Virus record (IMG/VR): IMGVR_UViG_3300036546_000172
Coordinates: 73,943 to 137,942 of that record
Direction: 5' to 3' (one strand)
DNA length: 64,000 nt
DNA from: a virus
Lineage: Duplodnaviria; Caudoviricetes
The notes below the pieces were generated by a model, which worked only from the letters and a program-made list of their open reading frames with translations, was not told where the DNA came from and did no database searches. Positions 1 to 64,000 of this stretch are shown one piece after another. Both the position numbers and the translations under genes were made by a program. How positions within the stretch are numbered: the first letter of the stretch is position 1; every line of letters starts with the position of its first letter.

Positions 1-264
1 ATGGCCTCGTACCACGAGGCTATAGGCTGGAATGCTTGTGTAGACGCGATACTCACCGCCGCCCAAAGTGGGCAGGGTGTGGAGCCGGTAGAGTTTCAAG
101 ACTACGACGCGGGAATGCTTAATGATTGGGGTGGAGGAAATGTGTCTTGGTGGCTGGACTATTTGAGGGCCGAGATAGATAGAGCCAACAACCACTGGCG
201 GGAACAGACCGGCCCTCTACCTCTCTACACCCAATCCCAGCCGCCCAAGTCGAAGGAGGATTGA
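1..264 (+). CDS. hypothetical phage protein (possibly 5'-truncated)
   Basis: ORF at window edge; overlaps next ORF; GC-rich accessory block. Confidence 0.5.
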   Translation: MASYHEAIGWNACVDAILTAAQSGQGVEPVEFQDYDAGMLNDWGGGNVSWWLDYLRAEIDRANNHWREQTGPLPLYTQSQPPKSKED

Positions 265-473
265 TTATGTGGGACCACAGGTACAGACAACTGGAAGAAG
301 GCGAAACTGTGCAGGAAGGCGACGAGGTAGAGATAAGTAATGATGGATGGCGCGATCCGCCGAAGTGGGTGAAGGCTACCGGAAGTATCGGGCACAAAGC
401 TCCCTGCCCACATTATCCGTCACACCGCAAGTTTCGCAGGCTTAAATCTAAAGAGGACCGCGACCATGGGTGA
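261..473 (+). CDS. hypothetical protein
   Basis: GGAGG RBS upstream; coupled to neighbours. Confidence 0.6.
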   Translation: MIMWDHRYRQLEEGETVQEGDEVEISNDGWRDPPKWVKATGSIGHKAPCPHYPSHRKFRRLKSKEDRDHG

Positions 474-747
474 TCCAGTAATCCGGCGAGTGCGCCGGTC
501 AATCGACGAAGCCAAAAACCGTGGCGGGATGCAGGCAGGAATGCCCAAGGTGACTATTGATGCAGGTGATGCCGAACGGCTATGCATTGTGACGGAAGCC
601 CTCACCACTACCCAAGCCGAAAACAAGGCGTTGCGGGAGGCTTTGGAAGACGCCTTAGAGGCATGGAATTACGGGGAGTCGGTTAACCAGACTGACGCTT
701 ACGTAAAGGCCCGCGACCTGTTAATAGAGCTGGAGAAAGGATCATGA
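466..747 (+). CDS. hypothetical protein
   Basis: GAGG RBS; overlaps upstream stop. Confidence 0.6.
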   Translation: MGDPVIRRVRRSIDEAKNRGGMQAGMPKVTIDAGDAERLCIVTEALTTTQAENKALREALEDALEAWNYGESVNQTDAYVKARDLLIELEKGS

Positions 748-1487
748 GTGACAAAACAGAGTTTGAGAAGCGACTTTCGGTGCCTGAAGACGCTACCTGG
801 AGCGAGAAGAAACAGGGCTACTACTGGAGCAACTATCCGACCGTAGCGCACCCGTTCAATGATGACTGGTAAGTGTGGCAGGAGGCACTGGAGTATGTTC
901 GTGATCAGCAGTGGGTGCCATCTGGAATTGATTACGATCGGGCAATTCATCATAACCCTGACGCAAAAGCATGGGCCGACCTTTTCATGCAGACGTTCCC
1001 TCATTGCGGAGCCGATCCTGAGACAATGCACGGCTGGTTTGCCAATTCCATGATGGCGATGTATGACCACCTGAAAAACAATCAACCCGCCCAGCAAGGG
1101 AGTGTGCCGGATGTAGGTTCGATGGCTGAAGTGCTTGGCGAGTGGGTGCGGAACACTACAGGCACCGCTCTTACGCATGTAACCCTTGTTGACATGGTTC
1201 GCGTAATGCTTGCCACCACCGCGCCCCAGCCAGGGAGTGATGGCAATAAGCGTCATTGGTACGCCCTCAGCTACCGAGGCAGAGACCGGGAATCCGGATA
1301 CACTGCCGACGCAGTTACATATACCGGTTACCCGGAGAATGCTCTGACATTAGCAAGGATCCAGGCCGCAAAGGCTGACGCTGGTGTTGACGACAAGGCC
1401 GTTCTCGTTTGTGCAACCTACCTCGGGCACATGACCAAAGAGGAGTTCACCGCACAACCACCACGGGAGGGCGAAGGTGATGAGTGA
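744..1487 (+). pseudogene. hypothetical protein interrupted by an in-frame TAA at 870-872
   Basis: ATG 744 (ATGA overlap with upstream stop) reads MSDKTEFEKR...HPFNDDW*VWQEALEY..., continuous in frame with ORF 873..1487. Confidence 0.55.
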
Positions 1488-1956
1488 TTTTAAGAGCTGC
1501 GATGAGCTGGTTGAACACTTTGATAACCACACAAAGTACCTAATTGACAGCGACACATACGACATGATCCGTTTTGCATGGGAAGAGGCAAGCTCTGCGG
1601 TGCGGGACGAGATTAAAGCCGATCTTGAGCAGACTCAAGCAAGGGTGGCGGAGTTGGAGTCGATTCTTATCAGGCAACAATGTGAATATGTGAAAGGCCC
1701 TGACGGCTTTGAGACATGGAGAGATGCCGCGGTTTCGGAGAGGGCTTGGAGGGTATCAATGAAGCCTCTTAATGAAGTTGTAGACCTTGCGCGCGAAGCG
1801 ATGGACATATTCACCGGACCAAACATGAACGAAAGAAAGCTTTGCGCCGAACTGGTCAGACTGGATGAATTTTACACCAGAGAGGCTCAGCGCCTCCGTC
1901 AACAAGCCGACGAACTAGAGCAACACCCGGATGGTGATGTGCGTCGGAAATGCTAA
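1477..1956 (+). CDS. hypothetical protein
   Basis: 159-aa ORF coupled to upstream gene. Confidence 0.6.
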   Translation: MMSDFKSCDELVEHFDNHTKYLIDSDTYDMIRFAWEEASSAVRDEIKADLEQTQARVAELESILIRQQCEYVKGPDGFETWRDAAVSERAWRVSMKPLNEVVDLAREAMDIFTGPNMNERKLCAELVRLDEFYTREAQRLRQQADELEQHPDGDVRRKC

Positions 1957-2048
1957 CCTTTCCGAGAAAGACATTTACTACTTTGCTTAGAGATGTCACC
2001 AATATCTACCGCCAAGTCGATGAAATTGAAAAATATGAGAGGTTAAAA

Positions 2049-2555
2049 ATGAGTTGTATTTGGCTGTGTTCTGATTGGCATCTCGGGCATCAAGGTATAT
2101 CAAAGAAGTTCCGTACTCAGTTCAGTTCTGATGAAGATCACGATCAATTTTTCGTTGATGCTTATCACCAAGCTGGTGTCAAGAAACGAGACATAATCTT
2201 TATGCTCGGTGATATGGTGATCACTCAACGTGGATTCGATAGCTTGAGTCAGCTACACGGTGACAAGAGGATCATTCTAGGTAATCACGACCTGGAACGA
2301 GGGTGCAGTCTTGAACAGTTTCAACAACACTTCACTCAAATTCACGGAGCTTTGAAATACAAAGAGTTCTGGATGACTCATATTCCTATTCATCCGAACG
2401 AGCTCTTTGGTAAGATTAATCTTCACGGACACGTACACAACAAAACGGTTCAGGATGAGCGGTATATTAATCTTTGCCCTGAATTCTTAATGGAAGAGTT
2501 CGGAACACCGATCATCAAACTACAAGATCTTAGACAATGGTTGAGAACAAGATGA
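2049..2555 (+). CDS. calcineurin-like metallophosphoesterase
   Basis: SDWHLGH, LGD, GNHD and HGHVH motifs; GAGG RBS before ATG 2049. Confidence 0.85.
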   Translation: MSCIWLCSDWHLGHQGISKKFRTQFSSDEDHDQFFVDAYHQAGVKKRDIIFMLGDMVITQRGFDSLSQLHGDKRIILGNHDLERGCSLEQFQQHFTQIHGALKYKEFWMTHIPIHPNELFGKINLHGHVHNKTVQDERYINLCPEFLMEEFGTPIIKLQDLRQWLRTR

Positions 2556-3019
2556 GAATTTGGATAGATACAGAGTTCAACGGGTTTGGCGGTAAGCTGT
2601 TATCCATTGCGCTCGTGGCAGAAGATCAGTCGTATTTGTATGAAGTACTTCCTGCTGCTATGGAAGAATGTGTTGAATGGGTACAAGAGAACGTGCTGCC
2701 TCAGATTAAAGCCGATCCTGAAGGAGGTGAAATAGAATTCTATACTCCGTTGATCACAGTTAAACACAAGATCTCTGAATTCTTATGCAAATATGACCAC
2801 GTAGAGATCATTGCTGACTGGCCAGATGATATTCGATATCTGATGGAGCTGCTCATCGTTGGTCCTGGACTGGCTGTGTCTACTCCTACTATAATGAATC
2901 TAACCATAGATCGATCATTGAACGGTCTGTCAATGCTGCCTCATCATGCCTATTTCGATGCTGTAGGTAACATGATGCAACAACTGAATAACGAATACGG
3001 AACAAAACCTTATGTGTGA
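2552..3019 (+). CDS. DEDDh 3'-5' exonuclease/exoribonuclease
   Basis: IDTEF N-terminal motif, DWPDD, HHAYFDA. Confidence 0.7.
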   Translation: MRIWIDTEFNGFGGKLLSIALVAEDQSYLYEVLPAAMEECVEWVQENVLPQIKADPEGGEIEFYTPLITVKHKISEFLCKYDHVEIIADWPDDIRYLMELLIVGPGLAVSTPTIMNLTIDRSLNGLSMLPHHAYFDAVGNMMQQLNNEYGTKPYV

Positions 3020-4085
3020 TAGGATCTTAGTACTTGGAGATATTCATATTGGAGCTAGAAACAGCTCGCACGTATTTCGTGAATTGTTTCGCAGCTACTT
3101 TCGAGATTGTGTGTTTCCATCAGTCAAAGAACGTAAGATTAAGAAGATCATTCAACTGGGCGACTTTTTCGACAATCGCAACAGCGTGTCTCTGCATGAC
3201 ATCGACTATGTGTTGCGTGAATTCTTGCCTCAGCTTGAAGAGACAGGCGCACACATGTACGTTCTGGCTGGCAATCACGACGTAGCCTTCAAGAACACCA
3301 ACCGCGTACATTCTCTGTCTATTCTCGAAACATCTCCTAGTGTCACGATTGTTCATGACCATGTAGAATCGATCCGTACTGAGTCTAAGACGTTCGTTCT
3401 ATGTCCGTGGATCAACAACGAGAATGAAGAGCAGTTGATGGAGGACTTGAAGGCGTACGCTACGAAGAATCACATCTTGTGTGGTCACTTTGAGTTCGAA
3501 GGCATGCGCATGAACAAGACATCCAAACCATGCGAACATGGACTTAATCCAAAAGACTTTAAGAAATACGATCGTGTGATCAGCGGTCACTTCCATCATC
3601 CGTCTACGTATGGTAATGTAAGCTACATGGGATCGGTGTTTCATCTGACGTGGCAAGATCACGACGATTCCAAGTTCATCTACATCTATGATACTAACAC
3701 CGATGAGTTCGAACCGATTGAGAATCCGTACTCGCTCTATACTCAGATTGATTATCACGAGTGTAACATGACCGACGATGAGCTGTCTGATGAATGTCGT
3801 GGTAAGTTTGTACGCATCATCATAGATCAAGAGTACAAGCGCGTGGAGCTCAAGGATCTGATTCATCGTATTGAGAAGGTCAAGCCTCTGTCTGTAGATG
3901 TCATTGATAACACGATCCTAGATGTACAAGTTAATGATACCTCAGAGGTTGAACTATCTGACTCTAAGGATATCAAAGACTACGTGGATGAGTTCTTAAA
4001 AGACTCTGAGAGTAAAAGCACTCTGGTATCTATGTTCGATGAGATCTATACTGAAGCTCAGCAACGTATGAAAGAGATTGAATAA
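3012..4085 (+). CDS. 47: recombination endonuclease, Mre11/SbcD-like (T4 gp47)
   Basis: GDIHIG, GDFFD, GNHD and SGHFH motifs; precedes gp46. Confidence 0.93.
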   Translation: MCDRILVLGDIHIGARNSSHVFRELFRSYFRDCVFPSVKERKIKKIIQLGDFFDNRNSVSLHDIDYVLREFLPQLEETGAHMYVLAGNHDVAFKNTNRVHSLSILETSPSVTIVHDHVESIRTESKTFVLCPWINNENEEQLMEDLKAYATKNHILCGHFEFEGMRMNKTSKPCEHGLNPKDFKKYDRVISGHFHHPSTYGNVSYMGSVFHLTWQDHDDSKFIYIYDTNTDEFEPIENPYSLYTQIDYHECNMTDDELSDECRGKFVRIIIDQEYKRVELKDLIHRIEKVKPLSVDVIDNTILDVQVNDTSEVELSDSKDIKDYVDEFLKDSESKSTLVSMFDEIYTEAQQRMKEIE

Positions 4086-5785
4086 TGCCTTATTTCACGT
4101 CATTAGAATACAAGAACATCCAGAGCGTCGGTAATCACCCAGTTAAGATTCAACTGGATCGCAGCCCCAATACGCTAATAGGCGGTCCTAACGGAGCGGG
4201 AAAAAGCACCATGCTTTACGCGTTCGCCTACTCATTATTCGGTAAGTTTCCATCAGGTGCTAAACTGGCTGATGCGATCAACAGCGTCAATAAGAAGAAT
4301 CTGCTGGTGACTATAGAGTTCTCCGAGCGTGGAGATAATTACCGTGTCGTCCGAGGTGAGAAGCCCAAGAAGTTCGAGATCTATAAGAACGATGAGCTTG
4401 TAGATCAACAGGCTAACTCACGTGATCAACAGAAGATGCTTGAAATCATACTGGGCATGGACTACAAGACGTTCACTCAGATCGTCATGCTCAATAAAGA
4501 ACGGTACGTTCCGTTCATGGAGATGAACGCAGCCGAACGACGGAAGGTGATCGAGGATATACTAGGCATCTCTATCTTCTCAGAGATGAATGAGGTGTTG
4601 AAAGTTAGGCTCAAAGATAGCCAAAGAGAGTTGGCTAACATCGAGCGTCAAATCGAGGTTAAGACTACTGAGCTTCAAGGTCAACAGAGACTGGTCAATC
4701 AGATTCAAGACAGCATGAAGGTTGCGTCTGCTAATAACCAGACTAAAATAGATGAGCTCAAGGTCAGTATCGTCGATCTGAAGCAGCAGAAGCAAGATCT
4801 AGAATCACAACTCAGTAAGCTATCTACTGACGGTCATGACAGCATTAAGAAGCAGAAACGTGAATTTGAGACTCTAGCTATACAATTTGAGCAGAAGATC
4901 AACAATGCTAAGAAGAACTCATCGTTCTTTGAGCTGAACGATCACTGTCCTACGTGTGGTCAAGATATTGATGATGCGTTAAAGCATGATAAGAAGCATG
5001 AGTGTGATATCGAGGTTCAAAAGATACAGGACGTAGTAGCTGAGATGATGGTCGAGCTTGAATCTGTGATCAAGCAGGATGCTCATTACAAAGACATCAT
5101 CGAACATCAACAGAAGATCAATACTGAGCTGAACAGTATCAATTTTGAAATACGATCGGTTACGTCACAGTTAAACAGCTATTTGAAAGAAAGCACATCT
5201 ATTGATCAGCAAGAAAAACTTGATGAGGCTGTGTCAGAGTACAACAGCCTTGAATCGCACATCAGTGAACTGAGACAGCATTATACTGATAGTGATAAGC
5301 AGAACGACGTACTGGAGTCTATGAAGGCTGTATTAAAGGATGATGGTGTAAAGGCGATCATTATCCAAGAGTATATGGCTCTGATGAATCGTAAGGTTAA
5401 TGAATATCTTCAAGCTATGAACTTCTATATCAATATGACACTTGATGAGAACTTCAAAGAGACGTTCGGTGCCATGCATAAAGAGAAGTTCACGATGAAC
5501 AATCTATCCACGGGACAGAAAGCTCGTGTCAACATAGCGATATGGTTGGCGTTGCTTGAGGTGGCTGCGATCAAGAACAGTGTGGTCTCTAACGTAATCC
5601 TAATGGATGAGATTCTCGAGAACGTAGACTCTGAAGGGGTCAAAGATGTGATGAACCTATTCAAGGAGAAACTCAGTGACAAGAACATCTTCTTGATCAC
5701 TCAGCGCTTTGATGAGTTTGAAGATCTGTTCAGGTCATCTATTAAGTTCAAACTGAACCAAGGCTTCACAGAGATGTGTAACTGA
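4085..5785 (+). CDS. 46: recombination ATPase, Rad50/SbcC-like (T4 gp46)
   Basis: GPNGAGKST Walker A, CPTC zinc hook, coiled coil, LSTGQ signature, MDE Walker B. Confidence 0.95.
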   Translation: MPYFTSLEYKNIQSVGNHPVKIQLDRSPNTLIGGPNGAGKSTMLYAFAYSLFGKFPSGAKLADAINSVNKKNLLVTIEFSERGDNYRVVRGEKPKKFEIYKNDELVDQQANSRDQQKMLEIILGMDYKTFTQIVMLNKERYVPFMEMNAAERRKVIEDILGISIFSEMNEVLKVRLKDSQRELANIERQIEVKTTELQGQQRLVNQIQDSMKVASANNQTKIDELKVSIVDLKQQKQDLESQLSKLSTDGHDSIKKQKREFETLAIQFEQKINNAKKNSSFFELNDHCPTCGQDIDDALKHDKKHECDIEVQKIQDVVAEMMVELESVIKQDAHYKDIIEHQQKINTELNSINFEIRSVTSQLNSYLKESTSIDQQEKLDEAVSEYNSLESHISELRQHYTDSDKQNDVLESMKAVLKDDGVKAIIIQEYMALMNRKVNEYLQAMNFYINMTLDENFKETFGAMHKEKFTMNNLSTGQKARVNIAIWLALLEVAAIKNSVVSNVILMDEILENVDSEGVKDVMNLFKEKLSDKNIFLITQRFDEFEDLFRSSIKFKLNQGFTEMCN

Positions 5786-5852
5786 CGTCGAGTTGATTTA
5801 AAGTTGTTATCTATATACAATGAAAACACTATTCATTATTTGAGGTTATATC

Positions 5853-7109
5853 ATGGATTCTTATAGACAAGCTCTTCAGTACTGCCGAGATGGTTTGTTA
5901 AAAATGACAGACGATGGCGAGGGTCATCGTCTGTTCTGCTACACCAAGTCTTGCTTTTTTGGTAAAGATACATGGGACGATGTCACTAAGACTCATCGCG
6001 GCAAGCTGTACTATGAGAACAAGCCCGTTAATCACCCATTCACTAAGATCTTTAACGTAGATGAAGTTACAGAGACTGAGCATAACCTCATCTACAATCG
6101 CATGCAGAATGAACCATACGAGATCCTAGATAAGGCTAATGGACATTTGTTCATAGTATCGATGTTCCAGGACTCCAAAGGTGAGCAGCACGTGGTATTC
6201 TCTACCAAGGGCTCAATGCCGAACCCCGAGAACGATCTACTGAATGATGACATTCGTATATTCGCTCACAAATACTCAGAACAACTGGATAAGCTGTGTT
6301 TTGTGATGCCTAATGTTACATTGATGTTTGAGGCTATCGTCGCTCATGATAAGCACTCAATGTATGATCTGCAGGTCGAGCAGTATGGATCTGAAAACGA
6401 CTTTGTTCTGCTCGGTGCTGCAATCAACCTAGGACGCGAGCACATCGACCTCGGTAACGAAGATGAGTTAAAGAACATCCAGCATTCAGAGCACAATACA
6501 ACTACACTGGCTGACTATCCGTGGGTAGAAAGTGATTGGCACCAATTGTTGAAGCTATCACATTTCATCGGTTGTCCTGTTGTCCATTGCTACGATTTCA
6601 TTGAAGGCTCACCTGAGACCTGGAAAGAGCATACTGATCGTGAAGGTTATGTGATTCGTTTCCTGACAGATAACGCAAGAGTTAAGATCAAGACTACTGA
6701 ATATTGGAAGAATCGATTCAAAAAAGATCTGACACCTGAGGTATTATTATCTACGTTCGCTAAAGGCGGAGCTGCATTGATGCAGGAGAAGATCGCTAAC
6801 AAATGCATTGCTAAAATCGAAAGTTATTTCATCTCATGGTACATGGATGATCTGATTCGATGGAAATCTGAAGTGCTGCCATACCTGAAACAGAAGAACA
6901 ATCAATTGTCATCTAAAGATCGCAAATGGCTGTTCACTGAATCCTACTTCTGCAGTTTCCAGCGTCAATACATTGCAGCGATAGTAGATGGTAAGAATCT
7001 GGATATCACACAGAACAAAACTCTGCGTCAGATGTTCGTAGATGATGTAGCTCTTGAGCGTGCAGATATCAAACAATCGCTTGAACAGATTGTAGTGAAT
7101 GCTCTATAA
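5853..7109 (+). CDS. RNA ligase 1 (T4 RnlA-like)
   Basis: KIFN, motif I DKANGH, FE, EGYVI and KIK nucleotidyltransferase motifs. Confidence 0.8.
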   Translation: MDSYRQALQYCRDGLLKMTDDGEGHRLFCYTKSCFFGKDTWDDVTKTHRGKLYYENKPVNHPFTKIFNVDEVTETEHNLIYNRMQNEPYEILDKANGHLFIVSMFQDSKGEQHVVFSTKGSMPNPENDLLNDDIRIFAHKYSEQLDKLCFVMPNVTLMFEAIVAHDKHSMYDLQVEQYGSENDFVLLGAAINLGREHIDLGNEDELKNIQHSEHNTTTLADYPWVESDWHQLLKLSHFIGCPVVHCYDFIEGSPETWKEHTDREGYVIRFLTDNARVKIKTTEYWKNRFKKDLTPEVLLSTFAKGGAALMQEKIANKCIAKIESYFISWYMDDLIRWKSEVLPYLKQKNNQLSSKDRKWLFTESYFCSFQRQYIAAIVDGKNLDITQNKTLRQMFVDDVALERADIKQSLEQIVVNAL

Positions 7110-7112
7110 TGA

Positions 7113-7637
7113 ATGAAACGTGAGGACATAACTATGATATTTTTAATGAGAGCTACCACTTGTTCAGGCAAGAGCACATTCATTGCTCAAAACTTTCCTA
7201 ATTCAAATGCAGTATTCTCATCAGATGATTTCCGTGAGATGCTGACCGGTGATAGGACAAATCAGCAGTTCAATAAGCGAGTGTTTGAGATCATGCATTC
7301 GATTATTGACTTCCGTCTGCACAATCGAGCTGAATACACAGTGTATGATGCTACTAATCTGCGCATTCGTGATGCTTCAATGATGATCGAATTGTCCAAG
7401 AAACATCAGATTCCATTGACGGTGATTTCAATCGAACCTCCTACACTGGATGAACTGATCAGACGCAACCGCATTCGTAATAACGAGACTGGATTCAACG
7501 TACCTCAGAATGTGATAGAGAAGCATCTTCATCGATACTATGAGTGTATGGATCCTTTCTTGGAGGAGAGTAAAAATAATCTTCTGTTCAAGTTTATTGA
7601 GATAAACCAAGATCATGAGGTGATTCGTGAAGTATAG
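7113..7637 (+). CDS. polynucleotide kinase (P-loop kinase domain)
   Basis: CSGKST P-loop, SSDDFR, DATNL and RNxxR motifs of Pnk kinases. Confidence 0.8.
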   Translation: MKREDITMIFLMRATTCSGKSTFIAQNFPNSNAVFSSDDFREMLTGDRTNQQFNKRVFEIMHSIIDFRLHNRAEYTVYDATNLRIRDASMMIELSKKHQIPLTVISIEPPTLDELIRRNRIRNNETGFNVPQNVIEKHLHRYYECMDPFLEESKNNLLFKFIEINQDHEVIREV

Positions 7638-8388
7638 TCCAATACATTCACAATCTGTGACTATGGGTCATCACATACGCACGTTTGGTCAAGATGTGTG
7701 GATTATTGGTGACGTACATGGATGCTATCGTGAGTTTAGAGATCTGTGTCATCAGATCAGACGTCTAAATTCACAAGCTATCATTATACAACTGGGTGAT
7801 CTCATCGATCGAGGACCTGGGATGTCTCAAGTGTTTGATGTGATTGAAGATTATAATGTGATATGCACCATTGGAAACCATGAGTTGAACTTTCTGATGG
7901 AGCATGATGGAGTCAAGCGATGCAACAGCAAAGCACGACACATCAATCATGATCGCATGGCTTCATACTCCATCGGTGAACAAGATCGTATCTTAACTCA
8001 CCTGCGAAGCATGTATAATGTCATAGTGGTAGATATTGAGCTCAAAACAGGTGAAATCGAGCGCTGGTGTCTATCACACGCTCCGGTCAAAGGGTATGAG
8101 CAGGCCTGGCCTTTCCATGGTCTGCAATCACGCAATGCCTGGACCTATTGCTCACGCACAGAGCCTTATGATGAGACTTACCTACACAGTGATGACAGAG
8201 CCGCTCACGGACATCAGCATTGGAACTATATTCCAATTGAGGATCAGATTGCTCAGATATTAGCTGGTGAGAGAAAAACATTGAACGTGGATGGAGGCTG
8301 TGTGTACGGCGGTGAACTAGCGGCTGTTAATCTCAACAGTCTATTTGCATTAAAAATCGGTGCATATGAGAGTTACTGGAAACAGTGA
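7627..8388 (+). CDS. metallophosphoesterase (Pnkp-phosphatase/PPP-like)
   Basis: GDVHGC, GDLIDRGP, GNHE, HGH and DGGCVYGG motifs. Confidence 0.85.
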   Translation: MKYSPIHSQSVTMGHHIRTFGQDVWIIGDVHGCYREFRDLCHQIRRLNSQAIIIQLGDLIDRGPGMSQVFDVIEDYNVICTIGNHELNFLMEHDGVKRCNSKARHINHDRMASYSIGEQDRILTHLRSMYNVIVVDIELKTGEIERWCLSHAPVKGYEQAWPFHGLQSRNAWTYCSRTEPYDETYLHSDDRAAHGHQHWNYIPIEDQIAQILAGERKTLNVDGGCVYGGELAAVNLNSLFALKIGAYESYWKQ

Positions 8389-8431
8389 CCTATATCATGT
8401 ACAATAGTGTTCTTTATAACAGAGGTGAACT

Positions 8432-9133
8432 ATGAAATTGAATCTTAGCAAGCAAACCATCGATACATTGAAGAAAGTGTATGAAGTCAACCAAGGCATC
8501 AAGTTCGTAGAAGGTGACAAGACTCTCAAAGTCAAATCCACTGATAACACGCTGCTGATGCATGCGCCTATCGACGAAGAGTTTCCACGTGATTTCTACG
8601 TGTATAACCTTCGTGAGTTTCTGTCTGTGTTGTCTATCATTGAGGATCCGACTCTGGATTTTTCAAATGATCAGTTTATGACTGTGACATCCAAAGACGG
8701 TAAGCAGAAGCTGCGCTACCTGGAATCAGATCCACAATTTGTCACATCATACACAGACAAAGAGCCTCGTGTACCGTCTACGGAGTTTATTGCTGATGTG
8801 ACAGCTGATCAATTTGCATCGGTAATGAAAGCTGCTCAAACCATGCGATTGGAATTCGTAGGCTTTGTCTGCGATGGCAGCACAATCACCTTGACAGCAT
8901 TCAATCGCAATAACGGTGATCAAGCCATCACCAATAACTTTGCCATTGAAATGGGAGATCACGACACTCCGTTTGAAATGTTCTACAAATTGGATTCTCA
9001 GAACATTGGTGTACTGCTCGGTGAGGGTGATTTGTCATTTGAGGTCTCTGAGAAGAAGATCAGCAAGGTGTCAACCGACAGTGGTAAGACTTTCTGGATC
9101 GCCATGAACGCTAATTCCAAGTACGGTGAATAA
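8432..9133 (+). CDS. 45: sliding clamp (T4 gp45)
   Basis: MKLNLSKQT..., YNLREFLSVLSI pattern; 45-44-62-regA synteny. Confidence 0.9.
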   Translation: MKLNLSKQTIDTLKKVYEVNQGIKFVEGDKTLKVKSTDNTLLMHAPIDEEFPRDFYVYNLREFLSVLSIIEDPTLDFSNDQFMTVTSKDGKQKLRYLESDPQFVTSYTDKEPRVPSTEFIADVTADQFASVMKAAQTMRLEFVGFVCDGSTITLTAFNRNNGDQAITNNFAIEMGDHDTPFEMFYKLDSQNIGVLLGEGDLSFEVSEKKISKVSTDSGKTFWIAMNANSKYGE

Positions 9134-10079
9134 TATGGATTTTGATGCAACACAATCTTTATGGGTTGAAAAGTACAGACCGCGAACCATTGATGCTTGC
9201 ATTCTGAAACAGAGCACGAAGGTTGAAGCCAAGAGCATGGTGAAGGAGGGTAAGATTCAGAATTGTCTGTTCTACGGCCCTCCTGGTACAGGCAAGACTA
9301 CACTGGCTCGTGCTCTGTGTAATGAGCTGGATATCGACTACATGATCATTAACGCGTCTAATGAACGCGGCTTGGATGTTATCCGTGAGAAGATCACAAG
9401 CTTCGCCTCTACTGTCTCTATGTCTGGTAATGGTAAGTGCTTCATTCTAGATGAGGCTGATCACCTGCTTCCCAATACTCAGGCAGCTCTGCGCGGGGCA
9501 GCAGAAGAGTTCTCTAAGTCATGCTCGTTTATTATGACAGCCAACTATCCTAACCGGATTATCCCGGCGCTGCATTCACGATTTGTAGGAGTGGATTTTG
9601 GTGTAGATAAGGCTGAAATGGATCAGATGCAGGCTCAATTCTTCATGCGAGTGATTGAGATCCTGGAGAATGAAGACATCGAATATGATGAGGCTGTATT
9701 AGCTGCTGTCATTCAGAAACACTTTCCTGACAATCGCAAGATCCTAGGTCTGTTACAGCAGTATGGTCGTCATGGTAAGATTGACGAAGGTATTCTGATG
9801 ATGATGGAGGAGGTGTCTATTGATAACCTGCTCACATCTATCAAGAGCAAAAAGTTCAAACAGATCGTACAATGGGCTGAAGACAATAAGGACAACGATA
9901 CATCTACAGTCTATGACAAGATCTATAAGGCGTTGAAGCAATGGATCGAGCCATCATCTGTACCGGATGCTATTATGATCTTAGAAGAGTACCAGCGTCA
10001 CGATTCTATTGTACCTAGCAAAGAATTGCATCTGGCGGCTATGTGTACTGAGCTCATGACTACTGTGGACTTTAAGTAA
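9126..10079 (+). CDS. 44: clamp loader large subunit (T4 gp44)
   Basis: WVEKYRP, GPPGTGKT, NAS, DEAD and LHSR RFC motifs. Confidence 0.95.
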   Translation: MNNMDFDATQSLWVEKYRPRTIDACILKQSTKVEAKSMVKEGKIQNCLFYGPPGTGKTTLARALCNELDIDYMIINASNERGLDVIREKITSFASTVSMSGNGKCFILDEADHLLPNTQAALRGAAEEFSKSCSFIMTANYPNRIIPALHSRFVGVDFGVDKAEMDQMQAQFFMRVIEILENEDIEYDEAVLAAVIQKHFPDNRKILGLLQQYGRHGKIDEGILMMMEEVSIDNLLTSIKSKKFKQIVQWAEDNKDNDTSTVYDKIYKALKQWIEPSSVPDAIMILEEYQRHDSIVPSKELHLAAMCTELMTTVDFK

Positions 10080-10504
10080 TGGCTAAGAAGAGAGAGCTTG
10101 ATCAGAAACAGGAGAAGAATGTCACTCTGTTTGACTTCATTAACGATATCTCTTGTGATAAGCGCTACCTTCTCAATGACGACACGATCGGAGCCTATAA
10201 CGCGTTTATGGTGAATCGTGGATTGTCACAGCATATGGATACTATACTGCTGGCGAATGAAATGAATAAGAGATCCGGTGTAACAGACGAGATGCATCAT
10301 GACTTTTTGTTCTTTGCTGTCGATAGTAAGAAGCGATATGGTAAATGGGCTAAGAAGACTGAGACAGATGCAGAGGTGATAAATCACATCAGGCTCCAAT
10401 ACAACATTGGTCCTGAACGTGCAATTGAATATTTTAATCTGATGTCTGATGATGAAAAAGATCAGATTGAGAAACTCTTGAAATCAAAAGGTGGTAGAAA
10501 ATGA
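10079..10504 (+). CDS. 62: clamp loader small subunit (T4 gp62)
   Basis: LFDFIN, YNAFMVNRGLS and KRYGKWAK; synteny. Confidence 0.9.
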   Translation: MAKKRELDQKQEKNVTLFDFINDISCDKRYLLNDDTIGAYNAFMVNRGLSQHMDTILLANEMNKRSGVTDEMHHDFLFFAVDSKKRYGKWAKKTETDAEVINHIRLQYNIGPERAIEYFNLMSDDEKDQIEKLLKSKGGRK

Positions 10505-10923
10505 AGTACACTGTTAATACCGATCGTAATGTTGTGCTGTCTAATATGGTCGAAATCGAATTCTGTGATAATGTACAGGATGGCTTTCGCAAGGTTAAAG
10601 AGACGCTTGAGCGCATGGGCATTCCGAAACGCGAGAGCAACGTCTTGATCCAAACAGCTCATATTTTGCACAAGCAAGGACGATACTACATCTGTCACTT
10701 CAAGGAGTTGTTCGCGATGGATGGCAAAGCAGCTGAGCTGTCTGAAGAGGATGTAGGTCGTAGAAACCTGATCGTGAAGTATCTCACAGATTGGGAACTG
10801 ATCAAACCGATTACCAGTAACAGCGAACGTCCAGTATGCTCACCTCGTCGATTGAAAGTGATCAAGCACATCGATCGTGAAAACTGGGATTTCGAGAGCA
10901 AGTACAGTATTGGTAATCGGTAA
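10501..10923 (+). CDS. regA: translational repressor RegA
   Basis: FRKVKETLERMGI, HILHKQGRYYICHFKELFAMDG. Confidence 0.95.
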   Translation: MKYTVNTDRNVVLSNMVEIEFCDNVQDGFRKVKETLERMGIPKRESNVLIQTAHILHKQGRYYICHFKELFAMDGKAAELSEEDVGRRNLIVKYLTDWELIKPITSNSERPVCSPRRLKVIKHIDRENWDFESKYSIGNR

Positions 10924-10930
10924 TAATACA

Positions 10931-11007
10931 GGGTCTTTAGCATAATTGGTTAATGCCGCGGCCTCATAAGCCGTACTATCTCGGTTCAAGTCCGAGGGGA
11001 CCCACCA
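10931..11007 (+). tRNA. tRNA with CAT anticodon (Ile2 or elongator Met)
   Basis: acceptor GGGTCTT/GGGACCC, anticodon loop CTCATAA, T loop TTCAAGT, encoded CCA. Confidence 0.9.
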
Positions 11008-11033
11008 TTTTAAATCATGTAGAAGGTCTATAT

Positions 11034-12320
11034 ATGCAACTGAATGACAAACAATCGTATGCGATGAAACAGGTGATCTCAGGCGCTAACCTGTTTATTG
11101 ACGGCCCGGGTGGCGTTGGCAAATCTGTGCTGGTTCGTGAAATTATGGACAAGTTCAGCACATCGACGGTGTTCCTGGCACCAACTGGTATCGCAGCACT
11201 GAATATCAACGGGTCTACGATTCACTCCGCCTTCAAGCTCCCGTTCAATGTGTTGACCAAGCGCGATCATTTAAGAATCAACGACAAGACATTGGAGCTC
11301 TTTGACAAAGAGGGTCCGGTTAAGCGCATCGTCATCGATGAGATCTCTATGGTGAGGGCGGATCTATTCACCTGCATGGATCAGCAGCTCAGGCGCATTC
11401 GTCGTTTGAACCAACCGTTTGGCGGGTTGCAAGTGATCGTAGTGGGTGACTTCTATCAGCTGCCTCCGGTTCTGACACCTAAGGATAAGCACTGGTATGA
11501 GAAGGAAGGATTTACTTCACCGTTTGCATTCAGCACCGAGAGCTGGAGCGCCGCTGACTTCGTTCATGTTGAGCTGGATCAAATCATGCGTCAATCAGAT
11601 GAGCAAATGATCTCAAACCTCATGAAGATTCGACGCAAAGCTGATGGTTGGGAAAAGTCGGTTCAATTCTTCAACAGCATCGGTTCTGATAACAAAGAGA
11701 CAGTGCTCGATGAAGATCCAATCTTTTTATGCGCTACCAACAAGAGCGCCAACACCGTCAATGAACTGAACTACAGCGAACTCGACGGTGAAGAACTGGT
11801 ATCGTTTGCTCAGAAGAGTGGTCAGTTTACATCAGAACCAGCACCATTTGAGCTTCGTCTCAGATATGGTACCAAGGTGATCCTAACAGCTAATACTGAG
11901 AGCCATAAGAACGGCCAGGTAGGATACGTCATTGGCTTCATCGGTGATAAGATTGAGGTCCTGCTTGAAGATACTGAAGTGAAGATCCTGGTTGAGAAGT
12001 ACAAGTGGGAAGAGATGGATTATGAGCTTGGAGCCGAGGGTCAGATTTCAAGAGTGCCGAATGGAACATATAAACAGTATCCGATGAAACATGGCTGGGG
12101 CATCACTATTCACAAGAGCCAGGGTCAATCTATCAATCACGCTATGATAGACACCGGACGTGGATGTTTCGCTCATGGTCAAGCTTATGTGGCTCTATCC
12201 CGACTGCGCACACTTGAGGGTCTGGCTCTGTTGAATCCTCTGATGAAGCAGGATATTATAGTGGCTCCTGAGATCAATGACTTTTACGAGAACGGGTGTC
12301 GAGGTATAGGTCTGTTCTAA
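11034..12320 (+). CDS. PIF1/RecD-like SF1B DNA helicase
   Basis: GPGGVGKS, DEISM, GDFYQLPPV, TIHKSQG and GQAYVALSR motifs. Confidence 0.92.
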   Translation: MQLNDKQSYAMKQVISGANLFIDGPGGVGKSVLVREIMDKFSTSTVFLAPTGIAALNINGSTIHSAFKLPFNVLTKRDHLRINDKTLELFDKEGPVKRIVIDEISMVRADLFTCMDQQLRRIRRLNQPFGGLQVIVVGDFYQLPPVLTPKDKHWYEKEGFTSPFAFSTESWSAADFVHVELDQIMRQSDEQMISNLMKIRRKADGWEKSVQFFNSIGSDNKETVLDEDPIFLCATNKSANTVNELNYSELDGEELVSFAQKSGQFTSEPAPFELRLRYGTKVILTANTESHKNGQVGYVIGFIGDKIEVLLEDTEVKILVEKYKWEEMDYELGAEGQISRVPNGTYKQYPMKHGWGITIHKSQGQSINHAMIDTGRGCFAHGQAYVALSRLRTLEGLALLNPLMKQDIIVAPEINDFYENGCRGIGLF

Positions 12321-12326
12321 CCGTCT

Positions 12327-12354
12327 GAGCCCGGGTCTCCCCGGGTTTCTTTTT
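12327..12354 (+). terminator. intrinsic terminator
   Basis: GAGCCCGGG-TCTC-CCCGGGTTT followed by a T run. Confidence 0.8.
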
Positions 12355-12372
12355 GAGTGTGTTAGCGTATAG

Positions 12373-13005
12373 GTGGAGATAGAAAACGTGATAGAGCGTA
12401 TATATGATGGAGAGACGGTAATATGCATGGCCAGCGGCCCTAGCATTACCGAAGAGCAAGTAGAAACAGTGAGACAATCTGCACATCCGGTCATTGCAGT
12501 CAATAACACGTTTCAACTGGCACCCTGGTGCGATCATATCTTCGCAGCTGACATATTATGGTGGTATCGATACTACAATGAAGTCACTGAAGTATCTGAT
12601 GCCAAGAGATGGACACTGGAGGGAGTAGGACGTCATTTTCAGAAGAAGCGAGGGTATGACAAGATATTACATGAGCTTCCATTTGATCGTGAGATGGGAT
12701 TAGGCAAGACCAGAGTCAATCATGGCGGTAATTCAGGCTATATTGCAGTGAATCTAGCTTACCTGATGGGTGCTAAGAAAATCATCCTCATTGGGTACGA
12801 CCACCAGCACACCAACGGCCAGCGACATTTCCACGGTGATCACGATCCTAAGCATTTCCGAACGAACGCTGATGACATTGATCGATGGGTCACTAATTTC
12901 GCTTGGCTGGATTGGGATCTGAGGAAAGAGGGAGTAAATCTAGTAAACTGTTCTACAGAGACAGCCTTAAACTGCCGTCGTGGTAATCTAGAGGATGAAA
13001 TATGA
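12373..13005 (+). CDS. DUF115/Maf-like (glycan-associated) protein
   Basis: ASGPS, IAVN, GGNSGYIAVNLAYLMGAKKIILIGYD and VNCS motifs. Confidence 0.65.
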   Translation: MEIENVIERIYDGETVICMASGPSITEEQVETVRQSAHPVIAVNNTFQLAPWCDHIFAADILWWYRYYNEVTEVSDAKRWTLEGVGRHFQKKRGYDKILHELPFDREMGLGKTRVNHGGNSGYIAVNLAYLMGAKKIILIGYDHQHTNGQRHFHGDHDPKHFRTNADDIDRWVTNFAWLDWDLRKEGVNLVNCSTETALNCRRGNLEDEI

Positions 13006-13634
13006 AGATCGTCACAGTGTTAAAGACTGGTGGAGACTTTGATCTCGAGTATGTTGAAGCCATAGCACAATCTGTACCTTCATGCTATGAGTTTGTGTGT
13101 CTCAGCGATGATCCTCGCGTTCCGGGCTATATCCCACTAGAGCGTAGTTATTCCGGTTGGTGGTCTAAGATGGAGATCTTTCGACCGGGTATTATTGACG
13201 ATGATATGTTCTATCTGGATCTAGACACTGTCATTCTTCATGACATATCAGAAGAATTGCGTCAGTTGGAGCAAATAGATCACATTGTTATGTTGTCTGA
13301 CTTCTATTTTCCGGAAAGATCCGCGTCCGGGATCATGTACATACCAGAATACTTGAGATTAGCTGTGTGGTGCTCCTGGCTGAAACATAATCCTCAGCTA
13401 ATCATGAGTCAGATGCGAGGTGATCAAGACTTCCTCAACACCCTGTATGATTCCTATCTGCGATTTGATGATGTAATTGACAAGGACTGGATCTGCTCAT
13501 ACAAAGCTCATATTGCTAAAACATATCCAAAACACCTCAAACCATCAGATGTAGATGTGTCTAAATCTAAGATCATCTGCTTCCACGGTAAACCAAGACC
13601 ACGTGAAATCAGTGGTATATGGAAAACGAGATGA
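13002..13634 (+). CDS. GT-A (GT8-like) glycosyltransferase
   Basis: WWSKMEIF, YLDLD (DxD), GDQDFL, FHGKPRP. Confidence 0.75.
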   Translation: MKIVTVLKTGGDFDLEYVEAIAQSVPSCYEFVCLSDDPRVPGYIPLERSYSGWWSKMEIFRPGIIDDDMFYLDLDTVILHDISEELRQLEQIDHIVMLSDFYFPERSASGIMYIPEYLRLAVWCSWLKHNPQLIMSQMRGDQDFLNTLYDSYLRFDDVIDKDWICSYKAHIAKTYPKHLKPSDVDVSKSKIICFHGKPRPREISGIWKTR

Positions 13635-13812
13635 GGTGGAGATCAAGGACAGCGCTACGACGGCTCTCAATGTAAAGGTTCTCTATCTCACTTGCCTCGG
13701 TTGTTTGAGACTGCGCATCAACAGTTGATCGATAATGGAATTACAGTATACAATGGAAACATAGAGAGTCGGATTGAATGTTTCCCGAAATTTGACTATG
13801 TTAAGGAAGGGT

Positions 13813-13998
13813 ATGAAGGATTCTATCGAGCAATGGCTCAAAGAGCTGGAGCCTCTGAGTTCACAGCACCAAGATCTGATGGAAAAATATACGACCGGGT
13901 CTGATAATGTTTCATTGAAGCAAATAGATCAGACATTCAGAAAGATGAAGCCACTGATGAAGCAGCTCAGAGCTGCAGCTAGGAGTGATCATGATTAA
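13813..13998 (+). CDS. hypothetical protein
   Basis: AAGGAAGG RBS; 61 aa. Confidence 0.55.
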   Translation: MKDSIEQWLKELEPLSSQHQDLMEKYTTGSDNVSLKQIDQTFRKMKPLMKQLRAAARSDHD

Positions 13999-14455
13999 CG
14001 TTGAATATACTAATGCAGAATTGGATCATATGTTGATATCCAGAGAAGCTGATGTCATTGCTGTTGGTATGAACTGCTTTCATCACATGCTGGGCATCAA
14101 CAACCGGTTAAACAAGATGACCGGCGGTCAACTGATTATGACAGACTATCAAACACCATACGCTGATATCAATAAACTCGGCACTCAGATATCCATCGAA
14201 GAGTCTATCTTTGGTCATCGTATTCAATTGGCTCTGCTCTATGTCAGTTACACCATAGCATCAGATGATCATAACTGCATCCATTATGTCTCGTTGTATG
14301 ATTCGTTGGTCAGTCTGATCTCTGAGATGGAATCTGGACAGACGTTGTGTTTGCCGGTTATAGGCAATCCTGAATCTTTTAATCAGGCGCTGGACGTGAT
14401 TGTCAGTGAATCAGACGATCTGCCTGACATCAATATTTTGGTATCGAGGACGTGA
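13985..14455 (+). CDS. degenerate macrodomain-like protein
   Basis: DVIAVGMNCFHHMLGI and LPVIG resemble DIIVHGCNCFCTMGSGI and IPKIG of 42060..42578. Confidence 0.5.
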   Translation: MIMINVEYTNAELDHMLISREADVIAVGMNCFHHMLGINNRLNKMTGGQLIMTDYQTPYADINKLGTQISIEESIFGHRIQLALLYVSYTIASDDHNCIHYVSLYDSLVSLISEMESGQTLCLPVIGNPESFNQALDVIVSESDDLPDINILVSRT

Positions 14456-14456
14456 C

Positions 14457-14921
14457 ATGCAAATTATGTTTATGAGTCGACATGAGTTTACAAATTTATG
14501 CTCTCAACTAAATTCGACACAATCGGCTATCATCTCTATCTCAGATAATACCGAAGAGATGGAAGAAATGCAGCGGCTGGTTGAGACGCAAGCACCAACT
14601 GCACGTGTCATCTACTTGGCGTTTCAAGACGTAGATGATCATGATTGTGGTGGAATCACGAACAATCAAGCTCGTAAGTTGTTCAAATTCATCAAGCAGA
14701 ACAATGACTGCTCGTTCTATGTGCATTGCTTTGCAGGTGTCTCAAGGTCGGCGGCTGTTGCAAAGTTCATTCAAGAATATTACGATGTACAAGGCACAGT
14801 TCTTGAAAACTACAGGATCTATAACAATCGAGTATTCAGCAAGCTGATGTCGTTTGTAGGATCTATGAGTATCGAAGACTATTATCGTCAACTGGAAGCA
14901 GAGGAGCGTGGTTATGAGTGA
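14457..14921 (+). CDS. dual-specificity/tyrosine phosphatase-like protein
   Basis: HCFAGVSRSAA (HCx5R) motif. Confidence 0.85.
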   Translation: MQIMFMSRHEFTNLCSQLNSTQSAIISISDNTEEMEEMQRLVETQAPTARVIYLAFQDVDDHDCGGITNNQARKLFKFIKQNNDCSFYVHCFAGVSRSAAVAKFIQEYYDVQGTVLENYRIYNNRVFSKLMSFVGSMSIEDYYRQLEAEERGYE

Positions 14922-15147
14922 AGTTAGTAAGGTGAAGCAGCATCTGAAGCGTACAATGAAGCGTCCGATGAAACCAAGATTGGATGATTGTCCGGTGTGT
15001 GGTGCAAAGGATCAAGCAACTGACATCATCGCACACGGTCCAGGAATTGGAGTGCTAGGATATGAATGTGGTTGCTCAGTAGCCTCTGAAGAAGGAAAAC
15101 TTACAGAGTATCGTAAATACGATGGAACAATAACTAAAAAGGAATAG
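14908..15147 (+). CDS. hypothetical Zn-ribbon protein
   Basis: CPVC...CGC. Confidence 0.55.
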   Translation: MVMSEVSKVKQHLKRTMKRPMKPRLDDCPVCGAKDQATDIIAHGPGIGVLGYECGCSVASEEGKLTEYRKYDGTITKKE

Positions 15148-15261
15148 ACATGATCGACTCAGTGTTACATCACGTACTGGTAGGTATCGCTTCAATAGGT
15201 CTGTGGATGATGCGTATCTTCTTTGATGTACTGAGTCGATTGTTTCCGTCCTTTTTCTGAG

Positions 15262-15582
15262 GTGACTATGAAACTGTTATTATGCACCAAATGTCAATCT
15301 ATTTTCAGCTTAGTACAATCTAAAGTTCGTTCGTGTGAATGTGGTAACGTCAAAGGTATCTACATCGATGACCTTAACGCCAGATTCACGTCCGATACTG
15401 AGGACTACTTCATGCTTGGCTTCGCCAACTACACGGTGAGCAAAGCTATTTCTGATTATAGCAGGTATGGCAGTCCAGACGGAATGGGTCTAAACTTTAC
15501 CGCCTTTGTCATACCAGAACCGTGTGATACCTTCATTCGTGTTGGTGCAGATGAGTTTAGTGAAATCGAGGCAAATTTGTAG
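15262..15582 (+). CDS. hypothetical Cys-rich protein
   Basis: CTKC...CECG; GAGG RBS. Confidence 0.6.
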   Translation: MTMKLLLCTKCQSIFSLVQSKVRSCECGNVKGIYIDDLNARFTSDTEDYFMLGFANYTVSKAISDYSRYGSPDGMGLNFTAFVIPEPCDTFIRVGADEFSEIEANL

Positions 15583-15641
15583 TAGATTTTATGCTCAGTG
15601 TAGTGTAATATGTGGTTGTCCATTGAGAAAGGAGCTGTATA

Positions 15642-15839
15642 ATGAATGATTATATGCGCGGTAAAATTGAAGCTTGTATTGAACTGTCTGACGGTGATGC
15701 TGAGAAGTTTAAGCAAGACGTGATTAAGGTTACTGGACTCACAGATCAAGGTTTTCACAATCTGAACATGACGGACGTAGCATTCGATATGCTGAACCGT
15801 GGAGAGGATCTCAACGAGATCATGGATGCTGTCCTATGA
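15642..15839 (+). CDS. hypothetical protein
   Basis: AAGGAG RBS. Confidence 0.6.
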   Translation: MNDYMRGKIEACIELSDGDAEKFKQDVIKVTGLTDQGFHNLNMTDVAFDMLNRGEDLNEIMDAVL

Positions 15840-16033
15840 AGAAGATTATCAGATTCGGTCTCGCTTGGACAGTAGGTGTTCCATTTATACTGATCGCTTT
15901 GGGTCTTCTGGGATTGATGGCCGCAGTGTTCTCGTTGGTAGAGGATGATGATGAAGTCACCGATTGTGGTAATTACATCAAAGAGATCGTTGCAGCCTGG
16001 TGGAAGTGGGCAAGTTTCTCGTCTCTTAAATAG
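15836..16033 (+). CDS. small membrane protein
   Basis: hydrophobic N-terminal segment; ATGA overlap. Confidence 0.55.
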   Translation: MKKIIRFGLAWTVGVPFILIALGLLGLMAAVFSLVEDDDEVTDCGNYIKEIVAAWWKWASFSSLK

Positions 16034-16136
16034 GGTGTGGTGGGTGCTCTTAGGACGCTGACAGGGTATGGCATAAGCCGTCTGAATCGCAGCACCCACT
16101 CTTTTTTGCTCGGGTAGCCCAATAGGCAGAGAAATC

Positions 16137-16220
16137 GGGGGAGTGGTGAAATGGCAGACACAGCGGTGTTAAGTACCGTCGCCTTAGCGCGTGTGGGTTC
16201 GAATCCCACCTCCCCCACCA
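16137..16220 (+). tRNA. tRNA-Leu(TAA)
   Basis: GGGGGAG/CTCCCCC acceptor, loop GTTAAGT, long variable arm, TTCGAAT, CCA. Confidence 0.88.
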
Positions 16221-16225
16221 AACAA

Positions 16226-16256
16226 CTCCCGATAGCTCAGCTGGATAGAGCAACAG
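16226..16256 (+). pseudogene. 5' fragment of a tRNA (Arg-like D arm)
   Basis: CTCCCGA-TAGCTCAGCTGGATAGAGCAACAG stops at the anticodon stem. Confidence 0.6.
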
Positions 16257-16380
16257 AGACAACAAAGCCTCGCGCTAGCTCAATTGGATAGAGCACCTCC
16301 CTTCTTTTGTGCATTCGTGTAGTGTACAAAAGAAGGAGGTGGTTACTGGTTCGACTCCAGTGCGCGAGGCTTTGTTGTCT
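16257..16380 (+). ncRNA. tRNA-Arg(TCT)-like RNA with 27-nt anticodon insertion and extended acceptor stem
   Basis: 19-bp perfect terminal inverted repeat; intact D and T arms; removing 16306-16332 restores loop CTTCTAA; no CCA. Confidence 0.75.
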
Positions 16381-16435
16381 TTAAAAATACAAAATATGAT
16401 TCCCACTCGGGAATCCAATATAAGATAGGTGACAT

Positions 16436-16714
16436 ATGAATTCACATTTGAGTTTACTCGGATGCCGAGCAAGAGATAAAGTAACAGGTATCGAAGGTGT
16501 GGTAACTACTGTATCATTTGATTTGTACGGTTGCATTCAAGCAGTACTGACTCAGAAGGCAGATGAGAAAGGTGAGTATAAGATGTCACCGTGGTTTGAT
16601 GTTACACGCCTTGACATCGTTGACCATAACCCGGTTATGACACAGCCGAACTTTGAACTGGGATATGTTGCAGAAGGTAAGAAGGGAGCTGCAGAAAAAC
16701 CTCAGCCTATGTGA
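16436..16714 (+). CDS. hypothetical protein
   Basis: AGGTGA RBS; 92 aa. Confidence 0.7.
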   Translation: MNSHLSLLGCRARDKVTGIEGVVTTVSFDLYGCIQAVLTQKADEKGEYKMSPWFDVTRLDIVDHNPVMTQPNFELGYVAEGKKGAAEKPQPM

Positions 16715-16761
16715 TGTTAAATCGACAGTTAGATAAATAGAAAGGTATAAACAAGGAACCA

Positions 16762-16869
16762 ATGATGAACACTCAAAACACCATCGATGCGTCCAATATG
16801 CATCCCGGATATAGTAATTCGATGGCTCTCTGTGGCTATAAGCCAGGATACAGAGAACGAGGGTTTTGA
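16762..16869 (+). CDS. putative 35-aa leader peptide (MMNTQNT...YRERGF)
   Basis: AAGGA RBS; stop codon overlaps a segment complementary to the downstream terminator. Confidence 0.55.
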   Translation: MMNTQNTIDASNMHPGYSNSMALCGYKPGYRERGF

Positions 16870-16894
16870 GCTGATATTGCAGTCATAGTTCATC

Positions 16895-16922
16895 AAACCC
16901 TCCAGTTGGAGGGTTTCTTTTT
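16895..16922 (+). terminator. intrinsic terminator / attenuator
   Basis: AAACCCTCCA-GT-TGGAGGGTTT followed by a T run. Confidence 0.85.
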
Positions 16923-16950
16923 ATACTCGGATAAGGTACAATGAGTTTTC

Positions 16951-17036
16951 GGGTAAGCGGTGAAGTTGGAGAGTCACACCAGATTGTAACCCTGGCGCCA
17001 TGTGCTGAGTAGGTCCGAATCCTACCTTACCCACCA
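16951..17036 (+). tRNA. tRNA-Tyr(GTA), degenerate
   Basis: GGGTAAG/CTTACCC and CCA present; A-C mismatch in anticodon stem; T loop TCCGAAT. Confidence 0.7.
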
Positions 17037-17043
17037 ATAACAG

Positions 17044-17072
17044 TTGCACAACATCACAGGACATCATATAAT
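17044..17072 (+). promoter_or_regulatory. sigma70-type early promoter
   Basis: TTGCAC-N17-TATAAT. Confidence 0.75.
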
Positions 17073-17109
17073 ATTTGTAAGTTAAGATGACCTAGAGAAG
17101 GAATCAGAG

Positions 17110-17595
17110 ATGAACGCAACTACCTATATCATGAGCAAGCTGGATGAAGTTTTCGCGCCAATGGATGCAAAAGTACTGGAAGCTTCAAAGAAGTGGGGCG
17201 TTGAGCGTTTTGAGGCGATCAAAGAGCTGAGAGCTTCAGGAGAACTGAACGGTTTGAACTCAGCTGAGAAATATGATCGTCTCTACGCGGTAGCTGGTGG
17301 TAAGACTTGGTACAATATCTTCAACGGTCGTAATGCTAAAATGATCGAAGAGATCATGGAAAAGAATTGCAAGATGACCGCTGAGAAGCGGAATGCTAAG
17401 ATTGCAAGTAAGTTGGAGAAGGCTGGCGTTACAGAGGTGCTCAGCTCTGACTTCAGCGACACACACGATGGATTCAACGGCTACTTCGGCGTCGAAACCA
17501 ACAAAGGTAAGAAGACAGTAGAAGTAGAAACAATTTATGCAGGTGGATACAACATTCAATGCCTGCATCTGAGAGTACTGGTGAGGGTCAAATGA
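17110..17595 (+). CDS. hypothetical early protein inside the tRNA cluster
   Basis: own promoter, AAGGA RBS, hairpin at 3' end. Confidence 0.75.
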   Translation: MNATTYIMSKLDEVFAPMDAKVLEASKKWGVERFEAIKELRASGELNGLNSAEKYDRLYAVAGGKTWYNIFNGRNAKMIEEIMEKNCKMTAEKRNAKIASKLEKAGVTEVLSSDFSDTHDGFNGYFGVETNKGKKTVEVETIYAGGYNIQCLHLRVLVRVK

Positions 17596-17604
17596 CCCTC
17601 CTTT

Positions 17605-17681
17605 CGGAGCTTAGCTCAGCTTGGTAGAGCATCCGGTTTGGGACCGGAAGGTCGAAGGTTCAAGTCCTTCAGCTCCGACCA
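17605..17681 (+). tRNA. tRNA-Pro(TGG)
   Basis: cloverleaf, loop TTTGGGA, CCA. Confidence 0.95.
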
Positions 17682-17688
17682 TTTTTAT

Positions 17689-17776
17689 TCCCAGGTAGAC
17701 AAACTGGTAAAGTCGCCGGACTGTTAATCCGGTTTCCGAAAGGATATTGTAGGTTCGAAGCCTACCCTGGGAGCCA
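17689..17776 (+). tRNA. tRNA-Asn(GTT) with long variable arm
   Basis: loop CTGTTAA; TCC-GAAA-GGA variable hairpin; G73; CCA. Confidence 0.9.
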
Positions 17777-17782
17777 GACAAC

Positions 17783-17871
17783 AGAGAGTGATTCCAGCTG
17801 GTGCTGGAGACCGCCTGCTAAGCGGTTCGCCTGATTCATCGGGTGTGGTTCAATTCCACCGCTCTCTGCCA
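17783..17871 (+). tRNA. tRNA-Ser(GCT)
   Basis: loop CTGCTAA, long variable arm, G73, CCA. Confidence 0.88.
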
Positions 17872-17872
17872 T

Positions 17873-17971
17873 GGAGAGGTAAGCCGAAAGATCCGGGGTA
17901 GCGGCAACGGTCGTGAAAACCGAGGGTTTACGAAAGTAGACGTCAGGGTTCGAATCCCTGTCTCTCCGCCA
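17873..17971 (+). tRNA. tRNA-Ser(TGA), enlarged D loop, G33
   Basis: loop CGTGAAA, long variable arm, CCA. Confidence 0.8.
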
Positions 17972-17978
17972 TATTGTG

Positions 17979-18056
17979 GTGAAGGTGGCCGATATTGGTT
18001 AAGGCGCAAGGTTGTGACCCTTGTATATGCGAGTTCGATTCTCGTCCTTCACACCA
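17979..18056 (+). tRNA. tRNA-His(GTG)
   Basis: loop TTGTGAC; G at -1; CCA. Confidence 0.9.
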
Positions 18057-18061
18057 CTTAT

Positions 18062-18139
18062 AGGGGCGTAGCTCAGCGGTTTAGCAGCAACCGGCTTTTA
18101 ACCGGTAGGTCGTGAGTTCGAATCTCACCGCCCCTACCA
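18062..18139 (+). tRNA. tRNA-Lys(TTT)
   Basis: loop CTTTTAA; CCA. Confidence 0.93.
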
Positions 18140-18140
18140 T

Positions 18141-18214
18141 GACGAGTTGGCCGAATGACCAGGCGACGAGCTGCAACCTCGTTCATGTGAGTTTGAATCT
18201 CACACTCGTCTCCA
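18141..18214 (+). tRNA. tRNA-Cys(GCA)
   Basis: loop CTGCAAC; U73; CCA. Confidence 0.9.
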
Positions 18215-18352
18215 ACATTGATGGTCTTTCGAAATGAATAGTAGTTATCACATATAAATGACGCTACAATGTATTTCGAAAGTTAAGAACACCGCCGGAC
18301 TGGCCCATCCGGGTACTGGTAGGGATTGAAGTTCCTAGGGCCACGCTCTTTA

Positions 18353-18737
18353 ACAAACATCATTGAGGTAGTCTCTAGGTGAGTTAACGGCCATTGACTC
18401 ATTGAGGATTGGCGGAATAAAGTCGGAGGTCTTGGGCTTAACGCACGTTCAAAGAGGTGGTTCTCGGTCATCTATCAAATGGTAGATGACGCAGTCTGAA
18501 AAGGCTTGAACGGTTCCTTGCATACACTACAGGCTACAGACCCTACTCTGTTAAGCATGTCAACAGTTCTCTCACCCTCATGCATGACTTGAAGATATTC
18601 TTCATAGTCGATGTCTGGCAACAGATGAGACAACAGATGACCAATCTAAGTCAGTCAGAGTCAACAAAGAGAGATGCAGGGGTGTTGGTAATAAGCTAGT
18701 CCAGCATTCTCACAGAGACTACCTCAATGATGTTTGT
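18353..18737 (+). ncRNA. large structured ncRNA of unknown class (385 nt)
   Basis: perfect 24-bp closing stem, many internal hairpins with G-U pairs, long-range complementarities; no + strand ORF. Confidence 0.75.
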
Positions 18738-18742
18738 ATTAG

Positions 18743-18820
18743 TGCAGGGTGGACTGGAGATGGTTCCAGCTCGGTCTCATAAGCCGAATGACGGGGGTTC
18801 GAATCCCTCCCCTGCTTCCA
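18743..18820 (+). tRNA. tRNA-Met(CAT), initiator-like
   Basis: 1:72 mismatch, loop CTCATAA, CCA. Confidence 0.88.
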
Positions 18821-18898
18821 TATAATCGAAAACCTGGTGCGGTGTGATGATACATCTACTACAGGGTACCGAGGATGGTAGTTCACTCGGATCTTTTA

Positions 18899-18974
18899 GC
18901 CCGGTTAGCACAATTGGGAGTGCAATCGCCTTGTAAGCGATAGGTTGTAGGTTCGAGTCCTACACTGGGCACCA
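18899..18974 (+). tRNA. tRNA-Thr(TGT)
   Basis: loop CTTGTAA; CCA. Confidence 0.93.
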
Positions 18975-19013
18975 TATCTGCATTTGATAAATACAAATAA
19001 ATGCAGGTGATCT

Positions 19014-19865
19014 ATGTTTAAAGTAACTCTTCCTTCTAACGATGACTTCTACTGTCTGTGTAATCTGACTGGGTTACCACTTGGTCAATCTCTCATCATC
19101 ACCAACAATACCAACTCACAAATCAGAGTCAATCGAGTATCGGTTAAGCCAGAAGATCCTCTATTAGGATTCCCAGTATGGCCTGGTCAGACTATTCTAG
19201 TTCATGGTAATGAAGAGCAACCGGTCTGGACCAGAGGTAATACCAACGGCTACATTCTGGTACAAACTCTGACTGAAACCATGATGCCCCTAACCGGAGT
19301 AGAGTTTCCACAGGACATCGTGACATCAGGCATTGAGGGTTTTCGCAGACTTCAAGTCGATACAGGACAGACCGGATTCTTCGAAGGTCGTGAGTTTCGT
19401 TTTCTGCGTAAGATAAGATCCGGCATTACTTTCAAGTTCGTATCGGCTGTAGATTTCGTGTTGTATGAACAGGTGTTCGGTATCTCTTCAGGAGCTTACG
19501 AGTTTCATGCCTGGCGTGTAGATAATGTAGAAGAGACGGCGTCCTTTGGTACTGATCTGTCACAACACATCATTAACAAAAACGCCTCTGGCGAATACCG
19601 AGATTATAATGGAGATAGATATCAAACTCAGGTAAGCATATCATCAGGAGGAACGCTGGCTATTAACGATGTTGAATTATATACTGACTATGCTGAAATG
19701 AGAACGGCAGGTTCTACAGCACAACGAGCGAGTGTGAATCAAGGCGGTAACACACAGCGATATCTACCAGCAGGTACGTATTACCTATCGTTTACTGTTC
19801 TTGATGCACTAGTTCGCGGTACGTATCAAATTGGATGGGAAGAAAGACCATCGGGAGTGAAATAG
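19014..19865 (+). CDS. hypothetical late (possibly virion) protein
   Basis: TAAATA late-promoter-like motif upstream; beta-rich composition. Confidence 0.6.
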   Translation: MFKVTLPSNDDFYCLCNLTGLPLGQSLIITNNTNSQIRVNRVSVKPEDPLLGFPVWPGQTILVHGNEEQPVWTRGNTNGYILVQTLTETMMPLTGVEFPQDIVTSGIEGFRRLQVDTGQTGFFEGREFRFLRKIRSGITFKFVSAVDFVLYEQVFGISSGAYEFHAWRVDNVEETASFGTDLSQHIINKNASGEYRDYNGDRYQTQVSISSGGTLAINDVELYTDYAEMRTAGSTAQRASVNQGGNTQRYLPAGTYYLSFTVLDALVRGTYQIGWEERPSGVK

Positions 19866-20512
19866 TGACACATGCATTAGTGAATAAAGTGAAATTAATT
19901 GATGATCGAGACATGGTGATTCGTGCATCTATCGACGGTCAGTTTGAAGCAGATACCTTCAAGTTCGTTGATCATCATATGCCTGTAGGTGGTCTGTTTA
20001 TGGATATCGGCGCGTATTCTGGTATCTACTCACTGTACGTGGCTCAGTTCAAAGATGCAGTAGCTTATGGATTTGAGCCTAACCCATTATTGTTTGAGCG
20101 TTTCAATCAGAACATTGAACTGAATGGATTGAGATCTAACATTCAACCGCTCAACTTCGGATTATCAAACAAACAACAGAAAGCCTCGTTGTACGTCAAT
20201 CCAAACACACACCTGACATCCGCTGGCAGTCTATCACCAGAACGCGGTAAGACCTCTGTATTCGAAGTAGATATAGAGGTGTATGATGACATGCCGTTCT
20301 CCGTGCTGTCTATTGACATGGTCAAGATAGACGTTGAGGGTCACGAGTCTCAGGTGATTGAGGGAATGATTTACACGCTTAAACGTGATCATCCAATTGT
20401 CATTGTAGAGTGCTTAGATGAGCAGGCGGTGAAGCAATGTGATGATCTTCTACTACCTCTTGGATATGAAAGGACTGGTTGTCTCGATGACAGAAACTAC
20501 ACGTACCAATAA
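19835..20512 (+). CDS. FkbM-family methyltransferase
   Basis: DIGAYSGIYS, FEPNP and KIDVEGHE motifs. Confidence 0.88.
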   Translation: MGRKTIGSEIVTHALVNKVKLIDDRDMVIRASIDGQFEADTFKFVDHHMPVGGLFMDIGAYSGIYSLYVAQFKDAVAYGFEPNPLLFERFNQNIELNGLRSNIQPLNFGLSNKQQKASLYVNPNTHLTSAGSLSPERGKTSVFEVDIEVYDDMPFSVLSIDMVKIDVEGHESQVIEGMIYTLKRDHPIVIVECLDEQAVKQCDDLLLPLGYERTGCLDDRNYTYQ

Positions 20513-20728
20513 CATCACGGTAGGTGTCCTATGGGCATCTTCATATAATGATTTTGAGCGAGCGACCATCATTGAGCACTGGCTTGGCGTCGACAGAGAC
20601 GACATAATGGACATAGTAAATGAGTACATAGAAGGAAGAGAGGATGTGTTTTATTGGGTACACATCTTTGATGGAGAACCAACATCGGTTAAGCCGAGTC
20701 TTGTAACGATAAGTGAAGGAGAGTCATA

Positions 20729-21133
20729 ATGGCAGGTAATAAAGGTCGCGGTCAGAAGGCAGCGAAGAAGCAGTATTACAGCTCGTACAACTATGAAAAG
20801 AACCGCAAACTTCGTCTTGAGCGTCATCTGAGCAAGCACCCTGAAGATGCTCAGGCAAAAGCTGCGCTCAAGAACATCCATCATCGCGGACCTCGTCCGT
20901 CTACTAACAAGATGGGATGGGTAGATCGCTCCATGACCATCCAGGGTGGATACACCGATAAGAAAGATGATTACAGTCTGGTATTTGCTAATGTCAGTGG
21001 GTCAGCTGAAGCTAAAGCACTGGCACAAATGGCTGCACATGTTCGCAAAGTCGAGCGCATGAAGCAGCATGGAGTAGACTTCTTGAACGAAAAGCCCAAG
21101 AAGAAGTCTAAGAAATACGGCATGCCTCAGTGA
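20729..21133 (+). CDS. basic hypothetical protein
   Basis: AAGGAG RBS; K/R-rich. Confidence 0.7.
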   Translation: MAGNKGRGQKAAKKQYYSSYNYEKNRKLRLERHLSKHPEDAQAKAALKNIHHRGPRPSTNKMGWVDRSMTIQGGYTDKKDDYSLVFANVSGSAEAKALAQMAAHVRKVERMKQHGVDFLNEKPKKKSKKYGMPQ

Positions 21134-21141
21134 GATAACGT

Positions 21142-21390
21142 ATGAGATGGATTGTACTGATATTAGCGTCCGTCGGAGTGTACCTGTCTGCATTGGCAGG
21201 TATCACTTTTTTCCTAACCTTAATATTTTCAATGGGATCGTATTTCATCTACGGTGAATGGATCTGGCTCTGGGAGATGAGATCCACGCCAGGTCTCATG
21301 GTTCTCATCCTATGCGTCGGGATCTCTAATTACCTGATTGAAGACTACATCAAATGTGAATGCGGTATCGATGAGCATAAGGATAAATAG
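21142..21390 (+). CDS. membrane protein
   Basis: two hydrophobic segments. Confidence 0.6.
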   Translation: MRWIVLILASVGVYLSALAGITFFLTLIFSMGSYFIYGEWIWLWEMRSTPGLMVLILCVGISNYLIEDYIKCECGIDEHKDK

Positions 21391-21411
21391 AAGCATCATT
21401 CACTAAAGGAT

Positions 21412-21714
21412 ATGAACATGCTATCATTCAAAGAACATCAGATGCTGTCAGAGATGGTGCAGTCTATGGACGCTCAATTCACAGACGATATCATTGACAA
21501 GGCTGAGTACTATGACATTGAAGAAGATGAGATCACTCTTCAAACCACCGTCACAATCTATGACGCTAACGGTGGTGTACTGACTACGGTCACTGTAGAA
21601 GATTATGACATGGCTGAGACCTACCTTGAAGATATGTTTGATCTTGAGCCTTACGAGCCTTCTGATGCCAATGATGAAGCTGCTGCATCTAATTCTCGTT
21701 ACGGCCATGCTTAA
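21412..21714 (+). CDS. acidic late protein, possible internal head protein
   Basis: MLSFKEHQMLSE capsid-targeting-like N-terminus; TAAATA upstream. Confidence 0.55.
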   Translation: MNMLSFKEHQMLSEMVQSMDAQFTDDIIDKAEYYDIEEDEITLQTTVTIYDANGGVLTTVTVEDYDMAETYLEDMFDLEPYEPSDANDEAAASNSRYGHA

Positions 21715-21774
21715 GAGTTGATCTCCATCTCCATTCAATCTATTATATTATGGTAGATTGAATGGAGACACATC

Positions 21775-22089
21775 ATGATAGACAAGCAATACATTGTTAA
21801 CCTCCTGAAGACCAATGACAAGGCTGTAGCTCGCGCGTTGGTTGTGCTCACCGAACGTCAAACACCTCAAGAACAAGCTAATCAAACCACAGTTGTTGAA
21901 AACGGCGAAGGCTTTCGCCCGTGTCATGCGCGGATGGGAACCTCTATGGCTGAGTTCTATAAAAACCGCGGCTTTCTCACGGAGAAGCAGATAAACTACT
22001 GGCGTCATACTCAGAAAGACGGTAAAATGCGCATTGAAGTATACGCCAATCAGTTGCTTGGCATTGCTAAACTAAAACAGACAAAGTGA
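21775..22089 (+). CDS. hypothetical protein
   Basis: GGAG RBS; promoter-like sequence upstream. Confidence 0.7.
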   Translation: MIDKQYIVNLLKTNDKAVARALVVLTERQTPQEQANQTTVVENGEGFRPCHARMGTSMAEFYKNRGFLTEKQINYWRHTQKDGKMRIEVYANQLLGIAKLKQTK

Positions 22090-22628
22090 GATATATTATG
22101 AAGCACAACCACATGAACGTCACCTACGACGGAATTGGTTTCGTTAACAACCGTGGTACATCCAAGTACTGGGGAGTGTGTAAGACTCTGAATGACGACA
22201 AGAACTATCGCATCACCGTCAATGACCTGAAGAATACATACACGTTCCATCCACACCAGGAATTGGGTCGTATTTCTGAGGAGACAGCTGCAAAATTGGC
22301 TGCAGCGCTTTACAAGTATCGTGTCGGCAATCTTCCTATCCATGTTAATGTAGATGTAGACGGCACAATCTATCGCCTGGATGCTGCGACGAAGAAGATT
22401 TACAGGATGGTTGGTAGCTTGTGCGTTAATGTTGAACCGCCTATTGATGAAGCAGTGGCTCAAAGCATTACTGCCAAGCCAGAAGATGTAGTGAATCGTA
22501 TGCTGGATATGTATAATGTCCACGGTGAAGAGCGTCAGTTTATTACCGATGCATTTCATAAAATGACTGGTGATATGAGCATGCGCGGCCGCAAAGTGCT
22601 GGCTGCAATTTTGCGCAGCACCGTGTAA
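22086..22628 (+). CDS. hypothetical protein
   Basis: 180-aa ORF coupled to upstream gene. Confidence 0.65.
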   Translation: MRYIMKHNHMNVTYDGIGFVNNRGTSKYWGVCKTLNDDKNYRITVNDLKNTYTFHPHQELGRISEETAAKLAAALYKYRVGNLPIHVNVDVDGTIYRLDAATKKIYRMVGSLCVNVEPPIDEAVAQSITAKPEDVVNRMLDMYNVHGEERQFITDAFHKMTGDMSMRGRKVLAAILRSTV

Positions 22629-22707
22629 ATAACGTACTATTCAATGGAGGTGTTAGTATATTAACAACCCCTCCCTGCATAAATAAACCTACAAGGGGAG
22701 GGTACAA

Positions 22708-23961
22708 ATGAATAAACATTACTTCGAAAGATACACAAAGTTTATGCTTCGTTGCAAAGCCAATAACCTAGAGCGGGAAAGTGGAGCAACAGAAACACAT
22801 CACATTATTCCACGCTGTCGTGGAGGTGATAATAGCCCTGATAACTTAGTTGTGCTTACTTTACGTGAGCATTATGTTGCTCATTGGATGTTGTGGAGAG
22901 CATATCCTGAAGACCAAGCACTCGCTTTTGCTCTTTATCAAATGAGCAATAAAAATGCTCAAAAGTATGAAGGAAAAGTAAAAACTATTCCATCAAGAGT
23001 ATACAGTAGCTTAAAATCACAATGTGTACAGGCTATATCTGAAAACAATAGAGTGTGGGTATACGTTAAGGATTCAGACAACAACTTAGTTAAGCTATCA
23101 AAACAAGAGTACCAAGAATCCGAATTAAAATTCCATACTAGTGGGATGGTTTATTGTTATGATGTAATAGAGGAGGAATATACATATATCACCTCTGACC
23201 TGTACCAATCTAGTGATAGATATGTTAGGCGGGTTGATCACGTCACACGATTGTGGATAAACGAAGACACGGGTGAAGTCCGACGAATGAGTTTTATAGA
23301 GCGGCGTGAGTTAAACCGTGAGCTGGGTTATGATGGGTGGAAGTACCTATATGCTCAGAAAACGAGTGTTTATAACGAAAACGGCGACAAAATAAGCATT
23401 CCACTAAACACATACAAAGAAAACCGTGGCAATTATACGCACATAAATCACGGATCATTTGTTGTACTGGACCAGGTAACAAAAACCCATATTAAAGTGA
23501 CACACGACGAGTACGCCAGTGATCCTGACCGATACCTAACATCAACTAAAGGTAAAGTGTTGTCGCGAGATGATGAGGGGAATGTGGTATTGGTATCCAA
23601 AGATGAATTTGACAAAGGAAACTTAGAAGGACTTACTAAGAACATGACATCCGCCAAGAACATAAAAACGGGATTGTACGAAAAAATTACTGTAGAAGAA
23701 TTTGAGAAAAACAAAGACTTGTATTCTGGTCCGTGTTTAGGTAAAGTTAACGCAAGAAATAAATTAACTGGTGAAGTCAAACAAATACCGAGAGAATACT
23801 TCCTTAATCATAGAGACGAATGGGCTGGAGCTTCTCACGGTGTATTTAAGATTAGAAATCGTTTAACAGGTGAGACAATGCGTGTTACTATATGGGACGA
23901 CTTGAGTGAATATGATACCAATGAATGGTATACTACAAGCAAAAAATACAGAATCCAATAA
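22708..23961 (+). mobile_element. free-standing HNH homing endonuclease (MobE-like)
   Basis: ETHHIIPRCRGG...NLVVLTLREHYVAH; repeated C-terminal modules (NxxTGE-like); AT-rich. Confidence 0.88.
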
Positions 23962-23972
23962 TGGAAGATAAT

Positions 23973-24845
23973 ATGCTATACTCAGAAATTTTTAAGAGTC
24001 TTGCTGGTGAAGGGCACTATACAGGATACCCTTCTTTATGGCTTAGGACTTTTTACTGCAATCTTACTTGTGCTGGTTTTGGTCAACCTGATCCTACAAA
24101 CAAAGAAACTTATAACCCAGTAGGTAAAGATGTTAACTTGATCGATATTAAGGATATTACAGATCTCCCAGTATTTAAATATGGTTGTGATAGTGCGTAT
24201 TCAGTAGCTAAGGAATTTAAACATCTTCAGTACGACGAGACTCCTGAGCAGATAGCCGAGCGTTTGGATGCTTTACTTCCGACTCATGGTGTGTGGTCTA
24301 ATGAAGATTATGATTTCCACATGGTATTTACTGGTGGAGAGCCCCTTTTAAAGAAAACACAGAAGGGATTAGTGGAACTTTTTGATTTGTGGAGCAGGCG
24401 TGAGGATGGTAGCCGTCCCAAGTTCATTACGTTTGAAACTAACGGGACTCAAAAAATTACTCCTGAATTAGCACAACGACTAAACAGTTCTTGGATTGAA
24501 GAAGTTTTGTTTTCGTATTCTCCTAAGCTCTTTACTGTATCAGGAGAGTCCAATAAACGAGCGGTTAAGCCTGAAATTATACAACACAACATTGATGCAG
24601 TCGATAGGAGTGCTTATACGTTGAAGTTTGTAGTAAACGGCCAAGATGCAGCATGGAACGAACTTGACGATGTAATCAATCAAATAGGACTAGGTAAAAA
24701 ACATGTGTGGATCATGGCAGTTGGAGGACGAGTTGAAGATCAAGAGCTTTCTGCAGGAGATATAGCTAATAGGGCCATTGACCAAGGGTATAAAGTGAGT
24801 GCGCGGGTTCACTCTTATCTGTGGGGGAATACTCCCGGCACGTAA
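23973..24845 (+). CDS. queE: 7-carboxy-7-deazaguanine synthase (radical SAM)
   Basis: SEIFKSLAGEG, CNLTC...GCDS, TGGEPL, ETNGT and SPKL motifs. Confidence 0.92.
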   Translation: MLYSEIFKSLAGEGHYTGYPSLWLRTFYCNLTCAGFGQPDPTNKETYNPVGKDVNLIDIKDITDLPVFKYGCDSAYSVAKEFKHLQYDETPEQIAERLDALLPTHGVWSNEDYDFHMVFTGGEPLLKKTQKGLVELFDLWSRREDGSRPKFITFETNGTQKITPELAQRLNSSWIEEVLFSYSPKLFTVSGESNKRAVKPEIIQHNIDAVDRSAYTLKFVVNGQDAAWNELDDVINQIGLGKKHVWIMAVGGRVEDQELSAGDIANRAIDQGYKVSARVHSYLWGNTPGT

Positions 24846-24876
24846 ATACTGCATATCCAACCAAACGAGATGTGAC

Positions 24877-25368
24877 ATGAAATTCAAGCAATTCCTAAAC
24901 GAGCAAATCGATCGCACGAAGATAGCTGTATCTAACGCATCGAAGTTCAACACATTAAAACGAGCTATTGATGCTATGTACCGTCAGAAGATGGTCACTG
25001 GTGTCTTGCTGGGTGACGATAATCAATACTGGGTACCAGCTACCAATCGTGAAATGAGCCTGCTGGTTAAAGCCGGGTATGAAGAACTTGATACCAAAGG
25101 CATGAACGAGTCTCAGACGCTGACCAAGACTCACAAGTCCATCATTGATGGCAAGAAAGGATCTGTGGTCATCACCACCTGGGGATCAGTTCCAAGACCA
25201 GACGTAGATGATTTAGTATCTATCAGTCATAATGGGGTTGAGCTGTATCGAACGCGATATGACAGCAAGCGGATAGATAGCGGAGAGAAGGTATACGAGT
25301 TTCGCTCAGACGATGACTCTATGCGTATGTGGGTCAATAAAGACCTTTCAAGAATGTGGCATGATTAA
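24877..25368 (+). CDS. putative internal head protein
   Basis: MKFKQFLNE N-terminus; TAAATA at about 24843. Confidence 0.55.
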   Translation: MKFKQFLNEQIDRTKIAVSNASKFNTLKRAIDAMYRQKMVTGVLLGDDNQYWVPATNREMSLLVKAGYEELDTKGMNESQTLTKTHKSIIDGKKGSVVITTWGSVPRPDVDDLVSISHNGVELYRTRYDSKRIDSGEKVYEFRSDDDSMRMWVNKDLSRMWHD

Positions 25369-25380
25369 GAGGATTATTAA

Positions 25381-25968
25381 ATGACGTGGGAAATCCATAA
25401 GGACTTTTACCTGGAGTACGGACATCGTGTGTGGAGTCAAGAACTTCATTCGGACTTCTGCGCCACGGGTGATGATAAATGCGCCTGTCGACATCTGCAT
25501 GGTCACAGCGGTAAGGTGTCCATTCATCTGGAAGCTGATGAGCTTGAACGCGGAATGGTCACTGATTTCAAGCACATTGGATTCATGAAGAACTTCATCG
25601 ATCGTTACCTGGATCATAAAATGCTGATTGATCTTGATGATCCGGCTTTCGATCTTGTGACGGGCGGTCTTGTAGATAAGCGACGCGCAACCTTCATGAT
25701 GTACGATCGCTCACTGCCTCTGTCTCGAGTCATGATGGACGATTACGTGTGTGGATACGTGATAGCAGATCTAGATAAAACGGATCTCCCATCACACCAG
25801 ATTGAGCTGCTCGAGGGCTTCTTTTTCGTAGAATTCTTGCCTACGTCTGAGAATCTGTGTAAGTACATCGCTGAAGTAGCTGGTGCTAAGCTGAAGCAGC
25901 TGGGTGTCAAGGTGTCTAAGGCTATGTGGCACGAGACTCCGAAATCACACGCCTCGTATATTCTGTAA
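25381..25968 (+). CDS. queD: 6-carboxytetrahydropterin synthase
   Basis: GHR, CRHLHGH, GMVTDF, DH, PTSENL and ET motifs. Confidence 0.92.
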   Translation: MTWEIHKDFYLEYGHRVWSQELHSDFCATGDDKCACRHLHGHSGKVSIHLEADELERGMVTDFKHIGFMKNFIDRYLDHKMLIDLDDPAFDLVTGGLVDKRRATFMMYDRSLPLSRVMMDDYVCGYVIADLDKTDLPSHQIELLEGFFFVEFLPTSENLCKYIAEVAGAKLKQLGVKVSKAMWHETPKSHASYIL

Positions 25969-25975
25969 AAAGTAG

Positions 25976-26004
25976 TTGATCTCCTGGTCATCTTTTCCTA
26001 TAAT
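25976..26004 (+). promoter_or_regulatory. sigma70-type early promoter
   Basis: TTGATC-N17-TATAAT. Confidence 0.7.
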
Positions 26005-26046
26005 GTAATGGTAGGATAGAGATAACACTGACCAGGAGATTATATT

Positions 26047-26427
26047 ATGAACAAGCTGACCACTGAAGCCAAAGTTGAAATCGTTGTTGCTGCTCTGAAG
26101 AAGGGTGATAAGCTGGTAAAATCTCATCTGGCTAAAGAGAAGGGAATTGATCCCAAGACTCTGAATCGCTACATGAAGCAGTATCACAGTGAGGCGAAGA
26201 AGCGTCTGGAAGTGAAACCAGCCTCTATGCCAACCAAACGTGGTGGCAAACCTCGCAACGGCCGAGTCAGTCTGATCCTGGATTCTATTTCCAAGTTCGG
26301 AGTAGATGGGAAGACTGCTGAGATCTACAAAGACGCGCTTCAAAAAGCTGAAGAGCAGAATATGCGTGAGATTTCTAAGTACAGCTGGTACTCTATGATC
26401 GCGCAGATTCGCAACAACCTGAAGTAA
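26047..26427 (+). CDS. basic HTH-like hypothetical protein
   Basis: LAKEKGIDPKTLNRY helix-turn-helix pattern; AGGAG RBS. Confidence 0.6.
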   Translation: MNKLTTEAKVEIVVAALKKGDKLVKSHLAKEKGIDPKTLNRYMKQYHSEAKKRLEVKPASMPTKRGGKPRNGRVSLILDSISKFGVDGKTAEIYKDALQKAEEQNMREISKYSWYSMIAQIRNNLK

Positions 26428-26477
26428 TATTCAGACGAATTAAAAGGCCAGATGAGGAAACTTATCTGGCCTTTTGC

Positions 26478-26485
26478 TATAAATA
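26478..26485 (+). promoter_or_regulatory. T4-type late promoter
   Basis: exact TATAAATA after a terminator-like hairpin (about 26443-26475). Confidence 0.7.
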
Positions 26486-26617
26486 GCGCTACAATCCTAC
26501 AAGCAACAGATTTTCTGAAGGTTGCACCTGACTCCCTTGTTAGGTTTTTCTTCAGCCAAGGTTGACCGCCCTTGTCTCTTCCACGGTCATTAAACATTCA
26601 AATGAAGAGGAAATGCA

Positions 26618-27283
26618 ATGTCTAAAAACAATCCGCTGCTAGGTAGTGAAGTGAATAAACACCTGCGTAAACTGGGTATTCAGACTCCTATGACTGATCG
26701 CGTTATGGAAGATCGTGATGTTAAGGTTGAGAAGATCACTCACCTCATGGCAGAAGTGCTTGAAGTTCTGGGACTGGATCTCACAGATGATTCATTAGAA
26801 GAAACACCTCTACGGGTCGCTAAGATGTATGTAGATGAGGTCTTCAGTGGTCTGACTGATGAGGCTTTCCCCAAATGCACAACGGTAGAAAATAAGTTTT
26901 CGTCCGGTGATGAGTTTGTACAAGAAAAGAATATAACGTTATATTCAGACTGCGAGCATCACCTGCGTCCAATATACGGGGTAGCTCATGTGGCGTATTG
27001 TCCGGCAGATAAGGTACTGGGTCTGAGTAAGATGAATCGGATCGTACAGTATTTCGCCCGACGTCCGCAGGTTCAGGAGCGTCTGACTCATCAGATTGCT
27101 GCTGCTATTTCATACATTACTGGCTCTGAAGATGTGATTGTGGCTGTTGATGCCAGACACATGTGTGTATCTCAGCGTGGTGTATCTGACACTAACAGCT
27201 CTACACAAACTATCGCAGCTCTTGGTCGATTCGGTAAGCAAGATTCCCACCTACGCAGTGAGTTCATAAACTCCATCCAATAA
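26618..27283 (+). CDS. folE: GTP cyclohydrolase I
   Basis: ETPLRVAKM, CEHH, GLSK, QVQERLT and HMCVSQRG motifs. Confidence 0.96.
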   Translation: MSKNNPLLGSEVNKHLRKLGIQTPMTDRVMEDRDVKVEKITHLMAEVLEVLGLDLTDDSLEETPLRVAKMYVDEVFSGLTDEAFPKCTTVENKFSSGDEFVQEKNITLYSDCEHHLRPIYGVAHVAYCPADKVLGLSKMNRIVQYFARRPQVQERLTHQIAAAISYITGSEDVIVAVDARHMCVSQRGVSDTNSSTQTIAALGRFGKQDSHLRSEFINSIQ

Positions 27284-27345
27284 TCCTTTCAATCGAGTTG
27301 TAGCGTGACTATAATGTACGCTACAACTCCGTAAAGAGGTTCTAT

Positions 27346-28131
27346 ATGAAAATAAGTCATGAAGCACCGTTATACATGTTTGATGAGATTGACGCTCATA
27401 CAGATTACAACTACGCGCTGGTTCATCTGTTTGAAGAGAGCGAACAATACTACGACAAATTTAAAGCCTTAGTAGATCGAGGACGTGAAGTCATTCTAGA
27501 CAACAGCATCTTCGAGAAGGGAGAGGCGTTTGAATCTGAACAATTTGCAACATGGGTTAATAAGCTCCAGTCTGAATGGTACATCATACCGGATAAACTC
27601 GAAAATGCCGAGATCACAGTATCTAATGTTCAAGATTGGAATCGTGATTATCGATCTGACCTGCCGGGGAAGACCATTGGTGTGGTTCAGGGTAAGACGT
27701 TTGAAGAGATCGTCTGGTGTTACAAGATGATTGAGCCGTTGGTAGACAAGGTAGCGATTTCATTTGACTACTCAATGTTCAACCAATGGTTTCCAAATGA
27801 ACCAACCAAGTATCACGCGTGGATGAAAGGTCGTGTTCGTCTGATCAACATGCTTGAGAGTCGTCGTATTATCAACACTGATAAACCTCATCATCTGCTT
27901 GGATGCGGTCTGCCTCAGGAATTCATGTACTATCGCAATAAGCCATGGATCGATAGCTTAGATACCAGCAATCCTGTGGTTCACGGTTTGATGAATATTC
28001 GATATGAAGCTCACGGACTGGATAACAAAGAGTCCATCAAGCTGTGTGATCTCATCGATGTGATTCCTACACCGGAGCAGTATCACACGGTCATGTCTAA
28101 TGTGGCATCTTTTCGGAGACTGTGTCAATGA
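27346..28131 (+). CDS. dpdA: TGT-like 7-deazaguanine insertion enzyme (DpdA, DpdA3-like)
   Basis: ILDNS, PD, GVVQG, HHLLGC and SLDTSNP TGT-fold motifs inside a que cluster. Confidence 0.8.
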   Translation: MKISHEAPLYMFDEIDAHTDYNYALVHLFEESEQYYDKFKALVDRGREVILDNSIFEKGEAFESEQFATWVNKLQSEWYIIPDKLENAEITVSNVQDWNRDYRSDLPGKTIGVVQGKTFEEIVWCYKMIEPLVDKVAISFDYSMFNQWFPNEPTKYHAWMKGRVRLINMLESRRIINTDKPHHLLGCGLPQEFMYYRNKPWIDSLDTSNPVVHGLMNIRYEAHGLDNKESIKLCDLIDVIPTPEQYHTVMSNVASFRRLCQ

Positions 28132-28634
28132 GGTGGATCGCTTTATTTTCACAGACGGGATCTGAGCTTGAAATGCTGTGTCAAGCTCTAGGACGTCGAC
28201 CAGATCAGGTATATACTAACATCTCCGATGTCTCCTCAATGAGATACAAGGGCCCGTACAAACAGCTGTCGCACTCTAAGATCGAAAAGAACCTGAGAGA
28301 GACGGTCTCTGAAGGGGACATGGTCACACTGCATGGCTACCTTCGTATTTTGTCACCGGATGTTTGTGATCTGCCATGTACTATTCTAAATGGACACCCG
28401 GCGCCTCTTCATTTGGCACCAGATTTGAAAGGCAAGGATCCGCAAGATCGCATCTTTGAAATGAAGCACCCATTGGGTACGGTTATTCACGAGGTAACCT
28501 CTGTAGTAGACGACGGTGAGGTCTTGTATTATAATGATGCGGTGAATGATTGCGATACGGTAGATGACGTCTACGCATCACAGAAGATTTTGTCATTTCG
28601 TCTGTGGTTGCAATGCTTACAGGAGAGGTTATGA
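28128..28634 (+). CDS. PurN-like formyltransferase (DpdN-like)
   Basis: ALFSQTGS, LHGYLRIL, ILNGHP, LKGKDP and GTVIHEV...VDDG match formyltransferase motifs. Confidence 0.8.
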   Translation: MRWIALFSQTGSELEMLCQALGRRPDQVYTNISDVSSMRYKGPYKQLSHSKIEKNLRETVSEGDMVTLHGYLRILSPDVCDLPCTILNGHPAPLHLAPDLKGKDPQDRIFEMKHPLGTVIHEVTSVVDDGEVLYYNDAVNDCDTVDDVYASQKILSFRLWLQCLQERL

Positions 28635-29152
28635 GAATAGGACTGCTGGGCGCTCAAGGTACGGGCAAGACCACGCTTCTTGAAGCCTTGTGTCAAGAGC
28701 CTGAGTTCAAGGGGTATACCAAGTGTGTTGAGGTGACGCGGTGGATACTTAAGCTCAACATGCCGATCAATGAAGGTGGCTCTGACATGGGTCAGCGCTT
28801 AATCATGATGAAGCTTATTGAGAATGCCGTGCTATATCCAGACATGATTACCGACCGCACTATCGTGGATTGTCTGGTCTATACTCAGTGGTTATATAAT
28901 CAAGGCAATGTGTCACAAGAGACGCTGGATCTGGTTAAACTGGCGTTTGATCGTGTCATTGGAATGTATGACCGTTTGTTCTATATTCCGGTAGAGTTCG
29001 ATATTGAGGATGATGGTGTGCGCTCATCCAGTAAACAATTTCAACAAGAGATTGAACAGCTGTTTGAGCACAACATCAAGGATATTAACGTCATCAGGTT
29101 GAGTGGTTCTGTTGAACAACGAATGAATCAAGTCAAAGAGGGTATTAAATGA
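28631..29152 (+). CDS. P-loop nucleotide monophosphate kinase-like protein
   Basis: GAQGTGKTT, DRT, EDDGVR. Confidence 0.75.
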   Translation: MRIGLLGAQGTGKTTLLEALCQEPEFKGYTKCVEVTRWILKLNMPINEGGSDMGQRLIMMKLIENAVLYPDMITDRTIVDCLVYTQWLYNQGNVSQETLDLVKLAFDRVIGMYDRLFYIPVEFDIEDDGVRSSSKQFQQEIEQLFEHNIKDINVIRLSGSVEQRMNQVKEGIK

Positions 29153-30063
29153 ATATTAATGAAATCGCGGGTAAGCATCTGGGTAAGGCTGGTGATGGCT
29201 CAGTAGTTAAACCCTATGTAACACCAGACAATATCGACGCTTCCTTGCTGGTGGGAGTGCCTCGTCACTTCAATCGAACAGATTATGATATCAAAGAAGA
29301 TGACCTCCCGTTCGTTGGTATGGATGTGTGGAATGGATATGAGTTTTCATGTCTACTGGACAATGGATATCCGGTGTCTGGTCTCATCCGATGGTCCTAT
29401 CCTTCTGACTCAAAGTGCATCGTTGAATCTAAGTCAGTGAAGCTGTATCTGAATAGCTTTAACATGGCTAAGATGGGATCCACTGTGGATGAAGCAATTG
29501 AGGCTGTAGAGAGTCAAGTCAAAGCCGATCTTGAGAAATGCGTTGAAGGTGAGGTAGAGGTCACGCTTCATACCGAAGAAGACGGGTTCCCTTGCACTCC
29601 AATGGATTACGGTTTCGATCGATTGGATGACTTGGTCGATGTAGAGTCCATGACCTTCACCACATACAACGAAACACCAGACACTCTGGATGTCTCTGAA
29701 GGTTCATGCTACATCGAAGTCTACACCAGCAACCTGAGATCCAACTGCCGTATCACCAATCAACCAGACTGGGGTGATATCTACATCTATGTCAAGTCTG
29801 ATACTCATTCTGTGACTTATGAATCTCTGCTTCAATACATCGTGTCTATGCGTAAGGAATCACACTTCCACGAAGAGATTTGTGAATGTGTATATAAGCG
29901 ACTGTATGATCTTCTAAAACCAGAAGAACTGATGGTAGCTTGTCTCTATACTCGTCGTGGTGGTATTGATATCAATCCTATTCGAGCCACACACCAGGAG
30001 CTCATTGACGAACATCCGATGACAGATGTTGAAACACAAGTCAACAAGACTATGAGGCAATAA
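29149..30063 (+). CDS. queF: NADPH-dependent preQ0 reductase (bimodular)
   Basis: IVESKSVKLYLNSF QueF motif, LRSNCRITNQPDWG, FHEE, YTRRGGIDINP. Confidence 0.95.
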   Translation: MNINEIAGKHLGKAGDGSVVKPYVTPDNIDASLLVGVPRHFNRTDYDIKEDDLPFVGMDVWNGYEFSCLLDNGYPVSGLIRWSYPSDSKCIVESKSVKLYLNSFNMAKMGSTVDEAIEAVESQVKADLEKCVEGEVEVTLHTEEDGFPCTPMDYGFDRLDDLVDVESMTFTTYNETPDTLDVSEGSCYIEVYTSNLRSNCRITNQPDWGDIYIYVKSDTHSVTYESLLQYIVSMRKESHFHEEICECVYKRLYDLLKPEELMVACLYTRRGGIDINPIRATHQELIDEHPMTDVETQVNKTMRQ

Positions 30064-30803
30064 TGGACATTAAACAGGCATTAGAACGTCTGCCCGATAC
30101 TGATCATAAAGTGATTGTGACACACAGCGGTGGACTAGACAGCTCCACCGCCGTATGTCTTGCTGTGAAGAAGTACGGTGCAGATAATGTAATCTCTGTA
30201 GGATACAACTACGGACAGAAGCAGCAGATTGAGCTTCAACGAGCGTCAGAGCTGTGTGATCTATTAGGCGTGCGACGTGAGATCATCGATCTGAATGTGC
30301 TGGGTGATATTGTCAGATCAGTGAGCGCTAACATCAGCGGATCTGATATCGAGATGCCCACGATCAAGGACGTGCTTGGTAATCCTCAACCTCCCACGTA
30401 CGTTCCGTGGCGGAATGGTGTCATGTTCATGTTGACAGCTGCTTTCGCTGAAGCTAATCAAGCCTCTCATGTGATCTGTGGTCTTCAGGTTCATGATCAG
30501 TATGGGTATTTTGATACTACCCAGGCATTTGTAGATGGCATCAACCATCTGTGGTCTCAGAATCGTATGTGGCCATTAACACTGGTAGCTCCGTTCTCTG
30601 ATCTATCTAAGACTCAGGAGCTTGAATTGATTGCCGATATGGGTCAGATGGATCTCATGAAGCATACTCTGACATGCTACAATCCAGATGACAGTGGACG
30701 CTCATGTGGTCAATGCCCATCGTGTGCCGAACGCATTAAGGCTTTCATGGACATTAAAACTCCTGATCCTGTTGAATACAGTCTAACTATCCCCTGGAGG
30801 TAA
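30063..30803 (+). CDS. queC: 7-cyano-7-deazaguanine synthase
   Basis: SGGLDS, YGQ, TYVPWRN and TCY...CGQCPSC motifs. Confidence 0.95.
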   Translation: MDIKQALERLPDTDHKVIVTHSGGLDSSTAVCLAVKKYGADNVISVGYNYGQKQQIELQRASELCDLLGVRREIIDLNVLGDIVRSVSANISGSDIEMPTIKDVLGNPQPPTYVPWRNGVMFMLTAAFAEANQASHVICGLQVHDQYGYFDTTQAFVDGINHLWSQNRMWPLTLVAPFSDLSKTQELELIADMGQMDLMKHTLTCYNPDDSGRSCGQCPSCAERIKAFMDIKTPDPVEYSLTIPWR

Positions 30804-30804
30804 T

Positions 30805-31422
30805 ATGTGTGGTTTGTTTGGTTCAAATGATGTGAGTGAGTTCAAGCAGTTGTTTCATCTTAACACCGTGCGGGGATCTCATAGTCATTCAGTGTCTGTG
30901 TTAGATGGCCTGGATGTTGAAGTTCGAGCCAAACAAATTGGCACTAATCTCGCTGAATATGACTCAGATGAAGATGTGTTGTTATGGATGGGTCATATTC
31001 AAGCTCCCACAACATCTGATCGTGATGTAAATTCTATTCACCCGTCAGAAATCAACGGATCGTATCTGTGGCATAACGGCATTATTCATTCACAGACTGT
31101 GACTCGATGGCAAGAGGAATTAGAGACTGAAGTGTCATGGGACACCAGACTCATGCATCAAATGCTGCTCAATAAGAGTTTTGATGTACTGAATGACATT
31201 GAAGGTTCATTTGCATGCATATTCTTTCTACGCGGTGATCTCTACATGTTCCGCAATGATAATTCACCGCTCTATGTCAAAGATTCATCATACTCGTCAG
31301 TGATGTTTGATGGTGCATGCGCGATTGAGCCTAACATTGTATATATACTAGCTGACGGTACCTGGACTAAAACATCGTACAAATTCGTTAACAAAGATCA
31401 GTTCTTCTGGTCACCATTTTAA
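30805..31422 (+). CDS. class II glutamine amidotransferase domain protein
   Basis: N-terminal MCGLFG, RG, HP, WHNG and EGSFA motifs. Confidence 0.85.
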   Translation: MCGLFGSNDVSEFKQLFHLNTVRGSHSHSVSVLDGLDVEVRAKQIGTNLAEYDSDEDVLLWMGHIQAPTTSDRDVNSIHPSEINGSYLWHNGIIHSQTVTRWQEELETEVSWDTRLMHQMLLNKSFDVLNDIEGSFACIFFLRGDLYMFRNDNSPLYVKDSSYSSVMFDGACAIEPNIVYILADGTWTKTSYKFVNKDQFFWSPF

Positions 31423-31432
31423 AGGAATCATT

Positions 31433-31948
31433 ATGTCTGTAGTCGTAGTTAATACACCAGAAAGCAATACTCACATCACCAACATCGACGACGATTGTGT
31501 ACAGCAGGCAGCTGTCGATCTTCGATTAGAAAGAATGTGGGGTATGAACGGACCGTTCACCATTGATGAAGAGCAGAAGCAGCATCGCAACAAGTACGAG
31601 CTGTCTGTTGATGATGAGGGGTATTATAATCTTGAGCCTGGAGTGTATGAGTGCTCATTTGATCATGATATTAAGATGGGCGATGACGAGGTAGCGCTTA
31701 TCGTTACGCGCAGTACTTTGATTCGTAACGGGATATTCATCGCATCTGGGCTTTGGGACCCGTCCTTCAGGGGGAAGGGAGGGTGTTGTTTACATGTTCA
31801 TGGAGGTCCTGCTAAGATCAAGCCCAACACTCGTATCGGTCAATACCTGGTGTGGAAGGTAGCTAATGCCCAGGGTCAATACGATGGTGATTACGGATTA
31901 GATCGGAACGGACAAGCTAAAGAAATGGAAAAACGTTACTATTCATAA
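31433..31948 (+). CDS. dUTPase/dCTP-deaminase family protein
   Basis: AVDLR, RSTLIRNG, WDPSFRG and RIGQ motifs. Confidence 0.8.
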   Translation: MSVVVVNTPESNTHITNIDDDCVQQAAVDLRLERMWGMNGPFTIDEEQKQHRNKYELSVDDEGYYNLEPGVYECSFDHDIKMGDDEVALIVTRSTLIRNGIFIASGLWDPSFRGKGGCCLHVHGGPAKIKPNTRIGQYLVWKVANAQGQYDGDYGLDRNGQAKEMEKRYYS

Positions 31949-31957
31949 GGTTACATC

Positions 31958-34900
31958 ATGTTCTATCTTTTCTATAAGCAGTGGGGGAATAGCATTCTAT
32001 TCTCCTACGTGGATGATCAAGGCGAGACCAAACACACCAAGGTGACGGATTACAAACCGTCACTCTTCACCAAAACAGAAGAAGATGGGGATGCTGTCTC
32101 CATCTTCGGCTATCCGTTGAAGCAGATCGAATTTGAAAACATCAAAGCTGCTAAGAACTTCTATGAGCAGTATAAAGATGTAGATGGAATGACCATTGAA
32201 GGCAACTACAAGTTTGCTAACCAGTTCACTATCGAGTTGTGTGAAGGTAAGACTCCAGATTACGATCCTCAGAAGATACGAGGCTGTATTCTCGATATCG
32301 AGGTCTCTGCTCCGGAGTTCCCCAAGCCTGAGCAGGCTTTGTATCCCATCGATGCTGTTACATTCTATGACACGATAGCCAACAAGTTCACAGCATTTGG
32401 TCTCGGTGAGTATCATCGATCGAAGGATAACACCAAGGTTAATGAGCTTAACCTAGATGTAGACTATACTCAATGCTCATCAGAGAACGAGTTATTATTG
32501 AGCATTGTCAATTTTATATCCAATGGCAGCTTTCACTTCACATCAGGCTGGAACAGTGAATCGTTTGATATGCCGTACATTGTCAATCGAATCACAAACA
32601 TGATGGGAGAGAAAGTAGCTAAGAGACTATCTCCATACGGAATGATCAACTGGACTACAGTTCAATCAGATTACTTCTCGTTCCAGAAAGTGGATATTGT
32701 GGGACTGCCTCATTTGGACTACATGAACCTGTACAAGAAACACACGTTCGTTCCACGCGAGTCCTATTCATTGAATTTTATCGCTGGTGCCGAGCTTGGT
32801 GATGAGAAATTGTCATATGAAGAAGAGGGATCGCTGGCTAACCTATCTAAAGTCAATTTCCAGAAGTACATCTCGTACAACATCATTGACGTAGATATTA
32901 TTCGTCGATTGGATGAAGAACTGGGTCTGTTTGATATTACACAGACTCTGGCTTACCTAACAATATCCAACTATGAAGATACACTAGGTACAGTTCGGCT
33001 GTGGGAACAACTGATCGCCAAGGAGTTGTATGCCAGACAGATTGTACCTCTGTGCTCACCTGTTAGTAATACTTATCGTCCATACCCCGGTGGTTATGTC
33101 TCTGAGCCTCAGGTGGGCAGACACGAGTGGGTATCATCGTTCGATCTTAACAGCCTGTATCCAATGCTTGAGGTACAGATCAATATCAGTCCAGAGACAT
33201 TCATACCGAGACATGACCTTCCGTCTGAATTGGCTGAGTTGCAAGATCAGTTGAGGATACGTGATATTGATTGTTATTATCAGCAGGTTATGAACTTGGT
33301 TGATAAAGAAGTAGACTTATCTGTATTAAAAAAACACAACGTCTCTATGTCTGCTGCTGGTCAATTCTATCGAAGAGATATCAAGGGCATCATCCCTACT
33401 ATCAAGGATGAGATTTACAGCAGTCGAAAGCAATTTAAAAAGAAGATGCTGCAGGCTCAAGCTAAACTTGACCAGCTGAAGGGAATGGAAGACACGGACG
33501 AATACCACTACTGGAAGCGTGAAGAGGCTAAAAATAACAACATACAGATGGCATTTAAGATCCTGATCAACTCAGGATATGGAGCTCTTGCGAACAAGCA
33601 CTTCACCTACTTTCGAATTGAGAATGCCGAATCGATTACATCTACTGGTCAATTGGTTAATAGGTGGACGTCTGAGCGAGTCAATAAACTCTTGAATGAA
33701 CTCGCTACAAATAAAAATTATAAAAACTACGTCATTAATAATGATACAGACTCTGTAGCTGGAGATAGTGTCATCTATGTTAATGGAGACCCTATCACAA
33801 TAGAGGAATACTTTAACACTCAACGTGATTTTATAGTGTATGATACATTTAATGAACATTACGTCGCATCGGTTAGCGGTGACACTTCCTATGGAAGTGA
33901 CGATGCATTCTCACTCGTGAAACGACCTGTCAAGTATGTGATGAAACACAAGACACAGAAACGAATGTACCGTGTTACTGTGAATGGCAAAAGCGTAACT
34001 GTAACAGCAGATCATGGTCTGATGGTTAATCGTGGAGGAGAATTAGTTAAGGTCAGACCAGGTGATGTTCGTGTCTCTGATAAGCTTATATCGTTAACTT
34101 GTGAGTCTGATACGGAAATAGGAAGCATAACACAGCATGACGATTATCAAATTGAAGATTTGGGTATAGTTGAAGACTATGTGTATGATATTGAAGTTGA
34201 AGATGTGCACAACTTCATAGCTAACGATATATTGGTTCACAATAGTGCGTATTTTGAACTCTCAGATATCGCTTCAATCCTGTGCCCCGATGAGGAAGAC
34301 CCATACGCAGTTACAGACAAACTGGATGAGTTCTTGAAGCAAGTCATCTCACCGTCTATTCAGAGTCAAACTGAAGAGCTGTGTGATTATCTCAACAATT
34401 ACGAGAATAAGATGGTATGGGAGCGTGAGGTTATCTCTACATCATCTATCAACGTAGCTAAGAAACGCTATGCCATGCTCGTGACTGACTCTGAAGGTGT
34501 TCGATTCACCACACCTAAGCTTAAGATCATTGGACTGGATTCTAAACGATCGTCGACTCCTGCCTGGGCTAAGAAAGGTCTGGAAATTTGCTATCGATTG
34601 GCACTAGAGGACAAGAAGGATGAGATGCACCAGTTCATTGAGACCTTCGAGAAGGAATTCTACACACTGCCGATATCTGATATTGCTATTCCGCGTTCAG
34701 TATCTTCTATTGAGAAGTACATGGATGGTCATGGTGGTTATATCAAAGGCACACAAAAACACGTCAAAGCAGCTATTCTGCATAACACCATTGTAGAGCA
34801 GAAGGAGCTGAAGCACATTGACAAATTGAAATCAGGCAACAAGTTCAAGTTCATTGAACTCAAGAAGCCGAATCCGTATAATGGTGATGTTATAGGGTTT

Positions 34901-35047
34901 TTGTCTTATCTGCCTAAAGAGTTTGAAATCGAGAAATACGTGGATAAGCAAGTAACCTTTGAATCTGGTTTCCTAAAGCCTTTGTCCAACTTTCTAACTG
35001 CTATCAACTGGTCAACCGAAGAGAAGATTGACCTGTTTGATTTCTGA
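31958..35047 (+). CDS. 43: B-family DNA polymerase (T4 gp43) with intein
   Basis: DIE exonuclease motif, GWN, DLNSLYP, KILINSGYG, DTD/S and KKRYA motifs. Confidence 0.97.
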   Translation: MFYLFYKQWGNSILFSYVDDQGETKHTKVTDYKPSLFTKTEEDGDAVSIFGYPLKQIEFENIKAAKNFYEQYKDVDGMTIEGNYKFANQFTIELCEGKTPDYDPQKIRGCILDIEVSAPEFPKPEQALYPIDAVTFYDTIANKFTAFGLGEYHRSKDNTKVNELNLDVDYTQCSSENELLLSIVNFISNGSFHFTSGWNSESFDMPYIVNRITNMMGEKVAKRLSPYGMINWTTVQSDYFSFQKVDIVGLPHLDYMNLYKKHTFVPRESYSLNFIAGAELGDEKLSYEEEGSLANLSKVNFQKYISYNIIDVDIIRRLDEELGLFDITQTLAYLTISNYEDTLGTVRLWEQLIAKELYARQIVPLCSPVSNTYRPYPGGYVSEPQVGRHEWVSSFDLNSLYPMLEVQINISPETFIPRHDLPSELAELQDQLRIRDIDCYYQQVMNLVDKEVDLSVLKKHNVSMSAAGQFYRRDIKGIIPTIKDEIYSSRKQFKKKMLQAQAKLDQLKGMEDTDEYHYWKREEAKNNNIQMAFKILINSGYGALANKHFTYFRIENAESITSTGQLVNRWTSERVNKLLNELATNKNYKNYVINNDTDSVAGDSVIYVNGDPITIEEYFNTQRDFIVYDTFNEHYVASVSGDTSYGSDDAFSLVKRPVKYVMKHKTQKRMYRVTVNGKSVTVTADHGLMVNRGGELVKVRPGDVRVSDKLISLTCESDTEIGSITQHDDYQIEDLGIVEDYVYDIEVEDVHNFIANDILVHNSAYFELSDIASILCPDEEDPYAVTDKLDEFLKQVISPSIQSQTEELCDYLNNYENKMVWEREVISTSSINVAKKRYAMLVTDSEGVRFTTPKLKIIGLDSKRSSTPAWAKKGLEICYRLALEDKKDEMHQFIETFEKEFYTLPISDIAIPRSVSSIEKYMDGHGGYIKGTQKHVKAAILHNTIVEQKELKHIDKLKSGNKFKFIELKKPNPYNGDVIGFLSYLPKEFEIEKYVDKQVTFESGFLKPLSNFLTAINWSTEEKIDLFDF
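33752..34243 (+). mobile_element. contiguous mini-intein (164 aa) in polymerase motif C
   Basis: DTD|SVAGDS...VTADH...VYDIEV...VHN|S; no endonuclease domain. Confidence 0.92.
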
Positions 35048-35053
35048 GGTACT

Positions 35054-35590
35054 ATGAGAGGTACTATGATCAAATTGACACTGAACCCGAACACAGGCAA
35101 AGAGGATCAAGTAGAAGGTCTTATTGGGTTGTGTTGTACTCGTGCTGATATTCAATTCACATTAAACAAGTCCAAGATACAATCCACCGAAGAGATTGAA
35201 TATGAGCTCTTGACTTCGAGTGTGAATGATGCTAAAATGTTTGTCTATGAGTGGTTCTATGCACTCTCACTCCCCGATCACGAATTCACAGACGTTGTAA
35301 AGAGCGAGGTGCAGTTGGAGTCTGAACAAATCCAGGTCACCAACTGCATCAACACCAACATGCAACGATCGCTGAACTACGACATTGATCTATTGGATAT
35401 GGTGGTCAGTGACGTAGCCTTTGATCAAGAATCAGTCAAAGAGCGATTGACTGCTATTGAGCAATACATTCAAAAGAGCGGCATCATCTACTATCAGCAG
35501 TTCATGAAAGAATTGGTTGAAGTGTTAGATGCTCGGGAGATTCTCGATAAAGAGTCTGTTATTGCTAAAATGTTTAACACTATTCACTAA
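35054..35590 (+). CDS. hypothetical protein
   Basis: GAGG RBS; lies between gp43 and uvsX. Confidence 0.7.
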   Translation: MRGTMIKLTLNPNTGKEDQVEGLIGLCCTRADIQFTLNKSKIQSTEEIEYELLTSSVNDAKMFVYEWFYALSLPDHEFTDVVKSEVQLESEQIQVTNCINTNMQRSLNYDIDLLDMVVSDVAFDQESVKERLTAIEQYIQKSGIIYYQQFMKELVEVLDAREILDKESVIAKMFNTIH

Positions 35591-35601
35591 GAGGTATTAC
35601 T

Positions 35602-36534
35602 ATGGGACTGGCTGATCAATTTGTTAAGAGCTCAAAACTCAAAAGAGCTGGAAAACTATCAACTATCGTAGAGGAGCCCGAGACACGTTACGACACCGGT
35701 GTATATGCATTGAATCTAGCCTACTCTGGAGATCTACTAGGAGGCACAAGTACTGGCGTGTCTCTGCTAGCCGGTAAGTCACGAAGCTTTAAAACTCTGT
35801 TTGGTTTGATCAGTTGTAAATCATACCTAGACGCTCATGATGATTCGTACATGATTTTCTATGACTCCGAGGGCGGCGCGTCTGAGGAATACTTTGAGTC
35901 TGTTGGTATTGATACTGGTCGTGTACTGTACTTCTCTATCATGAACGTTGAGGAGCTTAAACTCGACATAGTGACCAAACTTGAAGCTATTAAGAAAGAG
36001 TATGAAGAGACGGGTGAGTATCCTAAGTTCATATTCTTCATTGATTCGATTGGTAATCTAGCTTCACTCAAGGAAGTAGAGGACGCTATCAACCAGAAGA
36101 CTGTAGCGGATATGTCACGTGCCAAGGCACTTAAGAGCTTCTTTCGTATTGTAACTCCGTATATCAAGAACTACGAGCTTCAGCTGATTGCTATTATGCA
36201 CACATACGATGAGATTGGCGGTATGGGAGCTCCGAAGCAGATCATGAGCGGTGGTTGTTTGCTGCCTGGTACTCAGATCTTGACAAGCGAAGGTCTGAAG
36301 AACATAGAATGCATCAATGTAGATGACATGGTCGTGTCAGGAGATGGTGGGCTTACTCGTGTTGTTAATGCTTGGACTCCCGAAACACTTGAAAACGGAG
36401 TGCCCGAGTGTCTAGAAATCACTTTTGAAGACGGTCATGTTGTTCGGTGTAGTGAGAGCCATAAGTTCAGAGTTAACGGAGAATGGATCGAAGCTAAAGA
36501 CCTAACAGCAGGTGTAGTTACCGATGATGTTTAA
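35602..36534 (+). CDS. uvsX: UvsX recombinase N-terminal fragment plus N-intein (IntN 36256-36531)
   Basis: GKSRSFKT, YDSE, DSIGNLAS and DMSRAK, then CLLPGT...CSESHKF intein blocks A/B. Confidence 0.92.
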   Translation: MGLADQFVKSSKLKRAGKLSTIVEEPETRYDTGVYALNLAYSGDLLGGTSTGVSLLAGKSRSFKTLFGLISCKSYLDAHDDSYMIFYDSEGGASEEYFESVGIDTGRVLYFSIMNVEELKLDIVTKLEAIKKEYEETGEYPKFIFFIDSIGNLASLKEVEDAINQKTVADMSRAKALKSFFRIVTPYIKNYELQLIAIMHTYDEIGGMGAPKQIMSGGCLLPGTQILTSEGLKNIECINVDDMVVSGDGGLTRVVNAWTPETLENGVPECLEITFEDGHVVRCSESHKFRVNGEWIEAKDLTAGVVTDDV

Positions 36535-36544
36535 GTGAGCTTAA

Positions 36545-36711
36545 CGCTAAAATACCTCCCTTTGTGTGAAGGTATTTTAGCGATGCATATTGTATACATG
36601 GTATTGATAAAGAGTTTGACATTACGTTCAAACAGCGATATCATAGTAGAGACACTTGCAGTACGCATTGTCATAATATGTATTCAACATCAAACATGGT
36701 AAAAACGAGGT
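36545..36711 (+). pseudogene. internally deleted homing-endonuclease remnant
   Basis: RBS-sequestering 13-bp hairpin, MHIVYM start at 36583, and KEF...TCSTHC Zn-finger-like tail in another frame. Confidence 0.5.
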
Positions 36712-37278
36712 ATGGCAATGAAGATTGAGAGTATTAAAAGTATTGGTAAACACGAGGTGTATGATATTGAAACCGAGTCTCACGACTATGTACTATCCAA
36801 TGGAGTCATCACCCATAACTCAGGCGGAATGCTATCAGCGGACCAAGTTTTCATAGTAGGCAAGCGTCAAATCAAAGAAGGTACGGATCTTGTAGGCTGG
36901 CAGTTTATTCTCAATGCTGAGAAGTCTCGGACTATTCGAGAGAAGTCAGCTATTCCGTTTGAAGTTAAGTATGACGGCGGTATGGATCGATACTCCGGTC
37001 TTCTGGACATCGGACTAGCCTCTGGTTTCGTTACTGCACCCAAGAAAGGATGGTTTACACGACCGTCTGTATCAGAAGATAAGAATTGGCGTCGGAAGGA
37101 CACCTCTTGTGAGGAGTTCTGGAAGCCGTTACTTGGTGATCAGAAATTCTTAGACACAGTCAGTTCTATGTATAAAGTAGGTGGCAATGGTAAACTGCTT
37201 CAGGATAAACTTGACGGTCTGCTTAACGAAGGTGAAGATCTAGACCTAAGCACCGGTGAAATCACACAAACAGAATGA
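36712..37278 (+). CDS. uvsX: C-intein (36712-36819) plus UvsX C-terminal fragment
   Basis: MKIESIK...VYDIET...ITHN|SGGMLSADQVFIVGKRQIKEG; own GAGG RBS. Confidence 0.92.
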   Translation: MAMKIESIKSIGKHEVYDIETESHDYVLSNGVITHNSGGMLSADQVFIVGKRQIKEGTDLVGWQFILNAEKSRTIREKSAIPFEVKYDGGMDRYSGLLDIGLASGFVTAPKKGWFTRPSVSEDKNWRRKDTSCEEFWKPLLGDQKFLDTVSSMYKVGGNGKLLQDKLDGLLNEGEDLDLSTGEITQTE

Positions 37279-37299
37279 GGGGCATGTCCCCTCTTTTTT
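37277..37299 (+). terminator. intrinsic terminator
   Basis: GAGGGG/CCCCTC hairpin followed by a T run. Confidence 0.75.
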
Positions 37300-37313
37300 C
37301 CTGAAGGACTGAC

Positions 37314-38669
37314 ATGACATCTATTGAACAATCCATCTTCAAAGCGCTCTTATATTCTGAAGAGTTTGTTCGAAGGACCCTACCATATCTTGAACCCGAA
37401 TACTTTGATGGTACACATCGAACACTGTTTAACATATACAAGAAGTTATTTGATCAATACAACTCTGTCCCTACGTTTGAAGCCATAGCTGTTACATTAC
37501 AGAAAGAATCCATTGGTGAATCTGAGTTCGATGAGATTGCTGAAATCATCAGCGAGTGTTACGAAACCAAGGATGACATGCCTAATGTAGACTGGTTGGT
37601 AGATGAGACGGAACAATATTGTCGCGATAAGAAGATCTATAACGCTATCTACGAATCCATCAACATCATTGAGGGTACCAATAAGAATCTGGACAAGCAT
37701 GCCATTCCAGACCTGCTGGATGATGCTCTGGCCGTGTCATTCGACTCAACCATCGGCATGGAGTTCTTTGATGATGCAGAGAAGCGTTACGACTCCTACA
37801 CTGCAGAAGACAACAGAGTAAAATTCCCACTTGATGCTTTGAACATACTGTCCAACAACGGACATAAAAAGAAGGCTCTGAGCTGTATATTGGCGGGTAC
37901 GAATACCGGGAAGAGTAGTATGATGTGCTACTTGTCTGGTGAGTTTCTTAAGCAGGGACTCAATGTGCTGTACATCAGCCTTGAGATGGACGAAGAATCT
38001 CTGATGCAACGTGTAGAAGCTAACCTACTAGGTGTGAGCACGGATGAACTGAGCAGGATTGGTAAGGAAAGATATATGGACGGTATAACCAAGGTTAAGA
38101 ACAAGACTCACGGTCGATTCTTCGCTAAAGAATATCCAACCTCCTCTGCACACACCGGTCACTTCAGACACTTGATCAAGGAGCTGAGACAGAAGAAGAA
38201 GTTTATCCCCGACTTTATCTTTATAGACTATCTTAATATCTGCGCCTCATCCAGGTACAAGAGTATGAGCGGCGTGAACTCATATTCATATGTAAAGGCT
38301 ATCGCTGAGGAGTTACGAGGATTGGCTGTAGAATTTGATGTACCAATCATGACAGCTACTCAGGTAAACCGCGGTGGATATGATGATCAATCTCCTGATA
38401 TGACATCTACATCAGAAAGTTTCGGAGTTCCGGCTACCCTCGATTGGTTCATAGCTATCACTCAAGACGAGGTGTTGAAGGAGAATGGACAGCAATGTAT
38501 TCACCTGCTGAAGACACGATGGGGCAACAAATCTACTGTGAAGCCTCAGCTGGTCAACATCGATTGGGATCGTATGAGATATTCAGATGTCGGGTCAACT
38601 CAGGAGATAGCTAACCAAGTTGGTCAGCGAAAGCCCAAGAAGAAAGTGGATGAAATTGAGTGGGAGTAG
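37314..38669 (+). CDS. 41: replicative DNA helicase (T4 gp41)
   Basis: AGTNTGKS, SLEM, IDYL, TATQ and SESFG motifs. Confidence 0.95.
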   Translation: MTSIEQSIFKALLYSEEFVRRTLPYLEPEYFDGTHRTLFNIYKKLFDQYNSVPTFEAIAVTLQKESIGESEFDEIAEIISECYETKDDMPNVDWLVDETEQYCRDKKIYNAIYESINIIEGTNKNLDKHAIPDLLDDALAVSFDSTIGMEFFDDAEKRYDSYTAEDNRVKFPLDALNILSNNGHKKKALSCILAGTNTGKSSMMCYLSGEFLKQGLNVLYISLEMDEESLMQRVEANLLGVSTDELSRIGKERYMDGITKVKNKTHGRFFAKEYPTSSAHTGHFRHLIKELRQKKKFIPDFIFIDYLNICASSRYKSMSGVNSYSYVKAIAEELRGLAVEFDVPIMTATQVNRGGYDDQSPDMTSTSESFGVPATLDWFIAITQDEVLKENGQQCIHLLKTRWGNKSTVKPQLVNIDWDRMRYSDVGSTQEIANQVGQRKPKKKVDEIEWE

Positions 38670-38728
38670 TGGATTCACTCAATTTCAGCCTGTATCATGC
38701 ATAGTGAATTAACAAATTGGAGATTGAT

Positions 38729-40753
38729 ATGAGTGATTTTATTGCTTTTCGTAATGCTGTCAATGCGCAACTGCAGCAGATGACCAAACACTATGGTCAG
38801 TTGTATCGTGTAGATGTCACCAAAGATGAGATATGGGACTGTTATCTGGCTTCATTCCCGGCTGGAACCAACCCCGTCTACAAAGAGCGTACTGAGCACG
38901 ATTGTAATTGCTGCAAGCAGTTCATCCGGGATATTGGGCGTGTGGTTGCAATCGATGAGAACTTTAAGACGGTGTCTGTGTGGGATATTGATGAGACTGG
39001 TACGTTCTATGATGTTGTGGCTTCAGCTATGTCTGATCTGGTGCACAAGCATCGTATTGATCGTGTATTTCGTCATGATGTGAAGAAAGTGGGACACGCG
39101 CGCAACCACACCACAGATGATCAAGGCAACGTAGTTGATTTCGATCATTTCAGCACAACACTGAACTCTAAGTTTGTGTTTACTGACGGATCTATCGAAA
39201 CACGCAACAGCCAAGATCAAGGTAATTATGATGTTCTCGCTCGCAGTGTTCGTGAGATCACATCTGATGCTATTGACATTGTGTTGGATCTCATCGATCA
39301 GAATTCACTGTATCGAGGCGAGGAGCATCGGTCTATCGTTGCTCTGCTGCGACGTGTTAAGACTGATTTCGTCAAGATGAAGAACTCGGAAAAGGCTCAT
39401 AACTATCTGTGGTTCAAGTCTGTTGAACTGGGACATGCCGCTCGCTTTCGCAACACCGCCATTGGAACCCTGCTAACAGATATCTCCAATGACGTTGATC
39501 TGGAACAGGCGGTTAAGAGCTTTGAATCTAAGGTAGCGCCTCACAACTATAAGCGAACATCCGCTCTCATTACCCAGCGCATGATTGATGATGCGCAGAA
39601 GACGGTGAAAGCTCTGGGACTGGAGGATGCTCTGTATCGTCGGTTTGCCAAAACAGATGACTTGACCATCAACAACGTGCTGTTCGCCAATCGCGATGTA
39701 CAGCCAAAGATGAAAGGTGCATTCGATGATCTGAAGCCAACGGCAGCTAAGAACAAACCGTCTGTGGACGCGTTGGAAGAAATCTCTATTCAGGACTTCG
39801 TTAACAAAGTGCTGCCTAAGATTGATTCACTGGAAGTTCTGGTTGAGAATAAACACAGCGGCAATTTCGTCAGCCTGGTAGCTCCTGTGTACAATGATGC
39901 GCCGAGTTTGTTCAAATGGGATAATAATTTCTCATGGACCTATCGGGGTGACATTACTGACTCCATCAAAGAGCGAGTGAAGAAAGCTGGTGGTAAGGTA
40001 GATGGTGATGTTCGTGTATCGCTGTCCTGGAGCAACAGAGATGATCTGGATCTTCATGTGTTTGAAGAGAAAGGAGCTCATATTCACTTCGGAGCCAAGA
40101 GAAGCCCAAGATCTCGAGGTCATCTGGATGTAGATATGAACGTGCATGGTGAGTCTACAGATCCTGTTGAGAATGTGACCTGGAGTGATCATCGCACCAT
40201 GCTGCCTGGCAGACATCGCGTTGACGTGCATCAGTTCACCAAGCGTGAGTCTCACGACGTCGGCTTCGAAATTGAAATCGAGGTAATGGGTCAGGTAACC
40301 CATGTGGTATACGACAGTCCAGTTAAACAGAATCAATACGTTACAGTGGGTCATCTGGTAGTAGATAAGAATCACAACGTAACATTCGAACCTGCACTGC
40401 CGTCTACTACACGATCACGGACAGAGTGGAATATCGATACTCAGGAGTTCCATAAGGTCCAGATGGTGATGAACTCACCGAACCACTGGGATGATCAAGA
40501 AATTGGCAATAAACACTGGTTCTTTATGCTGGAAGGATGCTATAATCCAGATCCAGCACGAGGCTTCTACAACGAATTCCTCAATAATGAGCTGAACAAG
40601 CATCGCAAGGTGTTGGAAGTACTGGGTTCTAAGATGAAAGCTGAGCCAACTGAAGATCAACTAAGTGGTATTGGTTTTTCTTCCACCCAACGTAATGAAC
40701 TGGTATGTAAAGTGACTGGTTCCTTTAACCGCAAACTGAAGATTAAATTCTGA
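38729..40753 (+). CDS. large hypothetical phage protein
   Basis: long ORF, CNCC, DDLDLH/LDVD module; GGAG RBS. Confidence 0.7.
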   Translation: MSDFIAFRNAVNAQLQQMTKHYGQLYRVDVTKDEIWDCYLASFPAGTNPVYKERTEHDCNCCKQFIRDIGRVVAIDENFKTVSVWDIDETGTFYDVVASAMSDLVHKHRIDRVFRHDVKKVGHARNHTTDDQGNVVDFDHFSTTLNSKFVFTDGSIETRNSQDQGNYDVLARSVREITSDAIDIVLDLIDQNSLYRGEEHRSIVALLRRVKTDFVKMKNSEKAHNYLWFKSVELGHAARFRNTAIGTLLTDISNDVDLEQAVKSFESKVAPHNYKRTSALITQRMIDDAQKTVKALGLEDALYRRFAKTDDLTINNVLFANRDVQPKMKGAFDDLKPTAAKNKPSVDALEEISIQDFVNKVLPKIDSLEVLVENKHSGNFVSLVAPVYNDAPSLFKWDNNFSWTYRGDITDSIKERVKKAGGKVDGDVRVSLSWSNRDDLDLHVFEEKGAHIHFGAKRSPRSRGHLDVDMNVHGESTDPVENVTWSDHRTMLPGRHRVDVHQFTKRESHDVGFEIEIEVMGQVTHVVYDSPVKQNQYVTVGHLVVDKNHNVTFEPALPSTTRSRTEWNIDTQEFHKVQMVMNSPNHWDDQEIGNKHWFFMLEGCYNPDPARGFYNEFLNNELNKHRKVLEVLGSKMKAEPTEDQLSGIGFSSTQRNELVCKVTGSFNRKLKIKF

Positions 40754-40763
40754 GGAGAATATT

Positions 40764-41144
40764 ATGTTTGAACGAGCCACTAAAATGAAGCTGCGTTTTG
40801 ACTCACCGATGGGCCAATTGACCACTGAAGATTTGTGGGATCTACCACTGACTGGTCGTAAATTCTCATTGGATGATCTGGCTAAGAACCTGAATCGTCA
40901 GATCAAGGAAGCTGAAGAAGAAAGCTTCGTGGTCAAGCGTACGTACGCTAACCAGACGTTGAATCTCAAGTTTGACATTGTCAAGCACGTGATTCAGGTT
41001 AAGATGGATGAAGCTGAAGTCAAGGATCAAGCAGCCAAGAAGAAAGCTGAGAAGGCTCGCATTATGGAGATCATTTCTCAGAAAGAGAACGAAGCGCTTC
41101 AAAGCAAGTCCTTGGATGAGCTTAAAGCTCTGCTTAACGGTTGA
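40764..41144 (+). CDS. hypothetical coiled-coil protein
   Basis: GAGGAG RBS; EDLWDLPL; terminator follows at about 41149-41173. Confidence 0.75.
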   Translation: MFERATKMKLRFDSPMGQLTTEDLWDLPLTGRKFSLDDLAKNLNRQIKEAEEESFVVKRTYANQTLNLKFDIVKHVIQVKMDEAEVKDQAAKKKAEKARIMEIISQKENEALQSKSLDELKALLNG

Positions 41145-41184
41145 GAATAGAGGGGCATTGCCCCTCTCCTTTTAGGAGTTTATC

Positions 41185-42063
41185 ATGCTGTCGCTTGTAA
41201 TTCGTCAACCCAATCATTCTGCGTATGAGGTATCGTTCACGGTTGATCATTTTCCGTGCGGAGAGACTAATCTCAGAGTAGATGATCCGCGTGTATCTAA
41301 GCTCAAAGAGATCAAACAACACGAAGGTACGTTCATCATTGGCTTCATGTATGAGTCGAACGATGACCTGATCAACCTGGCTCTTCTATGCGACGCGCTA
41401 GACGGGGTCAACTCCTCTCTCCCCAGGGTTCTATCTATCGGGTACGTTCCTTATGGAAGACAGGATCGACGCTGTAATGAAGGAGAGCCTCATTCATTGA
41501 AGGTGATTTCACGTTTTATCAACTCTATGGGATTCTCATCGGTTCTTGTCATGGATCCCCACAGTGATGTCATCGAGGCTCTGATTAATAATGTGCGTAT
41601 TGTTGGTGTTGAGAAGATATGCTCCAACTTCATCATTTACAGTGATTACGATTACCTGGTATCGCCAGACGGTGGTGCGTACAAGAAGGTGAATAAAGTA
41701 GCTCAGATGACGAACGTTCCTGTTATTCGTGGCGATAAGGTACGCGACACTGAGACCGGAAAGATATCTAACATCACGGTTCACTGTGATGAAGGACAAT
41801 TACAAGGCAAGAAAGTCCTGATCGTGGATGATATATGTGATGGTGGCGGTACTTTCAACGGACTGGCACTTGAACTTCTCAACAAAGGAGCTCATACTGT
41901 GGATCTGTACGTGACTCACGGTATGTTCACCAAAGGAGTGGAGCAAGTAACTCATCACCTGGGGTCTCAAATCATTGATCGGGTGGTTGTAGGTTTCTAT
42001 CATGGACCTGGTGAAGATCGAGATCTGGTCTATGTTATACCACATTATGAGGTGTTGAAATGA
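41185..42063 (+). CDS. PRPP-synthetase-like protein (candidate Adps of NARP1)
   Basis: FPCGE, PYGRQDR, DPHS, SPDGG, VDDICDGGGT and THG motifs. Confidence 0.88.
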   Translation: MLSLVIRQPNHSAYEVSFTVDHFPCGETNLRVDDPRVSKLKEIKQHEGTFIIGFMYESNDDLINLALLCDALDGVNSSLPRVLSIGYVPYGRQDRRCNEGEPHSLKVISRFINSMGFSSVLVMDPHSDVIEALINNVRIVGVEKICSNFIIYSDYDYLVSPDGGAYKKVNKVAQMTNVPVIRGDKVRDTETGKISNITVHCDEGQLQGKKVLIVDDICDGGGTFNGLALELLNKGAHTVDLYVTHGMFTKGVEQVTHHLGSQIIDRVVVGFYHGPGEDRDLVYVIPHYEVLK

Positions 42064-42578
42064 AATACGTTAGCGGTAATCTGTTGAACCTGGCCGAACA
42101 GGGTCAATTTGATATCATAGTACATGGATGCAATTGCTTCTGCACCATGGGGTCGGGGATCGCGGGACAGATTGCATCACGATACCCTAAGGCTTACGCT
42201 GTAGACAATATGACCATCTCCGGAGATGCTAATAAGCTGGGTAAGTTTACTCAGGCTTACATCGATGGTTATTCGCTGCAGCAGATCGGATCAAACATCA
42301 GAGGGCTGAAGAGAGCGCCATACCACTTCACTCTGATTAATGCCTACACTCAGTATGGTTTCGATCCGTCAACCAAACCGGTAGATTATGAAGCTATATA
42401 CAGCGTGTTTAAGCAGATCAAGATGCTGTATGATCTTAATCCTATGGCAATCCAGCGCATTGGTATTCCTAAGATCGGTGCCGGTTTAGCTGGTGGTGAC
42501 TGGGATCGTATTGAGCAGATCATCGACAGTCTGAAATTTAATGACATTACCTGCGTGGTATACGAGGACAAGCAATGA
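42060..42578 (+). CDS. macrodomain protein
   Basis: HGCNCFCTMGSGIA, NAYTQ and PKIGAGLAGGDW motifs. Confidence 0.9.
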   Translation: MKYVSGNLLNLAEQGQFDIIVHGCNCFCTMGSGIAGQIASRYPKAYAVDNMTISGDANKLGKFTQAYIDGYSLQQIGSNIRGLKRAPYHFTLINAYTQYGFDPSTKPVDYEAIYSVFKQIKMLYDLNPMAIQRIGIPKIGAGLAGGDWDRIEQIIDSLKFNDITCVVYEDKQ

Positions 42579-44185
42579 ACAATCCAATGACACAGACCGA
42601 CTTCTACAAGGTCAATCACCGGTTCCAATATCCAGAGGGCACCTCTCTGGTCTTCTCAAACTTCACCCCTCGTTCAGGTAAACATTTTGAACGTGAAGTA
42701 GATGGTGTGGTTTTCTTGGGGCTTCAGAAGTTCATCCTTGAGCATCTGATCGTCGAGTGGGAAGAAGAGTTCTTCAATGTACCGAAAGAGATCGCTGTTG
42801 GTGATTACAAGCGACGTATTGAGACCTCACTGGGACCTAACGCCATTGCATTCGATCATGTTGAAGCATTGCATGATCTTGGATATCTTCCTATTCGCAT
42901 TCGTGCACTACCCGAAGGCTCTGTTGTACCGTTCAGAGTGCCAATGTTCACCGTTGAGAACACTGATCCTGAGTTCTTCTGGCTCACGAACTATCTGGAA
43001 ACCGTGATGTCGGCTGAAATCTGGAAGCCCACCACTGTGGCTACCATTGCATTTGAGTACCGCAAGATCCTAGAGAAATACGCCGAAGAAACCGGTGCTG
43101 ATAAGGCCATGATTCCTTTCAGTGTGCATGATTTCTCCATGCGCGGGATGTCCGGTCGCGCTGATGCTGCCAATTCCGGTGTTGGTCATCTGTTATCATT
43201 TGTCGGCTCAGACAACATTCCAGCTATTGATTGCTGTGAGATGTTCTACTACGCCGATCCTGAGAACGAGCTTATTGGGACATCAATCCCCGCCTCAGAA
43301 CACAGCGTGATGTGCGCCGGGGGACATCTCAATGAGTTTGAAACCTATAAGCGTTTTATCACTGACCTGTATCCCGGTGGACTGGTAGGTATTGTAAGTG
43401 ATACATGGGACCTGTGGAAGGTTCTCACAGAGATTGCACCGGGATTGAAAGATGAAATTATGGCACGTGATGGTAAAGTTGTCTTCCGTCCTGATAGTGG
43501 TGATCCTGTTAAGATTCTGACCGGGTACACATGGAACGGTAAAGAGTACTTCGATGATTCTGATTTTGATGGTGAAGATTATCAAGATGCTGTCAATAAT
43601 TACGAAGTAGTTAAGATGAACGGTAAGTTCTATACTCTGATCCAAGAAGGCTATATGGCTGGTATGACAGATAAAGAACTATCAGAAAATGAAGTCAAAG
43701 GCGCTGTTCAAATCCTTTGGGAGCAGTTCGGTGGAACACTCAACGAGAAAGGATTTAAAGAGCTAGATTCTCATGTCGGATTGATCTACGGCGACTCTAT
43801 CACTCTTGAGCGTTGTGAAGCAATCTGTCAGCGTCTGAAAGATAAAGGCTTCAGTTCAGGTAACGTAGTCTTCGGTGTGGGTTCATATACCTACCAGATG
43901 ATTACTCGCGACACCTTTGGAATGGCTATGAAAGCCACCTACTGTGAAATCGACGGTGAAGGTCGTGAGATCTTCAAGGATCCAGTAACAGATGATGGTG
44001 TGAAGAAGAGCGCCAAGGGTCTGCTCAAGGTGATCAAGGATTCTCAGTATCGTCTGGTAGATCAGGTATCCTGGGACGACGTCAATGCTGGCGATAATGA
44101 GCTGAAGGTTGTGTATGAGGATGGGCTTCTGCACAAAGTTCACACTCTGGGTCAAATCCGAGAGCGCGTAGCTCAATCATTCTAA
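42575..44185 (+). CDS. nicotinamide phosphoribosyltransferase-like protein (candidate Namat)
   Basis: TDFYKVNH, HDFSMRG, ASEHSVM, VSDTWD, RPDSGDP, YGDSI and KKSAKG motifs. Confidence 0.93.
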   Translation: MNNPMTQTDFYKVNHRFQYPEGTSLVFSNFTPRSGKHFEREVDGVVFLGLQKFILEHLIVEWEEEFFNVPKEIAVGDYKRRIETSLGPNAIAFDHVEALHDLGYLPIRIRALPEGSVVPFRVPMFTVENTDPEFFWLTNYLETVMSAEIWKPTTVATIAFEYRKILEKYAEETGADKAMIPFSVHDFSMRGMSGRADAANSGVGHLLSFVGSDNIPAIDCCEMFYYADPENELIGTSIPASEHSVMCAGGHLNEFETYKRFITDLYPGGLVGIVSDTWDLWKVLTEIAPGLKDEIMARDGKVVFRPDSGDPVKILTGYTWNGKEYFDDSDFDGEDYQDAVNNYEVVKMNGKFYTLIQEGYMAGMTDKELSENEVKGAVQILWEQFGGTLNEKGFKELDSHVGLIYGDSITLERCEAICQRLKDKGFSSGNVVFGVGSYTYQMITRDTFGMAMKATYCEIDGEGREIFKDPVTDDGVKKSAKGLLKVIKDSQYRLVDQVSWDDVNAGDNELKVVYEDGLLHKVHTLGQIRERVAQSF

Positions 44186-44229
44186 TCATTAGAGGGTCTT
44201 AAGGCCCTCTTCCTTTATAGGAGTGTAGT

Positions 44230-44538
44230 GTGGAAATTATCATTCTGATCATCGTTGCATTCGTGCAGAATATGGCATTCACCTGGGTCAGTCGAAGCCG
44301 CAACTCAGGAGATCCGGGGTACCATCGATACGCTGCATACTGCTCAAACTCAATCTGGTTCGTCACTAACGTACTGATCTGGAGACAGGTGTGGACAGCT
44401 ATTGAGAGTGGCAATTGGTGGTATCTCCTTGTTGCAGGACTGGCCTACACAATTGCCACGAGCGAAGGTAGCGTGTTGATGATGAAGCGGTTGCTGAAAT
44501 CAGAAACAGGTAAGAGGCAGGTGGGCGCAAGAGGTTGA
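44230..44538 (+). CDS. membrane protein
   Basis: hydrophobic helices; AGGAG RBS. Confidence 0.65.
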   Translation: MEIIILIIVAFVQNMAFTWVSRSRNSGDPGYHRYAAYCSNSIWFVTNVLIWRQVWTAIESGNWWYLLVAGLAYTIATSEGSVLMMKRLLKSETGKRQVGARG

Positions 44539-44586
44539 CATCCCGGCTTAACTGTAGTTGAACTAAGCCAAGGAAGGCGCTATTAT

Positions 44587-44820
44587 ATGTTTAATGAAGA
44601 AGGAGATTACATCATGGCACAGTTTCACAAAGTTAATCGTCAGATCAAAAAGCAATTCCCGGCTTTGGACATCGAAGTCATTCGCGGTGAAGGTTATGTA
44701 TACTTCATCGGAGAGGACGGTTATAAGCTCGACTCCATCATGACTCATCCAACTTCTACCTCAACTGAAGATCTGATCAGAATGTGTGTAGATGAGATTG
44801 AATCTTTAGTTGATCTCTGA
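44587..44820 (+). CDS. hypothetical protein
   Basis: AAGGAG RBS before an internal ATG. Confidence 0.6.
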   Translation: MFNEEGDYIMAQFHKVNRQIKKQFPALDIEVIRGEGYVYFIGEDGYKLDSIMTHPTSTSTEDLIRMCVDEIESLVDL

Positions 44821-44881
44821 CGTCAGAGCCGTCATAATATATTCATCAAATGAAGACATTGACCTAAAGAGGTACTACATC

Positions 44882-45151
44882 ATGCTTACATCCTACGAAG
44901 CAACCGCCCTTGATAACGTCCGCGAGTGGTGCAGTGACGTTAACCACGAGACTGCTACAGCTGCCGACTACGAAAATTGCTACTGTGGTGCTGACATCTA
45001 CACCATCAGCAAGGCTTGCAACATCACAGAGAATCAAGCGAAGGGAGTGTTAAGCTCTTTGGTCAAAAAAGGACTGGTGGTTCAGCACGACGAAGATTAC
45101 AACTTCATGATTAATCTAACAGAAAAAGGCTTCAATGCGATGGTTAAATGA
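44882..45151 (+). CDS. winged-helix-like hypothetical protein
   Basis: QAKGVLSSLVKKGLV...LTEKG pattern. Confidence 0.6.
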   Translation: MLTSYEATALDNVREWCSDVNHETATAADYENCYCGADIYTISKACNITENQAKGVLSSLVKKGLVVQHDEDYNFMINLTEKGFNAMVK

Positions 45152-45207
45152 CCATCGCATTTCATATTAAAATGAGTGTGTATAATAACCGAAGAGAGGT
45201 AATAACT

Positions 45208-45483
45208 ATGTTCTGTGCAAATTGTGGTACTCAAATGAGCGATGCAGCGGTATCTTGTCCGTCTTGCGGTCATCCGGTGAAGCGAGCAGGAGTCAAGTCA
45301 AAAGCAGTGTTCGTGCTTCTGGCTCTGTTCCTAGGTGGTCTCGGCATCCATCGAATGTATATTGGCAACTGGGGTCTTGGTATTCTGTATCTTTTGTTCT
45401 GCTGGACCGGCATTCCAATGATCATCGCGGTAGTTGAAGCAATCGTAATCGGGCTGCGTAACAATGACGAGAGGTTCGAATGA
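45208..45483 (+). CDS. zinc-ribbon plus TM2-domain membrane protein
   Basis: CANCG..CPSCG; KSKA..LLALFLGGLGIHRMY..GILYLLFCWTG. Confidence 0.85.
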   Translation: MFCANCGTQMSDAAVSCPSCGHPVKRAGVKSKAVFVLLALFLGGLGIHRMYIGNWGLGILYLLFCWTGIPMIIAVVEAIVIGLRNNDERFE

Positions 45484-45707
45484 TGCGACGAGTACTAGCG
45501 ATCACTATCATCGTTGCAGCCTTGAGTGGTTGTAGTGTAGCGAAGAACTCCGACACGCCGAATGGTGTGGTTAAGAACGAGAACGGGATCACCTACATCT
45601 TGACGTGTATTGAAGGTCAGACCTTCATAGCTACTCAAGGATCGTATGGATTCTGGCAGTTTGCAGGTCCCGTTAACTCAACATGTGAAACCAACAAAGG
45701 AAGATAA
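45480..45707 (+). CDS. putative lipoprotein
   Basis: LSGC lipobox. Confidence 0.65.
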   Translation: MMRRVLAITIIVAALSGCSVAKNSDTPNGVVKNENGITYILTCIEGQTFIATQGSYGFWQFAGPVNSTCETNKGR

Positions 45708-45708
45708 T

Positions 45709-47748
45709 ATGTTCGAAGTCATTGAACTCGGCGGAATGAAGACCGTGAAGTCTAATTCTGCCACCAATCACGTGTATCTGGTTGACGTCTCAGGCTCTAT
45801 GTATGGTTCACTGCCTAAGATGCGTCAACATCTGAAGAATATCGTCAGCATGGTAGCGCAACCAGACGATACCTTCACAGTGATCTATTTCAGCGGTCGC
45901 GGACAGTGCGGAGTGGTGTGCGAATGTGTCCCTGTTGGAGACCTAGCCTCCGTTACATCTGTTCAACAAGCTATTGATCGTTGGCTTACTCCTATTGGAC
46001 TCACCGGGTTTGCCGAGCCCATGGAACTAGCCGTCAATGTAGCATCCAAGTTCGATAATGACAAGTACAACAACTTTGTCATGTTGACGGATGGCTATGA
46101 CAATCAATCCAATCGAACCCAGATCGTAGAAGACGCACGTGCGCTGCCATCGGTGTATCAAAGCGTATCCTTCATTGAGTACGGATGGTATTGTGACCGT
46201 GAGCTCCTGGCTAAAATGGCTGAAGCATCTGGCGGTGTTCATGTATTCGCTGAAGGTTATGACGAATACGAAGTCACTTTCGACGATGTTGTATCTGGTG
46301 CTGTTCGTGAGAGTCGAGTCACGGTAGACATCAACAAAAAAGCCAAGCACGCAATCTATACACACAACGATCGAATCTTCATCGCTGAAGTATCTGATGG
46401 TCAGGTATCTGTACCTGAGAGTGTGGAGCGTGTACATTCGATCGTACCTGGTGATGTATTGCAGAAGCATCTGAGTGATGATCACCTGTATCTCATCATG
46501 TACTACGCAGCTAAGACAGGCAATAGCAAGCTGGTTTGGCGTTGTCTTGAAGCTACCGGTGATATCCGACTCATCGACCTCTATACCAATGCCTTCACTC
46601 GTCAGGAATTGACGCATTTCACTGAAGTAGTTGAAAATGCAGTACTATATCCAGACGAGCGCGGTATTCATGGTGTAGATACTGATTACCTGCCACCGGA
46701 AGATGCCATCACAGTAATGGATGTATTGAAAGTACTGGATCAATCCGATGTAAAAATCGTGGTAGATTCACCATACTTCGAATATGCCAAGATTGGACAG
46801 AGTCGTGTCGCAGAAGAGGACTTGCCTCGATTTGTTAAGACTCCAGGTCAATATGCATCTATTACCGGACTGACATACAACAGCTCTCGACCGAATGTGT
46901 CTATCCAGACTCTGATTCAGGGTTCTGTTGAACTGCCTGAGAATGATTTCAATCTCAAGCGAGTGCCCAGTCATCAATGGCGCAACTACACCATTATTCG
47001 AGACGGTATTCTCAATACCAAAGCACTGCCGGTTCTCATTAACCAAGAGACTCTGGCAAAACTGGATTCTCTGGATGATGCGCTGGTAGATGTGGTTGAA
47101 GACGGTGAATCAGTGTATGCTGTATTGAACCTGGACGTGATGCCTGTAATCAATCGTAAGATGTCTATGTCACCGGACGTCAATGTATTCGCTGAGATGA
47201 ACAAAGAGCTGATCGAGTATCAGGCTTATATCAAAGGGTTGAAATCCTGCCTCAGTGAGAAAGATGCTAAAGCCGAGACATTGGCTAAGATCTACGGTGA
47301 AGAGGCTGCCAAGTGGCTGTCTTCAATTGGTATCAGAGACTATGGGTTCAGTCCAGTAGGCACCAAAGGAGCTGAGACATCTGACTTCTATTACGCGACC
47401 GATCTTGAAACCAAGATCAAGGGACTCAATAGTCTGCCATCAGCCAATGCTGTTCAGAAGAAGATTGACAATGGTAAGAAATTCACCGTCAGTGAGTATC
47501 TGGTCTCGATTGGTATGAAGGAGGGCAGTGATCTGAGTGACGATGAGTTGAAGACAACGATCAAAGCTGTGAATCAGACCATCAAAGACGTTCAAGCACA
47601 GTTGAGTTCCATCGTGTATTCTATGATCATTGGTAAGACTTGGTTCAAGGGTGTAGATGACGATGAAGTGACTGTCAATCTGAACTTTGATCAACTCTAT
47701 GACGTACCGATGAATGTGAAGCTGGTACGCAGAGAGATTAAAATTTGA
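45709..47748 (+). CDS. von Willebrand factor A domain protein
   Basis: DVSGSM MIDAS motif, LTDG. Confidence 0.85.
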   Translation: MFEVIELGGMKTVKSNSATNHVYLVDVSGSMYGSLPKMRQHLKNIVSMVAQPDDTFTVIYFSGRGQCGVVCECVPVGDLASVTSVQQAIDRWLTPIGLTGFAEPMELAVNVASKFDNDKYNNFVMLTDGYDNQSNRTQIVEDARALPSVYQSVSFIEYGWYCDRELLAKMAEASGGVHVFAEGYDEYEVTFDDVVSGAVRESRVTVDINKKAKHAIYTHNDRIFIAEVSDGQVSVPESVERVHSIVPGDVLQKHLSDDHLYLIMYYAAKTGNSKLVWRCLEATGDIRLIDLYTNAFTRQELTHFTEVVENAVLYPDERGIHGVDTDYLPPEDAITVMDVLKVLDQSDVKIVVDSPYFEYAKIGQSRVAEEDLPRFVKTPGQYASITGLTYNSSRPNVSIQTLIQGSVELPENDFNLKRVPSHQWRNYTIIRDGILNTKALPVLINQETLAKLDSLDDALVDVVEDGESVYAVLNLDVMPVINRKMSMSPDVNVFAEMNKELIEYQAYIKGLKSCLSEKDAKAETLAKIYGEEAAKWLSSIGIRDYGFSPVGTKGAETSDFYYATDLETKIKGLNSLPSANAVQKKIDNGKKFTVSEYLVSIGMKEGSDLSDDELKTTIKAVNQTIKDVQAQLSSIVYSMIIGKTWFKGVDDDEVTVNLNFDQLYDVPMNVKLVRREIKI

Positions 47749-47751
47749 AAC

Positions 47752-47770
47752 GGGCCTTCGGGCCCTTTTT
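47752..47770 (+). terminator. intrinsic terminator (UUCG loop)
   Basis: GGGCC-TTCG-GGCCC followed by a T run. Confidence 0.85.
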
Positions 47771-47778
47771 AGGAGATT

Positions 47779-48228
47779 ATGATGAAGATCAATACAAACG
47801 CCTGGCACTTTAAAATCCTATCAGAGAAGGATAAGAGTAGAATACTCACAGCTGGTGACGTCTCGCTATGTCTCTACTTCTGGAGGGTGGTGTTTGGTAC
47901 ACTGATGCACATAGCTGCATTTGGGGTACTAGCCGCGGCCGCGGTGGTGATCTCGTTCTTCGTATATGCGACAGGTTACATCTACTACTTCACAATAGCT
48001 TATGGGGTATTTGATGTGATGTCGTTTGATCGAGACATGCTGGACTCGTCTATAGCGCTTAATGTGCTAGGTGTGTTTGTAGTCTCCACGTATCTGATTG
48101 TGAGTCATACCATCGAAGTCATTCGGAGGTTCAGCGGTCGAGTTCGTCCTGAGAAAGAACCCACGCTGATTGGATCCTACATCCATGCTAAGAAGCAACG
48201 TGTATGTCCGTATCTAGAGGTGGAGTGA
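47779..48228 (+). CDS. membrane protein
   Basis: two transmembrane segments; AGGAG RBS. Confidence 0.7.
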   Translation: MMKINTNAWHFKILSEKDKSRILTAGDVSLCLYFWRVVFGTLMHIAAFGVLAAAAVVISFFVYATGYIYYFTIAYGVFDVMSFDRDMLDSSIALNVLGVFVVSTYLIVSHTIEVIRRFSGRVRPEKEPTLIGSYIHAKKQRVCPYLEVE

Positions 48229-48286
48229 TGGAGTGGTTGAGTCTCTATTGTCGCTGTAATCCTGTGTTGAGTGTTGAGGTAATAAA

Positions 48287-49384
48287 ATGCGTAAACTAGT
48301 AACTATCCGAGAAGTTAAAGAAGTTCGACCAATTGAAAAGGCTGATGCTATTGAGTGCATTAGTGTTGATGGATGGACCGTTGTTTCAAAGAAGGGTGAA
48401 TTTCAACCTGGAGACAAATGTGTCTTCTTTGAAATTGACTCCTTTCTCCCTGCCGATGACGAAAGATATGCTTTTCTCATTAAGGGTGGTGTGAAGAAAG
48501 ATCCATCCGGAAAAGAAAGGATTCGACTGAAAACAGTTAAACTACGAGGTCAGTTGTCTCAAGGTTTGGCACTACCAATTAAGCTATTCCCCGAGTTGAA
48601 ATATTTTCTTCAAGGTGAAGATGTTTCTAGTGCTCTTAATGTAATCAAATATGAAAGGCCAGAACCAAAAACGGCAAATGCCGCTGGTCATTTCCCTGAC
48701 TTTATTAAGAAAACCGATGAAGAACGTATTCAAAATGTCTATGATGACTTCAAAGAGTTGTATAAGAATACAGACTACTACGCAACAATGAAATTGGATG
48801 GGTCTTCATGTACTGTGGCATTTTTGAACCAAAATATGTCATGGCACTGGAGAAATGAACCCGAATATGAAGTCATCAAAGATTCTAATAAGATCGGGGA
48901 ATTCAAAGTTTGCTCACGGAATCTTGAATTGAAACCCGACCCAGAGTCTCACTTCTACAAAGCAGTATTGTCTGGTGGTATTGTAGACAAGGCTCGTCTG
49001 ATTTCAAAAGAACTTGGGTGTTCGGTTGCTATCCAAGGTGAAGTGATGGGGCCAGGTATTCAAGGTAACAAAGATAAGTTTAATGACTATCAGTTTTTTG
49101 CATTCAATATCTTCAACATTGACAAGCAAGAATACTTACCGTATGCATTTGTTTTGGAACTTTTCAATTACTTTGGGGTTCAACAAGTACCACTGATCAC
49201 ACAAAATAAAATTAAACCATTTACTTTGTTTGGTACTCTTGGTAGTATGTTGGACTATGCGGATGGTTACAGTATCAATTCAGATTGCCGAGAGGGTATT
49301 GTAATGAAGCCTGCATGTGGAGCATCTGGAGAAAGTTTCAAAATTGTTTCAAACAGATTTTTGATGAAAGGTGGTGATGAATGA
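48287..49384 (+). CDS. RNA ligase (DRB0094/Rnl5-like, N-terminal OB domain)
   Basis: LRGQLSQGL, KTDEER, KLDGSS, QGE, EGIV and SFK motifs. Confidence 0.88.
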   Translation: MRKLVTIREVKEVRPIEKADAIECISVDGWTVVSKKGEFQPGDKCVFFEIDSFLPADDERYAFLIKGGVKKDPSGKERIRLKTVKLRGQLSQGLALPIKLFPELKYFLQGEDVSSALNVIKYERPEPKTANAAGHFPDFIKKTDEERIQNVYDDFKELYKNTDYYATMKLDGSSCTVAFLNQNMSWHWRNEPEYEVIKDSNKIGEFKVCSRNLELKPDPESHFYKAVLSGGIVDKARLISKELGCSVAIQGEVMGPGIQGNKDKFNDYQFFAFNIFNIDKQEYLPYAFVLELFNYFGVQQVPLITQNKIKPFTLFGTLGSMLDYADGYSINSDCREGIVMKPACGASGESFKIVSNRFLMKGGDE

Positions 49385-49480
49385 AAATTCAAATGGTACT
49401 TTATCCGAGTGAAGGTTCACCGGAAATTGTATCTAATGTTGATGTTCTTGCATATTGCGAATAAACCAAGAGGAAGTAAC

Positions 49481-49759
49481 ATGTCCGATATTATTGTACC
49501 AAGTTCACCAGCCGACCTGGAAGCGATCAACAAGGTAATGAAAGATATTTCTGACTCCATGACTCGTGCTGAATCAGAAGCTGAGTACCAGAAAGAGACG
49601 TTCAAAGAACTTGAAGAGAAGTACGGCATTAAAGCCAAGCACTTCCGTCGAATGGCGAAAGATTATCACAAGGATGAGTTCGATCGTAAGGTAGACGAAC
49701 AAGAAGGATATCAAAGCCTGTATGAAAGTGTGTTTGAAACTAACTTCAACGGAGACTGA
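49481..49759 (+). CDS. T4 DsbA-like dsDNA-binding protein
   Basis: ISDSMTR...ELEEKYGI...RRMAKDYHK pattern; size about 92 aa. Confidence 0.65.
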   Translation: MSDIIVPSSPADLEAINKVMKDISDSMTRAESEAEYQKETFKELEEKYGIKAKHFRRMAKDYHKDEFDRKVDEQEGYQSLYESVFETNFNGD

Positions 49760-49773
49760 TCATCAAAAATGGG

Positions 49774-49802
49774 TTGAAATAAAGACTCATTGTTCATATA
49801 AT
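49774..49802 (+). promoter_or_regulatory. sigma70-type early promoter
   Basis: TTGAAA-N17-TATAAT. Confidence 0.75.
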
Positions 49803-49838
49803 ATCCTCATTGGTTAAGCTGATGAGGATATTTTTGTT

Positions 49839-50378
49839 ATGAAAGCTACACAGATTCACGAGTTTCAAAAACGCGTATTGGATGTCCTGGAAATGGCTCA
49901 TGAGCTGTACTCCATAGGTGATCTGATGTACACTGAGATTCGTTTTGATCTTAAAGGACAGTGTGCCGGTCAAGCTATGATTCAAGGCAGTCGGTTGATT
50001 CTCAGATTCAACCAGGAAGCCATGGAGAAGGATTGGGATGATATGTTCAATGACACCATTCCTCATGAAGTAGCTCATCTGGTGTGCTTTAAGCGCCCGG
50101 AACTCGGCAGAAATCACAACCGTGGCTGGAAAGAGGTGTGTCGGTCACTGGGCGGGGCTGGGGATCGTTGTCATAAGATTGAGTTGTCACCGGGCAAGAA
50201 GCTAACCCGATTCCTGTACGTGTTAGAGGATGGCACTGAGGTAAAACTCACTAAAAATGCACATACCAAAGTGCAGAATAATCCAGGTCAGTTGTTCATG
50301 AGAGCAGCACACACCAAATCTAGGAAGAGAATTGATCTTCACCCTCATCATTTCGTTAAGAAGATGATCATCAAGTAG
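49839..50378 (+). CDS. SprT-like zinc metalloprotease
   Basis: TIPHEVAH...HNRGWK. Confidence 0.85.
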   Translation: MKATQIHEFQKRVLDVLEMAHELYSIGDLMYTEIRFDLKGQCAGQAMIQGSRLILRFNQEAMEKDWDDMFNDTIPHEVAHLVCFKRPELGRNHNRGWKEVCRSLGGAGDRCHKIELSPGKKLTRFLYVLEDGTEVKLTKNAHTKVQNNPGQLFMRAAHTKSRKRIDLHPHHFVKKMIIK

Positions 50379-50407
50379 TTGCATCAGCCACGGATGGCTT
50401 CTATAAT
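50379..50407 (+). promoter_or_regulatory. sigma70-type early promoter
   Basis: TTGCAT-N17-TATAAT. Confidence 0.7.
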
Positions 50408-50448
50408 GATTACATCAAATGAAGACTTAATTGAAGAGGTACTATATC

Positions 50449-50784
50449 ATGAACAAATCACGTAAAGACGCTGCTCGTATGATGAGAGTCGATGATAAGG
50501 TGGATGTGACTACATCCACCGGAGTGGTTCGCGGTAGCATCATCAAAATTAAAGGACCTTGGATCACAGTACGCACGAATATCGGAGACTTAAAAAAGTC
50601 GTATGTTAATGTACGACCAACTGAGCAGTACAGCACCGATCTCGTCATATCTCGCACAGAGGGTATGTCATCTGATGAAGCGCTAGATGTTATAGAAGCA
50701 CTGTATCACCATCAGTATATCAACCGCAGTACTTGTGTAAGCGCTTGTTATCGCAGGATGACTTGCGACCCATACCAGTATTAA
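50449..50784 (+). CDS. hypothetical protein
   Basis: GAGG RBS. Confidence 0.6.
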   Translation: MNKSRKDAARMMRVDDKVDVTTSTGVVRGSIIKIKGPWITVRTNIGDLKKSYVNVRPTEQYSTDLVISRTEGMSSDEALDVIEALYHHQYINRSTCVSACYRRMTCDPYQY

Positions 50785-50804
50785 GACTATCTGAGGAGTT
50801 TGTA

Positions 50805-52994
50805 ATGAAGCTGGCAGAAACAACCCGTGAAGTGATCACCAACACTGACAACAAGCATGACTTCCGCATTCAAGCTAATGCGAAGATGTTTCAGATCTTG
50901 TCATCTAAGATCTATTCTTATCCGTTAGCTGCTATTGTTCGTGAGATTAGCTGCAACGCTTATGATGCGCACGTAGAAGCTGGTAAGTCAGATGTGCCGT
51001 TTCGTGTAGTGTTACCAAACGATCTGCACCCGTACTTTGAAATCGAAGACTTCGGTATTGGTCTCAGTGAAGATGGTGTGTATGAAGTCTATACCGAATA
51101 TGGTAATTCCACCAAGACCGACAGCAACGATGTCATTGGCGCACTAGGTCTCGGTTCTAAGACTCCATTTGCTTATACCACGACTTTCACCATTCAAACC
51201 AGAAAGGACGGTGTTGAGTGTCTGTTTAACGCTTACATTGGTGATAATGGCGCACCATCAGTATCTTTGTTGCGTAAACGCGATACAGACGAGTCTAATG
51301 GAGTCAAGATTAAGATTCCTGTCAAGTCAGGTCAAGAAGATCTATTTCGTAAGGAATGTGAATTCATCCTGAGCTTCTTCCCTGTCAGGCCAAACGTGGT
51401 TGGCAATTCATCGTTCAATTTCAGTCTCTCAGAAGAAGACGCAACATCGATTCATAACGGTGACATGACCGTGGTGGATGTTAGTAATGTGGTATCTGAA
51501 CTTTATCGCTCGCGTCGTCTGTATGCGGTCATGGGCACGGTGTGTTATCCAATTGCTATGCTTGACATTGCTGACATGGATGACAAATTATATCGTTATC
51601 TTGAGCAAGTAGTGCTTGAGGGTCGTCATTCGAATGCGGCGTTTGTGAACTTCAACATTGGAGACTTAGAAGTCAGCGCCTCTCGTGAAGGTCTGTCTAT
51701 TGAAGATGGTAAGAGCACCAAAAAGACACTGGTTCAGCGGTTCTCAGATGCTGTGACATCTCTCATCGATAAGGATAAAGAGCTGATTGAACATTGCACA
51801 CACCCCAACCAGGCACTGAAGGTACTGAAGGACAAGTATGGTGATGTGTTATCCTTGGTAGCTGGGCAATTCAAGTACCAAGGACGAACGCTGGATAAGC
51901 TGGTACAGAGACAGATGAAGTCTCCGTACGATGAGGTGTATTATAGCGCAGAATCTCGACACTGGTGGTCTTCTAGCAATAAAGTGAATAAAACCTACAG
52001 CTGTCGTGCAGTAAACATCATTTCTACAGGGTATGTGATCTTAACAGCACGTGATAAGAAAACTCGCGGGTGGATCAAGCATGCACGAGAGGTGGCTAAA
52101 GATAACCATGGACTGCATATTGTATGCACTGAGAAAGCCTGGACTCAGCATCAGATTGATCGTTATATTCAGTACATAGGCTTTGAACCCAAAGAGATCG
52201 TTTACCTTGAAGATCTGAAGGATACTCCGGTTGCAGTAGCTAAGAAGAAAGCCAAGAGACCACCAAAGCAAAAACAGGAGGTGACGGCGTGCAGCTTCGT
52301 GGTATCAAAGACAGGTGTACAGTATCAGTCACAAAAGAGATTGGATATTGATGAGTTGAGAAAGGATTATTCGATCTTCTATGCCACTCGATCTGATTCA
52401 CTACCTAGGTCTATGGTTCAAACAGATTTCGACGGATATTCTACACTCTCTGATGATATTCTGCGAGCACTTACAATGTTCACCGGAGATATGATCATTG
52501 TTCTCAAGAACGATAAGAACACAAAATCTATTGAGTACAATGATATTAAGCCCCTGACAGGCGAGCTTGAACGCATCAGAGACAATCATAGCCAAGAAGT
52601 GCGTGATTTCATGGAGGTGACTCAGTGGTTCACTACATCGAACAGCTATCTTCACTTCAAATCAGAGTTCATTGAATGTGCGCGGCTGGCTAAATCACCG
52701 GTATTGCCTCGGAGAATGCATGATCTGTATGAGCGTGGAACAGAGCTTATTGATCAGGTACAGCAGTACAGCACAGTAACCAGCTATCGTTTTTTGTCTA
52801 GTCTAACAACTATAGATACAGTAGATGCTGAAAATGAAGAGAGTGAACTTGTAAGTCAATTGAAGCGAGCGTACCCAATGCTTCACTATGTCAACGGATA
52901 CCGTCTTAATCCTGAGACGGTAGGTTGCCTCGACACTGAAAGGGTACTACAATATATGAACCTGGTCGATAGCCAGAACAACCATGAGGAATAA
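50805..52994 (+). CDS. rIIA: rIIA protein
   Basis: GHKL domain: REISCNAYDA, DFGIG, STK, GALGLGSKTPFAY; followed by rIIB. Confidence 0.92.
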   Translation: MKLAETTREVITNTDNKHDFRIQANAKMFQILSSKIYSYPLAAIVREISCNAYDAHVEAGKSDVPFRVVLPNDLHPYFEIEDFGIGLSEDGVYEVYTEYGNSTKTDSNDVIGALGLGSKTPFAYTTTFTIQTRKDGVECLFNAYIGDNGAPSVSLLRKRDTDESNGVKIKIPVKSGQEDLFRKECEFILSFFPVRPNVVGNSSFNFSLSEEDATSIHNGDMTVVDVSNVVSELYRSRRLYAVMGTVCYPIAMLDIADMDDKLYRYLEQVVLEGRHSNAAFVNFNIGDLEVSASREGLSIEDGKSTKKTLVQRFSDAVTSLIDKDKELIEHCTHPNQALKVLKDKYGDVLSLVAGQFKYQGRTLDKLVQRQMKSPYDEVYYSAESRHWWSSSNKVNKTYSCRAVNIISTGYVILTARDKKTRGWIKHAREVAKDNHGLHIVCTEKAWTQHQIDRYIQYIGFEPKEIVYLEDLKDTPVAVAKKKAKRPPKQKQEVTACSFVVSKTGVQYQSQKRLDIDELRKDYSIFYATRSDSLPRSMVQTDFDGYSTLSDDILRALTMFTGDMIIVLKNDKNTKSIEYNDIKPLTGELERIRDNHSQEVRDFMEVTQWFTTSNSYLHFKSEFIECARLAKSPVLPRRMHDLYERGTELIDQVQQYSTVTSYRFLSSLTTIDTVDAENEESELVSQLKRAYPMLHYVNGYRLNPETVGCLDTERVLQYMNLVDSQNNHEE

Positions 52995-52996
52995 TT

Positions 52997-53995
52997 ATGC
53001 CAGTTCAATGTTTGGATTTTGAAGATAAACAAGACATCTATGATGAAATGATGTCTGAAGATGCACCGTCTATTGCAGCTATGGCTGTCAGCTATGCTGT
53101 ATCGCGGTCTACTATTCGTCGAGTGATAGATGAGATGGCTGACCAAGTTGTACAGGTCAGTGAACATGAGGTGCCACTTGTGGACGATGCTTTGAACAAC
53201 GAGCATGTATCGTACACCTATGTAATGACACCTGATTCGATCTCTATTACACGTGTAACTGATGACGATGTAGATACAGCGAACATCGACGATACGCACG
53301 ATCACTTCGAAATGGTGTTTCAGATGATTGTGAGTGATCCACGTAATCAAGACATTCTGGATCAAGCGTTTCATCTAGTTAGCAAGAAGCACCACATTGA
53401 GTCTATGACACGTGGACGTATCACCGTCATTCCAGAAGAAAATCGACTGGTGTGCAAAGATGGTGACATTGAGCGTGATTTCAATGGTCGATTGGTTCAG
53501 CGTATGATTGAAGCTGTGTCTCAGAACGACGAGACCGCTATCAACGGATTGTTCGCATTCACCGAACGTCTGGCACAGAATCCGTCCTTCCGTGCTGTCA
53601 ATGAGCTCTACGACTTCCTAGAAGCTGTTGACATCAAGATCAATGAGAAGGGAATGGTGGAGTGCTTCAAAAAGGTGAAATCTGATTTCACTGACGTGTA
53701 TACAGGCACCATGGATAACAGCGTAGGCCAAACGGTATCCGTGCCGCGCAACATGGTAGATGAAGACAGTGATCGTACATGCTCCTACGGGCTTCACGTA
53801 TGCTCATATTCATATCTTGGTTCATACCCAGGTGATGTGATTCTGAAGGTATTGGTGGATCCGGCTGATTTCGTGGCGATCCCTAAAGATTACTACTCGC
53901 TAAACGGATCCAACCAGGTGAAGGCTAAAGCTCGCGTATGTAAGTATGAAGTAGTGCAGGATGTTTCTAGCTCATTCGATCACAACTACTTTTAA
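52997..53995 (+). CDS. rIIB: rIIB protein
   Basis: N-terminal HTH, NPS, CSYGLHV and VDPADFVAIP..RVCKY motifs. Confidence 0.92.
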   Translation: MPVQCLDFEDKQDIYDEMMSEDAPSIAAMAVSYAVSRSTIRRVIDEMADQVVQVSEHEVPLVDDALNNEHVSYTYVMTPDSISITRVTDDDVDTANIDDTHDHFEMVFQMIVSDPRNQDILDQAFHLVSKKHHIESMTRGRITVIPEENRLVCKDGDIERDFNGRLVQRMIEAVSQNDETAINGLFAFTERLAQNPSFRAVNELYDFLEAVDIKINEKGMVECFKKVKSDFTDVYTGTMDNSVGQTVSVPRNMVDEDSDRTCSYGLHVCSYSYLGSYPGDVILKVLVDPADFVAIPKDYYSLNGSNQVKAKARVCKYEVVQDVSSSFDHNYF

Positions 53996-54011
53996 TTAAC
54001 AGGAGCGCCAA

Positions 54012-54308
54012 ATGGACATATACTCGTACGTGAAGAATGTTCTCATCACTGAGAACCCCGTGAATTCTATGATCAAAGATCGTGGCGATATTCCGTATTT
54101 GGACAATGTCTATGATCGTGTGGCATCTATGATCGTGTCATATATCGTTGAAGATCATATGAGTCACGATGATGCTGTTCGTTTGGCGCTTTCTAACGAA
54201 TTCAATCCACATGATATAGATAGTACTCGGGTGATGAATGTCATCAGACGAACATCTATGCTCGTCAACATTCAAAACGAAGATCCAGTCAAGGAGCTGT
54301 CACGATGA
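54012..54308 (+). CDS. hypothetical protein
   Basis: AGGAG RBS. Confidence 0.6.
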   Translation: MDIYSYVKNVLITENPVNSMIKDRGDIPYLDNVYDRVASMIVSYIVEDHMSHDDAVRLALSNEFNPHDIDSTRVMNVIRRTSMLVNIQNEDPVKELSR

Positions 54309-54553
54309 GTCGAGATCAACAAGTAGATGAAGCTCTGGATTCTATCCTTGAGCAGTCTAGAACTGAGAAACCAGAACTCTCCACACAACAGCAGATATAC
54401 AACGTCATATCTAATCTGAGTGAGAGTGAGCTGCTGAAGCTCAAAAAGCAGGTAGATCACCTGGTGGAGAAGAAAGAAGGTGAACGTCGACGTATGCGTG
54501 AGCGGTTGACACACCAACGGGATATGGATTCTTTGTTGGATGGTCTGCTATAA
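54305..54553 (+). CDS. hypothetical protein
   Basis: AAGGAG RBS; ATGA overlap. Confidence 0.6.
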   Translation: MSRDQQVDEALDSILEQSRTEKPELSTQQQIYNVISNLSESELLKLKKQVDHLVEKKEGERRRMRERLTHQRDMDSLLDGLL

Positions 54554-55332
54554 TGCTTGTGAACACGTCCAGTTTTCAAGCATTCAAGTCTACTGTGTGT
54601 CAGATTCCTATACTGACCAAAGAGCAAGAACAGGATTTAACCAGTAACTTGACTGAAGAGAGCGCTAGGACCTTAATCATGTCGCATCTGCGATTTGTGG
54701 CCTATGTAGTGCAATCTTATAAAGGATATGACATGCCTGAGGAGGAGTTGGTACAGGAAGGTACCATTGGTCTCATGAAGGCAGTGAAGAAATTCGATCC
54801 AAGCCATGGTGTTAGACTGGCCTCGTATGCTGTGTTCTACATCAAGAACGCCATACAAGAATACATAATGCGTAATCTGAGGGCTGTAAGACTGGTGACT
54901 ACTAAGCCTCAGCGTCGATTATTCTTCGGGTTGCGTCAGTTTGTTAAGGACAACCCAGAATACACTATGGATGATTTGATTCAGCGATTTGACACGGATG
55001 AGCAGACTATACGTGATATGCAGTCTCGACTGTATAACGACGATAGATCAATGGATACACCACTTGAAGATGGTCAGACTCTGTATGACATTATCGAGGG
55101 TGAATATGACGATGTTGATAACATGATTGATCACAATCGATTAATGAGTCGAGTGAGTCAGTCACTGGATAGTCTGAATGATAGGCAGCGTGACATCATT
55201 CAAAAACGGTACTTATCTGATGAGAAGGTGACCCTGGCTCATCTGGCGGATCAATATAAGATCTCCAAGGAGCGAGCCAGGCAGATTGAGTCTCAAGCTC
55301 TCCGGCGATTACGCTTAGAATTAGATAGATAA
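54553..55332 (+). CDS. sigma70-family factor, RpoH-like
   Basis: SHLRFV, ELVQEGTIGLMKAVKKFDP, RpoH-box-like TTKPQRRLFFGLR, region 4 ISKERARQIE. Confidence 0.9.
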   Translation: MLVNTSSFQAFKSTVCQIPILTKEQEQDLTSNLTEESARTLIMSHLRFVAYVVQSYKGYDMPEEELVQEGTIGLMKAVKKFDPSHGVRLASYAVFYIKNAIQEYIMRNLRAVRLVTTKPQRRLFFGLRQFVKDNPEYTMDDLIQRFDTDEQTIRDMQSRLYNDDRSMDTPLEDGQTLYDIIEGEYDDVDNMIDHNRLMSRVSQSLDSLNDRQRDIIQKRYLSDEKVTLAHLADQYKISKERARQIESQALRRLRLELDR

Positions 55333-55381
55333 ATCCAAGGGCCAACAGGCCCTTTCTTTTTATCTGAATAACGGAGTTAAC

Positions 55382-55771
55382 ATGTCAAAATTACCAGTAT
55401 GGGCTCGAAAGCCTAGTCACAAAAAAGAAGTCGTTGCTACCGATCGCGGATGGGTGGTTAAAGAGACTGGTGAAATCCTGCGTCGTGTATCTGATCTACC
55501 GACTAAGCTTAGGCAGCTGGTAGATGAAACACGCGAAATCGAAACTTTGATCGAGAAAGATCACGGTGTTGAATATACAGTTAAAGCTGAAGAACCTGAA
55601 GAACCTTCTGAGCCTGAGTCTCCCGTTGTTTCCGAACCAGTAGAACAAGGACAGTCTGATGAAGAGAAAACTGAAGAGACACAAGCTGAGCCAGAGCAAC
55701 CGAAGAAAACAACTAAAGGCAAAAAGAAAAGCTACTATCAGCGCAAAAAAGAGCAAGAAGCTTCTAAATAA
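55382..55771 (+). CDS. hypothetical protein
   Basis: GGAG RBS; ATDRGW; low-complexity tail. Confidence 0.65.
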   Translation: MSKLPVWARKPSHKKEVVATDRGWVVKETGEILRRVSDLPTKLRQLVDETREIETLIEKDHGVEYTVKAEEPEEPSEPESPVVSEPVEQGQSDEEKTEETQAEPEQPKKTTKGKKKSYYQRKKEQEASK

Positions 55772-55773
55772 TC

Positions 55774-56130
55774 ATGAATCTGACGAAAGATAATTTCAAG
55801 CTGTTCGCAGCCGCACACTATGACAATCCCATGTGCTTATCTGAAGATGAGTTTCACGAGGATTTGAAGCAGCTGCGAACAGTGCGCCGAATGATGACTC
55901 GATATGTCAACGGAGAAGAATCCTCGGTTCGTCTGTTGGTTAATAATGTGATCATTTTTTACAACTGCTTCAAGCACCATGCAGCTACAGAGATGATTGG
56001 GTTTCAACTGGACGAGAATCAAATCGGTCATTTTAATGCGATATTGAAATTTCTTTCGTTGCCAATGCTGATACCACCAGATCACGTGTGTCAGGAATTC
56101 TACACAGTAATAGAGGAAGAGTTTAAATGA
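55774..56130 (+). CDS. hypothetical protein of T4-like type
   Basis: YDNP.C...EF.EDL...RL..N pattern. Confidence 0.7.
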   Translation: MNLTKDNFKLFAAAHYDNPMCLSEDEFHEDLKQLRTVRRMMTRYVNGEESSVRLLVNNVIIFYNCFKHHAATEMIGFQLDENQIGHFNAILKFLSLPMLIPPDHVCQEFYTVIEEEFK

Positions 56131-56660
56131 ATTTTAAGGAGTTCTTAGAAGAACAATCTCAGAACTCGGTTCTTGATGAGGCTATTAGACCTAAGGAAAC
56201 GCACTTTGGCTCTAACTTTCCTGATGTGGATAATGCTCAGTGGAAGAGTGTGACATATCTTGGTTTCTCATTAACATCTACTGCATTTGATGGTGATGAC
56301 CGATGGGTAGTGGTAGATATTGCACCCGGCAATCATATTATTTTCAGAACATACCCAAAAACATCTTCTATATTGACATTCGATGATCTGGTTAGTAATG
56401 CCAGATACGACAGTCGTAAGATGTTCAGGGGCAACGCTAATGCCATTTCCATCATTAAAAAAGTTCTATACGTTGGACTAACCAGGTTGAAACACGAGTC
56501 TAGTTTTACTTTCTCATCAGAAGATCCGAGTCTGGTTAAACTGTATCGCGCTATTATCAATAGCCGTGCATTTAAAGAAGAGATGAGCAAGCTGAACTTT
56601 GAACCAGTCGAAATAGATGATGGAATCAGCCACATTAAAGTCACGTTTAATAAGAGATAG
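56127..56660 (+). CDS. putative internal head protein
   Basis: MNFKEFLEE N-terminus. Confidence 0.55.
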   Translation: MNFKEFLEEQSQNSVLDEAIRPKETHFGSNFPDVDNAQWKSVTYLGFSLTSTAFDGDDRWVVVDIAPGNHIIFRTYPKTSSILTFDDLVSNARYDSRKMFRGNANAISIIKKVLYVGLTRLKHESSFTFSSEDPSLVKLYRAIINSRAFKEEMSKLNFEPVEIDDGISHIKVTFNKR

Positions 56661-56663
56661 CAT

Positions 56664-57128
56664 ATGAGAAGCTTTAAACAGTTTTTACAAGAAAAAGCAC
56701 CTCCTGGCAAGAAAGCAGAAGAGTGGATCAAAGCTAACAAGGCTGAGTTCAAAGATCGGTACGGTGATGAATGGGAACAGGTGCTTTATGCCAGGGCTTG
56801 GAAGCTCTTTGGTGACAGTATCGAAACCGTAGATGCTGGACTATCAAATATTAACGAGGAATCTGCTGCCGCATCCACAACCACGTCTGGTGTAGCCAGT
56901 CCTGACTCACCACCGATGTTCAACAAGTCTAAGTTCATGGGACATCCGTGCATGGAAGTAGATGACGAGACGTACTCAATGTGTGTCCAGGGTAAGAAGC
57001 CGTTCAGTCGCTGGTCTAAGTACGTCAATGACGAGAATACACGAAACGAACTAAAACAGATGTACCATAAGAACAAACGTGTGCTGATCAAAAACGAGCG
57101 CACTGGTGGTATGGTATTCATCAAGTGA
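56664..57128 (+). CDS. putative internal head protein
   Basis: MRSFKQFLQE N-terminus. Confidence 0.55.
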   Translation: MRSFKQFLQEKAPPGKKAEEWIKANKAEFKDRYGDEWEQVLYARAWKLFGDSIETVDAGLSNINEESAAASTTTSGVASPDSPPMFNKSKFMGHPCMEVDDETYSMCVQGKKPFSRWSKYVNDENTRNELKQMYHKNKRVLIKNERTGGMVFIK

Positions 57129-57134
57129 GGTCAT

Positions 57135-57539
57135 ATGCCCATTCTATCCACGGTTAAAAGGTACGCCACGCTTATTAAATGGAGCGGCATCATCCTACTT
57201 GTACTTGGTGTAGTTTATGCTGTTTATGATTATTCAAAATCCAAGGAAATGCTTAGTCAATTAAATGATGAAAATTCAGAACTTGAATATAGATTGGATA
57301 ATGTCAAATCTCAAATTGATCAACAGACTAAACAGATCACAGCGATTCGGTCTGACTACAAAGAAATAGAATTGACATATTCTAGACAGTTGGAAGAAAT
57401 CAATGAACTTCGGAAGTTGACAGTAGAATATATTCAAAACAATAAGCCTGAAGTTGAACAAGAATTGAACACAAGATTCCAAAATTTGACCGATAGAATG
57501 CAATGTCTAAGTGGAGATAAGTCAAAATGCGGATCATAA
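57135..57539 (+). CDS. i-spanin (Rz-like)
   Basis: N-terminal TM helix plus periplasmic coiled coil with C-terminal Cys. Confidence 0.75.
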   Translation: MPILSTVKRYATLIKWSGIILLVLGVVYAVYDYSKSKEMLSQLNDENSELEYRLDNVKSQIDQQTKQITAIRSDYKEIELTYSRQLEEINELRKLTVEYIQNNKPEVEQELNTRFQNLTDRMQCLSGDKSKCGS

Positions 57540-57847
57540 TTCTAATTGTCTTTGCTGTTCTATTACAAGGTTGCTCACTCTTCAACTTTCTGAAACCACA
57601 AGACGATGACGTGAATTTGCACCCCGATCTTCCTAGACCAATTCAGGGTTTACAAATCAACTGGGCTGTAATAGAATTGCCAAATAGTATCTACGTCGGA
57701 ACAACATATGATGAATACCTAAAATTATTAGAGTATCAAAGTGATCTAATTAGATATTCTGACCAAATAAATAGAACAGTATGTTTTTATAGACAAGATT
57801 TGGAAGAAGATTTTTGTCAAATCTACCAGAAGGAAAAAGAAGAATGA
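57527..57847 (+). CDS. o-spanin lipoprotein (Rz1-like)
   Basis: LQGC lipobox, Pro-rich linker; overlaps i-spanin end. Confidence 0.75.
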   Translation: MRIIILIVFAVLLQGCSLFNFLKPQDDDVNLHPDLPRPIQGLQINWAVIELPNSIYVGTTYDEYLKLLEYQSDLIRYSDQINRTVCFYRQDLEEDFCQIYQKEKEE

Positions 57848-57945
57848 AATCATTTAAAGAATATCTAAACGAAGCCTACACAAGAAAAGGTTGTTAAGAA
57901 GATGGGCAGGTAAAGCCTGGCTAGAAAAGAAGTGATCAATCATAG

Positions 57946-57974
57946 TTGATAAAGAAAGATCAGTAGTTTATAAT
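57946..57974 (+). promoter_or_regulatory. sigma70-type promoter inside a 15-bp inverted repeat
   Basis: TTGATA-N17-TATAAT. Confidence 0.7.
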
Positions 57975-58008
57975 GGCTACTGATCTTTCTTGCTGTATGG
58001 AGCGAATA

Positions 58009-58419
58009 ATGTCTAGATTTATAACTTTCTTTGAAATAGTAACTACATTTATTGTCTTGACTGTGTTCATCAGCTCAGACGGTTACTGGCAAAACCTTTT
58101 TGGTTTGATTGGAATTTGGACTATAATTAGTCTTTTGGTTGTTGGTGGTATAGCCATTCTATATGAAAGTTCACATATGGATGAAACTTATATCAAAAAG
58201 ACTATCATGAATCAAAAAGATATAGTAGCTAGACTGAGAAAATTTCCAGATACATATACACTGATTACATATGGTGTAGTTATTAATATGATCATTGTAC
58301 TCTTTCAGACCAGCCATGTGCTCACGTCCGCATTTACTTTGATCTCATTTCTTTTTATTACCCAACAACTATTTGCGTATAAGAAAAGGTTTATAGATCT
58401 TTACAAGCTGACGAGGTAA
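58009..58419 (+). CDS. multi-pass membrane protein
   Basis: four hydrophobic segments. Confidence 0.65.
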   Translation: MSRFITFFEIVTTFIVLTVFISSDGYWQNLFGLIGIWTIISLLVVGGIAILYESSHMDETYIKKTIMNQKDIVARLRKFPDTYTLITYGVVINMIIVLFQTSHVLTSAFTLISFLFITQQLFAYKKRFIDLYKLTR

Positions 58420-58424
58420 CTTCT

Positions 58425-58805
58425 ATGGAAGGTCAAGATCATAGCTGTTTGACAGAAGCTATCTATCACGAAGCTCGAGGTGAATCTTTTGATGGACAGC
58501 TATACGTAGGCTTCGTTATAAGAAATCGTGTTGAAAATTCACGATTCCCTAATGACTTTTGCTCTGTAATCAAAGAACCGTGGCAGTTCTCGTATAATCA
58601 CGTGTTGAATTCATTTGAATTGACAGATAAGCGCGCTGCAGAACTGGCGCATCAGGCCGCTTACATGGTTATTCACACTGACCGGTTGCCAATTTCTCCG
58701 TATGTTCTATACTACCATACCACGGATATTAAACCGAAGTGGGACTATGACAAGATACGAGAGTATGCTGTTGTAGGTAATCACATCTTCTATGAGGAAC
58801 TATGA
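58425..58805 (+). CDS. cell wall hydrolase (SleB/Hydrolase_2)
   Basis: CLTEAIYHEARGE, NRV, QFS and GNHIFY motifs. Confidence 0.9.
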   Translation: MEGQDHSCLTEAIYHEARGESFDGQLYVGFVIRNRVENSRFPNDFCSVIKEPWQFSYNHVLNSFELTDKRAAELAHQAAYMVIHTDRLPISPYVLYYHTTDIKPKWDYDKIREYAVVGNHIFYEEL

Positions 58806-59023
58806 TGTACATAGATGTTAATTTGCAGATTGAGAGGCTGAAGAAAGAGCAAGAGTTTGATACCTATTTAGAAGCTGTGTCCTTCTTTCTAGAGAATGAG
58901 ACGGATGAAGAACCGATTCGGGTGGCCAAACTCCTCAATAAGAAGATCATCGAAGAGATTCAACAGGAAGCTGGCGCTCTGGGCATGCTTAAAACCGACG
59001 AGCCAGCTATCACCGTTCTATGA
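58802..59023 (+). CDS. 33: late transcription coactivator (T4 gp33-like)
   Basis: IE...YLEA...EA..LGML pattern; 33-59-32 synteny. Confidence 0.75.
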   Translation: MMYIDVNLQIERLKKEQEFDTYLEAVSFFLENETDEEPIRVAKLLNKKIIEEIQQEAGALGMLKTDEPAITVL

Positions 59024-59607
59024 AAGGACTCACAGCCTACCATACTCATCTGGCATTAAACTTACATTTCAGTGACACTCCATATGATTGCGTGAAATAT
59101 GGGTTTAAGACCCGTGGTGGTGAAGAATCGTTTAAGAAGAACCGATATCGATGGCAGTATATCGGTCTTGAAAATAAGGTTGAAGATCTGCGATATTGTA
59201 TGTTTAAGGTCTTTGAGCAAAACGATTTCAAATACGTATCTGCTGTGCAGTTGTTTAAGCAGGCGCGTTCATATTATAATGACACACCTAGGCTGTTCAT
59301 TGAGACTCAGTTCATCGCAGATTTGAAGAGTTTAAGTCAAAAGTACGATGATAAGACAAACCTGTTCGCTTTGAACGACTTGTACCCTAACATCTACCAC
59401 GAATACAAGGACGCTTGCATTTCTTTTGAGACGTTTCTCATTCTAAATGCATTCATCAAGGACGTGATACATAATGACAGCAGAGACATAATTGCTTGGC
59501 CTAGCTTTGTATCCAAGTGCGATTCTGTACTGCCTATGATCCAGTTATTCCACGATCGTAGGAAGATAGAACATGCATTTGCAACAAACTATCTCCAAGT
59601 CGTCTAA
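59020..59607 (+). CDS. 59: helicase loader (T4 gp59)
   Basis: ALNLHF..YD..KY pattern, ISFETF; synteny. Confidence 0.8.
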   Translation: MKGLTAYHTHLALNLHFSDTPYDCVKYGFKTRGGEESFKKNRYRWQYIGLENKVEDLRYCMFKVFEQNDFKYVSAVQLFKQARSYYNDTPRLFIETQFIADLKSLSQKYDDKTNLFALNDLYPNIYHEYKDACISFETFLILNAFIKDVIHNDSRDIIAWPSFVSKCDSVLPMIQLFHDRRKIEHAFATNYLQVV

Positions 59608-59638
59608 GCTGAATCCAAACCCAAATGAGGAAAACAGA

Positions 59639-60604
59639 ATGGCAAAACTTGCACAGTTGAAAAAGAAGCGCGGCGCTAATCTCAAGGCACTGCAACAGAA
59701 GATGGAAAACGCCGGAGGCAATTCACGCCCACGTGATGAGCGTATCTGGAAGCCTAAGTTCAATACTGACAAAGGCAAGGGTATGTGCATTGTGCGCTTC
59801 CTGCCGGCATCTGAGGGCGATCCGTTCGTGGAGCAGTTGTCCTACAGCTTCAACGGTCCGGGCGGTAACTTCTATGGACTGGCGCGTCAGACTATTGGTG
59901 AAGATGACCCGGTGCAGATTGCAGCGATCAACGCTTTCCGTAAGGCTAAAGCTGAAGATGACAAGTCGTTGAAAGAAATGGCTAAGAAGTTCCTACCTCG
60001 TCGTCAGTATTTCGCCAACGTCTACATTGTTAAGGATCAGGAAGTACCGGAAAACGAAGGTAAGGTGTTCATCTGGCAATTTGGACCGGCTATCTACAAC
60101 AAGATCAAAGATCGGATTCAACCGGAATTTGACGATGTTGAACCTATGGATCCTTTCGATCTGTGGGAAGGTGCTGACTTCAAGATCCGGATGGTAGCTA
60201 ATGAAATTCCAGACAACCGTGACGGTAAGATGATCAAGGTTCCTAACTACGACAACTCCGAATTTGATTCAGTGTCTGAGTTCATGGACGGTGATGAAGA
60301 TGTGCTGGAAGAGATTGTAGAAAAGACCTATGATCTGTCTGAATTTGTGAATCCTGAGAAGTTTGATAGCTATGAGAAAGTAGCCGAACGCTTCAAGACA
60401 GTGATGGGCAAACCTCATAACTGGCTGACTAAAGAAGGTGTGGAAGAGCACGTGGAAGAACAGGTGCAGCAACAGACCATGGATGATAAGCAAGACAATG
60501 ATTCTGGAGTGGATCAGCACCGAGAAGAAGTGCATAATGAGCCGGAAGACAATAGTGACGATGATCCCGTCGCGCGTTTCCGTCGACTGGCTGGTAAAGG
60601 CTGA
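59639..60604 (+). CDS. 32: single-stranded DNA-binding protein (T4 gp32)
   Basis: DERIWKP, VRFLP, NEGKVF, PFDLWEGADF, NYD motifs; acidic tail. Confidence 0.95.
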   Translation: MAKLAQLKKKRGANLKALQQKMENAGGNSRPRDERIWKPKFNTDKGKGMCIVRFLPASEGDPFVEQLSYSFNGPGGNFYGLARQTIGEDDPVQIAAINAFRKAKAEDDKSLKEMAKKFLPRRQYFANVYIVKDQEVPENEGKVFIWQFGPAIYNKIKDRIQPEFDDVEPMDPFDLWEGADFKIRMVANEIPDNRDGKMIKVPNYDNSEFDSVSEFMDGDEDVLEEIVEKTYDLSEFVNPEKFDSYEKVAERFKTVMGKPHNWLTKEGVEEHVEEQVQQQTMDDKQDNDSGVDQHREEVHNEPEDNSDDDPVARFRRLAGKG

Positions 60605-60607
60605 TTC

Positions 60608-60633
60608 AGAGGGGGCCTAAGCCCCCTCTTTTT
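60608..60633 (+). terminator. intrinsic terminator
   Basis: AGAGGGGGC-CTAA-GCCCCCTCT followed by a T run. Confidence 0.85.
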
Positions 60634-60849
60634 AATGAGGTGTGATATGAACAAAATGTACTTCCGCGACCGTAATCAAAACCTGCGACTGATCATCGCC
60701 GAACAAGAAGTAGATCTCAACAAACAGAAGCAACTCAAACACTACATCGAATCTGAGACAAACATTCAGGTATTCTCACCCATCCTGTCTGTAGTTAAGT
60801 AGTGGCATAATCAACTCATAGATGTTATTATGGTAAAAACGCTGAGAGG

Positions 60850-61041
60850 TTGCTTATGAAATTCTTAGTTATGGTCCTGTGTGTATTGTCATTGGTTGGG
60901 TGTGGTGACTCAGATTACAATCCATCTAAGGAGTACTGTGACATGTGGAAGATCTGGCACGATTCCAATGGTGAGTATGGGTGGCCGGATGTGAATAATC
61001 GATACGGAGATGAGTGTCATGTTGACATGGAAATGCAGTGA
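60850..61041 (+). CDS. small lipoprotein
   Basis: LVGC lipobox. Confidence 0.6.
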   Translation: MLMKFLVMVLCVLSLVGCGDSDYNPSKEYCDMWKIWHDSNGEYGWPDVNNRYGDECHVDMEMQ

Positions 61042-61196
61042 GAAGATGAGTGGGTATATACTGGAGGTCAATTCTGGCGACCTCCATTATTCATATTACA
61101 TTGATCGTTATCGTTACAATGCACTACCATCCAAACACGAATGGTTTGATTGTACCATTGCTCTCATGACACGATACATCACATCAGCCATGGAGC

Positions 61197-61715
61197 ATGA
61201 TCATGACTGACAAATACACTGAATCACTGACCCAATCCATATTAGCTCAACAATTCTGCATCAAGAAGAATCACGAGATGGTTGTACCTAATATCAAGTG
61301 CATCCACGGTTGGTGGGAAGCTGATCTGCTATCACTGACGAAGTCTAATTTGATTCATGAATTCGAGATAAAGTGTTCAAGAGCAGACTGGAAGAAAGAG
61401 CTGAATCAGATCAATGGAATTGGTCATCCCGGGCGCAAACTGTATCGTCATCGAATGATCACTGAGCAGTTTCACAGTGATGATGATCTGGATGTCAGTC
61501 CTAATTACTTCTGGGTTGTAGCACCGTCTGGCATTGTTCAGTTAGATGAGTTATCATTGTGGTGTGGTTATATTGAAGTATACGAGCACCAAGGTCAGCA
61601 AAAGATCAAGATTGTGAAATCAGCATCTCGATTGCATGCATATAAGGCTAGAGACAAAGTGATCATGTCTATGGCTCGTGGGTTGAATTATCGGTTATGG
61701 AGTATGAAGAAATGA
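61197..61715 (+). CDS. PD-(D/E)XK nuclease-like (MmcB-like) protein
   Basis: EADLL...EFEIKCSRADW, PNYFW. Confidence 0.7.
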   Translation: MIMTDKYTESLTQSILAQQFCIKKNHEMVVPNIKCIHGWWEADLLSLTKSNLIHEFEIKCSRADWKKELNQINGIGHPGRKLYRHRMITEQFHSDDDLDVSPNYFWVVAPSGIVQLDELSLWCGYIEVYEHQGQQKIKIVKSASRLHAYKARDKVIMSMARGLNYRLWSMKK

Positions 61716-62080
61716 AAGATTTTGCTTATTACGGCGGTGAAGGTTTAACATTTCCAGCAAGACCGCGCAAGCCAACTACACCAAAGACTCAATCATCAGA
61801 GAATATCAGGCGCTATGCTGATGAGCTAGAAGTATATGAAGGCCTCTTTGAGGATTACGTAGCCTTGAGAAAAGAGTACTATAAGATTTTAAATGCCCGT
61901 GATATTGAGTTCCGCAATGATCTTCATTCAGAATATTGCCCAGAACTAACAGACGCTGTATTTAACGTGATTTTTAATAAGGCATGGGAAGATGGTCACA
62001 GTAGCGGACATTATCGTGTAGCTGAATTAGTTGAGGAATTAGCAGATTTCGCTCTTGAAATTATGGAGAAAATGAAATGA
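61697..62080 (+). CDS. hypothetical protein
   Basis: AWEDGHSSG; coupled ORF. Confidence 0.65.
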   Translation: MEYEEMKDFAYYGGEGLTFPARPRKPTTPKTQSSENIRRYADELEVYEGLFEDYVALRKEYYKILNARDIEFRNDLHSEYCPELTDAVFNVIFNKAWEDGHSSGHYRVAELVEELADFALEIMEKMK

Positions 62081-62652
62081 ATTATGAACTCGAATGTGTT
62101 AGCTCAGGAGATGATCAATTTGTAGTTGGTCAAAGATATCAGATTATCAAAAGTTTAGGTCGCGGAATGTTTGTAGTCGCAAACAAACAAAAATACAAAG
62201 TTTCTGTTCACGTACAAGGACAGAAATATAAGTTCAGATTGAGTTGGAATAAACCTTTGACACCAAGAATGCTTGGCTGCTTTGATGAAGTCTCTGAGAT
62301 TTTAGGAGAAGAAAGGGCCGAGTATGAACTGTATAGAGTCATTGATCAATGTGCATCACTAACCGATGAAGACTATAATCCTATGAACAACCTTTTGGAT
62401 TGCTTTGATTGGAGTGAGTCACCACAAGGGCATGACTATTGGATGGATGTGTATAATGGTGTTGTCCCAAAATCTCAAAGTATCGCTATTGAGTTTGCAA
62501 AAAATGAAATGCTGAAGTCTTACTGTGAAGCAATTCGAGAAGCTGGTGGTGATGTAGAACTGTTCATTGAAGACATTGATACAATGACAGTTGGTGAAAT
62601 GATCAACCGCCTTGCTCAGAATGATATTCGGTTTACCTATACTGGGAGCTAA
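62077..62652 (+). CDS. hypothetical protein
   Basis: FDWSESPQGHDYW motif; GGAG RBS. Confidence 0.65.
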   Translation: MNYELECVSSGDDQFVVGQRYQIIKSLGRGMFVVANKQKYKVSVHVQGQKYKFRLSWNKPLTPRMLGCFDEVSEILGEERAEYELYRVIDQCASLTDEDYNPMNNLLDCFDWSESPQGHDYWMDVYNGVVPKSQSIAIEFAKNEMLKSYCEAIREAGGDVELFIEDIDTMTVGEMINRLAQNDIRFTYTGS

Positions 62653-62655
62653 GAT

Positions 62656-62889
62656 ATGTGTGTAATGCTACTATATTTGTCGATAGGCTTTGTATTTGGG
62701 CTTAGTTGTATTATCTTCAATTCCGAATCATACACTGTCAAAGAGATTATTGGTGAGATGGCAATGGCTATTGTTCTGTGGCCTCTAGGTATTATTGTTG
62801 CCCTGATAATGGTTCTACAAGACGCTATCTCGTGGGTAGACAATAACAAAATTATGAATATGACAGTGAAGAAAGGAAAGCAGAAATGA
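62656..62889 (+). CDS. membrane protein
   Basis: two hydrophobic segments. Confidence 0.55.
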   Translation: MCVMLLYLSIGFVFGLSCIIFNSESYTVKEIIGEMAMAIVLWPLGIIVALIMVLQDAISWVDNNKIMNMTVKKGKQK

Positions 62890-63407
62890 AAGATCGTAAA
62901 GTTCTTTGGGATAAACCCATCGGTGAAATGTTCTTATTCAACAATGAAGATGAGGTCAAGCTATTCTTCTGTAAGCTTGCTCTTGATCCAGAAACCATGG
63001 AAGATCTAGGCGTTGGAATTGATCATAATGATGAAGAGTGGTTTGTTGATTCTGGCGAAGTCTTTGTTGCTCCTATTTTTGATACAAATCCGTACATGGG
63101 TTATAGCAGGGAGAAGTATGCCGCGCTTGATGACGAATGGCATTATAAACCAACAGATTTCAAATTAAATCCAGAAATCTATCGCAACTATCCAATCGTG
63201 GCTTATCTACTTATCGAAGATTCATTTGACCGATTTGGCGATGTCAAGAATAAAATCGTCAATATACAGCCACTGAGTGAGATAACAACAGTTGGTAAAG
63301 CACTCGACACCGAAAAAGAATATCACGAAATTTGGAAGAAGAATCTTGAAGATGCTCTGGAATGGGAAGCACTTAGAGATGAGACATTTGGCGGTGATGT
63401 ATATTGA
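62886..63407 (+). CDS. hypothetical protein
   Basis: ATGA overlap; 173 aa. Confidence 0.65.
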   Translation: MKDRKVLWDKPIGEMFLFNNEDEVKLFFCKLALDPETMEDLGVGIDHNDEEWFVDSGEVFVAPIFDTNPYMGYSREKYAALDDEWHYKPTDFKLNPEIYRNYPIVAYLLIEDSFDRFGDVKNKIVNIQPLSEITTVGKALDTEKEYHEIWKKNLEDALEWEALRDETFGGDVY

Positions 63408-63437
63408 CACAACACCACCAAAACCTCACATATTAAA

Positions 63438-64000
63438 CTACACAATATCTGTTATCAGTCCGTTTGTCACAGTAATTGTTTTGCCATCGGATGATGTAAA
63501 TGTTCCACTTGCACCACTTATTTTTGAGTCAACTTCATCAATCGCCGCTTGTGTATCTGTTGCGGTTAGACCGCTTGTCGTGTTATCATAAACAATATCC
63601 ACAGCATCATGTGCAGTTGTTGATGCCAAATGATTATCAAGATTTTGATCAATCTCATCAATTGCAGCTTGAGAATTAGTTGCTGTCAAACCAGAAGTTG
63701 TGTTATCATAAACAATCTCAAAAGCATCATGTGCCGTGGTTGAATTGATATGATCAGATAGTCCGGTCTCATTTGTATCCAATCGGCCCTCAACTTCATC
63801 AATTGCAGCTTGAGAATTAGTTGCTGTCAAACCAGAAGTTGTGTTATCATAAACAATCTCAAAAGCATCATGTGCTGTACTTGAAGCCAAATGATCATCA
63901 AGATTTTGGTCAACTTCATCCAATGCTGCTTGAGAATTAGTTGCAGTCAAACCCGATGTTGTATTGTCATACACGATTTCAAATGCATCATGGGCTGTAC
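63438..64000 (-). CDS. C-terminal part of a repetitive virion/fibre-like protein (5' end outside window)
   Basis: open to window end; four AHDAxEIVYDNTTSGLTATxxQAAIDE repeats; C-terminal GTFTSSDGKTITVTNGLIT. Confidence 0.75.
   Translation of the reverse strand, partial: TAHDAFEIVYDNTTSGLTATNSQAALDEVDQNLDDHLASSTAHDAFEIVYDNTTSGLTATNSQAAIDEVEGRLDTNETGLSDHINSTTAHDAFEIVYDNTTSGLTATNSQAAIDEIDQNLDNHLASTTAHDAVDIVYDNTTSGLTATDTQAAIDEVDSKISGASGTFTSSDGKTITVTNGLITDIV

Follow-up and report, generated by a model that had tools for sequence, protein, structure and literature searches.

A phage tRNA-Arg(UCU) gene interrupted by a short anticodon-loop hairpin: a probable intron with RNase III-like features

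The interrupted tRNA gene and its surroundings

The stretch of DNA analysed here (from here: the window) is the rightmost 64 kb of a virus record that is complete at 137,942 bp and has direct terminal repeats. Profile matches to a RegA-type translational regulator, a clamp loader and the RNA ligases Rnl1 and Rnl2 mark this virus as T4-like. On the plus strand, positions 16269–16368 contain an intact tRNA-Arg(UCU) cloverleaf, and every element of it that had been described in an earlier note, made from the letters without database searches, was found in its place. The 5′ exon (16269–16305), recognized by ARAGORN with the option -i and by our covariance model R1 with 99.7 bits, provides the 5′ part of the acceptor, the D arm with G18, G19 and A20, the 5′ strand of the anticodon stem, C32 and U33, and the anticodon U34, C35 and U36. 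Directly after U36 follows a 27-nt hairpin intervening sequence (16306–16332, plus strand), which was delimited by ARAGORN, by folding and by the class alignment described below. The 3′ exon (16333–16368, plus strand; ARAGORN and model R1) begins with A37 and A38 and continues with the 3′ strand of the anticodon stem, the variable loop, the T arm and the 3′ strand of the acceptor. The acceptor stem is formed by 16269–16275 with 16362–16368, and the D and T arms are intact.

The inserted hairpin consists of a 10-bp stem, a 5-nt loop and a 3′-terminal AG that is paired with C35 and U36. Within its stem, a U·G pair occupies position 9 and a U-A pair position 10. Together with the anticodon stem, the insert forms an extended arm of 19 bp that includes two G·U pairs and from which C32 is bulged. 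ARAGORN with option -i reported the gene as tRNA-Arg(tct) i(38,27). When 16306–16332 were deleted, the remaining 74 nt were called as tRNA-Arg(tct) without intron, and only after this conceptual removal is an uninterrupted 7-nt anticodon loop obtained. The description of a tRNA-Arg(UCU) body with a 27-nt hairpin that buries the anticodon was thus confirmed by ARAGORN as well as by folding. With default settings, ARAGORN did not detect a tRNA at 16269–16368, and the Rfam tRNA model (RF00005) had no match there even at E ≤ 1. The features of the RF00005 type, namely a 7-bp acceptor stem, a D arm with G18 and G19 and the T-loop consensus, are present. According to the rules for E. coli, the identity nucleotides for arginyl-tRNA synthetase (ArgRS) are A20, C35 and a purine at position 73. 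The gene possesses A20, as part of the D-loop motif GGATA, as well as C35 and G73, and these columns are conserved in the class alignment.

The tRNA is enclosed by a stalk built from its own flanks, the 5′ arm of which extends over 16255–16268 and the 3′ arm over 16369–16382 on the plus strand, both recognized by folding. The 12 perfect pairs between 16257–16268 and 16369–16380, by which the acceptor stem had previously been seen to be prolonged, were found again, and two more pairs, G16256·U16381 and A16255-U16382, were found outside of them. This yields 14 contiguous pairs in the stalk and a joint helix of stalk and acceptor stem of 19–21 bp. The 3′ arm starts with G73 and C74 and encodes no CCA. 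The lack of CCA, already recognized as unusual among the neighbouring tRNAs, was verified against the 12 other tRNAs of the window, all of which have an encoded CCA and flanks that never form a stem of more than 5 bp. Folding of the 124-nt unit yielded −72 kcal/mol versus −33.4 ± 3.4 kcal/mol for 200 shuffled sequences (z = −11.2), none of which was as good. The interrupted gene is the sole tRNA-Arg found genome-wide (ARAGORN at default stringency, 137.9 kb), and AGA makes up 25% of the Arg codons in the long ORFs.

The stalk-enclosed unit is situated between the two ends of another, disrupted tRNA-Arg gene, a nested position that the earlier note had overlooked. The 5′ remnant (16226–16254, plus strand), identified by BLAST, corresponds to the first 29 nt of this second tRNA-Arg, starts 6 nt downstream of tRNA-Leu(UAA), and contains the acceptor 5′ strand, the D arm and the beginning of the anticodon stem. 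BLAST with 16143–16254 returned adjacent tRNA-Leu/tRNA-Arg genes of Klebsiella (jumbo) and Morganella phages, and the remnant is identical in 22 of 22 bases to positions 8–29 of the tRNA-Arg(tct) of Morganella phage MP1. The 3′ remnant (16398–16417, plus strand), recognized by reading the sequence, comprises the second half of the T loop, the 3′ strands of the T stem and acceptor, the discriminator and CCA. Its acceptor strand pairs with 16226–16232 at six of seven positions, and its CCA ending is in the style of the resident tRNAs. The presence of remnants on both sides indicates that a foreign cassette consisting of stalk, tRNA and intron has taken the place of the middle of a resident gene. 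This cassette probably came in by recombination into the earlier resident tRNA-Arg gene, the ends of which still flank it.

A homing endonuclease adjoining the cassette was sought as the cause of the nesting, and no supporting Pfam or PHROG match was obtained. For a second ORF adjoining the gene no relatives were found, and a specific metagenome pattern gave no match. Through the neighbouring ORF at 16436–16714, a contig of 148.7 kb (G003) was reached that has a normal tRNA-Arg(tct) and no RNA ligase. It was discarded as a control because only 38 of 336 ORFs are common with the genome studied here. As a separate observation, the segment 16398–16417 also folds as a local 7-bp hairpin.

A class of hairpin-bearing tRNA-Arg(UCU) genes

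Altogether, 25 distinct genes of the same design, containing 23 distinct introns, were found on phage and metagenome contigs. This class is defined here and was assembled by pattern scans, two over viral contigs and one over metagenomes, combined with a cloverleaf parser; in the narrower viral scan, which was run to completion, 15 of the 27 matches were members. Common to all members are an insert placed after U36, beginning with a pyrimidine and ending with AG, a bulged C32 and a helix that is continuous with the anticodon stem. The introns measure 23–30 nt in 24 of the 25 genes and 38 nt in one, with stems of 9–12 bp. A CCA is encoded by four of the 25 members and the stalk is absent from most, hence the stalk and the missing CCA are features of a sub-lineage and not of the class. 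The earlier description of a tRNA in which both functional ends are sealed stands with regard to the pairing, whereas the missing CCA cannot be generalized. In the three loci L013, L084 and L305 an identical intron resides in different tRNA bodies, a hint that it may have moved as DNA.

Among the 120 matches listed for prokaryote genomes, none was a member according to the strict parser and two were according to the relaxed one. These two loci are located on a Woesearchaeota MAG contig and on a tRNA-cluster contig (4.4 kb) from a MAG of 1.9 Mb; in the latter MAG, an ordinary tRNA-Arg(tct) is present as well, on a contig of 71 kb, and no Rnl1 match was obtained. One candidate (L007) with a 21-nt insert at 37/38 containing bulges, and with a 12-bp flank stem interrupted by a 3 × 3 loop, was excluded as being closer to the bulge-helix-bulge type. 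Contigs resembling giant viruses and viruses of algae, which carry ordinary introns at 37/38, were likewise excluded. ARAGORN called several members as tRNA-Leu or with an intron elsewhere; these calls were rejected because the bodies are class I and Arg-like and because the junction is fixed by the allele of phage phiAS5.

Aeromonas phage PX29 is a cultured member of the class, with homologues in the phages AsFcp_1, AsFcp_2, AsFcp_4, Ah1, avDM12-TAAL, Aeh1 and phiWae14. Aeh1 and Ah1 are cultured as well, and in all three of these cultured phages the annotation of the gene is wrong. When six related phages were compared with phiAS5, the genes of this Aeromonas clade were seen to contain hairpins of 26–28 nt and varied sequence between the same stalk arms. 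The gene of PX29 appears in RefSeq as a two-piece 'tRNA-Lys', that of Aeh1 is annotated 'tRNA-Glu, UUC', and the Aeh1 genome paper by Nolan et al. lists three pseudo-tRNAs and no tRNA-Arg(UCU) (PMC1524935). Aeromonas phage phiAS5 has, at the same locus and with the same stalk, a closely similar tRNA body with the plain loop CTTCTAA and no insert. This is exactly the loop that is predicted by removal of the insert. The insert-free allele fixes the splice register at 36/37, and the occurrence of its stalk without an intron makes stalk and intron separable features. Within the Aeromonas clade, the stalk sequence is invariant and the tRNA body is variable. Judged by sequence, this combination would also fit a role at the DNA level, with the stalk arms serving as a recombination boundary or as inverted repeats in cassette exchange.

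With covariance model R1, members scored 71–100 bits, the window gene being second-best, and ordinary tRNAs reached at most 66 bits. In a structural alignment of 15 diverged members, 95.4% of the cells were paired, with 100% in the acceptor, D and T stems, versus 38–50% in slid control alignments; the alignment was fitted to the model, which inflates the pairing somewhat, though by far less than the effect observed. Changes on both sides were observed at 30 of 35 pairs, a value that was reached by none of 500 shuffles. All ten pairs of the intron stem vary with compensation, and all four helices of the cloverleaf covary. That the helices stay paired and covary indicates upkeep of these genes as tRNAs, and by implication removal of the insert. 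The impression that the structure does not look like random decay was borne out by its recurrence and by compensatory change in every helix. The earlier note had proposed a search of related phages for the same architecture with compensatory changes, and both were found; instead of a unique and non-covarying insert, which would have suggested a pseudogene, there are 25 genes with a covarying intron helix. We consider it quite probable from these comparisons that the insert is a real intron that becomes spliced out.

RNase III-like features and candidate enzymes

The splice sites predicted for the window gene are offset by 2 bp and would leave 2-nt 3′ overhangs; they were deduced from the tRNA and the phiAS5 allele and reflect geometry only. 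This geometry, which is characteristic of RNase III, was compared with the rules for that enzyme, using those of E. coli and of the T7 R1.1 signal, which may not be those of the host of this phage. One of the two pairs between the predicted cuts is G-C, as has been reported for in vivo RNase III sites (PMC6212723). In a minimal E. coli RNase III substrate, an 11-bp helix is required from the cut to the loop (PMC1540722). With 10 bp, the stem of the window intron is 1 bp below this minimum, and in the class the 9–12 bp of the stem are joined by the 2-nt tail. The optimal distal box of the minimal substrate is U-A/U·G, with the U·G being stringent; in uR1.1, the minimal form of R1.1, its exchange for G·U has a 50-fold effect.

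The sequence of the R1.1 hairpin was confirmed in the T7 genome and has, counted from the cut end, the U·G at position 9 and the U-A at position 10. For the R1.1 cleavage coordinate we follow the T7 literature. This coordinate is consistent with the geometry of the minimal substrate (PMC1540722), and no annotation confirming it was found. Counted from the predicted 5′ splice site, a U·G at position 9 followed by a U-A at position 10 occurs in 13 of the 23 introns, including that of the window, and is missing from the other 10; this step was not imposed by the search patterns. Natural RNase III substrates do not share a conserved distal-box sequence (PMC3867540), and we regard the match to the distal box of R1.1 as suggestive rather than diagnostic. 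At the other end of the window intron, the four pairs beside the cut (G-C, U-A, U-A and U-A) come near to the proximal box that RNase III prefers. In about half of the members a C-G pair adjoins the 5′ cut, and a G-C pair at the cut-adjacent position lowers cleavage of the minimal substrate.

Similar features were observed in the stalks. Three unrelated stalk sequences, those of the window, of locus L088 and of the Aeromonas clade, each have a U·G followed by a U-A on the 3′ arm, in the orientation required by the twofold symmetry of RNase III. If the R1.1 register is applied to the stalks of L088 and the Aeromonas clade, the predicted cuts fall exactly on −1/+1 and behind nucleotide 74, mostly a C. 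Such cuts would explain the unusual pair C1:G72, the usual C74 and the missing CCA in these genes. In the window stalk, the step is located two pairs further out, with predicted cuts between 16266 and 16267 and between 16372 and 16373, so that final trimming would be needed. The two paired ends, although real, may then be better read as two entry sites for a nuclease than as seals. By their features, both hairpin and stalk suggest that the cutting enzyme is host RNase III. Another long stem of the window, formed over 24 bp by 18353–18376 with 18714–18737, contains no U·G/U-A step.

With regard to the rejoining of the exons, the phage encodes an Rnl1-type RNA ligase of 418 aa (5853–7109, plus strand; PF09511 with 44.2 bits at a cut-off of 28.3), which is a candidate for the sealing enzyme. 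Directly after the ligase gene follows a gene for a P-loop kinase of the AAA_33 family (7113–7637, plus strand; PF13671, 51.1 bits), the product of which is possibly a polynucleotide kinase, as judged by position and family. An Rnl2-type RNA ligase of 365 aa is encoded further downstream (48287–49384, plus strand; PF09414 with 70 bits and PF21189 with 113 bits). T4 Rnl1 is able to seal breaks in anticodon loops (PMC3014915). Profile searches for EndA, RtcB and RNase III found no such genes in this phage or in PX29, and in the case of the EndA family (PF01974) archaeal controls were positive. Five further intron-bearing contigs were 29–67% complete, two of them with Rnl1 and three without a match. 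The link between intron and ligase relates to few complete genomes, those of this phage and the PX29 clade, plus the two partial contigs with Rnl1. An ORF at 13985–14455 is phosphatase-like.

A possible splicing route, its alternatives and known systems

The computed architecture, the fact that it recurs and covaries, the allele that lacks exactly the insert, and the enzymes encoded by the phage underlie what is in our view the best reading, namely that host RNase III cuts the precursor and that a phage ligase seals it afterwards. To this reading we assign a probability of roughly 0.5. The gene is probably co-transcribed with the upstream tRNA-Leu. Its product, the only tRNA-Arg(UCU) of the phage, would be made as a precursor in need of cutting and rejoining and with two long helices, one being the 19-bp anticodon/intron helix and the other the 7-bp acceptor stem prolonged by the 12–14 bp of the stalk. 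Host RNase III would cut both helices. In the anticodon helix, cuts after U36 (between 16305 and 16306) and after the last G of the intron (between 16332 and 16333) would release the 27-nt hairpin with a 2-nt 3′ overhang and leave U36-3′OH and 5′P-A37 adjacent to each other. The Rnl1-type phage ligase would then seal the nick and restore the 7-nt loop CUUCUAA. The stalk cut (16266/16267 and 16372/16373) would free the sealed acceptor end, and RNase P, 3′ exonucleases and the CCA-adding enzyme of the host may complete the ends.

The earlier idea of a pro-tRNA matured by cleavage and re-ligation is favoured by the recurrence, the covariation, the phiAS5 allele, the genes for Rnl1, kinase and Rnl2 and the RNase III-like sites. 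Of the enzymes that were part of it, kinase and phosphatase would not be needed for the ends produced by RNase III. The ligases of T4, which are the same and occur there without an intron, count against the RNase III and ligase route. More tentatively, and with somewhat less confidence than in the route itself, this system may represent a third kind of tRNA splicing, besides that by ribozymes and that of the bulge-helix-bulge type, in T4-like and other large phages, in which host RNase III excises a minimal anticodon-loop hairpin and a phage Rnl1-type ligase rejoins the exons, with cutting of the stalk in some lineages and possibly an RNase P-free 5′ end.

Removal of a true intron by other enzymes would be supported by the same evidence for function and splicing, and we regard it as a rather unlikely alternative. 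The succession of ligase and kinase genes and the phosphatase-like ORF would agree with it, since the ends left by RNase III require neither activity, and so would the 10 of 23 introns without the U·G/U-A step and the many ORFs near the tRNA cluster that have no known family. It leaves unexplained the 2-bp stagger, the narrow range of lengths near the RNase III minimum and the wobble step in three stalks. With regard to particular enzymes, the phage has none of the EndA type, and RNase Z is expected to cut one nucleotide before the deduced 3′ splice site.

It is less likely again that the RNA is never spliced and acts as a closed, mostly double-stranded tRNA-shaped molecule, for instance one that serves as a decoy for modification enzymes or for defence nucleases that bind tRNA. 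Defence systems directed at tRNAs are known to be countered by phage tRNAs, and the base pairing of both functional ends would suit such a molecule. A decoy would, however, have no need of exact anticodon-loop halves, of A20 and C35 or of a perfect 7-nt loop that can be restored, and the phiAS5 allele at the same locus is an ordinary tRNA. Some members have CCA and no stalk. Moreover, the intron gene is the only tRNA-Arg(UCU) found here, and no ordinary one is listed for Aeh1 (PMC1524935). The suggestion of a tRNA mimic or decoy in the earlier note thus gained nothing from the results, as it does not explain the compensatory upkeep of the cloverleaf and of the ArgRS identity nucleotides. Finally, a dead gene or a feature of the DNA only, i.e. 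a palindrome from local inverted duplication or an inverted-repeat cassette with no role of the RNA, is very improbable: the position of the unit inside a broken tRNA gene, its inverted-repeat flanks, the invariance of the Aeromonas flanks beside a variable body, as at cassette boundaries, and the shared intron of L013, L084 and L305 with its hint at DNA-level movement agree with it, but decay would not keep 95% pairing with compensation in every helix, the intron stem included, would not hold the intron length at 23–30 nt in 24 of 25 genes and would not keep the stalk structure across three different sequences, and an origin as a mobile cassette is compatible with splicing by RNase III and ligase as well.

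To our knowledge, bacteria and their viruses are thought to have only self-splicing tRNA introns of group I, with protein-dependent splicing belonging to archaea and eukaryotes. In the literature searched, we found neither the hairpin-intron class nor an RNase III-dependent splicing of tRNA. Group I introns resemble the insert in that they interrupt the anticodon loops of bacterial tRNAs and in that plus and minus alleles coexist (PMC3984707). They differ as ribozymes of ~200 nt or more with the helices P1–P9, and the remark that an insert of 27 nt is too short for a group I intron held, with no match to an intron family in an Rfam search over the region. The introns of archaeal and eukaryal type, which are processed by EndA/TSEN together with RtcB or Trl1, are alike in being short, in pairing with the anticodon and in requiring a protein endonuclease and a ligase. 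Moreover, tRNA-Arg(UCU) is a common carrier of such introns, and the giant-virus contigs show their 37/38 type. The bulge-helix-bulge motif consists of two 3-nt bulges that contain the splice sites and are separated by a 4-bp helix. In contrast, the helix of the present class is continuous save for C32, the position is 36/37 instead of 37/38, and ends with 3′-OH and 5′-P are expected. In the minimum free energy structure as in the class consensus, the helix runs through with just one bulge of 1 nt, in agreement with the earlier remark that no bulge-helix-bulge is seen.

Among the known RNase III signals, T7 R1.1 and uR1.1 resemble hairpin and stalk in a helix of about two turns (if coaxial stacking is allowed, and with the stem of the window intron 1 bp below the minimum between cut and loop), in the predicted geometry of 2-nt 3′ overhangs and in the U-A/U·G at positions 10 and 9; the A/U-rich proximal box of the window intron, with a G-C at its inner end, is a further likeness. 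The 16S and 23S rRNAs are flanked by RNase III stalks, and the intervening sequences of the 23S rRNA of Salmonella are excised with the pieces left unjoined. The rRNA stalks are similar to the stalk described here in that a mature RNA is enclosed by its own flanks. We know of no RNase III site inside a tRNA anticodon loop, or of one that is re-ligated afterwards.

The repair of PrrC-cut tRNA-Lys by T4 Pnk and Rnl1 provides a parallel for a phage ligase sealing a break in the anticodon loop (PMC3014915), and a ligase and a kinase gene are present here. It differs in that host-inflicted damage is repaired there, whereas here the break would be part of a programmed maturation with no need of end healing after RNase III. 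For the Lak megaphages, Devoto et al. (2019) described 'enigmatic' tRNA introns and knew of no earlier phage tRNA introns (PMC6784885). By description, these introns are alike in being short anticodon-loop inserts that are not of group I, in having plus and minus alleles, in being sometimes identical across genomes and in that their splicing route is unknown (PMC6784885). They are unlike, again compared by description only, in that the intron of a tRNA-Thr is itself tRNA-like and that the carriers are 540-kb Prevotella phages (PMC6784885). The present class is distinguished from them by a plain hairpin of 23–30 nt at 36/37 of tRNA-Arg(UCU), by its occurrence mostly in T4-like phages and by the RNase III-like features.

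New in the present analysis are the nesting in a disrupted gene, the stalk sub-lineage, the wobble step in the R1.1 register in both helices and the control provided by phiAS5. If the proposed route is true, it would add a new way of splicing and give phage RNA ligases a substrate in normal physiology, beyond the repair of damage. It would also extend the use of RNase III, including a tRNA 5′ end that is possibly independent of RNase P, and the supply of AGA-decoding tRNA would depend on phage gene expression. The nested cassette, if confirmed, would illustrate the transfer of tRNA gene cassettes from phage to phage. Such genes are overlooked or wrongly labelled by standard tRNA finders, so that inventories of phage tRNAs and arguments built on codon usage are biased. 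Some of the carrier phages are in culture, and their sequences have been available from GenBank since 2003, where the gene goes under tRNA-Glu or tRNA-Lys.

Intron sequence and tRNA body among tRNA-Arg genes

A 26-nt intron was found to be 100% identical in the tRNA-Arg genes of three contig loci from our pattern scans (L013:5743-5841, L084:3420-3516 and L305), the tRNA bodies of which are clearly unlike, differing in both the D arm and the acceptor. Judged from these sequences, the identity suggests either transfer of the intron between alleles or a very strong constraint on the intron sequence.

Two tRNA-Arg(tct) genes resembling the hairpin-intron class were located on short contigs of prokaryote metagenome-assembled genomes (MAGs). 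One of these contigs (locus L250) belongs to a Woesearchaeota MAG; in the other case (L289, contig C52 of MAG G009, positions 4297-4397) the gene lies within a duplicate tRNA cluster, and a normal tRNA-Arg(tct) is also present elsewhere in the same MAG. Either a phage fragment binned in error or a prophage could account for the L289 locus.

An intron type other than the hairpin class is represented by the tRNA-Arg(tct) gene at positions 2267-2360 of a 138.6-kb viral contig (L007). Its 21-nt insert, placed at 37/38, folds into a 4-bp helix surrounded by bulges, in a bulge-helix-bulge-like manner, and a 3x3 loop separates the 12-bp flank stem from the acceptor. This intron type possibly comes from an archaeal or eukaryotic virus.

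Genes accompanying the cassette in the window

Directly past the tRNA-Arg(UCU) cassette, an ORF of 92 aa without assigned function (phrog_37639) extends over window positions 16436-16714. A 148.7-kb phage contig that is unrelated in other respects has a homologue with 78% identity inside its tRNA cluster, a distribution consistent with a small gene that may move together with tRNA clusters.

Two class II tRNA genes, Ser(gct) and Ser(tga), listed in this order for window 17787-17871 and 17885-17971, were not called by ARAGORN at default settings and were seen only at lowered stringency. The first matched the Rfam tRNA-Sec model with 59.8 bits (cut-off 47 bits) and the second obtained a weak Rfam score; both are probably ordinary tRNA-Ser genes, not selenocysteine tRNAs.

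At window 5853-7637, an AAA_33 kinase gene starts 4 nt past an Rnl1-type ligase gene. No phosphatase domain was recognisable in this kinase, and the two genes resemble the T4 Pnk-Rnl1 repair pair in a split or reduced form. At 14400-14921 lies a weak dual-specificity-phosphatase-like ORF that scores under the Pfam cut-off.

Other RNA elements enclosed by stalks

A second RNA in the window is likewise held within a long stalk. This non-coding stretch of ~385 nt inside the tRNA cluster (18353-18737) is closed by a verified perfect 24-bp stem (18353-18376 with 18714-18737), which lacks the U.G/U-A wobble step. Inside the stem, positions 18379-18549 match the manA RNA motif below threshold (33 bits; cut-off 55 bits).

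Aeromonas phage PX29 carries a tRNA-like element on the minus strand (84043-84162) with a closed acceptor-type stem of 16 bp without CCA, an "anticodon" loop of 4 nt and a pair of hairpins resembling T arms. The stalk of this element shares 9-nt words with that of the window cassette, with the arms swapped.

Follow-up and report, generated by a model that had tools for sequence, protein, structure and literature searches.

Trp-type leaders, including Escherichia coli trpL and those of the his, leu, thr, and ilv operons, combine mutually exclusive 1:2, 2:3, and 3:4 helices with tandem regulatory codons. In the pheM leader of E. coli pheST, Phe codons are abundant, and the gene under control encodes an aminoacyl-tRNA synthetase. 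The pyrBI and ampC leaders sense the coupling of transcription and translation, and in pyrBI a ribosome following closely translates into the terminator and prevents it. T-box riboswitches bind uncharged tRNA directly, need no open reading frame (ORF), and carry conserved sequence motifs. RNAs C and D of phage T4 are stable, structured RNAs of 100-plus nt that lie in the tRNA region and are processed from tRNA precursor transcripts; we know of no Shine-Dalgarno (SD) sequence with an ORF, and of no terminator-competing helix, in either of them. Phage tRNA genes are now seen as a means of sustaining translation when host tRNAs are broken down or become targets of defense nucleases and, to our knowledge, are assumed to be constitutively expressed. 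Leader-peptide attenuation is, as far as we know, so far described for the biosynthesis of amino acids and for a small number of synthetase genes, and we found no precedent in the open literature searched for an attenuator on a phage tRNA gene.

We analyzed a candidate attenuator in the tRNA gene array of an uncultured phage whose complete genome of 137,942 bp has direct terminal repeats (IMG/VR); the window is the right-hand 64 kb (64,000 nucleotides) of this genome. The gene content includes T4-type replication and recombination functions, rIIA/rIIB, and NAMPT. The nearest cultured relatives are rV5-like myophages of Klebsiella, Raoultella, and Escherichia, with ~51% identity in a well-conserved 678-aa protein, and no uncultured relative was nearer than these (~50% identity in the conserved protein). 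A first-pass annotation, made by reading the letters, had proposed a leader-peptide transcription attenuator in front of the tRNA array. The element in fact sits inside the array, with tRNA-Met (10931) and tRNA-Leu (16137) upstream; the next tRNA gene is tRNA-Tyr, as had been annotated, directly 3' of the candidate attenuator at 16951. Past the terminator, the array continues with tRNA-Tyr, a 161-aa ORF, and at least 9 more tRNAs. The features of the locus, in window coordinates, are as follows.

16733 to 16739, plus strand: ATAAATA, a T4-late-type promoter-like element; GATAAATA (16732-16739) agrees with 7 of the 8 positions of TATAAATA.
16753 to 16757, plus strand: SD sequence AAGGA, 4 nt before the ATG at 16762 and 7 nt before the ATG at 16765.
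16762 to 16869, plus strand: leader ORF with 35 codons and a TGA stop; translation would likely begin at the second ATG, 16765 (34 codons).
16763 to 16782, plus strand: segment 1, the candidate anti-antiterminator, UGAUGAAC plus CUCAAAACACC, in ORF codons 1-7.
16783 to 16858, plus strand: 3 predicted hairpins in the 1:2 domain, including 16827-16856, in the MFE and centroid structures.
16859 to 16872, plus strand: segment 2, the candidate antiterminator 5' strand GAGGGUUUUGAGCU, with the ORF stop (16867-16869) inside.
16887 to 16903, plus strand: segment 3, AGUUCAUCA plus the terminator 5' arm AAACCCUCC, with an upstream-pairing gain of -10.5 kcal/mol.
16908 to 16922, plus strand: segment 4, the terminator 3' arm GGAGGGUUU (16908-16916) plus the T-run (16917-16922).
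16951 to 17036, plus strand: tRNA-Tyr(GUA), called by ARAGORN and matched by the Rfam tRNA model at 38.7 bits.
17045 to 17072, plus strand: sigma-70-like promoter candidate TGCACA-16-TATAAT, with 10 of 12 matches (a consensus match only).

The layout resembles trpL in having a short ORF with an SD and 4 segments, of which 3:4 is the intrinsic terminator and segment 1 lies within the ORF, in the position of its stop codon, from which a ribosome at termination would cover segment 2, and in having a terminator more stable than the antiterminator, so that the choice would be kinetic. Unlike trpL, the candidate leader has no tandem codons for one amino acid and would control a tRNA rather than a biosynthetic operon; it is also phage-borne, possibly driven by a late-type promoter, and unconserved. 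A further difference is that segment 1 coincides with the first codons of the ORF, the start codons among them, and therefore any ribosome on the leader would open the switch. As in pheST, attenuation would act on a gene of the translation apparatus, with poor decoding leading to more of a decoding component, whereas the single-codon signal of pheST is missing and a tRNA gene is the target. The likeness to pyrBI and ampC is that the position of the ribosome relative to the polymerase, not one amino acid, would set read-through; unlike in pyrBI, there are 25 nt between the end of the ORF and the terminator, and termination would be favored by a ribosome keeping up. A terminator/antiterminator switch reporting the state of the tRNA pool also recalls T-boxes, although the candidate leader has an ORF and no Rfam family match. 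With T4 RNAs C and D it shares a general layout, a structured RNA embedded in a phage tRNA cluster, but differs in its SD and ORF and in its terminator-competing helix. In all, 4 of the 5 sequence-level features that define an attenuator are present, and the regulatory codon run is absent. A trp-type leader-peptide transcription attenuator within a phage tRNA cluster is the reading that we tentatively favor, as quite possible though short of probable.

The terminator consists of AAACCCTCC, the loop AGTT, and GGAGGGTTT (16895-16916), with a T-run to 16922. This GC-rich 9-bp stem with a 4-nt loop (-13.8 kcal/mol), followed by CTTTTTAT, lies 28 nt before tRNA-Tyr, and the first-pass annotation had rightly called it strong. 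The end of the ORF, GAGGGTTT (16859-16866), had been recognized as duplicating the terminator 3' arm and is an exact copy of 8 nt; this is the longest upstream copy of a 3' arm among the 28 terminator-like hairpins of the whole genome. The antiterminator pairing proposed from the repeat is recovered in the folds and exceeds its description, reaching ~14 pairs and -17.4 kcal/mol. Once segment 1 is unavailable, the helix of segment 2 with AGUUCAUCAAACCCUC (16887-16902) is worth -16.6 to -17.4 kcal/mol. In the ribosome-free fold, segment 1 pairs with 16888-16895 and 16859-16870 at a probability of ~1 and holds both antiterminator strands; the sequestering helix suggested earlier, between CTCAAAAC (16772-16779) and GTTTTGAG (16863-16870), likewise has a pair probability of ~1 in the folded unit. 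Among the nested helices that had been listed, TGATGAAC (16763-16770) with GTTCATCA (16888-16895) and TCTCTGT (16827-16833) with ACAGAGA (16850-16856) form at a probability of ~1, whereas CCATCGA/TCGATGG, complementary as they are, make up a minor alternative (pair probability ~0.03). The 1:2 helices include the leader start codons, and the start is sequestered in the finished transcript. The hairpins at 16783-16858 may serve as a pause or spacer element. Over the same segment, the terminator state reaches -19.7 kcal/mol and the antiterminator -17.4, so the equilibrium favors the terminator by ~2.3 kcal/mol; since the terminator wins at equilibrium, the choice must be kinetic, as in trp, which is a point against the attenuator. 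Two other origins of the leader structure were considered and rejected, namely a decayed duplicate terminator (upstream of 16859 there is no 5' arm that would match) and a tRNA-like or pseudo-tRNA element (the leader gives no ARAGORN or Rfam match).

The nascent RNA was folded up to the terminator 5' arm, with 30 nt masked as the ribosome footprint. With no ribosome, the probability of the antiterminator was 0.03 and the 5' arm was free. With a ribosome at codons 1-12 it was 0.95-0.99, and it was 0.99 over codons 1-28 provided that helices cannot enclose the ribosome. With the ribosome at codon 30 to the stop, the antiterminator strand was covered and the 5' arm was 94-100% free, codon 29 being transitional. 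In full-length equilibrium folds, the terminator dominated save with the ribosome at codons 1-8. The 1:2, 2:3, and 3:4 logic that the first-pass annotation had drawn is thereby computationally supported beyond what had been claimed, with a near-isoenergetic antiterminator of ~14 pairs that is an outlier genome-wide and with 3 predicted states. We treat the masking folds, together with the shuffles reported below, as consistency checks on the modeled switch rather than as evidence of function.

If the locus is a trp-type attenuator, transcripts would reach the leader from the late-type promoter at 16733-16739 or from upstream genes. On a ribosome-free leader, codons 1-7 (16763-16782) would pair with 16859-16872 and 16887-16895, that is, with both antiterminator strands; the terminator (16895-16916) would form, and transcription would end before tRNA-Tyr. 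With a ribosome starting or lagging at approximately codons 1-28 as the terminator is made, segment 1 would be melted and 16859-16872 would pair with 16887-16902, capturing the terminator 5' arm, and the polymerase would read through to tRNA-Tyr and possibly further. A ribosome in step with the polymerase, at the UGA (16867-16869), would cover the antiterminator strand, and the terminator would re-form. Slow translation would in this way increase phage tRNA output through the attenuator. We infer that the leader ORF is translated and that read-through is variable, and the nature of the physiological signal is inferred as well.

The pairing of the terminator 5' arm with upstream sequence was compared across the 28 terminator-like hairpins of the whole genome, using the energy that the 5' arm gains with 45 nt of upstream sequence (the upstream-pairing gain). 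The gain of -10.5 kcal/mol ranked 1 of 28, with the next best at -6.9, and when the upstream sequence was dinucleotide-shuffled, 5 of 3000 versions matched it. The antiterminator state lies 3.3 kcal/mol from the terminator state here, whereas at the other strong terminators the two are at least 8 apart. The masked/unmasked switching was reproduced in 9 of 2800 whole-leader shuffles. These controls bear on the explanation by coincidence, in which a plain operon-end terminator, accompanied by a chance upstream repeat and a chance ORF, would serve for termination only. The locus was chosen by eye for its repeat, a selection effect that also counts against the attenuator, and it is an orphan and unconserved; upstream 8-mer or 7-mer copies of 3' arms exist elsewhere (two 7-mers among the 28 terminators), and the 5' arm is fully paired in ~1% of shuffles. 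Against this stand jointly rare independent features, with switching in 0.3% of shuffles, rank 1 of 28 by a wide margin, a correctly placed SD and ORF, and a promoter-type motif directly 5', and we regard coincidence as quite improbable. The architecture is real, it stands out statistically from the rest of its genome, and its mechanics are coherent for a trp-type attenuator. If the attenuator fails, the locus would mean that functionless terminator-competing helices with p ~0.002 to 0.003 do occur.

Thermodynamic stability of the unit was less distinctive. From the putative late promoter to the terminator the unit spans ~175 nt, and as a whole it folds at z = -5.0, with the terminator contributing much of that. 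The leader body without the terminator gave z = -2.7 (-2.4 for the antisense strand), at the ~7th percentile of genome windows against a rough background from the first 20 kb scanned, and most of these scanned windows with z of -5 or below contain terminators. The z = -5.0 of the whole unit overstates the case for a structured leader.

The AAGGA ribosome-binding site and the 35-codon ORF were both found where the first-pass annotation had placed them. The spacing from AGGA to the ATG at 16765 (7 nt) is the modal value in the genome, and this ATG is the start picked by an independent gene caller. ORFs of at least 34 codons with an SD and an ATG arise by chance at 0.07 per kb (off-frames). The codon score of the leader ORF was like that of spurious ORFs (LR real/spurious 0.13), and 3% of real-gene windows score this low. 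An exhaustive phmmer search of 1.84 billion representative proteins returned no homologues of the leader peptide, only the phage's own protein. The codon score and missing homologues argue against a conventional small protein, and a leader peptide and an accidental ORF would each fit them. In phmmer, several stretches of the 35-aa peptide (16762-16866) also weakly matched FN3-type repeats in very long proteins (E 4e-6 to 6e-4); these matches (pattern D-x-S...PG...AL-x-GY...YR) were judged spurious. A type I toxin mRNA, with its 5'-3' fold-back, was also considered and rejected, the peptide being polar (rich in N, S, T, G, Y, R, and E) and lacking a hydrophobic stretch.

An accidental ORF is what would be expected if the locus were a structured noncoding small RNA gene of ~175 nt with its own promoter and terminator, comparable to T4 RNAs C and D and to other structured RNAs of this array. 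The discrete promoter-to-terminator unit, the closed multibranch fold with its z = -5.0 for the whole unit, the noncoding-like codon usage of the ORF, and surroundings rich in structured RNA (a manA-like match and unusual tRNAs) all speak for such a gene. We consider it improbable all the same, given that the body alone reaches only z = -2.7 with the antisense strand nearly equal, that neither an Rfam family nor a structure-model homologue was found, and that an SD at modal spacing before an ATG ORF of 34-35 codons is unlikely by chance (the rate per kb given above); the terminator-competing helix would also be left unexplained.

The late-promoter-like TAAATA reported in the first-pass annotation is present at 16734-16739 and plausibly real, given its genome-wide intergenic enrichment. 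TAAATA is the hexamer most enriched in intergenic DNA of the whole genome (10.6-fold in gaps), with 14 copies in 7.2 kb of gaps vs 24 in ~130 kb of coding sequence. The longer form aTAAATA occurs 26-68 nt 5' of many start codons, and several of these copies share the 'gaTAAATAg' context of the leader. The full T4 consensus 8-mer TATAAATA was not enriched in the genome (6 copies vs 6.7 expected). From the element at 16733-16739, transcription presumably starts at ~16745-16747, a placement that we take from T4. A late-type promoter at 16733-16739 is plausible from these motif counts. The distantly related phage rV5 is reported to have a similar motif upstream of its late genes and to carry no homologues of gp55/33/45 (PMC3606486). 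Across the genome (e.g., window positions 18988, 21384, and 22680), (N)ATAAATA lies on the coding strand and is depleted within genes, and it is likely to be a late-promoter class of this uncultured phage.

Promoter, small ORF, and terminator in succession are also the ordinary layout of a small gene, which is a point against the attenuator. The locus could accordingly be read as an ordinary small late unit, in which a late-type promoter is followed by a short ORF (encoding a small protein, or a translated sORF) and a terminator that also closes the upstream operon. The complementarity linking the two ends of the ORF and the terminator would then serve mRNA stability or keep finished transcripts from being translated, or be incidental, and expression of tRNA-Tyr would come from constitutive leak-through or a weak promoter belonging to the gene itself. 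Several observations suit this explanation: the promoter-like motif, SD, ORF, and terminator are self-contained; the ORF was annotated by an independent gene caller; small ORFs between tRNAs are common in this and other phage arrays; pairing hides the start codon once the transcript is complete; a TACAAT lies 9 nt 5' of tRNA-Tyr; and the searches for relatives, described below, found no conservation pointing to a regulatory element. It accounts poorly for a noncoding-like codon score (the LR of 0.13 given above) in an ORF whose protein has a homologue nowhere, and it leaves unexplained both the near-isoenergetic upstream competitor, found at 1 of 28 terminators, and the stop codon inside that competitor. 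We judge a small late unit of this kind to be rather unlikely.

How tRNA-Tyr is transcribed bears on both this explanation and the attenuator. No sigma-70-like promoter for tRNA-Tyr was identified in 16880-16952, where the best score was 7 of 12. Lacking a recognizable promoter of its own, the gene seems to rely on read-through, and a terminator that leaks or is regulated would make sense in that setting. The -10-like TACAAT mentioned above could drive independent expression, a point against the attenuator. No gene other than tRNA-Tyr lies between the terminator and the promoter-like site that follows (17045-17072), which makes tRNA-Tyr the most direct candidate target; the candidate promoter at that site precedes the 161-aa ORF and the remaining tRNAs. 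No same-strand terminators were identified between 12327 and 16895, so transcripts of upstream genes would also enter the leader unit.

We searched for relatives and precedents of the element at the level of sequence, structure, and gene neighborhood. A blastn of 16715-16950 against 7 related loci gave no match, an exact pattern of the terminator and its flank had 0 matches in viral contigs, and in megablast and blastn searches against cultured phages only the tRNAs matched. Rfam covariance models (riboswitches, T-box, leaders, and sRNAs) gave no match on 16715-16950 at E up to 1. A structure model built from the single sequence, and thus of limited reach, had no match in 50 records of related phages (22 with a completeness of 90% or more) nor, with the same limited reach, in 16 loci with the upstream 92-aa gene. 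Scanning metagenomes with this 92-aa gene gave a nearest identity of 78%, and none of the loci recovered has tRNAs downstream; scanning with the 283-aa gene downstream of the array gave no relatives. The nearest relative keeps the 92-aa gene (78% identity) within a tRNA array, where another gene follows, and we found no leader-like arrangement in its array. Upstream of the most similar tRNA-Tyr genes, those of Alishewanella and Stenotrophomonas phages, no analogous leader was found. The only other copy of the element is in a Logan contig that is 100% identical over 7.2 kb, and because it is identical it carries no covariation or conservation information. The phage is also present in the read set SRR11805452. 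Unconserved orphan status and occurrence in one phage are the main weakness of the attenuator reading. In Stenotrophomonas phage Mendera (L093:1035-1187), a 50-codon hypothetical CDS stops 6 nt short of tRNA-Tyr, and no terminator separates the two. Other phages thus have small ORFs adjoining tRNA-Tyr, but without attenuator features.

The codon content of the leader was examined for a regulatory signal. The first-pass annotation had pointed to 3 Tyr codons and 9 NAY (queuosine) codons, and neither count departs from chance (p = 0.20 and 0.23, respectively). Clustered regulatory codons were not found in the leader ORF, which has no tandem run of any one codon (Asn, p = 0.12). Across codons 1-28, 20 specify amino acids served by tRNAs downstream of the terminator, compared with 38% genome-wide (p = 0.0004). 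Strict anticodon cognates of the downstream tRNAs make up 16 of these 28 codons vs 31% genome-wide (p = 0.0035 by the binomial, 0.009 against real-gene windows, and 0.039 against spurious ORFs) and 1 of the last 7 leader codons. For these counts, the downstream set included 2 Ser-type tRNAs missed by ARAGORN. The diffuse enrichment in cognate codons is suggestive, and as the outcome of a post hoc test we take it as a lead.

A more specific version of the attenuator is a translation-speed sensor in which the leader ORF would sample codons read by the phage's own tRNAs; we think this version unlikely. When ribosomes lag, for example with host tRNAs depleted, cut by anticodon-nuclease defenses, or decaying late in infection, the antiterminator would form, switching on tRNA-Tyr and then, through read-through, the rest of the array. 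The link of the leader to host tRNA cleavage is purely conjectural. If true, the speed sensor would be the first leader-peptide attenuator known on a tRNA gene and the first case of a phage tRNA supply that can be induced. The attenuator as such, if true, would make tRNA supply demand-driven and would extend a known mechanism to tRNA genes and to phages. The element, at ~190 nt, needs only an intrinsic terminator and a ribosome and is therefore directly testable in a standard host.

Further structured RNA candidates were identified elsewhere in the array. Two class-II tRNA-like genes missed by ARAGORN lie at 17782-17868 and 17874-17966, scoring 59.8 bits (gathering score 47) and 27 bits, respectively, against the Rfam tRNA-Sec model, with anticodons read from the alignments as GCU for the former and UGA, with G33, for the latter. 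With these anticodons, both resemble tRNA-Ser genes of an unusual kind, with long D-stems, more than tRNA-Sec genes. A tRNA-like T-arm sequence with no ARAGORN or Rfam call, noticed in translations of antisense ORFs, is found at 16255-16382, between tRNA-Leu and the 92-aa ORF. Between tRNA-Cys and tRNA-Met, 18379-18549 matched the manA RNA motif at 33.1 bits (E 1.3e-5), below the gathering score of 55.2.

What the first reader, a model, noticed from the sequence alone, without database searches (positions are those of the whole stretch)
18353..18737. 385-nt ornate non-coding RNA in the tRNA cluster, closed by a perfect 24-bp stem
Seen: ACAAACATCATTGAGGTAGTCTCT (18353-76) is the exact reverse complement of 18714-37. 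Inside are hairpin 18379-18402 and a multibranch closed by CGTTCAA/TTGAACG (18446-52/18506-12), which holds GTCATCTATC/GGTAGATGAC and AGTCT-GAAA-AGGCT. Further helices are GCATG/CATGC, TGAAGA/TCTTCA and GTGTTGG/CCAGCAT, plus a tandem CAACAGATGA repeat (18619, 18631). Three 3' segments (CAGAGT 18656, GAGAGA 18669, ATGCAGGGG 18674) complement upstream ACTCTG, TCTCTC and TCCTTGCAT, which implies pseudoknots. Several helices use G-U pairs, favouring RNA over DNA structure, and there is no + strand ORF. Established: large ornate RNAs (GOLLD, ROOL) and T4 species I/II RNAs occur in phage tRNA regions. Inference: a stable, co-processed phage ncRNA that I cannot match to a known class; the best candidate for a new system here.
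Basis: partly seen in the sequence, partly recalled or inferred. Interest (0 to 1): 0.88.

Follow-up and report, generated by a model that had tools for sequence, protein, structure and literature searches.

The report
Clamped, enlarged manA-type phage RNA
The 385-base element in this marine T4-like phage's tRNA cluster is a real, conserved structured RNA: a distant, enlarged relative of the known manA RNA (reported in 2026 to build RNA-only cages), locked by a long end-to-end helix, so it probably works as a free-standing RNA and not as a gene switch.

Summary

I found three further versions in metagenome contigs of related phages: L189, L191 (identical to L192) and L194. On the four-sequence alignment, 114 predicted pairs are 99.1% paired and 45 show changes on both sides; no shuffle or slid control comes close. 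Forty-five G-U cells place the RNA on the + strand.

It is not a new class. Its core is a distant relative of the manA RNA motif (Rfam RF01745):
- Rfam gives full-length but sub-threshold matches in all four copies (24-41 bits; gathering score 55.2).
- A model built only from the new sequences finds true manA RNAs in return (E about 1e-8).

The variant has three new features:
- The penultimate manA hairpin is replaced by a ~160-nt multi-helix domain.
- A 22-24-bp terminal clamp with 10 covarying pairs is absent from 107 other manA loci.
- Two of three lineages sit inside tRNA arrays.

Most likely it is a processed, stand-alone RNA, possibly self-assembling like manA. There is no expression evidence. 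The scan flagged this stretch before only in overlapping windows of the same genome.

The parts
18353..18376 (+). 5' arm of the terminal clamp (24 bp in the window, 22 bp in the homologs)
   Evidence: Exact complement of 18714-37. 22 pairs are kept in all 4 sequences and 10 of them change on both sides. The duplex is worth -39.6 kcal/mol.
18714..18737 (+). 3' arm of the terminal clamp; tRNA-Met starts 5-6 nt downstream
18379..18402 (+). P1 hairpin (stem 18379-87 / 18394-402) with an invariant loop core at 18387-94
   Evidence: 9 pairs, 6 with changes on both sides, while the loop never varies. Aligned to manA P1 by cmscan.
18403..18408 (+). 5' strand of the closing stem of the manA-type core; it pairs with 18708-18712
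   Evidence: 5 pairs, 100% paired, one with a change on both sides. cmscan's alternative partner (18540-44) and the helix seen only in the MFE fold (18379-83 / 18709-13) are not kept in the homologs (read from A3).
18412..18444 (+). P2 hairpin with the manA-type conserved internal-loop bases (GAAUAA on one side, UAA on the other)
   Evidence: helices 4 and 5.
18446..18512 (+). Four-way junction: closing stem 18446-51 / 18507-12; hairpin with the GUGGU loop (18454-65); variable hairpin (18467-90); GAAA-capped hairpin (18493-506)
   Evidence: The closing stem has 5 of 6 pairs changed on both sides. The junction and the GUGGU loop align to the manA consensus.
18515..18522 (+). 5' strand of the base stem of the expansion domain; it pairs with 18675-18682. 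It sits where manA has its penultimate hairpin, directly after the conserved GGU.
   Evidence: 8 pairs, 5 with changes on both sides. The position relative to the manA consensus was read.
18523..18674 (+). Expansion domain of about 150 nt. Helices: 18545-50 / 18656-61, 18555-59 / 18579-83, 18585-90 / 18648-53, 18591-95 / 18599-603, and 18607-17 / 18622-31, which is capped by a GNRA tetraloop in every sequence. Candidate pseudoknot 18569-73 / 18669-73. It holds the longest invariant stretch of the RNA (about 18547-18564).
18685..18704 (+). Last hairpin, equivalent to the last hairpin of manA. Its loop (18694-97) can pair with 18565-68 in the expansion domain.
   Evidence: 4 pairs are kept. The manA signature GGUA-N5-7-(U/G)AAUCC is exact in L189, L191 and L194, and one base off in the window. 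The loop-loop pairing holds in all 4 sequences with one change on both sides.
18708..18712 (+). 3' strand of the closing stem
   Evidence: helix 3.

Best explanation
The element is the gene of a roughly 385-nt structured RNA read from the + strand. It is a divergent, enlarged relative of the manA RNA family.

Shown:
- The manA-type core is kept in order along 18379-18713: P1, closing stem, P2 with its conserved internal loop, four-way junction, last hairpin.
- The penultimate manA hairpin is replaced by a ~160-nt multi-helix domain on the same base stem.
- The whole fold is shut by a perfect 22-24-bp terminal helix.
- It is conserved in at least three lineages of related T4-like phage contigs.

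Inferred:
- It is made as part of the tRNA-array transcript.
- It is released as a discrete, stable RNA, by a double-strand-specific nuclease (RNase III type) cutting the terminal helix and/or by RNase P cutting at the tRNA 5-6 nt downstream. The helix would then protect both ends.
- A fold sealed inside a roughly -40 kcal/mol helix and followed by tRNA genes cannot pass a ligand signal to an expression platform. It therefore acts in trans and not as a riboswitch.
- By homology with manA RNAs, which a 2026 preprint shows assemble in vitro into pentamer-based RNA-only decamers and a 60-mer cage through loop-loop and GNRA contacts, its invariant loops most likely mediate RNA-RNA assembly. The clamp and the extra domain would be peripheral additions. 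What the particle does in infection is unknown.
For: Reality of the RNA:
- Homologs L189:1148-1529(-), L191:1039-1420 (identical to L192) and L194:1516-1898 were found and aligned (A3).
- RNAalifold predicts 114 pairs, 45 with changes on both sides.
- 99.1% of cells are paired; 0 of 500 shuffles reach this, and slid controls give at most 5 such pairs.
- Pairing is 99.1% read on the + strand against 89.7% read on the - strand.

Link to manA:
- Rfam gives full-length matches of 33.1 bits (E 4e-8 per genome) and 41.3, 37.1 and 24.4 bits in the homologs.
- Model R1, built only from the new sequences, finds true manA RNAs at 42-49 bits (E 1e-7 to 1e-8), with a gradient down to the canonical forms and only one non-manA hit at E below 1.
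- An nhmmer profile of A3 hits the same manA subgroup.
- The last-hairpin signature is present, as is loop-loop complementarity with covariation.

Stand-alone RNA:
- The clamp is conserved with 10 covarying pairs.
- The clamp is unique to this group: flank duplex energy is -54 kcal/mol, against a median of -12.4 and a minimum of -24.3 in 107 other manA loci.
- tRNA genes flank the element in the window and in L194.
- No terminator or convincing promoter lies next to it.
- Some canonical manA RNAs abut same-strand tRNA genes with 0-18 nt gaps.

Assembly: bioRxiv 10.64898/2026.07.01.735769. Two helices in this RNA carry GNRA loops in every sequence.
Against: - All matches to RF01745 lie below its gathering score.
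- The ACCA loop of manA is replaced by GAAA and the penultimate hairpin is missing. cmscan could align the 3' part only through local ends.
- The isolated 3' part gives no Rfam hit, and a sequence-only profile of the last hairpin is not significant in the window.
- Only four sequences from three lineages exist, and two of them are close, so the counts overstate the number of independent events.
- The consensus fold lies 24 kcal/mol above the computed free MFE of the window sequence.
- In L189 and L191 the RNA sits about 45 nt upstream of a methyltransferase gene with no tRNA nearby. That fits a leader role.
- Oligomer formation is an in-vitro preprint result on RNAs under 200 nt. The clamp and the 160-nt domain might not be compatible with it.
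Confidence: 0.6

Rival explanations
1. It is a cis-acting leader or riboswitch of the manA type that controls the downstream genes, namely the FkbM-family methyltransferase that follows it in all four contigs.
For: manA was described as a riboswitch candidate found in 5' UTRs (PMC2864571). In all four contigs an FkbM-type methyltransferase lies downstream. In L189 and L191 it starts only about 45 nt after the clamp.
Against: In the window two tRNA genes and a 283-aa ORF lie between the RNA and the methyltransferase; in L194 there are three tRNA genes. The fold is sealed by a 22-24-bp helix, so no part of it is free to pair with an expression platform. No terminator follows it. The shared synteny may simply reflect common descent.
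Confidence: 0.12
2. It is mainly a processing or architectural element of the tRNA-array precursor. The long helix is an RNase III entry site that starts maturation of the neighbouring tRNAs, and the released RNA is a by-product.
For: A second perfect long helix (19 bp, 16257-75 / 16362-80) brackets another RNA in the same array. The clamp ends 5-6 nt before tRNA-Met.
Against: A processing site does not need 335 nt of covarying internal structure with invariant loops. L189 and L191 keep the whole RNA without any tRNA on their 2-kb contigs.
Confidence: 0.1
3. It is an RNA class unrelated to manA, and the resemblance is chance or convergence.
For: Scores lie below Rfam's gathering score. About half of the molecule has no counterpart in manA. 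The 3' part alone gives no Rfam hit.
Against: Four independent full-length, collinear matches. The reciprocal model finds about 30 true manA RNAs and almost nothing else. The junction bases and the last-hairpin signature are shared.
Confidence: 0.05
4. It is a DNA-level inverted-repeat element (a MITE or a recombination relic) with no RNA function.
For: The terminal inverted repeat is perfect.
Against: It is single-copy in the 138-kb genome. It lies at the same genomic place in relatives. There are 45 covarying internal pairs and obligate G-U pairs that would be A-C mismatches on the other strand.
Confidence: 0.01

Closest known systems
manA RNA motif (Rfam RF01745; Weinberg et al. 2010, PMC2864571; cryo-EM preprint 10.64898/2026.07.01.735769)
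   Same: Same order of elements: P1 hairpin, closing stem, hairpin with the GAAUAA / UAA internal loop, four-way junction with a GUGGU-loop hairpin, and a last hairpin carrying the GGUA...AAUCC signature. Found in T4-like marine phages. The similarity is significant in both directions.
   Different: It scores 24-41 bits, against 107-195 bits for accepted members. The core is 335 nt instead of about 190-200 nt. The penultimate hairpin is replaced by a 160-nt domain of about six helices with a candidate pseudoknot. The ACCA loop is replaced by GAAA. There is an added 22-24-bp terminal clamp. Instead of a promoter box directly upstream of P1, it is embedded in a tRNA array.
ROOL and GOLLD large ornate RNAs
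   Same: Large, multi-helix non-coding RNAs of phages and prophages, often next to tRNA genes and of unknown function. They are reported to form RNA-only multimers, as manA now is.
   Different: No Rfam match to either family, even at E up to 10. This RNA is smaller, and its core is manA-like.
RNase III processing stalks that bracket 16S and 23S rRNA in bacterial rRNA operons (established knowledge)
   Same: A long, uninterrupted duplex formed by the two flanks of a structured RNA inside a polycistronic precursor that also carries tRNAs.
   Different: Cleavage has not been shown here. The duplex may instead serve as an end-protecting clamp that stays on the mature RNA.
Phage T4 stable RNAs 'species 1' and 'species 2' in the T4 tRNA region (from my own knowledge)
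   Same: Non-tRNA stable RNAs encoded within the tRNA cluster of a T4-type phage and matured from the same precursors.
   Different: They are much shorter. No sequence or structure comparison was made here.

Membership tests
manA RNA (RF01745) | Covariance-model score at or above Rfam's gathering score (55.2 bits) | tested here: not met
   33.1 bits in the window; 41.3, 37.1 and 24.4 bits in L191, L189 and L194. Accepted members fetched here score 107-195 bits.
manA RNA (RF01745) | Statistically significant, full-length, collinear match to the family model | tested here: met
   Model positions 1-192 of 192 are matched, E 4.4e-8 for the whole 138-kb genome, and it is the only hit. The same holds in three homologs.
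manA RNA (RF01745) | Reciprocal detection: a model of the candidate group finds accepted members | tested here: met
   R1, built from the four new 5' cores only, hits manA RNAs at 16-49 bits at the annotated manA positions. One non-manA hit has E below 1 in 0.84 Mb.
manA RNA (RF01745) | P1 hairpin followed by a closing stem that encloses the rest of the fold | tested here: met
   P1 has 6 of 9 pairs covarying. The closing stem 18403-08 / 18708-12 is 100% paired.
manA RNA (RF01745) | Hairpin with the conserved internal-loop bases GAAUAA and UAA | tested here: met
   Present at 18415-20 and 18439-41. Kept in L189 and L191; L194 has one U-to-C change within GAAUAA.
manA RNA (RF01745) | Four-way junction whose first hairpin has the GUGGUG loop | tested here: met
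   Junction stem 18446-51 / 18507-12 has 5 of 6 pairs covarying. The loop GUGGU at 18457-61 is kept in three sequences; L194 has GUGGG.
manA RNA (RF01745) | Third junction hairpin with the ACCA loop (complementary to the GUGGUG loop) | tested here: not met
   The loop is GAAA in all four sequences.
manA RNA (RF01745) | Penultimate hairpin of about 36 nt with a conserved loop | tested here: not met
   It is replaced by a ~160-nt domain on a covarying base stem (18515-22 / 18675-82) at the same position.
manA RNA (RF01745) | Last hairpin with the GGUA...AAUCC signature, directly before the 3' closing strand | tested here: met
   Exact in L189, L191 and L194; one substitution in the window. The motif occurs in 73 of 134 manA loci and is rare elsewhere in the 3.2 Mb of sequence held. 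However, there is no Rfam hit on the isolated 3' part, and a sequence-only profile is not significant.
manA RNA (RF01745) | Assembly into pentamer-based closed oligomers (preprint 10.64898/2026.07.01.735769) | not testable with these tools
   Needs in-vitro transcription with native gel, SEC or cryo-EM.
GOLLD, ROOL, tmRNA, RNase P, group I intron | Match to the Rfam covariance model | tested here: not met
   No match at the gathering score over the window, nor at E up to 10 over 18150-18900.
MITE or other mobile inverted-repeat element | Several dispersed copies; target-site duplication | tested here: not met
   One copy in the 137,942-bp genome. The flanks show no duplication. The neighbourhood is the same in relatives.
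RNase III processing stem | Uninterrupted RNA duplex of about two helical turns formed by the flanks of the released RNA | tested here: met
   22-24 bp without a mismatch or bulge in all four sequences; L189 has one G-U pair.
RNase III processing stem | Cleavage by RNase III | not testable with these tools
   Needs an enzyme assay or RNA end mapping.

The most novel reading that the evidence does not exclude
The clamped RNA is cut out of the phage tRNA precursor and assembles in the infected cell into an RNA-only closed particle of the manA type. The terminal helix and the 160-nt domain would decorate that particle. The particle would serve tRNA-related or anti-defence biology, for example by sequestering a host factor or tRNA fragments. 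That would be the first in-vivo role for an RNA cage, and would show that the orphan manA 'riboswitch candidate' class is really a family of free-standing, self-assembling phage RNAs.
Probability: 0.2. Interest if true: 0.85.

Novelty: new variant of a known kind. Interest (0 to 1): 0.6.

Why it matters
manA has been an orphan 'riboswitch candidate' since 2010, and a 2026 preprint found that it builds RNA-only cages in vitro without addressing its biology.

This variant bears on that question. Its fold is sealed by a long helix, it lies among tRNA genes, and it has no expression platform, so at least this branch cannot work as a conventional cis switch and should exist as a free RNA. Some canonical manA RNAs also abut tRNA genes directly. 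Together these points make 'manA is a stand-alone, processed, possibly self-assembling phage RNA' a testable idea.

The variant also offers a natural construct with a defined closed end for structural work. It extends the family beyond what Rfam's threshold captures. The 160-nt insertion shows which part of the manA scaffold tolerates large additions.

Tried and rejected
Searches that found nothing:
- blastn of the element and of its neighbours against 50,697 phage records: no match.
- Exact 24-mer in viral contigs: none.
- Close-relative searches with the downstream 283-aa ORF and with Dda helicase: none.
- First degenerate pattern: 5 chance hits, none manA-like.
- Relatives reached through the 283-aa ORF (L009, L010-13, L135-137): no element next to the gene. 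L009 has a dispersed tRNA region but no manA match.
- Further pattern scans of viral and prokaryote-genome contigs: only chance hits.
- Methyltransferase relatives L198-L200: no element.

Tests that were not significant:
- Sequence-only profile of the last manA hairpin against the window.
- Rfam on the isolated 3' part: no hit.

Pairings considered and rejected:
- cmscan's placement of the 3' closing strand at 18540-44, which pairs poorly in L194. The site at 18708-12 is preferred.
- The MFE-only extension of the clamp (18379-83 / 18709-13), which is broken in L189 and L194.
- Coding potential on either strand: the ORFs are short and the homologs differ by frame-breaking indels.

Full report
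**Where it lies.** The window is bases 73,943-137,942 of a complete 137,942-bp virus record with terminal repeats. Its genes are those of a T4-type phage: family-B DNA polymerase, rIIA, gp46-like nuclease subunit, Dda helicase and RNA ligase. All large ORFs are on the + strand. The element lies in a + strand tRNA array, between tRNA-Cys (ends 18214) and tRNA-Met (starts 18743-44).

**The observation.** The two 24-nt arms are exact reverse complements, and they form the longest perfect inverted repeat within 1 kb in the whole window. The + strand folds with z = -6.3 and the - strand with z = -5.4, so single-sequence folding does not decide the strand. No ORF longer than 39 aa (+ strand) or 62 aa (- strand) overlaps it. 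It occurs once in the genome.

**First link to a known family.** No Rfam family reaches its gathering score. With E-value reporting, the 5' half gives a full-length match to manA RNA (RF01745): 33.1 bits against a gathering score of 55.2, and E = 4.4e-8 for the whole genome, where it is the only hit. The alignment shares the unpaired junction bases while the stems differ in sequence. cmscan skipped the last two manA hairpins through local ends.

**Reference set of true manA RNAs.** Pattern scans of viral contigs fetched more than 140 loci. Canonical members score 150-195 bits. Two variant groups score 120-143 and 107-111 bits. Many have a promoter-like box directly upstream of P1.

**Homologs of the element itself.**
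- A degenerate pattern run on metagenome contigs gave one true hit, L189. It aligns over the whole element, including both clamp arms.
- Its downstream gene is an FkbM-type methyltransferase, 43% identical to the window's gene at 19835-20512.
- Relatives of that protein led to L191 (identical to L192) and L194, which also carry the element.
- L194, like the window, holds it inside a tRNA array, with a tRNA ending about 20 nt before the clamp.
- L189 and L191 have no tRNA on their 2-kb contigs.
- All further searches found no more members.

**Structure.** On the four-sequence alignment A3, RNAalifold predicts 114 pairs in 18 helices, and 45 pairs change on both sides.
- Counting gives 99.1% of cells paired. 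No shuffle out of 500 reaches any of the measures, and sliding the partners by 1-3 columns leaves 32-41% paired and at most 5 such pairs.
- The terminal clamp keeps 22 pairs in every sequence, 10 of them covarying. P1 has 6 of 9 pairs covarying, the junction stem 5 of 6, and the long-range base stem of the expansion domain 5 of 8.
- Forty-five cells are G-U and four pairs are G-U in all sequences. Read on the other strand, pairing falls to 89.7%. This fixes the + strand and excludes a purely DNA-level repeat.
- Caveats: there are only three lineages. The consensus fold is 24 kcal/mol above the free MFE of the window sequence. The MFE-only helix that replaces P1 is not conserved.

**Full correspondence with manA.** The covariation-supported fold shows that the manA-type core spans 18379-18713, not 18379-18549.
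- After the junction and the conserved GGU comes the base stem 18515-22 / 18675-82. This is exactly where manA has its penultimate hairpin. One unpaired U follows, then the last hairpin, then the 3' closing strand at 18708-12.
- The last-hairpin signature of manA is exact in three of the four new sequences at that place.
- The loop of that hairpin can pair with a loop in the expansion domain in all four sequences, with covariation. This echoes the complementarity between the last two loops of canonical manA.
- The reverse test also holds. A model built only from the new 5' cores (A4, R1) finds true manA RNAs at 42-49 bits for one variant group, 28-38 bits for the other, and 16-23 bits for canonical forms. 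Almost nothing else is found.
- Negative results: the isolated 3' part gives no Rfam hit, and a sequence-only profile of the last hairpin is not significant.

**What is new in this branch.**
- A ~160-nt domain of about six helices with a candidate pseudoknot (18569-73 / 18669-73). It contains the most conserved stretch of the RNA and a helix capped by a GNRA loop in every sequence.
- GAAA in place of the ACCA loop.
- The terminal clamp, which no other manA locus has: -54 kcal/mol against a median of -12.4 and a minimum of -24.3 in 107 loci.
- The tRNA-array setting.

**Mechanism.** A fold locked by a roughly -40 kcal/mol helix and followed by tRNA genes, with no terminator, has no way to act on an expression platform. 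I therefore read it as a trans-acting RNA, released from the array transcript and kept stable by the clamp. Three observations fit this reading:
- The RNA is much better conserved than the neighbouring protein.
- Roughly 6-10% of the other manA loci abut same-strand tRNA genes with gaps of 0-18 nt.
- A second perfect 19-bp helix brackets another RNA in the same array.

A July 2026 preprint reports that manA RNAs assemble in vitro into decamers, octamers and a 60-subunit icosahedral cage. These are built from pentamers held by kissing loops and a GNRA-receptor contact, and the peripheral helices set the stoichiometry. By homology, self-assembly is the most likely molecular activity here, but that step is inference only.

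**Verdict.** This is a real, conserved, ornate phage RNA. It is a new, enlarged and clamped variant of the known manA family, not a new class.

Noticed in passing
window 18295-18343: A small H-type pseudoknot lies just upstream of the element (stem 18295-99 / 18308-12; loop 18301-06 pairs with 18338-43). It is conserved in L194, where a tRNA separates it from the big RNA, and in shortened form in L189. All 11 pairs are kept and 3 change on both sides. No Rfam match.
   Followed up: partly
L060:2795-3072, L044:2878-3155, L092:1892-2159, L033:2344-2609, L019:344-627, L023:1-195, L069:1-168: Canonical manA RNAs that directly abut a same-strand tRNA gene, with gaps of 0-18 nt either before or after it. 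This applies to about 8-10 of roughly 140 loci. It fits maturation by tRNA-processing enzymes and sits poorly with a purely 5'-UTR role.
   Followed up: partly
L140, L146, L163, L138, L154 (upstream of the manA start): Two manA variant groups have a T4-late-type TATAAATA box or a -10-like box a few bases upstream of P1, so P1 would be the 5' end of a primary transcript. Their enlarged P1 loops hold short palindromes (GAUC, UGAUCA), as does the invariant P1 loop of the new group (GGCC). These are possible loop-loop contact sites.
   Followed up: no
window 16257-16380: A second perfect long inverted repeat (19 bp, 86 nt apart) lies in the same tRNA array and brackets a tRNA-like sequence that ARAGORN does not call. 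It may be another RNA released through a long duplex.
   Followed up: no
window 17782-17975: Two tRNA-like stretches that ARAGORN missed. 17782-17868 matches Rfam's tRNA-Sec model at 59.8 bits and is probably a long-arm tRNA. 17869-17975 ends in a T-arm and CCA-like sequence, carries a long insert, and has no call by either tool.
   Followed up: no
window 18228-18282: A 10-bp hairpin between tRNA-Cys and the small pseudoknot. Its 35-nt loop contains a near match to the T4 late promoter box.
   Followed up: no
L137 and L198 (NCBI contig JAWWAS010000001.1, 148 kb, labelled a Nitrosopumilaceae MAG): This contig carries homologs of this phage's 283-aa ORF and methyltransferase, a 7-tRNA array, and small ORFs typical of T4-type phages. 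It looks like a phage genome binned into an archaeal MAG.
   Followed up: no
canonical manA loci, e.g. L022:956-1145: In the Rfam consensus, the GUGGUG loop is complementary to the ACCA loop, and the loops of the last two hairpins are complementary to each other. These are probably the L5-L7' and L8-L9' kissing contacts of the cryo-EM preprint. This mapping is my own inference.
   Followed up: no

Follow-up and report, generated by a model that had tools for sequence, protein, structure and literature searches.

Complete replacement of G by 7-deazaguanine derivatives has been published for phages encoding a DpdA3, compared with 30% or less replacement for the DNA-acting DpdA1/2/4 enzymes (PMC10516641). 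The Flavobacterium phage immuto contains 345,000 fdPreQ1 per 10^6 nt and shows no dG peak, and complete replacement has also been published for CP220 and phiST (PMC10516641). In the literature, DpdA3 is taken to act after replication, on the argument that a DpdA is encoded by all deazaguanine phages (Hutinet/Cui et al. 2023, PMC10516641). However, DpdA3 activity has never been reconstituted, including an unsuccessful attempt on DNA in E. coli, and the function of the formyltransferase DpdN is predicted only (PMC10516641). In bacterial DpdA, Ins1 and Ins8 form a surface for dsDNA, and a zinc site pins Ins8 (PMC10164549).

Here, we describe a gene cluster of the DpdA3/DpdN type in an uncultured T4-like phage with a complete genome of 138 kb, which carries the backbone markers PolB gp43, UvsX, gp41 and gp32. 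The window, i.e. the whole stretch of DNA analysed, comprises 64,000 nucleotides. Family-profile searches of the ORFs recovered all of the genes that a previous sequence-only reading had named, in the order given there and all on the plus strand, from QueE at 23925 to the end of PolB at 35047 (Table 1). The cluster start proposed in that reading, 23973, is an alternative start of queE and represents an internal ATG, since the queE ORF already opens at 23925. Clusters of this type are common (at least 547 IMG/VR loci), and for comparison we used 83 sampled DpdA3 loci and a panel of 82 related loci. Two small ORFs without a family match, which the sequence-only reading had not mentioned, interrupt the gene order. 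The one between queE and queD has no homologue among the 82 related loci and is lineage-specific and probably outside the 7-deazaguanine pathway, while a homologue of the one between queD and folE is present in one panel locus (L004). As a whole, the locus is best explained as a DpdA3/DpdN-type 7-deazaguanine system whose modified base would enter DNA via the nucleotide pool, a reading to which we assign a probability of about 0.5.

Table 1 Predicted genes of the 7-deazaguanine cluster and of the adjacent DNA polymerase. Coordinates refer to the window.
Feature	Coordinates	Strand	Supporting matches
QueE-like radical-SAM 7-carboxy-7-deazaguanine synthase	23925..24845 (alternative start 23973)	+	phrog_2076 7e-46, full length
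ORF, 189 aa	24799..25368	+	no Pfam, PHROG or NCBIfam match
QueD, 6-carboxytetrahydropterin synthase	25381..25968	+	PF01242 (PTPS) 4.4e-24; phrog_2389 3e-30; TIGR03367
ORF, 126 aa, weak HTH-like signal	26047..26427	+	sub-threshold HTH_Tnp_1 only
FolE, GTP cyclohydrolase I, type IA	26618..27283	+	PF01227 2e-59
DpdA3-type guanine/7-deazaguanine transglycosylase	27346..28131	+	phrog_19058 1e-52
DpdN, PurN-like formyltransferase (predicted: preQ1 amine to formylamine)	28122..28634	+	PF00551 32 bits (cutoff 26.1); TIGR00639 PurN
P-loop (deoxy)nucleoside/nucleotide kinase, predicted	28604..29152	+	AAA_28 2.4e-14; phrog_2107 'thymidylate kinase' 2e-27
Bimodular QueF, preQ0 to preQ1 nitrile reductase	29149..30063	+	QueF_N 5e-30; QueF 4e-21; TIGR03138 8e-68
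QueC, preQ0 synthase	30063..30803	+	PF06508 2.6e-47
Stand-alone Ntn (class II) glutamine amidotransferase	30805..31422	+	phrog_12378 2e-33; weak PurF/GlmS N-terminal matches
DCD/dUTPase-fold predicted dNTP pyrophosphatase	31433..31948	+	PF22769 2.5e-14; NF002598 101 bits (below cutoff 130)
PolB, gp43-type family B DNA polymerase with mini-intein, directly downstream of cluster	31958..35047	+	DNA_pol_B 1.8e-19; exonuclease domain 6e-16; Intein_splicing 4e-12 (residues 638-762)

The predicted synthesis of the base up to preQ1 by five enzymes of the cluster is well supported by their intact catalytic motifs. QueD contains an extra internal segment of about 70 aa and an intact CxxxHGH motif, FolE keeps its zinc ligands (CEHH and Cys183), QueF retains the motif ESKSVKLY and the catalytic Cys (in CRITNQPDW), and the PP-loop SGGLDS and four zinc Cys of QueC are invariant in 23 homologues. 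The QueE ORF, which yielded no match in the Pfam search, shows weak TIGR QueE matches in addition to its PHROG assignment, and homologues are found in 62 of the 83 DpdA3 loci. FolE, QueD and QueE would convert GTP to CDG, from which QueC would make preQ0, presumably with ammonia from the neighbouring Ntn glutaminase, before QueF would reduce preQ0 to preQ1. The glutaminase begins with MCG, its Cys2 is invariant in 23 homologues, and it co-occurs with a subtype of QueC (at least 48% identity) in 27/27 cases. Homologues also lie beside QueC in KVP40-like Vibrio phages, including phi-Grn1 and phi-ST2, for which the published DNA composition is dPreQ1/mdPreQ1 with zero dG+. Since glutaminase and QueC are separate genes, QueF is present and the Vibrio phages with the glutaminase have dPreQ1 and no dG+, the enzyme probably supplies NH3 for nitrile formation by QueC and not for amidine formation.

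The gene that had previously been called dpdA-like can be placed in the DpdA3 family by its 52% identity to DpdA of immuto, its 38-40% identity to CP220-type proteins of Campylobacter phages and its hhalign match to CGPG_00065 of phiST (97.8%); the ORF has no match in the Pfam search. With 261 aa, the protein represents a minimal TGT-fold TIM barrel, and its AF2 model (pLDDT 94.9) superimposes on Z. mobilis TGT 40-359 over about 230 residues (VIA Z 17.8, rmsd 3.1 A). D52, D83 and D206 are invariant and correspond to the catalytic motifs of TGT, whereas inspection of motifs across the homologues revealed no CxCxxC...H zinc motif and only one invariant Cys. The assumed link between the PurN paralogue and DpdN is borne out by 36% identity to DpdN of immuto (7e-26) and by the common gene order DpdA3-DpdN-kinase-QueF; the protein keeps N-x-H-P and the Asp, and its gene directly follows DpdA3 in 76 of the 83 loci. 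Together with the full preQ1 set, this immuto-type order supports, as far as sequence tools reach, the earlier proposal of formyl-preQ1 DNA. We consider it likely that all guanine in virion DNA is replaced by 7-(formylamino)methyl-7-deazaguanine (fdPreQ1).

The kinase has an intact Walker A and DR motif, and the nearest folds of its AF2 model (pLDDT 90.5) are the NadR ribosylnicotinamide kinase (Z 18.0), deoxynucleoside kinases (Z 15-16) and thymidylate kinases (Z 14.5). An AAA_28 kinase adjoins DpdA3 in immuto, CP220 and 62 of the 83 sampled loci; about 20 of the 83 lack an adjacent one, some of which are truncated contigs. One subclade harbors a small DUF3310 gene in the kinase position. In every lineage examined, DpdA3 is paired with a kinase of the nucleotide/nucleoside type, which belongs to three different P-loop families: AAA_28 here, in immuto and in CP220, the latter also encoding a fusion of HD and AAA_33, AAA_18 in phiST, and a T4 gp1-type DNMK beside the DpdA3-like gene of Vibrio phage D479; the neighbour gene in Aeromonas phage Ahp1 encodes a homologue of this DNMK. 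The kinase, hydrolase and DpdA3 genes of CP220 stand together as an isolated trio surrounded by tail genes.

An NTP hydrolase is likewise encoded in or beside most DpdA3 clusters, with a fold that varies between DCD (here; 30 loci), MazG-like PRA-PH (immuto; 34 loci), MazG (phiST) and HD (CP220). Among the loci with full flanks, 24 have a MazG-like gene, 14 a DCD gene, 3 neither and 0 both, a complementarity that is partly phylogenetic because it coincides with two phage lineages (PolA-type vs T4-like). For the DCD-fold protein, the best-scoring models are those of archaeal-type dUTPases and the closest structure in the PDB is 9w59 ('probable dUTPase'); it has a His in place of the Glu of dCTP deaminases. 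Its gene, the sole dUTPase-family gene in the genome, may encode an ordinary dUTPase, but its product is also a candidate enzyme for the conversion of dGTP to dGMP. When loci were collected by the DCD family alone, independently of DpdA3, a DpdA3-family ORF was located upstream in 22/22 loci with at least 5.5 kb of upstream sequence and in 66/79 overall, mostly as the directly preceding gene. In addition, unannotated distant DpdA3 genes lie beside a DCD-family gene in three cultured phages (Vibrio D479, Aeromonas Ahp1_CNU-2021 and Rhizobium RHph_I1_18).

Because the kinase and the dUTPase-like enzyme are constant partners of DpdA3, a swap on free nucleotides before replication is suggested, unlike in the published model, in which finished DNA is modified. 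We give even odds to this pre-replicative route, for which the kinase at DpdA3 in every lineage with its switching family argues, as does a DpdA3 of only 261 aa with three catalytic-type Asp and without the zinc motif. Further points in its favor are the complete replacement published for DpdA3 phages, the NTP hydrolase of changing fold at most clusters, the 22/22 linkage of the DCD family to DpdA3 and the ADG nucleoside reported from the cytoplasm of CP220-infected cells (cited in PMC10516641). In addition, no further gene for a dNMP kinase, a MazG or HD protein or an RNR large subunit was found in the complete genome. As with T4 gp56/gp42/gp1, dGTP would be converted to dGMP by the DCD-fold enzyme, DpdA3 would exchange guanine for preQ1 on a free deoxynucleotide (or deoxynucleoside) by a TGT-type double displacement, and DpdN would formylate the aminomethyl group as PurN does the phosphoribosyl amine GAR. 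The kinase would then begin re-phosphorylation, host kinases would complete it, and the polymerase gp43 encoded next to the cluster would incorporate the modified dNTP. Since the nearest folds of the kinase include nucleoside kinases no less than dNMP kinases, the substrate of DpdA3 may be a nucleoside or a nucleotide.

To our knowledge, polynucleotides are the substrates of all TGT/DpdA enzymes characterised so far. The published model, in which a highly processive DNA transglycosylase DpdA3 swaps each G for preQ1 or formyl-preQ1 after replication and the kinase and DCD genes are ordinary nucleotide-supply genes of an early/replication region, agrees with the TGT fold and the conserved Asp triad shared with DNA- and tRNA-acting relatives, with the presence of a DpdA in every deazaguanine phage, and with the archaeal-type dUTPase affinity of the DCD-fold protein in a genome encoding ThyA. 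Nevertheless, we regard it as less likely here, since it leaves unexplained the recurrence of kinases from three unrelated families and of NTPases with three folds directly beside DpdA3 in unrelated backbones, and the presence of a DpdA3-family gene with the DCD subfamily in all of the 22 anchored loci. Moreover, ThyA and the DCD gene lie tens of kb apart, the CP220 trio stands alone among tail genes, the zinc motif by which bacterial DpdA pins Ins8 as part of its DNA-binding surface is missing in DpdA3, and DpdA3 activity on DNA was not achieved in E. coli (PMC10516641). Within a pre-replicative route, DpdA3 could also exchange the base on deoxyguanosine, with the AAA_28 protein as a deoxynucleoside kinase forming the 5'-monophosphate and host or other kinases finishing. 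The kinase model is indeed closer to the NadR domain and deoxynucleoside kinases than to thymidylate kinases, and CP220 has two kinases and an HD domain, a fold that includes dGTP triphosphohydrolases yielding dG. DCD and MazG enzymes, however, yield dNMP and not nucleosides. In addition, the Z differences amount to a few units only, the kinase by the DpdA3-like gene in D479/Ahp1 is of the T4 gp1 dNMP type, and screening of the window genes against family libraries brought up no 5'-nucleotidase. We consider this variant improbable, even though the ADG nucleoside is, according to a report cited in PMC10516641, present in the cytoplasm of CP220-infected cells.

Still less probable appears a final base other than formyl-preQ1, i.e. 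dPreQ1 with DpdN acting in folate/purine metabolism, or archaeosine (dG+) if glutaminase and QueC acted like Gat-QueC. Such an outcome would be compatible with the status of DpdN function as a prediction in the literature and with the production of G+ by Gat-QueC fusions in phage 9g and archaea. However, DpdN is wedged between DpdA3 and the kinase and conserved in most of the sampled loci, immuto is arranged alike and has fdPreQ1 only, and the intact QueF would consume preQ0. Furthermore, the Vibrio phages with the same glutaminase beside QueC have no dG+, and glutaminase and QueC are unfused proteins, phage 9g being absent among the tblastn-matched organisms.

Among known systems, immuto shares with the locus DpdA3, DpdN, the AAA_28 kinase (36% identity) and QueF (48%) in the same order, followed by a DNA polymerase. 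It differs in being a PolA phage and not T4-like, in its MazG-like (PRA-PH) NTPase located upstream instead of a DCD-fold gene downstream, and in a small PRTase that is not present here, whereas our cluster includes QueC paired with a stand-alone glutaminase and the two lineage-specific small ORFs. CP220 (dADG) and phiST (dDG) likewise encode a P-loop kinase and an NTP phosphohydrolase on the flanks of a DpdA3-family enzyme, but with other enzymes (HD + AAA_33 and AAA_28 in CP220, MazG + AAA_18 in phiST), and they halt at CDG-derived bases without QueF or DpdN. Gat-QueC of phage 9g and Crenarchaeota also couples a class II glutaminase to QueC, a coupling we infer here from co-occurrence; in our locus the genes are separate, in the order QueC to glutaminase, and QueF acts downstream in the pathway. 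Regarding the proposed logic, the T4 hmC pathway (gp56 dCTPase, gp42 dCMP hydroxymethylase, gp1 dNMP kinase) is alike in combining a dNTP hydrolase, a modification at the monophosphate level and a dedicated kinase, as is the Z-genome pathway DatZ/MazZ/PurZ, with genes beside replication genes. Here, in contrast, the activities are predicted, and the proposed modifier is a TGT-fold base-exchange enzyme instead of a homologue of thymidylate synthase or PurA.

The 7-deazaguanine cluster of the window belongs to the published and frequent DpdA3/DpdN kind and does not represent a new system; its main value lies in the mechanism of the 100% guanine replacement rather than in the cluster itself. The IMG/VR record comprises 137,942 bp with direct terminal repeats and is estimated to be complete, with the window as its final 64 kb, and it shows a T4-like backbone (a family B polymerase with intein, UvsX, a gp41-type DnaB helicase and gp32). 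The cluster is an unbroken series of genes coding for QueE, a 189-aa ORF, QueD, a 126-aa ORF, FolE, the 261-aa DpdA3, the PurN-like DpdN, an AAA_28 kinase, a bimodular QueF, QueC, a 205-aa Ntn glutaminase and a 171-aa DCD/dUTPase-fold protein, and it ends 10 bases ahead of the start of gp43. The genes listed in the sequence-only reading were recovered in exactly the order given there, and the five enzymes of the preQ1 set claimed there (FolE-QueD-QueE-QueC-QueF) were all found by homology. FolE, QueD, QueC and QueF retain their catalytic motifs, and QueE was assigned from PHROG and weak TIGR matches only. The 189-aa ORF had no family matches, the 126-aa ORF no solid ones and the 261-aa protein no Pfam match. 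A megablast search with the entire 11-kb region against the phage collection gave no match, and the window appears to be without a close sequenced relative.

Coordinates of the features in the window and, with the prefix L, in loci of other phages from the comparison panel.
Feature	Coordinates	Strand	Remarks
HNH endonuclease gene	22708-23961		417 aa; overlaps queE start
7-deazaguanine cluster	23925-31948	+	QueE to DCD-fold gene
DpdA3	27346-28131	+	TGT-fold transglycosylase
DpdN	28122-28634	+	PurN-like formyltransferase
Kinase	28604-29152	+	AAA_28 P-loop protein
QueC	30063-30803	+	separate ORF
Glutaminase	30805-31422	+	separate ORF
DCD-fold gene	31433-31948	+	dUTPase-like
gp43	31958-35047		1029 aa; mini-intein (Intein_splicing), residues about 638-762
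UvsX, first half	35602-36534		ends in Hint/intein N-terminal part
UvsX, other half	36712-37278		intein C-terminal part, then UvsX C-terminal domain
NAD-salvage trio	41185-44185		three genes, next lines
PRPP synthetase	41185-42063		PF00156 match
Macro-domain protein	42060-42578
Nicotinamide/nicotinate phosphoribosyltransferase	42575-44185
Sigma-70-type factor	54553-55332		regions 2 and 4
Small type I PRTase	L007:7890-8369
Small type I PRTase	L023:7864-8283
Small type I PRTase	L002:9840-10235		immuto gp211
Small DUF3310 protein	L017:11298-11561		between DpdN and QueF
PF01223 endonuclease	L023:7183-7860		non-specific DNA/RNA
DpdA3-like gene region, D479	L088:2609-4498
DpdA3-like gene region, Ahp1_CNU-2021	L092:3530-5513
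DpdA3-like gene region, RHph_I1_18	L087:605-4489
DUF3310 fusion, RHph_I1_18	L087:2705-3973		DUF3310 at C-terminus of DpdA3-like protein

The HNH gene and the two hitless ORFs within the cluster suggest mobile-element traffic in the region. Downstream of the intein-bearing gp43, UvsX is apparently divided into two halves with a 55-aa ORF between them, which may reflect a split or interrupted intein. The T4-like genome also encodes a full sigma-70-type factor, and similar genes occur in Vibrio phage Bakedbeans.

The DpdA-like protein, whose subfamily the sequence-only reading had left to be classified, could be assigned to the DpdA3 subfamily (Hutinet, Cui et al. 2023, PMC10516641) based on its relatedness to the founding members KNV73_gp206 of Flavobacterium phage immuto, gp056 of Campylobacter phage CP220 and CGPG_00065 of Cellulophaga phage phiST, together with the TGT fold of its model. 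It is 52% identical to KNV73_gp206 (2e-79) and 38-40% identical to hypothetical proteins of Campylobacter Firehammerviruses, and its profile aligns with CGPG_00065 (hhalign 97.8%, 1e-12). The AlphaFold (AF2) model (pLDDT 94.9) matches tRNA-guanine transglycosylases with Z 17.8 and an rmsd of 3.1 Å over about 230 aligned residues (VIA); a profile search against PDB sequences returned a chance match only, and the relationship thus came from the fold search. The single sequence retrieved nothing from viral contigs, for which an alignment query was required. Three Asp residues are invariant in 25 sequences, namely D52 (ILDNSIFE), D83 (IIPD) and D206 (IDSLDTSNP), and correspond to D102, D156 and D280 of TGT as matched by motif, not by superposed coordinates. 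The sole invariant Cys is C125, and a CxCxxC motif, which was sought in DpdA3, is absent. In bacterial DpdA, a structural CxCx2Cx22H zinc site is accompanied by the insertions Ins1 and Ins8, which make up a dsDNA-binding surface (PMC10164549); in contrast to this DNA-acting enzyme, the window DpdA3 is without the zinc motif that pins Ins8, a part of the DNA surface.

DpdN matches PF00551 at 32 bits (cutoff 26.1) and harbors the motifs NGHP and VVDDG, keeping the N-x-H-P and the Asp. It is 36% identical to its immuto counterpart, as is the kinase (36%), and QueF reaches 48%; the immuto order DpdA3-(small ORF)-DpdN-kinase-QueF-...-polymerase is common to the window. The DNA of immuto contains 345,000 7-(formylamino)methyl-7-deazaguanine deoxynucleosides (fdPreQ1) per 10^6 nucleotides and gives no dG peak, and complete G replacement in virion DNA has been published for immuto, CP220 and phiST only (PMC10516641). 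Since gene order and protein identity are shared with a phage whose DNA is fdPreQ1, the final base in the DNA of the phage studied here is probably fdPreQ1 as well, which, within sequence analysis, lends support to the earlier proposal of formyl-preQ1 DNA in a T4-like phage. Formylation of preQ1 by DpdN is a prediction even for the founding member (PMC10516641).

DpdA3 was represented by 4,035 cluster representatives in the protein collection (E ≤ 1e-3) and by at least 547 loci in IMG/VR. When all ORFs located up to 8 kb from DpdA3 were clustered for 83 loci, DpdN was found in 76, adjoining DpdA3 in 76/83, followed by QueF (72), FolE (69), the AAA_28 kinase and QueE (62 each), QueD (57), QueC (50), a small type I phosphoribosyltransferase (PRTase; 40), a MazG-like PRA-PH protein (34), the DCD-fold protein (30), and the glutaminase and PolA (28 each). 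The small PRTase, which is missing from the window, could return the guanine that DpdA3 sets free to GMP/GTP for FolE or form a deazaguanine ribonucleotide. The PF00156 match in the genome turned out to be the PRPP synthetase of an NAD-salvage trio and not the small purine PRTase of the related clusters. One subclade encodes a small DUF3310 protein in the place of the kinase, and the clusters of immuto-like phages include a PF01223 endonuclease (the locus listed in the table and 21 other PolA-lineage loci), which fits with host-DNA breakdown supplying the dNMP pool.

The stand-alone class II GATase of the sequence-only reading was borne out as an ORF of its own, which begins with MCG and thus presents an N-terminal Cys (Cys2, invariant). 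Across a panel of 82 loci, the glutaminase and a QueC sharing at least 48% identity with that of the window always occur together, neither without the other (27/27), and no locus whose QueC belongs to the 27-33% subtype encodes the glutaminase. KVP40-like Vibrio phages and Pseudomonas phage pf16 have homologues adjacent to QueC. Whereas the Gat-QueC fusion of the archaeosine type combines the domains in one polypeptide, the two proteins are separate here and are likewise annotated so in the Vibrio and Pseudomonas phages. The prediction of a QueC-glutaminase complex gave no answer (score 0.00), which counts neither for nor against binding. The pair probably forms the nitrile and not the archaeosine amidine, and the most parsimonious role for the glutaminase would be to provide QueC with ammonia.

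The kinase carries the Walker A motif GAQGTGKT and an invariant DR motif (D84-R85). Its model (pLDDT 90.5) most resembles the ribosylnicotinamide kinase domain of NadR (VIA Z 18.0), ahead of deoxynucleoside kinases (Z 15-16) and thymidylate kinases (Z 14.5), and the protein is, as judged from this model, a (deoxy)nucleoside or nucleotide kinase. No gp1-type kinase, MazG, HD protein or RNR large subunit was found in the complete genome. A kinase directly adjoins DpdA3 across very different phages. The CP220 trio, which sits alone among tail genes and distant from the que genes, consists of gp055 (an HD domain fused to an AAA_33 kinase), gp056 (DpdA3) and gp057 (an AAA_28 kinase). Beside DpdA3 of phiST, CGPG_00066 meets the AAA_18 kinase model at its cutoff, with MazG (00068) two genes off, and in Vibrio phage D479 a T4 gp1-type dNMP kinase (PF21448) directly follows a distant DpdA3-like gene, a homologue of which kinase occupies the equivalent position in Aeromonas phage Ahp1_CNU-2021. 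Three non-orthologous kinase families therefore share one position.

The DCD-fold protein matches PF22769, PF00692 and, below the cutoff of 130, NF002598 at 101 bits. It has a His in place of the catalytic Glu of dCTP deaminases and is therefore not a deaminase, and it most resembles archaeal-type monofunctional dUTPases. It is encoded by the only dUTPase-family gene of the genome; ThyA is also encoded, tens of kb away. Its sequence alone suggests an ordinary dUTPase. A fresh IMG/VR scan anchored on the DCD family alone yielded 587 loci, of which the best 80 were used. Among these, a DpdA3-family ORF was present in every one of the 22 loci whose upstream sequence reached 5.5 kb or more and in 66 of 79 overall, usually as the preceding gene, and the loci without it mostly had less than about 1 kb and never more than about 3.4 kb upstream. 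The subfamily is thus essentially restricted to DpdA3 neighbourhoods, and from the 22/22 linkage we conclude that it is a partner of the DpdA3 family and not a free-standing housekeeping gene. In Bakedbeans a DCD-like gene is present, with a large ORF directly upstream that has no DpdA3 similarity. Most DCD-anchored loci belong to a second cluster type, QueE-QueD-(PRTase)-FolE-DpdL-like-DpdA3-like-(DNMK)-DCD, without QueC, QueF and DpdN, whose small gene is homologous to phiST DpdL, which makes it a phiST-like 7-deazaguanine pathway. Phages of the PolA lineage, immuto among them, encode a MazG-like protein immediately upstream of DpdA3: the 41 loci with full flanks encode MazG-like (24), DCD (14) or neither (3), and none encodes both. 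This split tracks two phage lineages and is hence suggestive, not independent evidence. DpdA3-family genes have two near-obligate companions, a kinase of the nucleotide type and an NTP hydrolase.

Three cultured phages, D479, Ahp1_CNU-2021 and Rhizobium phage RHph_I1_18, also encode distant DpdA3-like proteins (hhalign 93-97.5%) whose genes are not annotated as DpdA; a dNMP kinase and/or a DCD-like gene follows immediately downstream, and FolE is nearby. D479 and Ahp1_CNU-2021 share the order DpdA3-like, dNMP kinase, DCD-like. In RHph_I1_18, the gene directly upstream of the DCD-like gene is annotated as DUF3310, a domain that is fused to the C-terminus, and its first ~255 residues are DpdA3-like (97.4%); EVB91_069 is a DpdL homologue (30% identical to phiST DpdL), and the macro-like EVB91_070, considered as DpdA3, showed no likeness. 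All three phages are predicted to contain G-substituted (dDG-like) DNA.

By homology, FolE, QueD and QueE convert GTP to CDG, QueC converts CDG to preQ0 and QueF reduces preQ0 to preQ1. From there, we propose a pre-replicative route with a probability of roughly one half: the DCD-fold enzyme would hydrolyze dGTP to dGMP, clearing the competitor and providing the substrate, DpdA3 would replace the guanine of the free deoxynucleotide by preQ1 through TGT-type double displacement, DpdN would formylate the amine, the kinase would perform the first re-phosphorylation step and gp43 would insert the modified nucleotide product. PurN, the paralogue of DpdN, acts on a phosphoribosyl amine. To our knowledge, the DCD fold is known only for pyrimidine nucleotides, and the DCD-fold enzyme may be a dUTPase, which would speak against the route, as does the fact that roughly one in four sampled loci has no kinase adjoining DpdA3. 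All family members that we know to be characterised act on polynucleotides, which likewise weighs against it. The published model, in which DpdA3 exchanges guanine post-replicatively, we consider less likely than the pre-replicative route. Several observations count for the latter: substitution reaches 100% in DpdA3 phages versus 30% or less with the DNA-acting DpdA1/2/4, DpdA3 did not act on DNA in E. coli and was never reconstituted, and infected Campylobacter reportedly contained the ADG nucleoside (all PMC10516641). The missing zinc motif, the pin of Ins8, would point in the same direction. Most of the remaining probability falls to a nucleoside-level variant of the pre-replicative route. 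A literature search covering sources other than subscription journals found no published nucleotide-level DpdA3 route.

What makes the system interesting is its conserved set of accessory enzymes and the cultured phages carrying DpdA3-like genes. D479, Ahp1_CNU-2021 and RHph_I1_18 make the pre- versus post-replicative question testable in laboratory systems, and fully G-substituted DNA is predicted for phages in which no modification is known. If the pre-replicative route holds true, modified dNTPs and a polymerase accepting them would be of biotechnological use. DpdA3 might then, instead of a DNA transglycosylase, be the first enzyme of the TGT fold to replace guanine with a 7-deazaguanine in free deoxynucleotides or deoxynucleosides, and the DCD subfamily a purine (dGTP) pyrophosphatase, a combined proposal that we put forward tentatively and hold to be somewhat less probable than the route as such. 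DpdA3, its dedicated kinase and a hydrolase acting on dGTP (DCD, MazG or HD) would together constitute a pre-replicative route like those of T4 hmC and the Z-genome, sharing its logic with gp56, gp42 and gp1 of T4.
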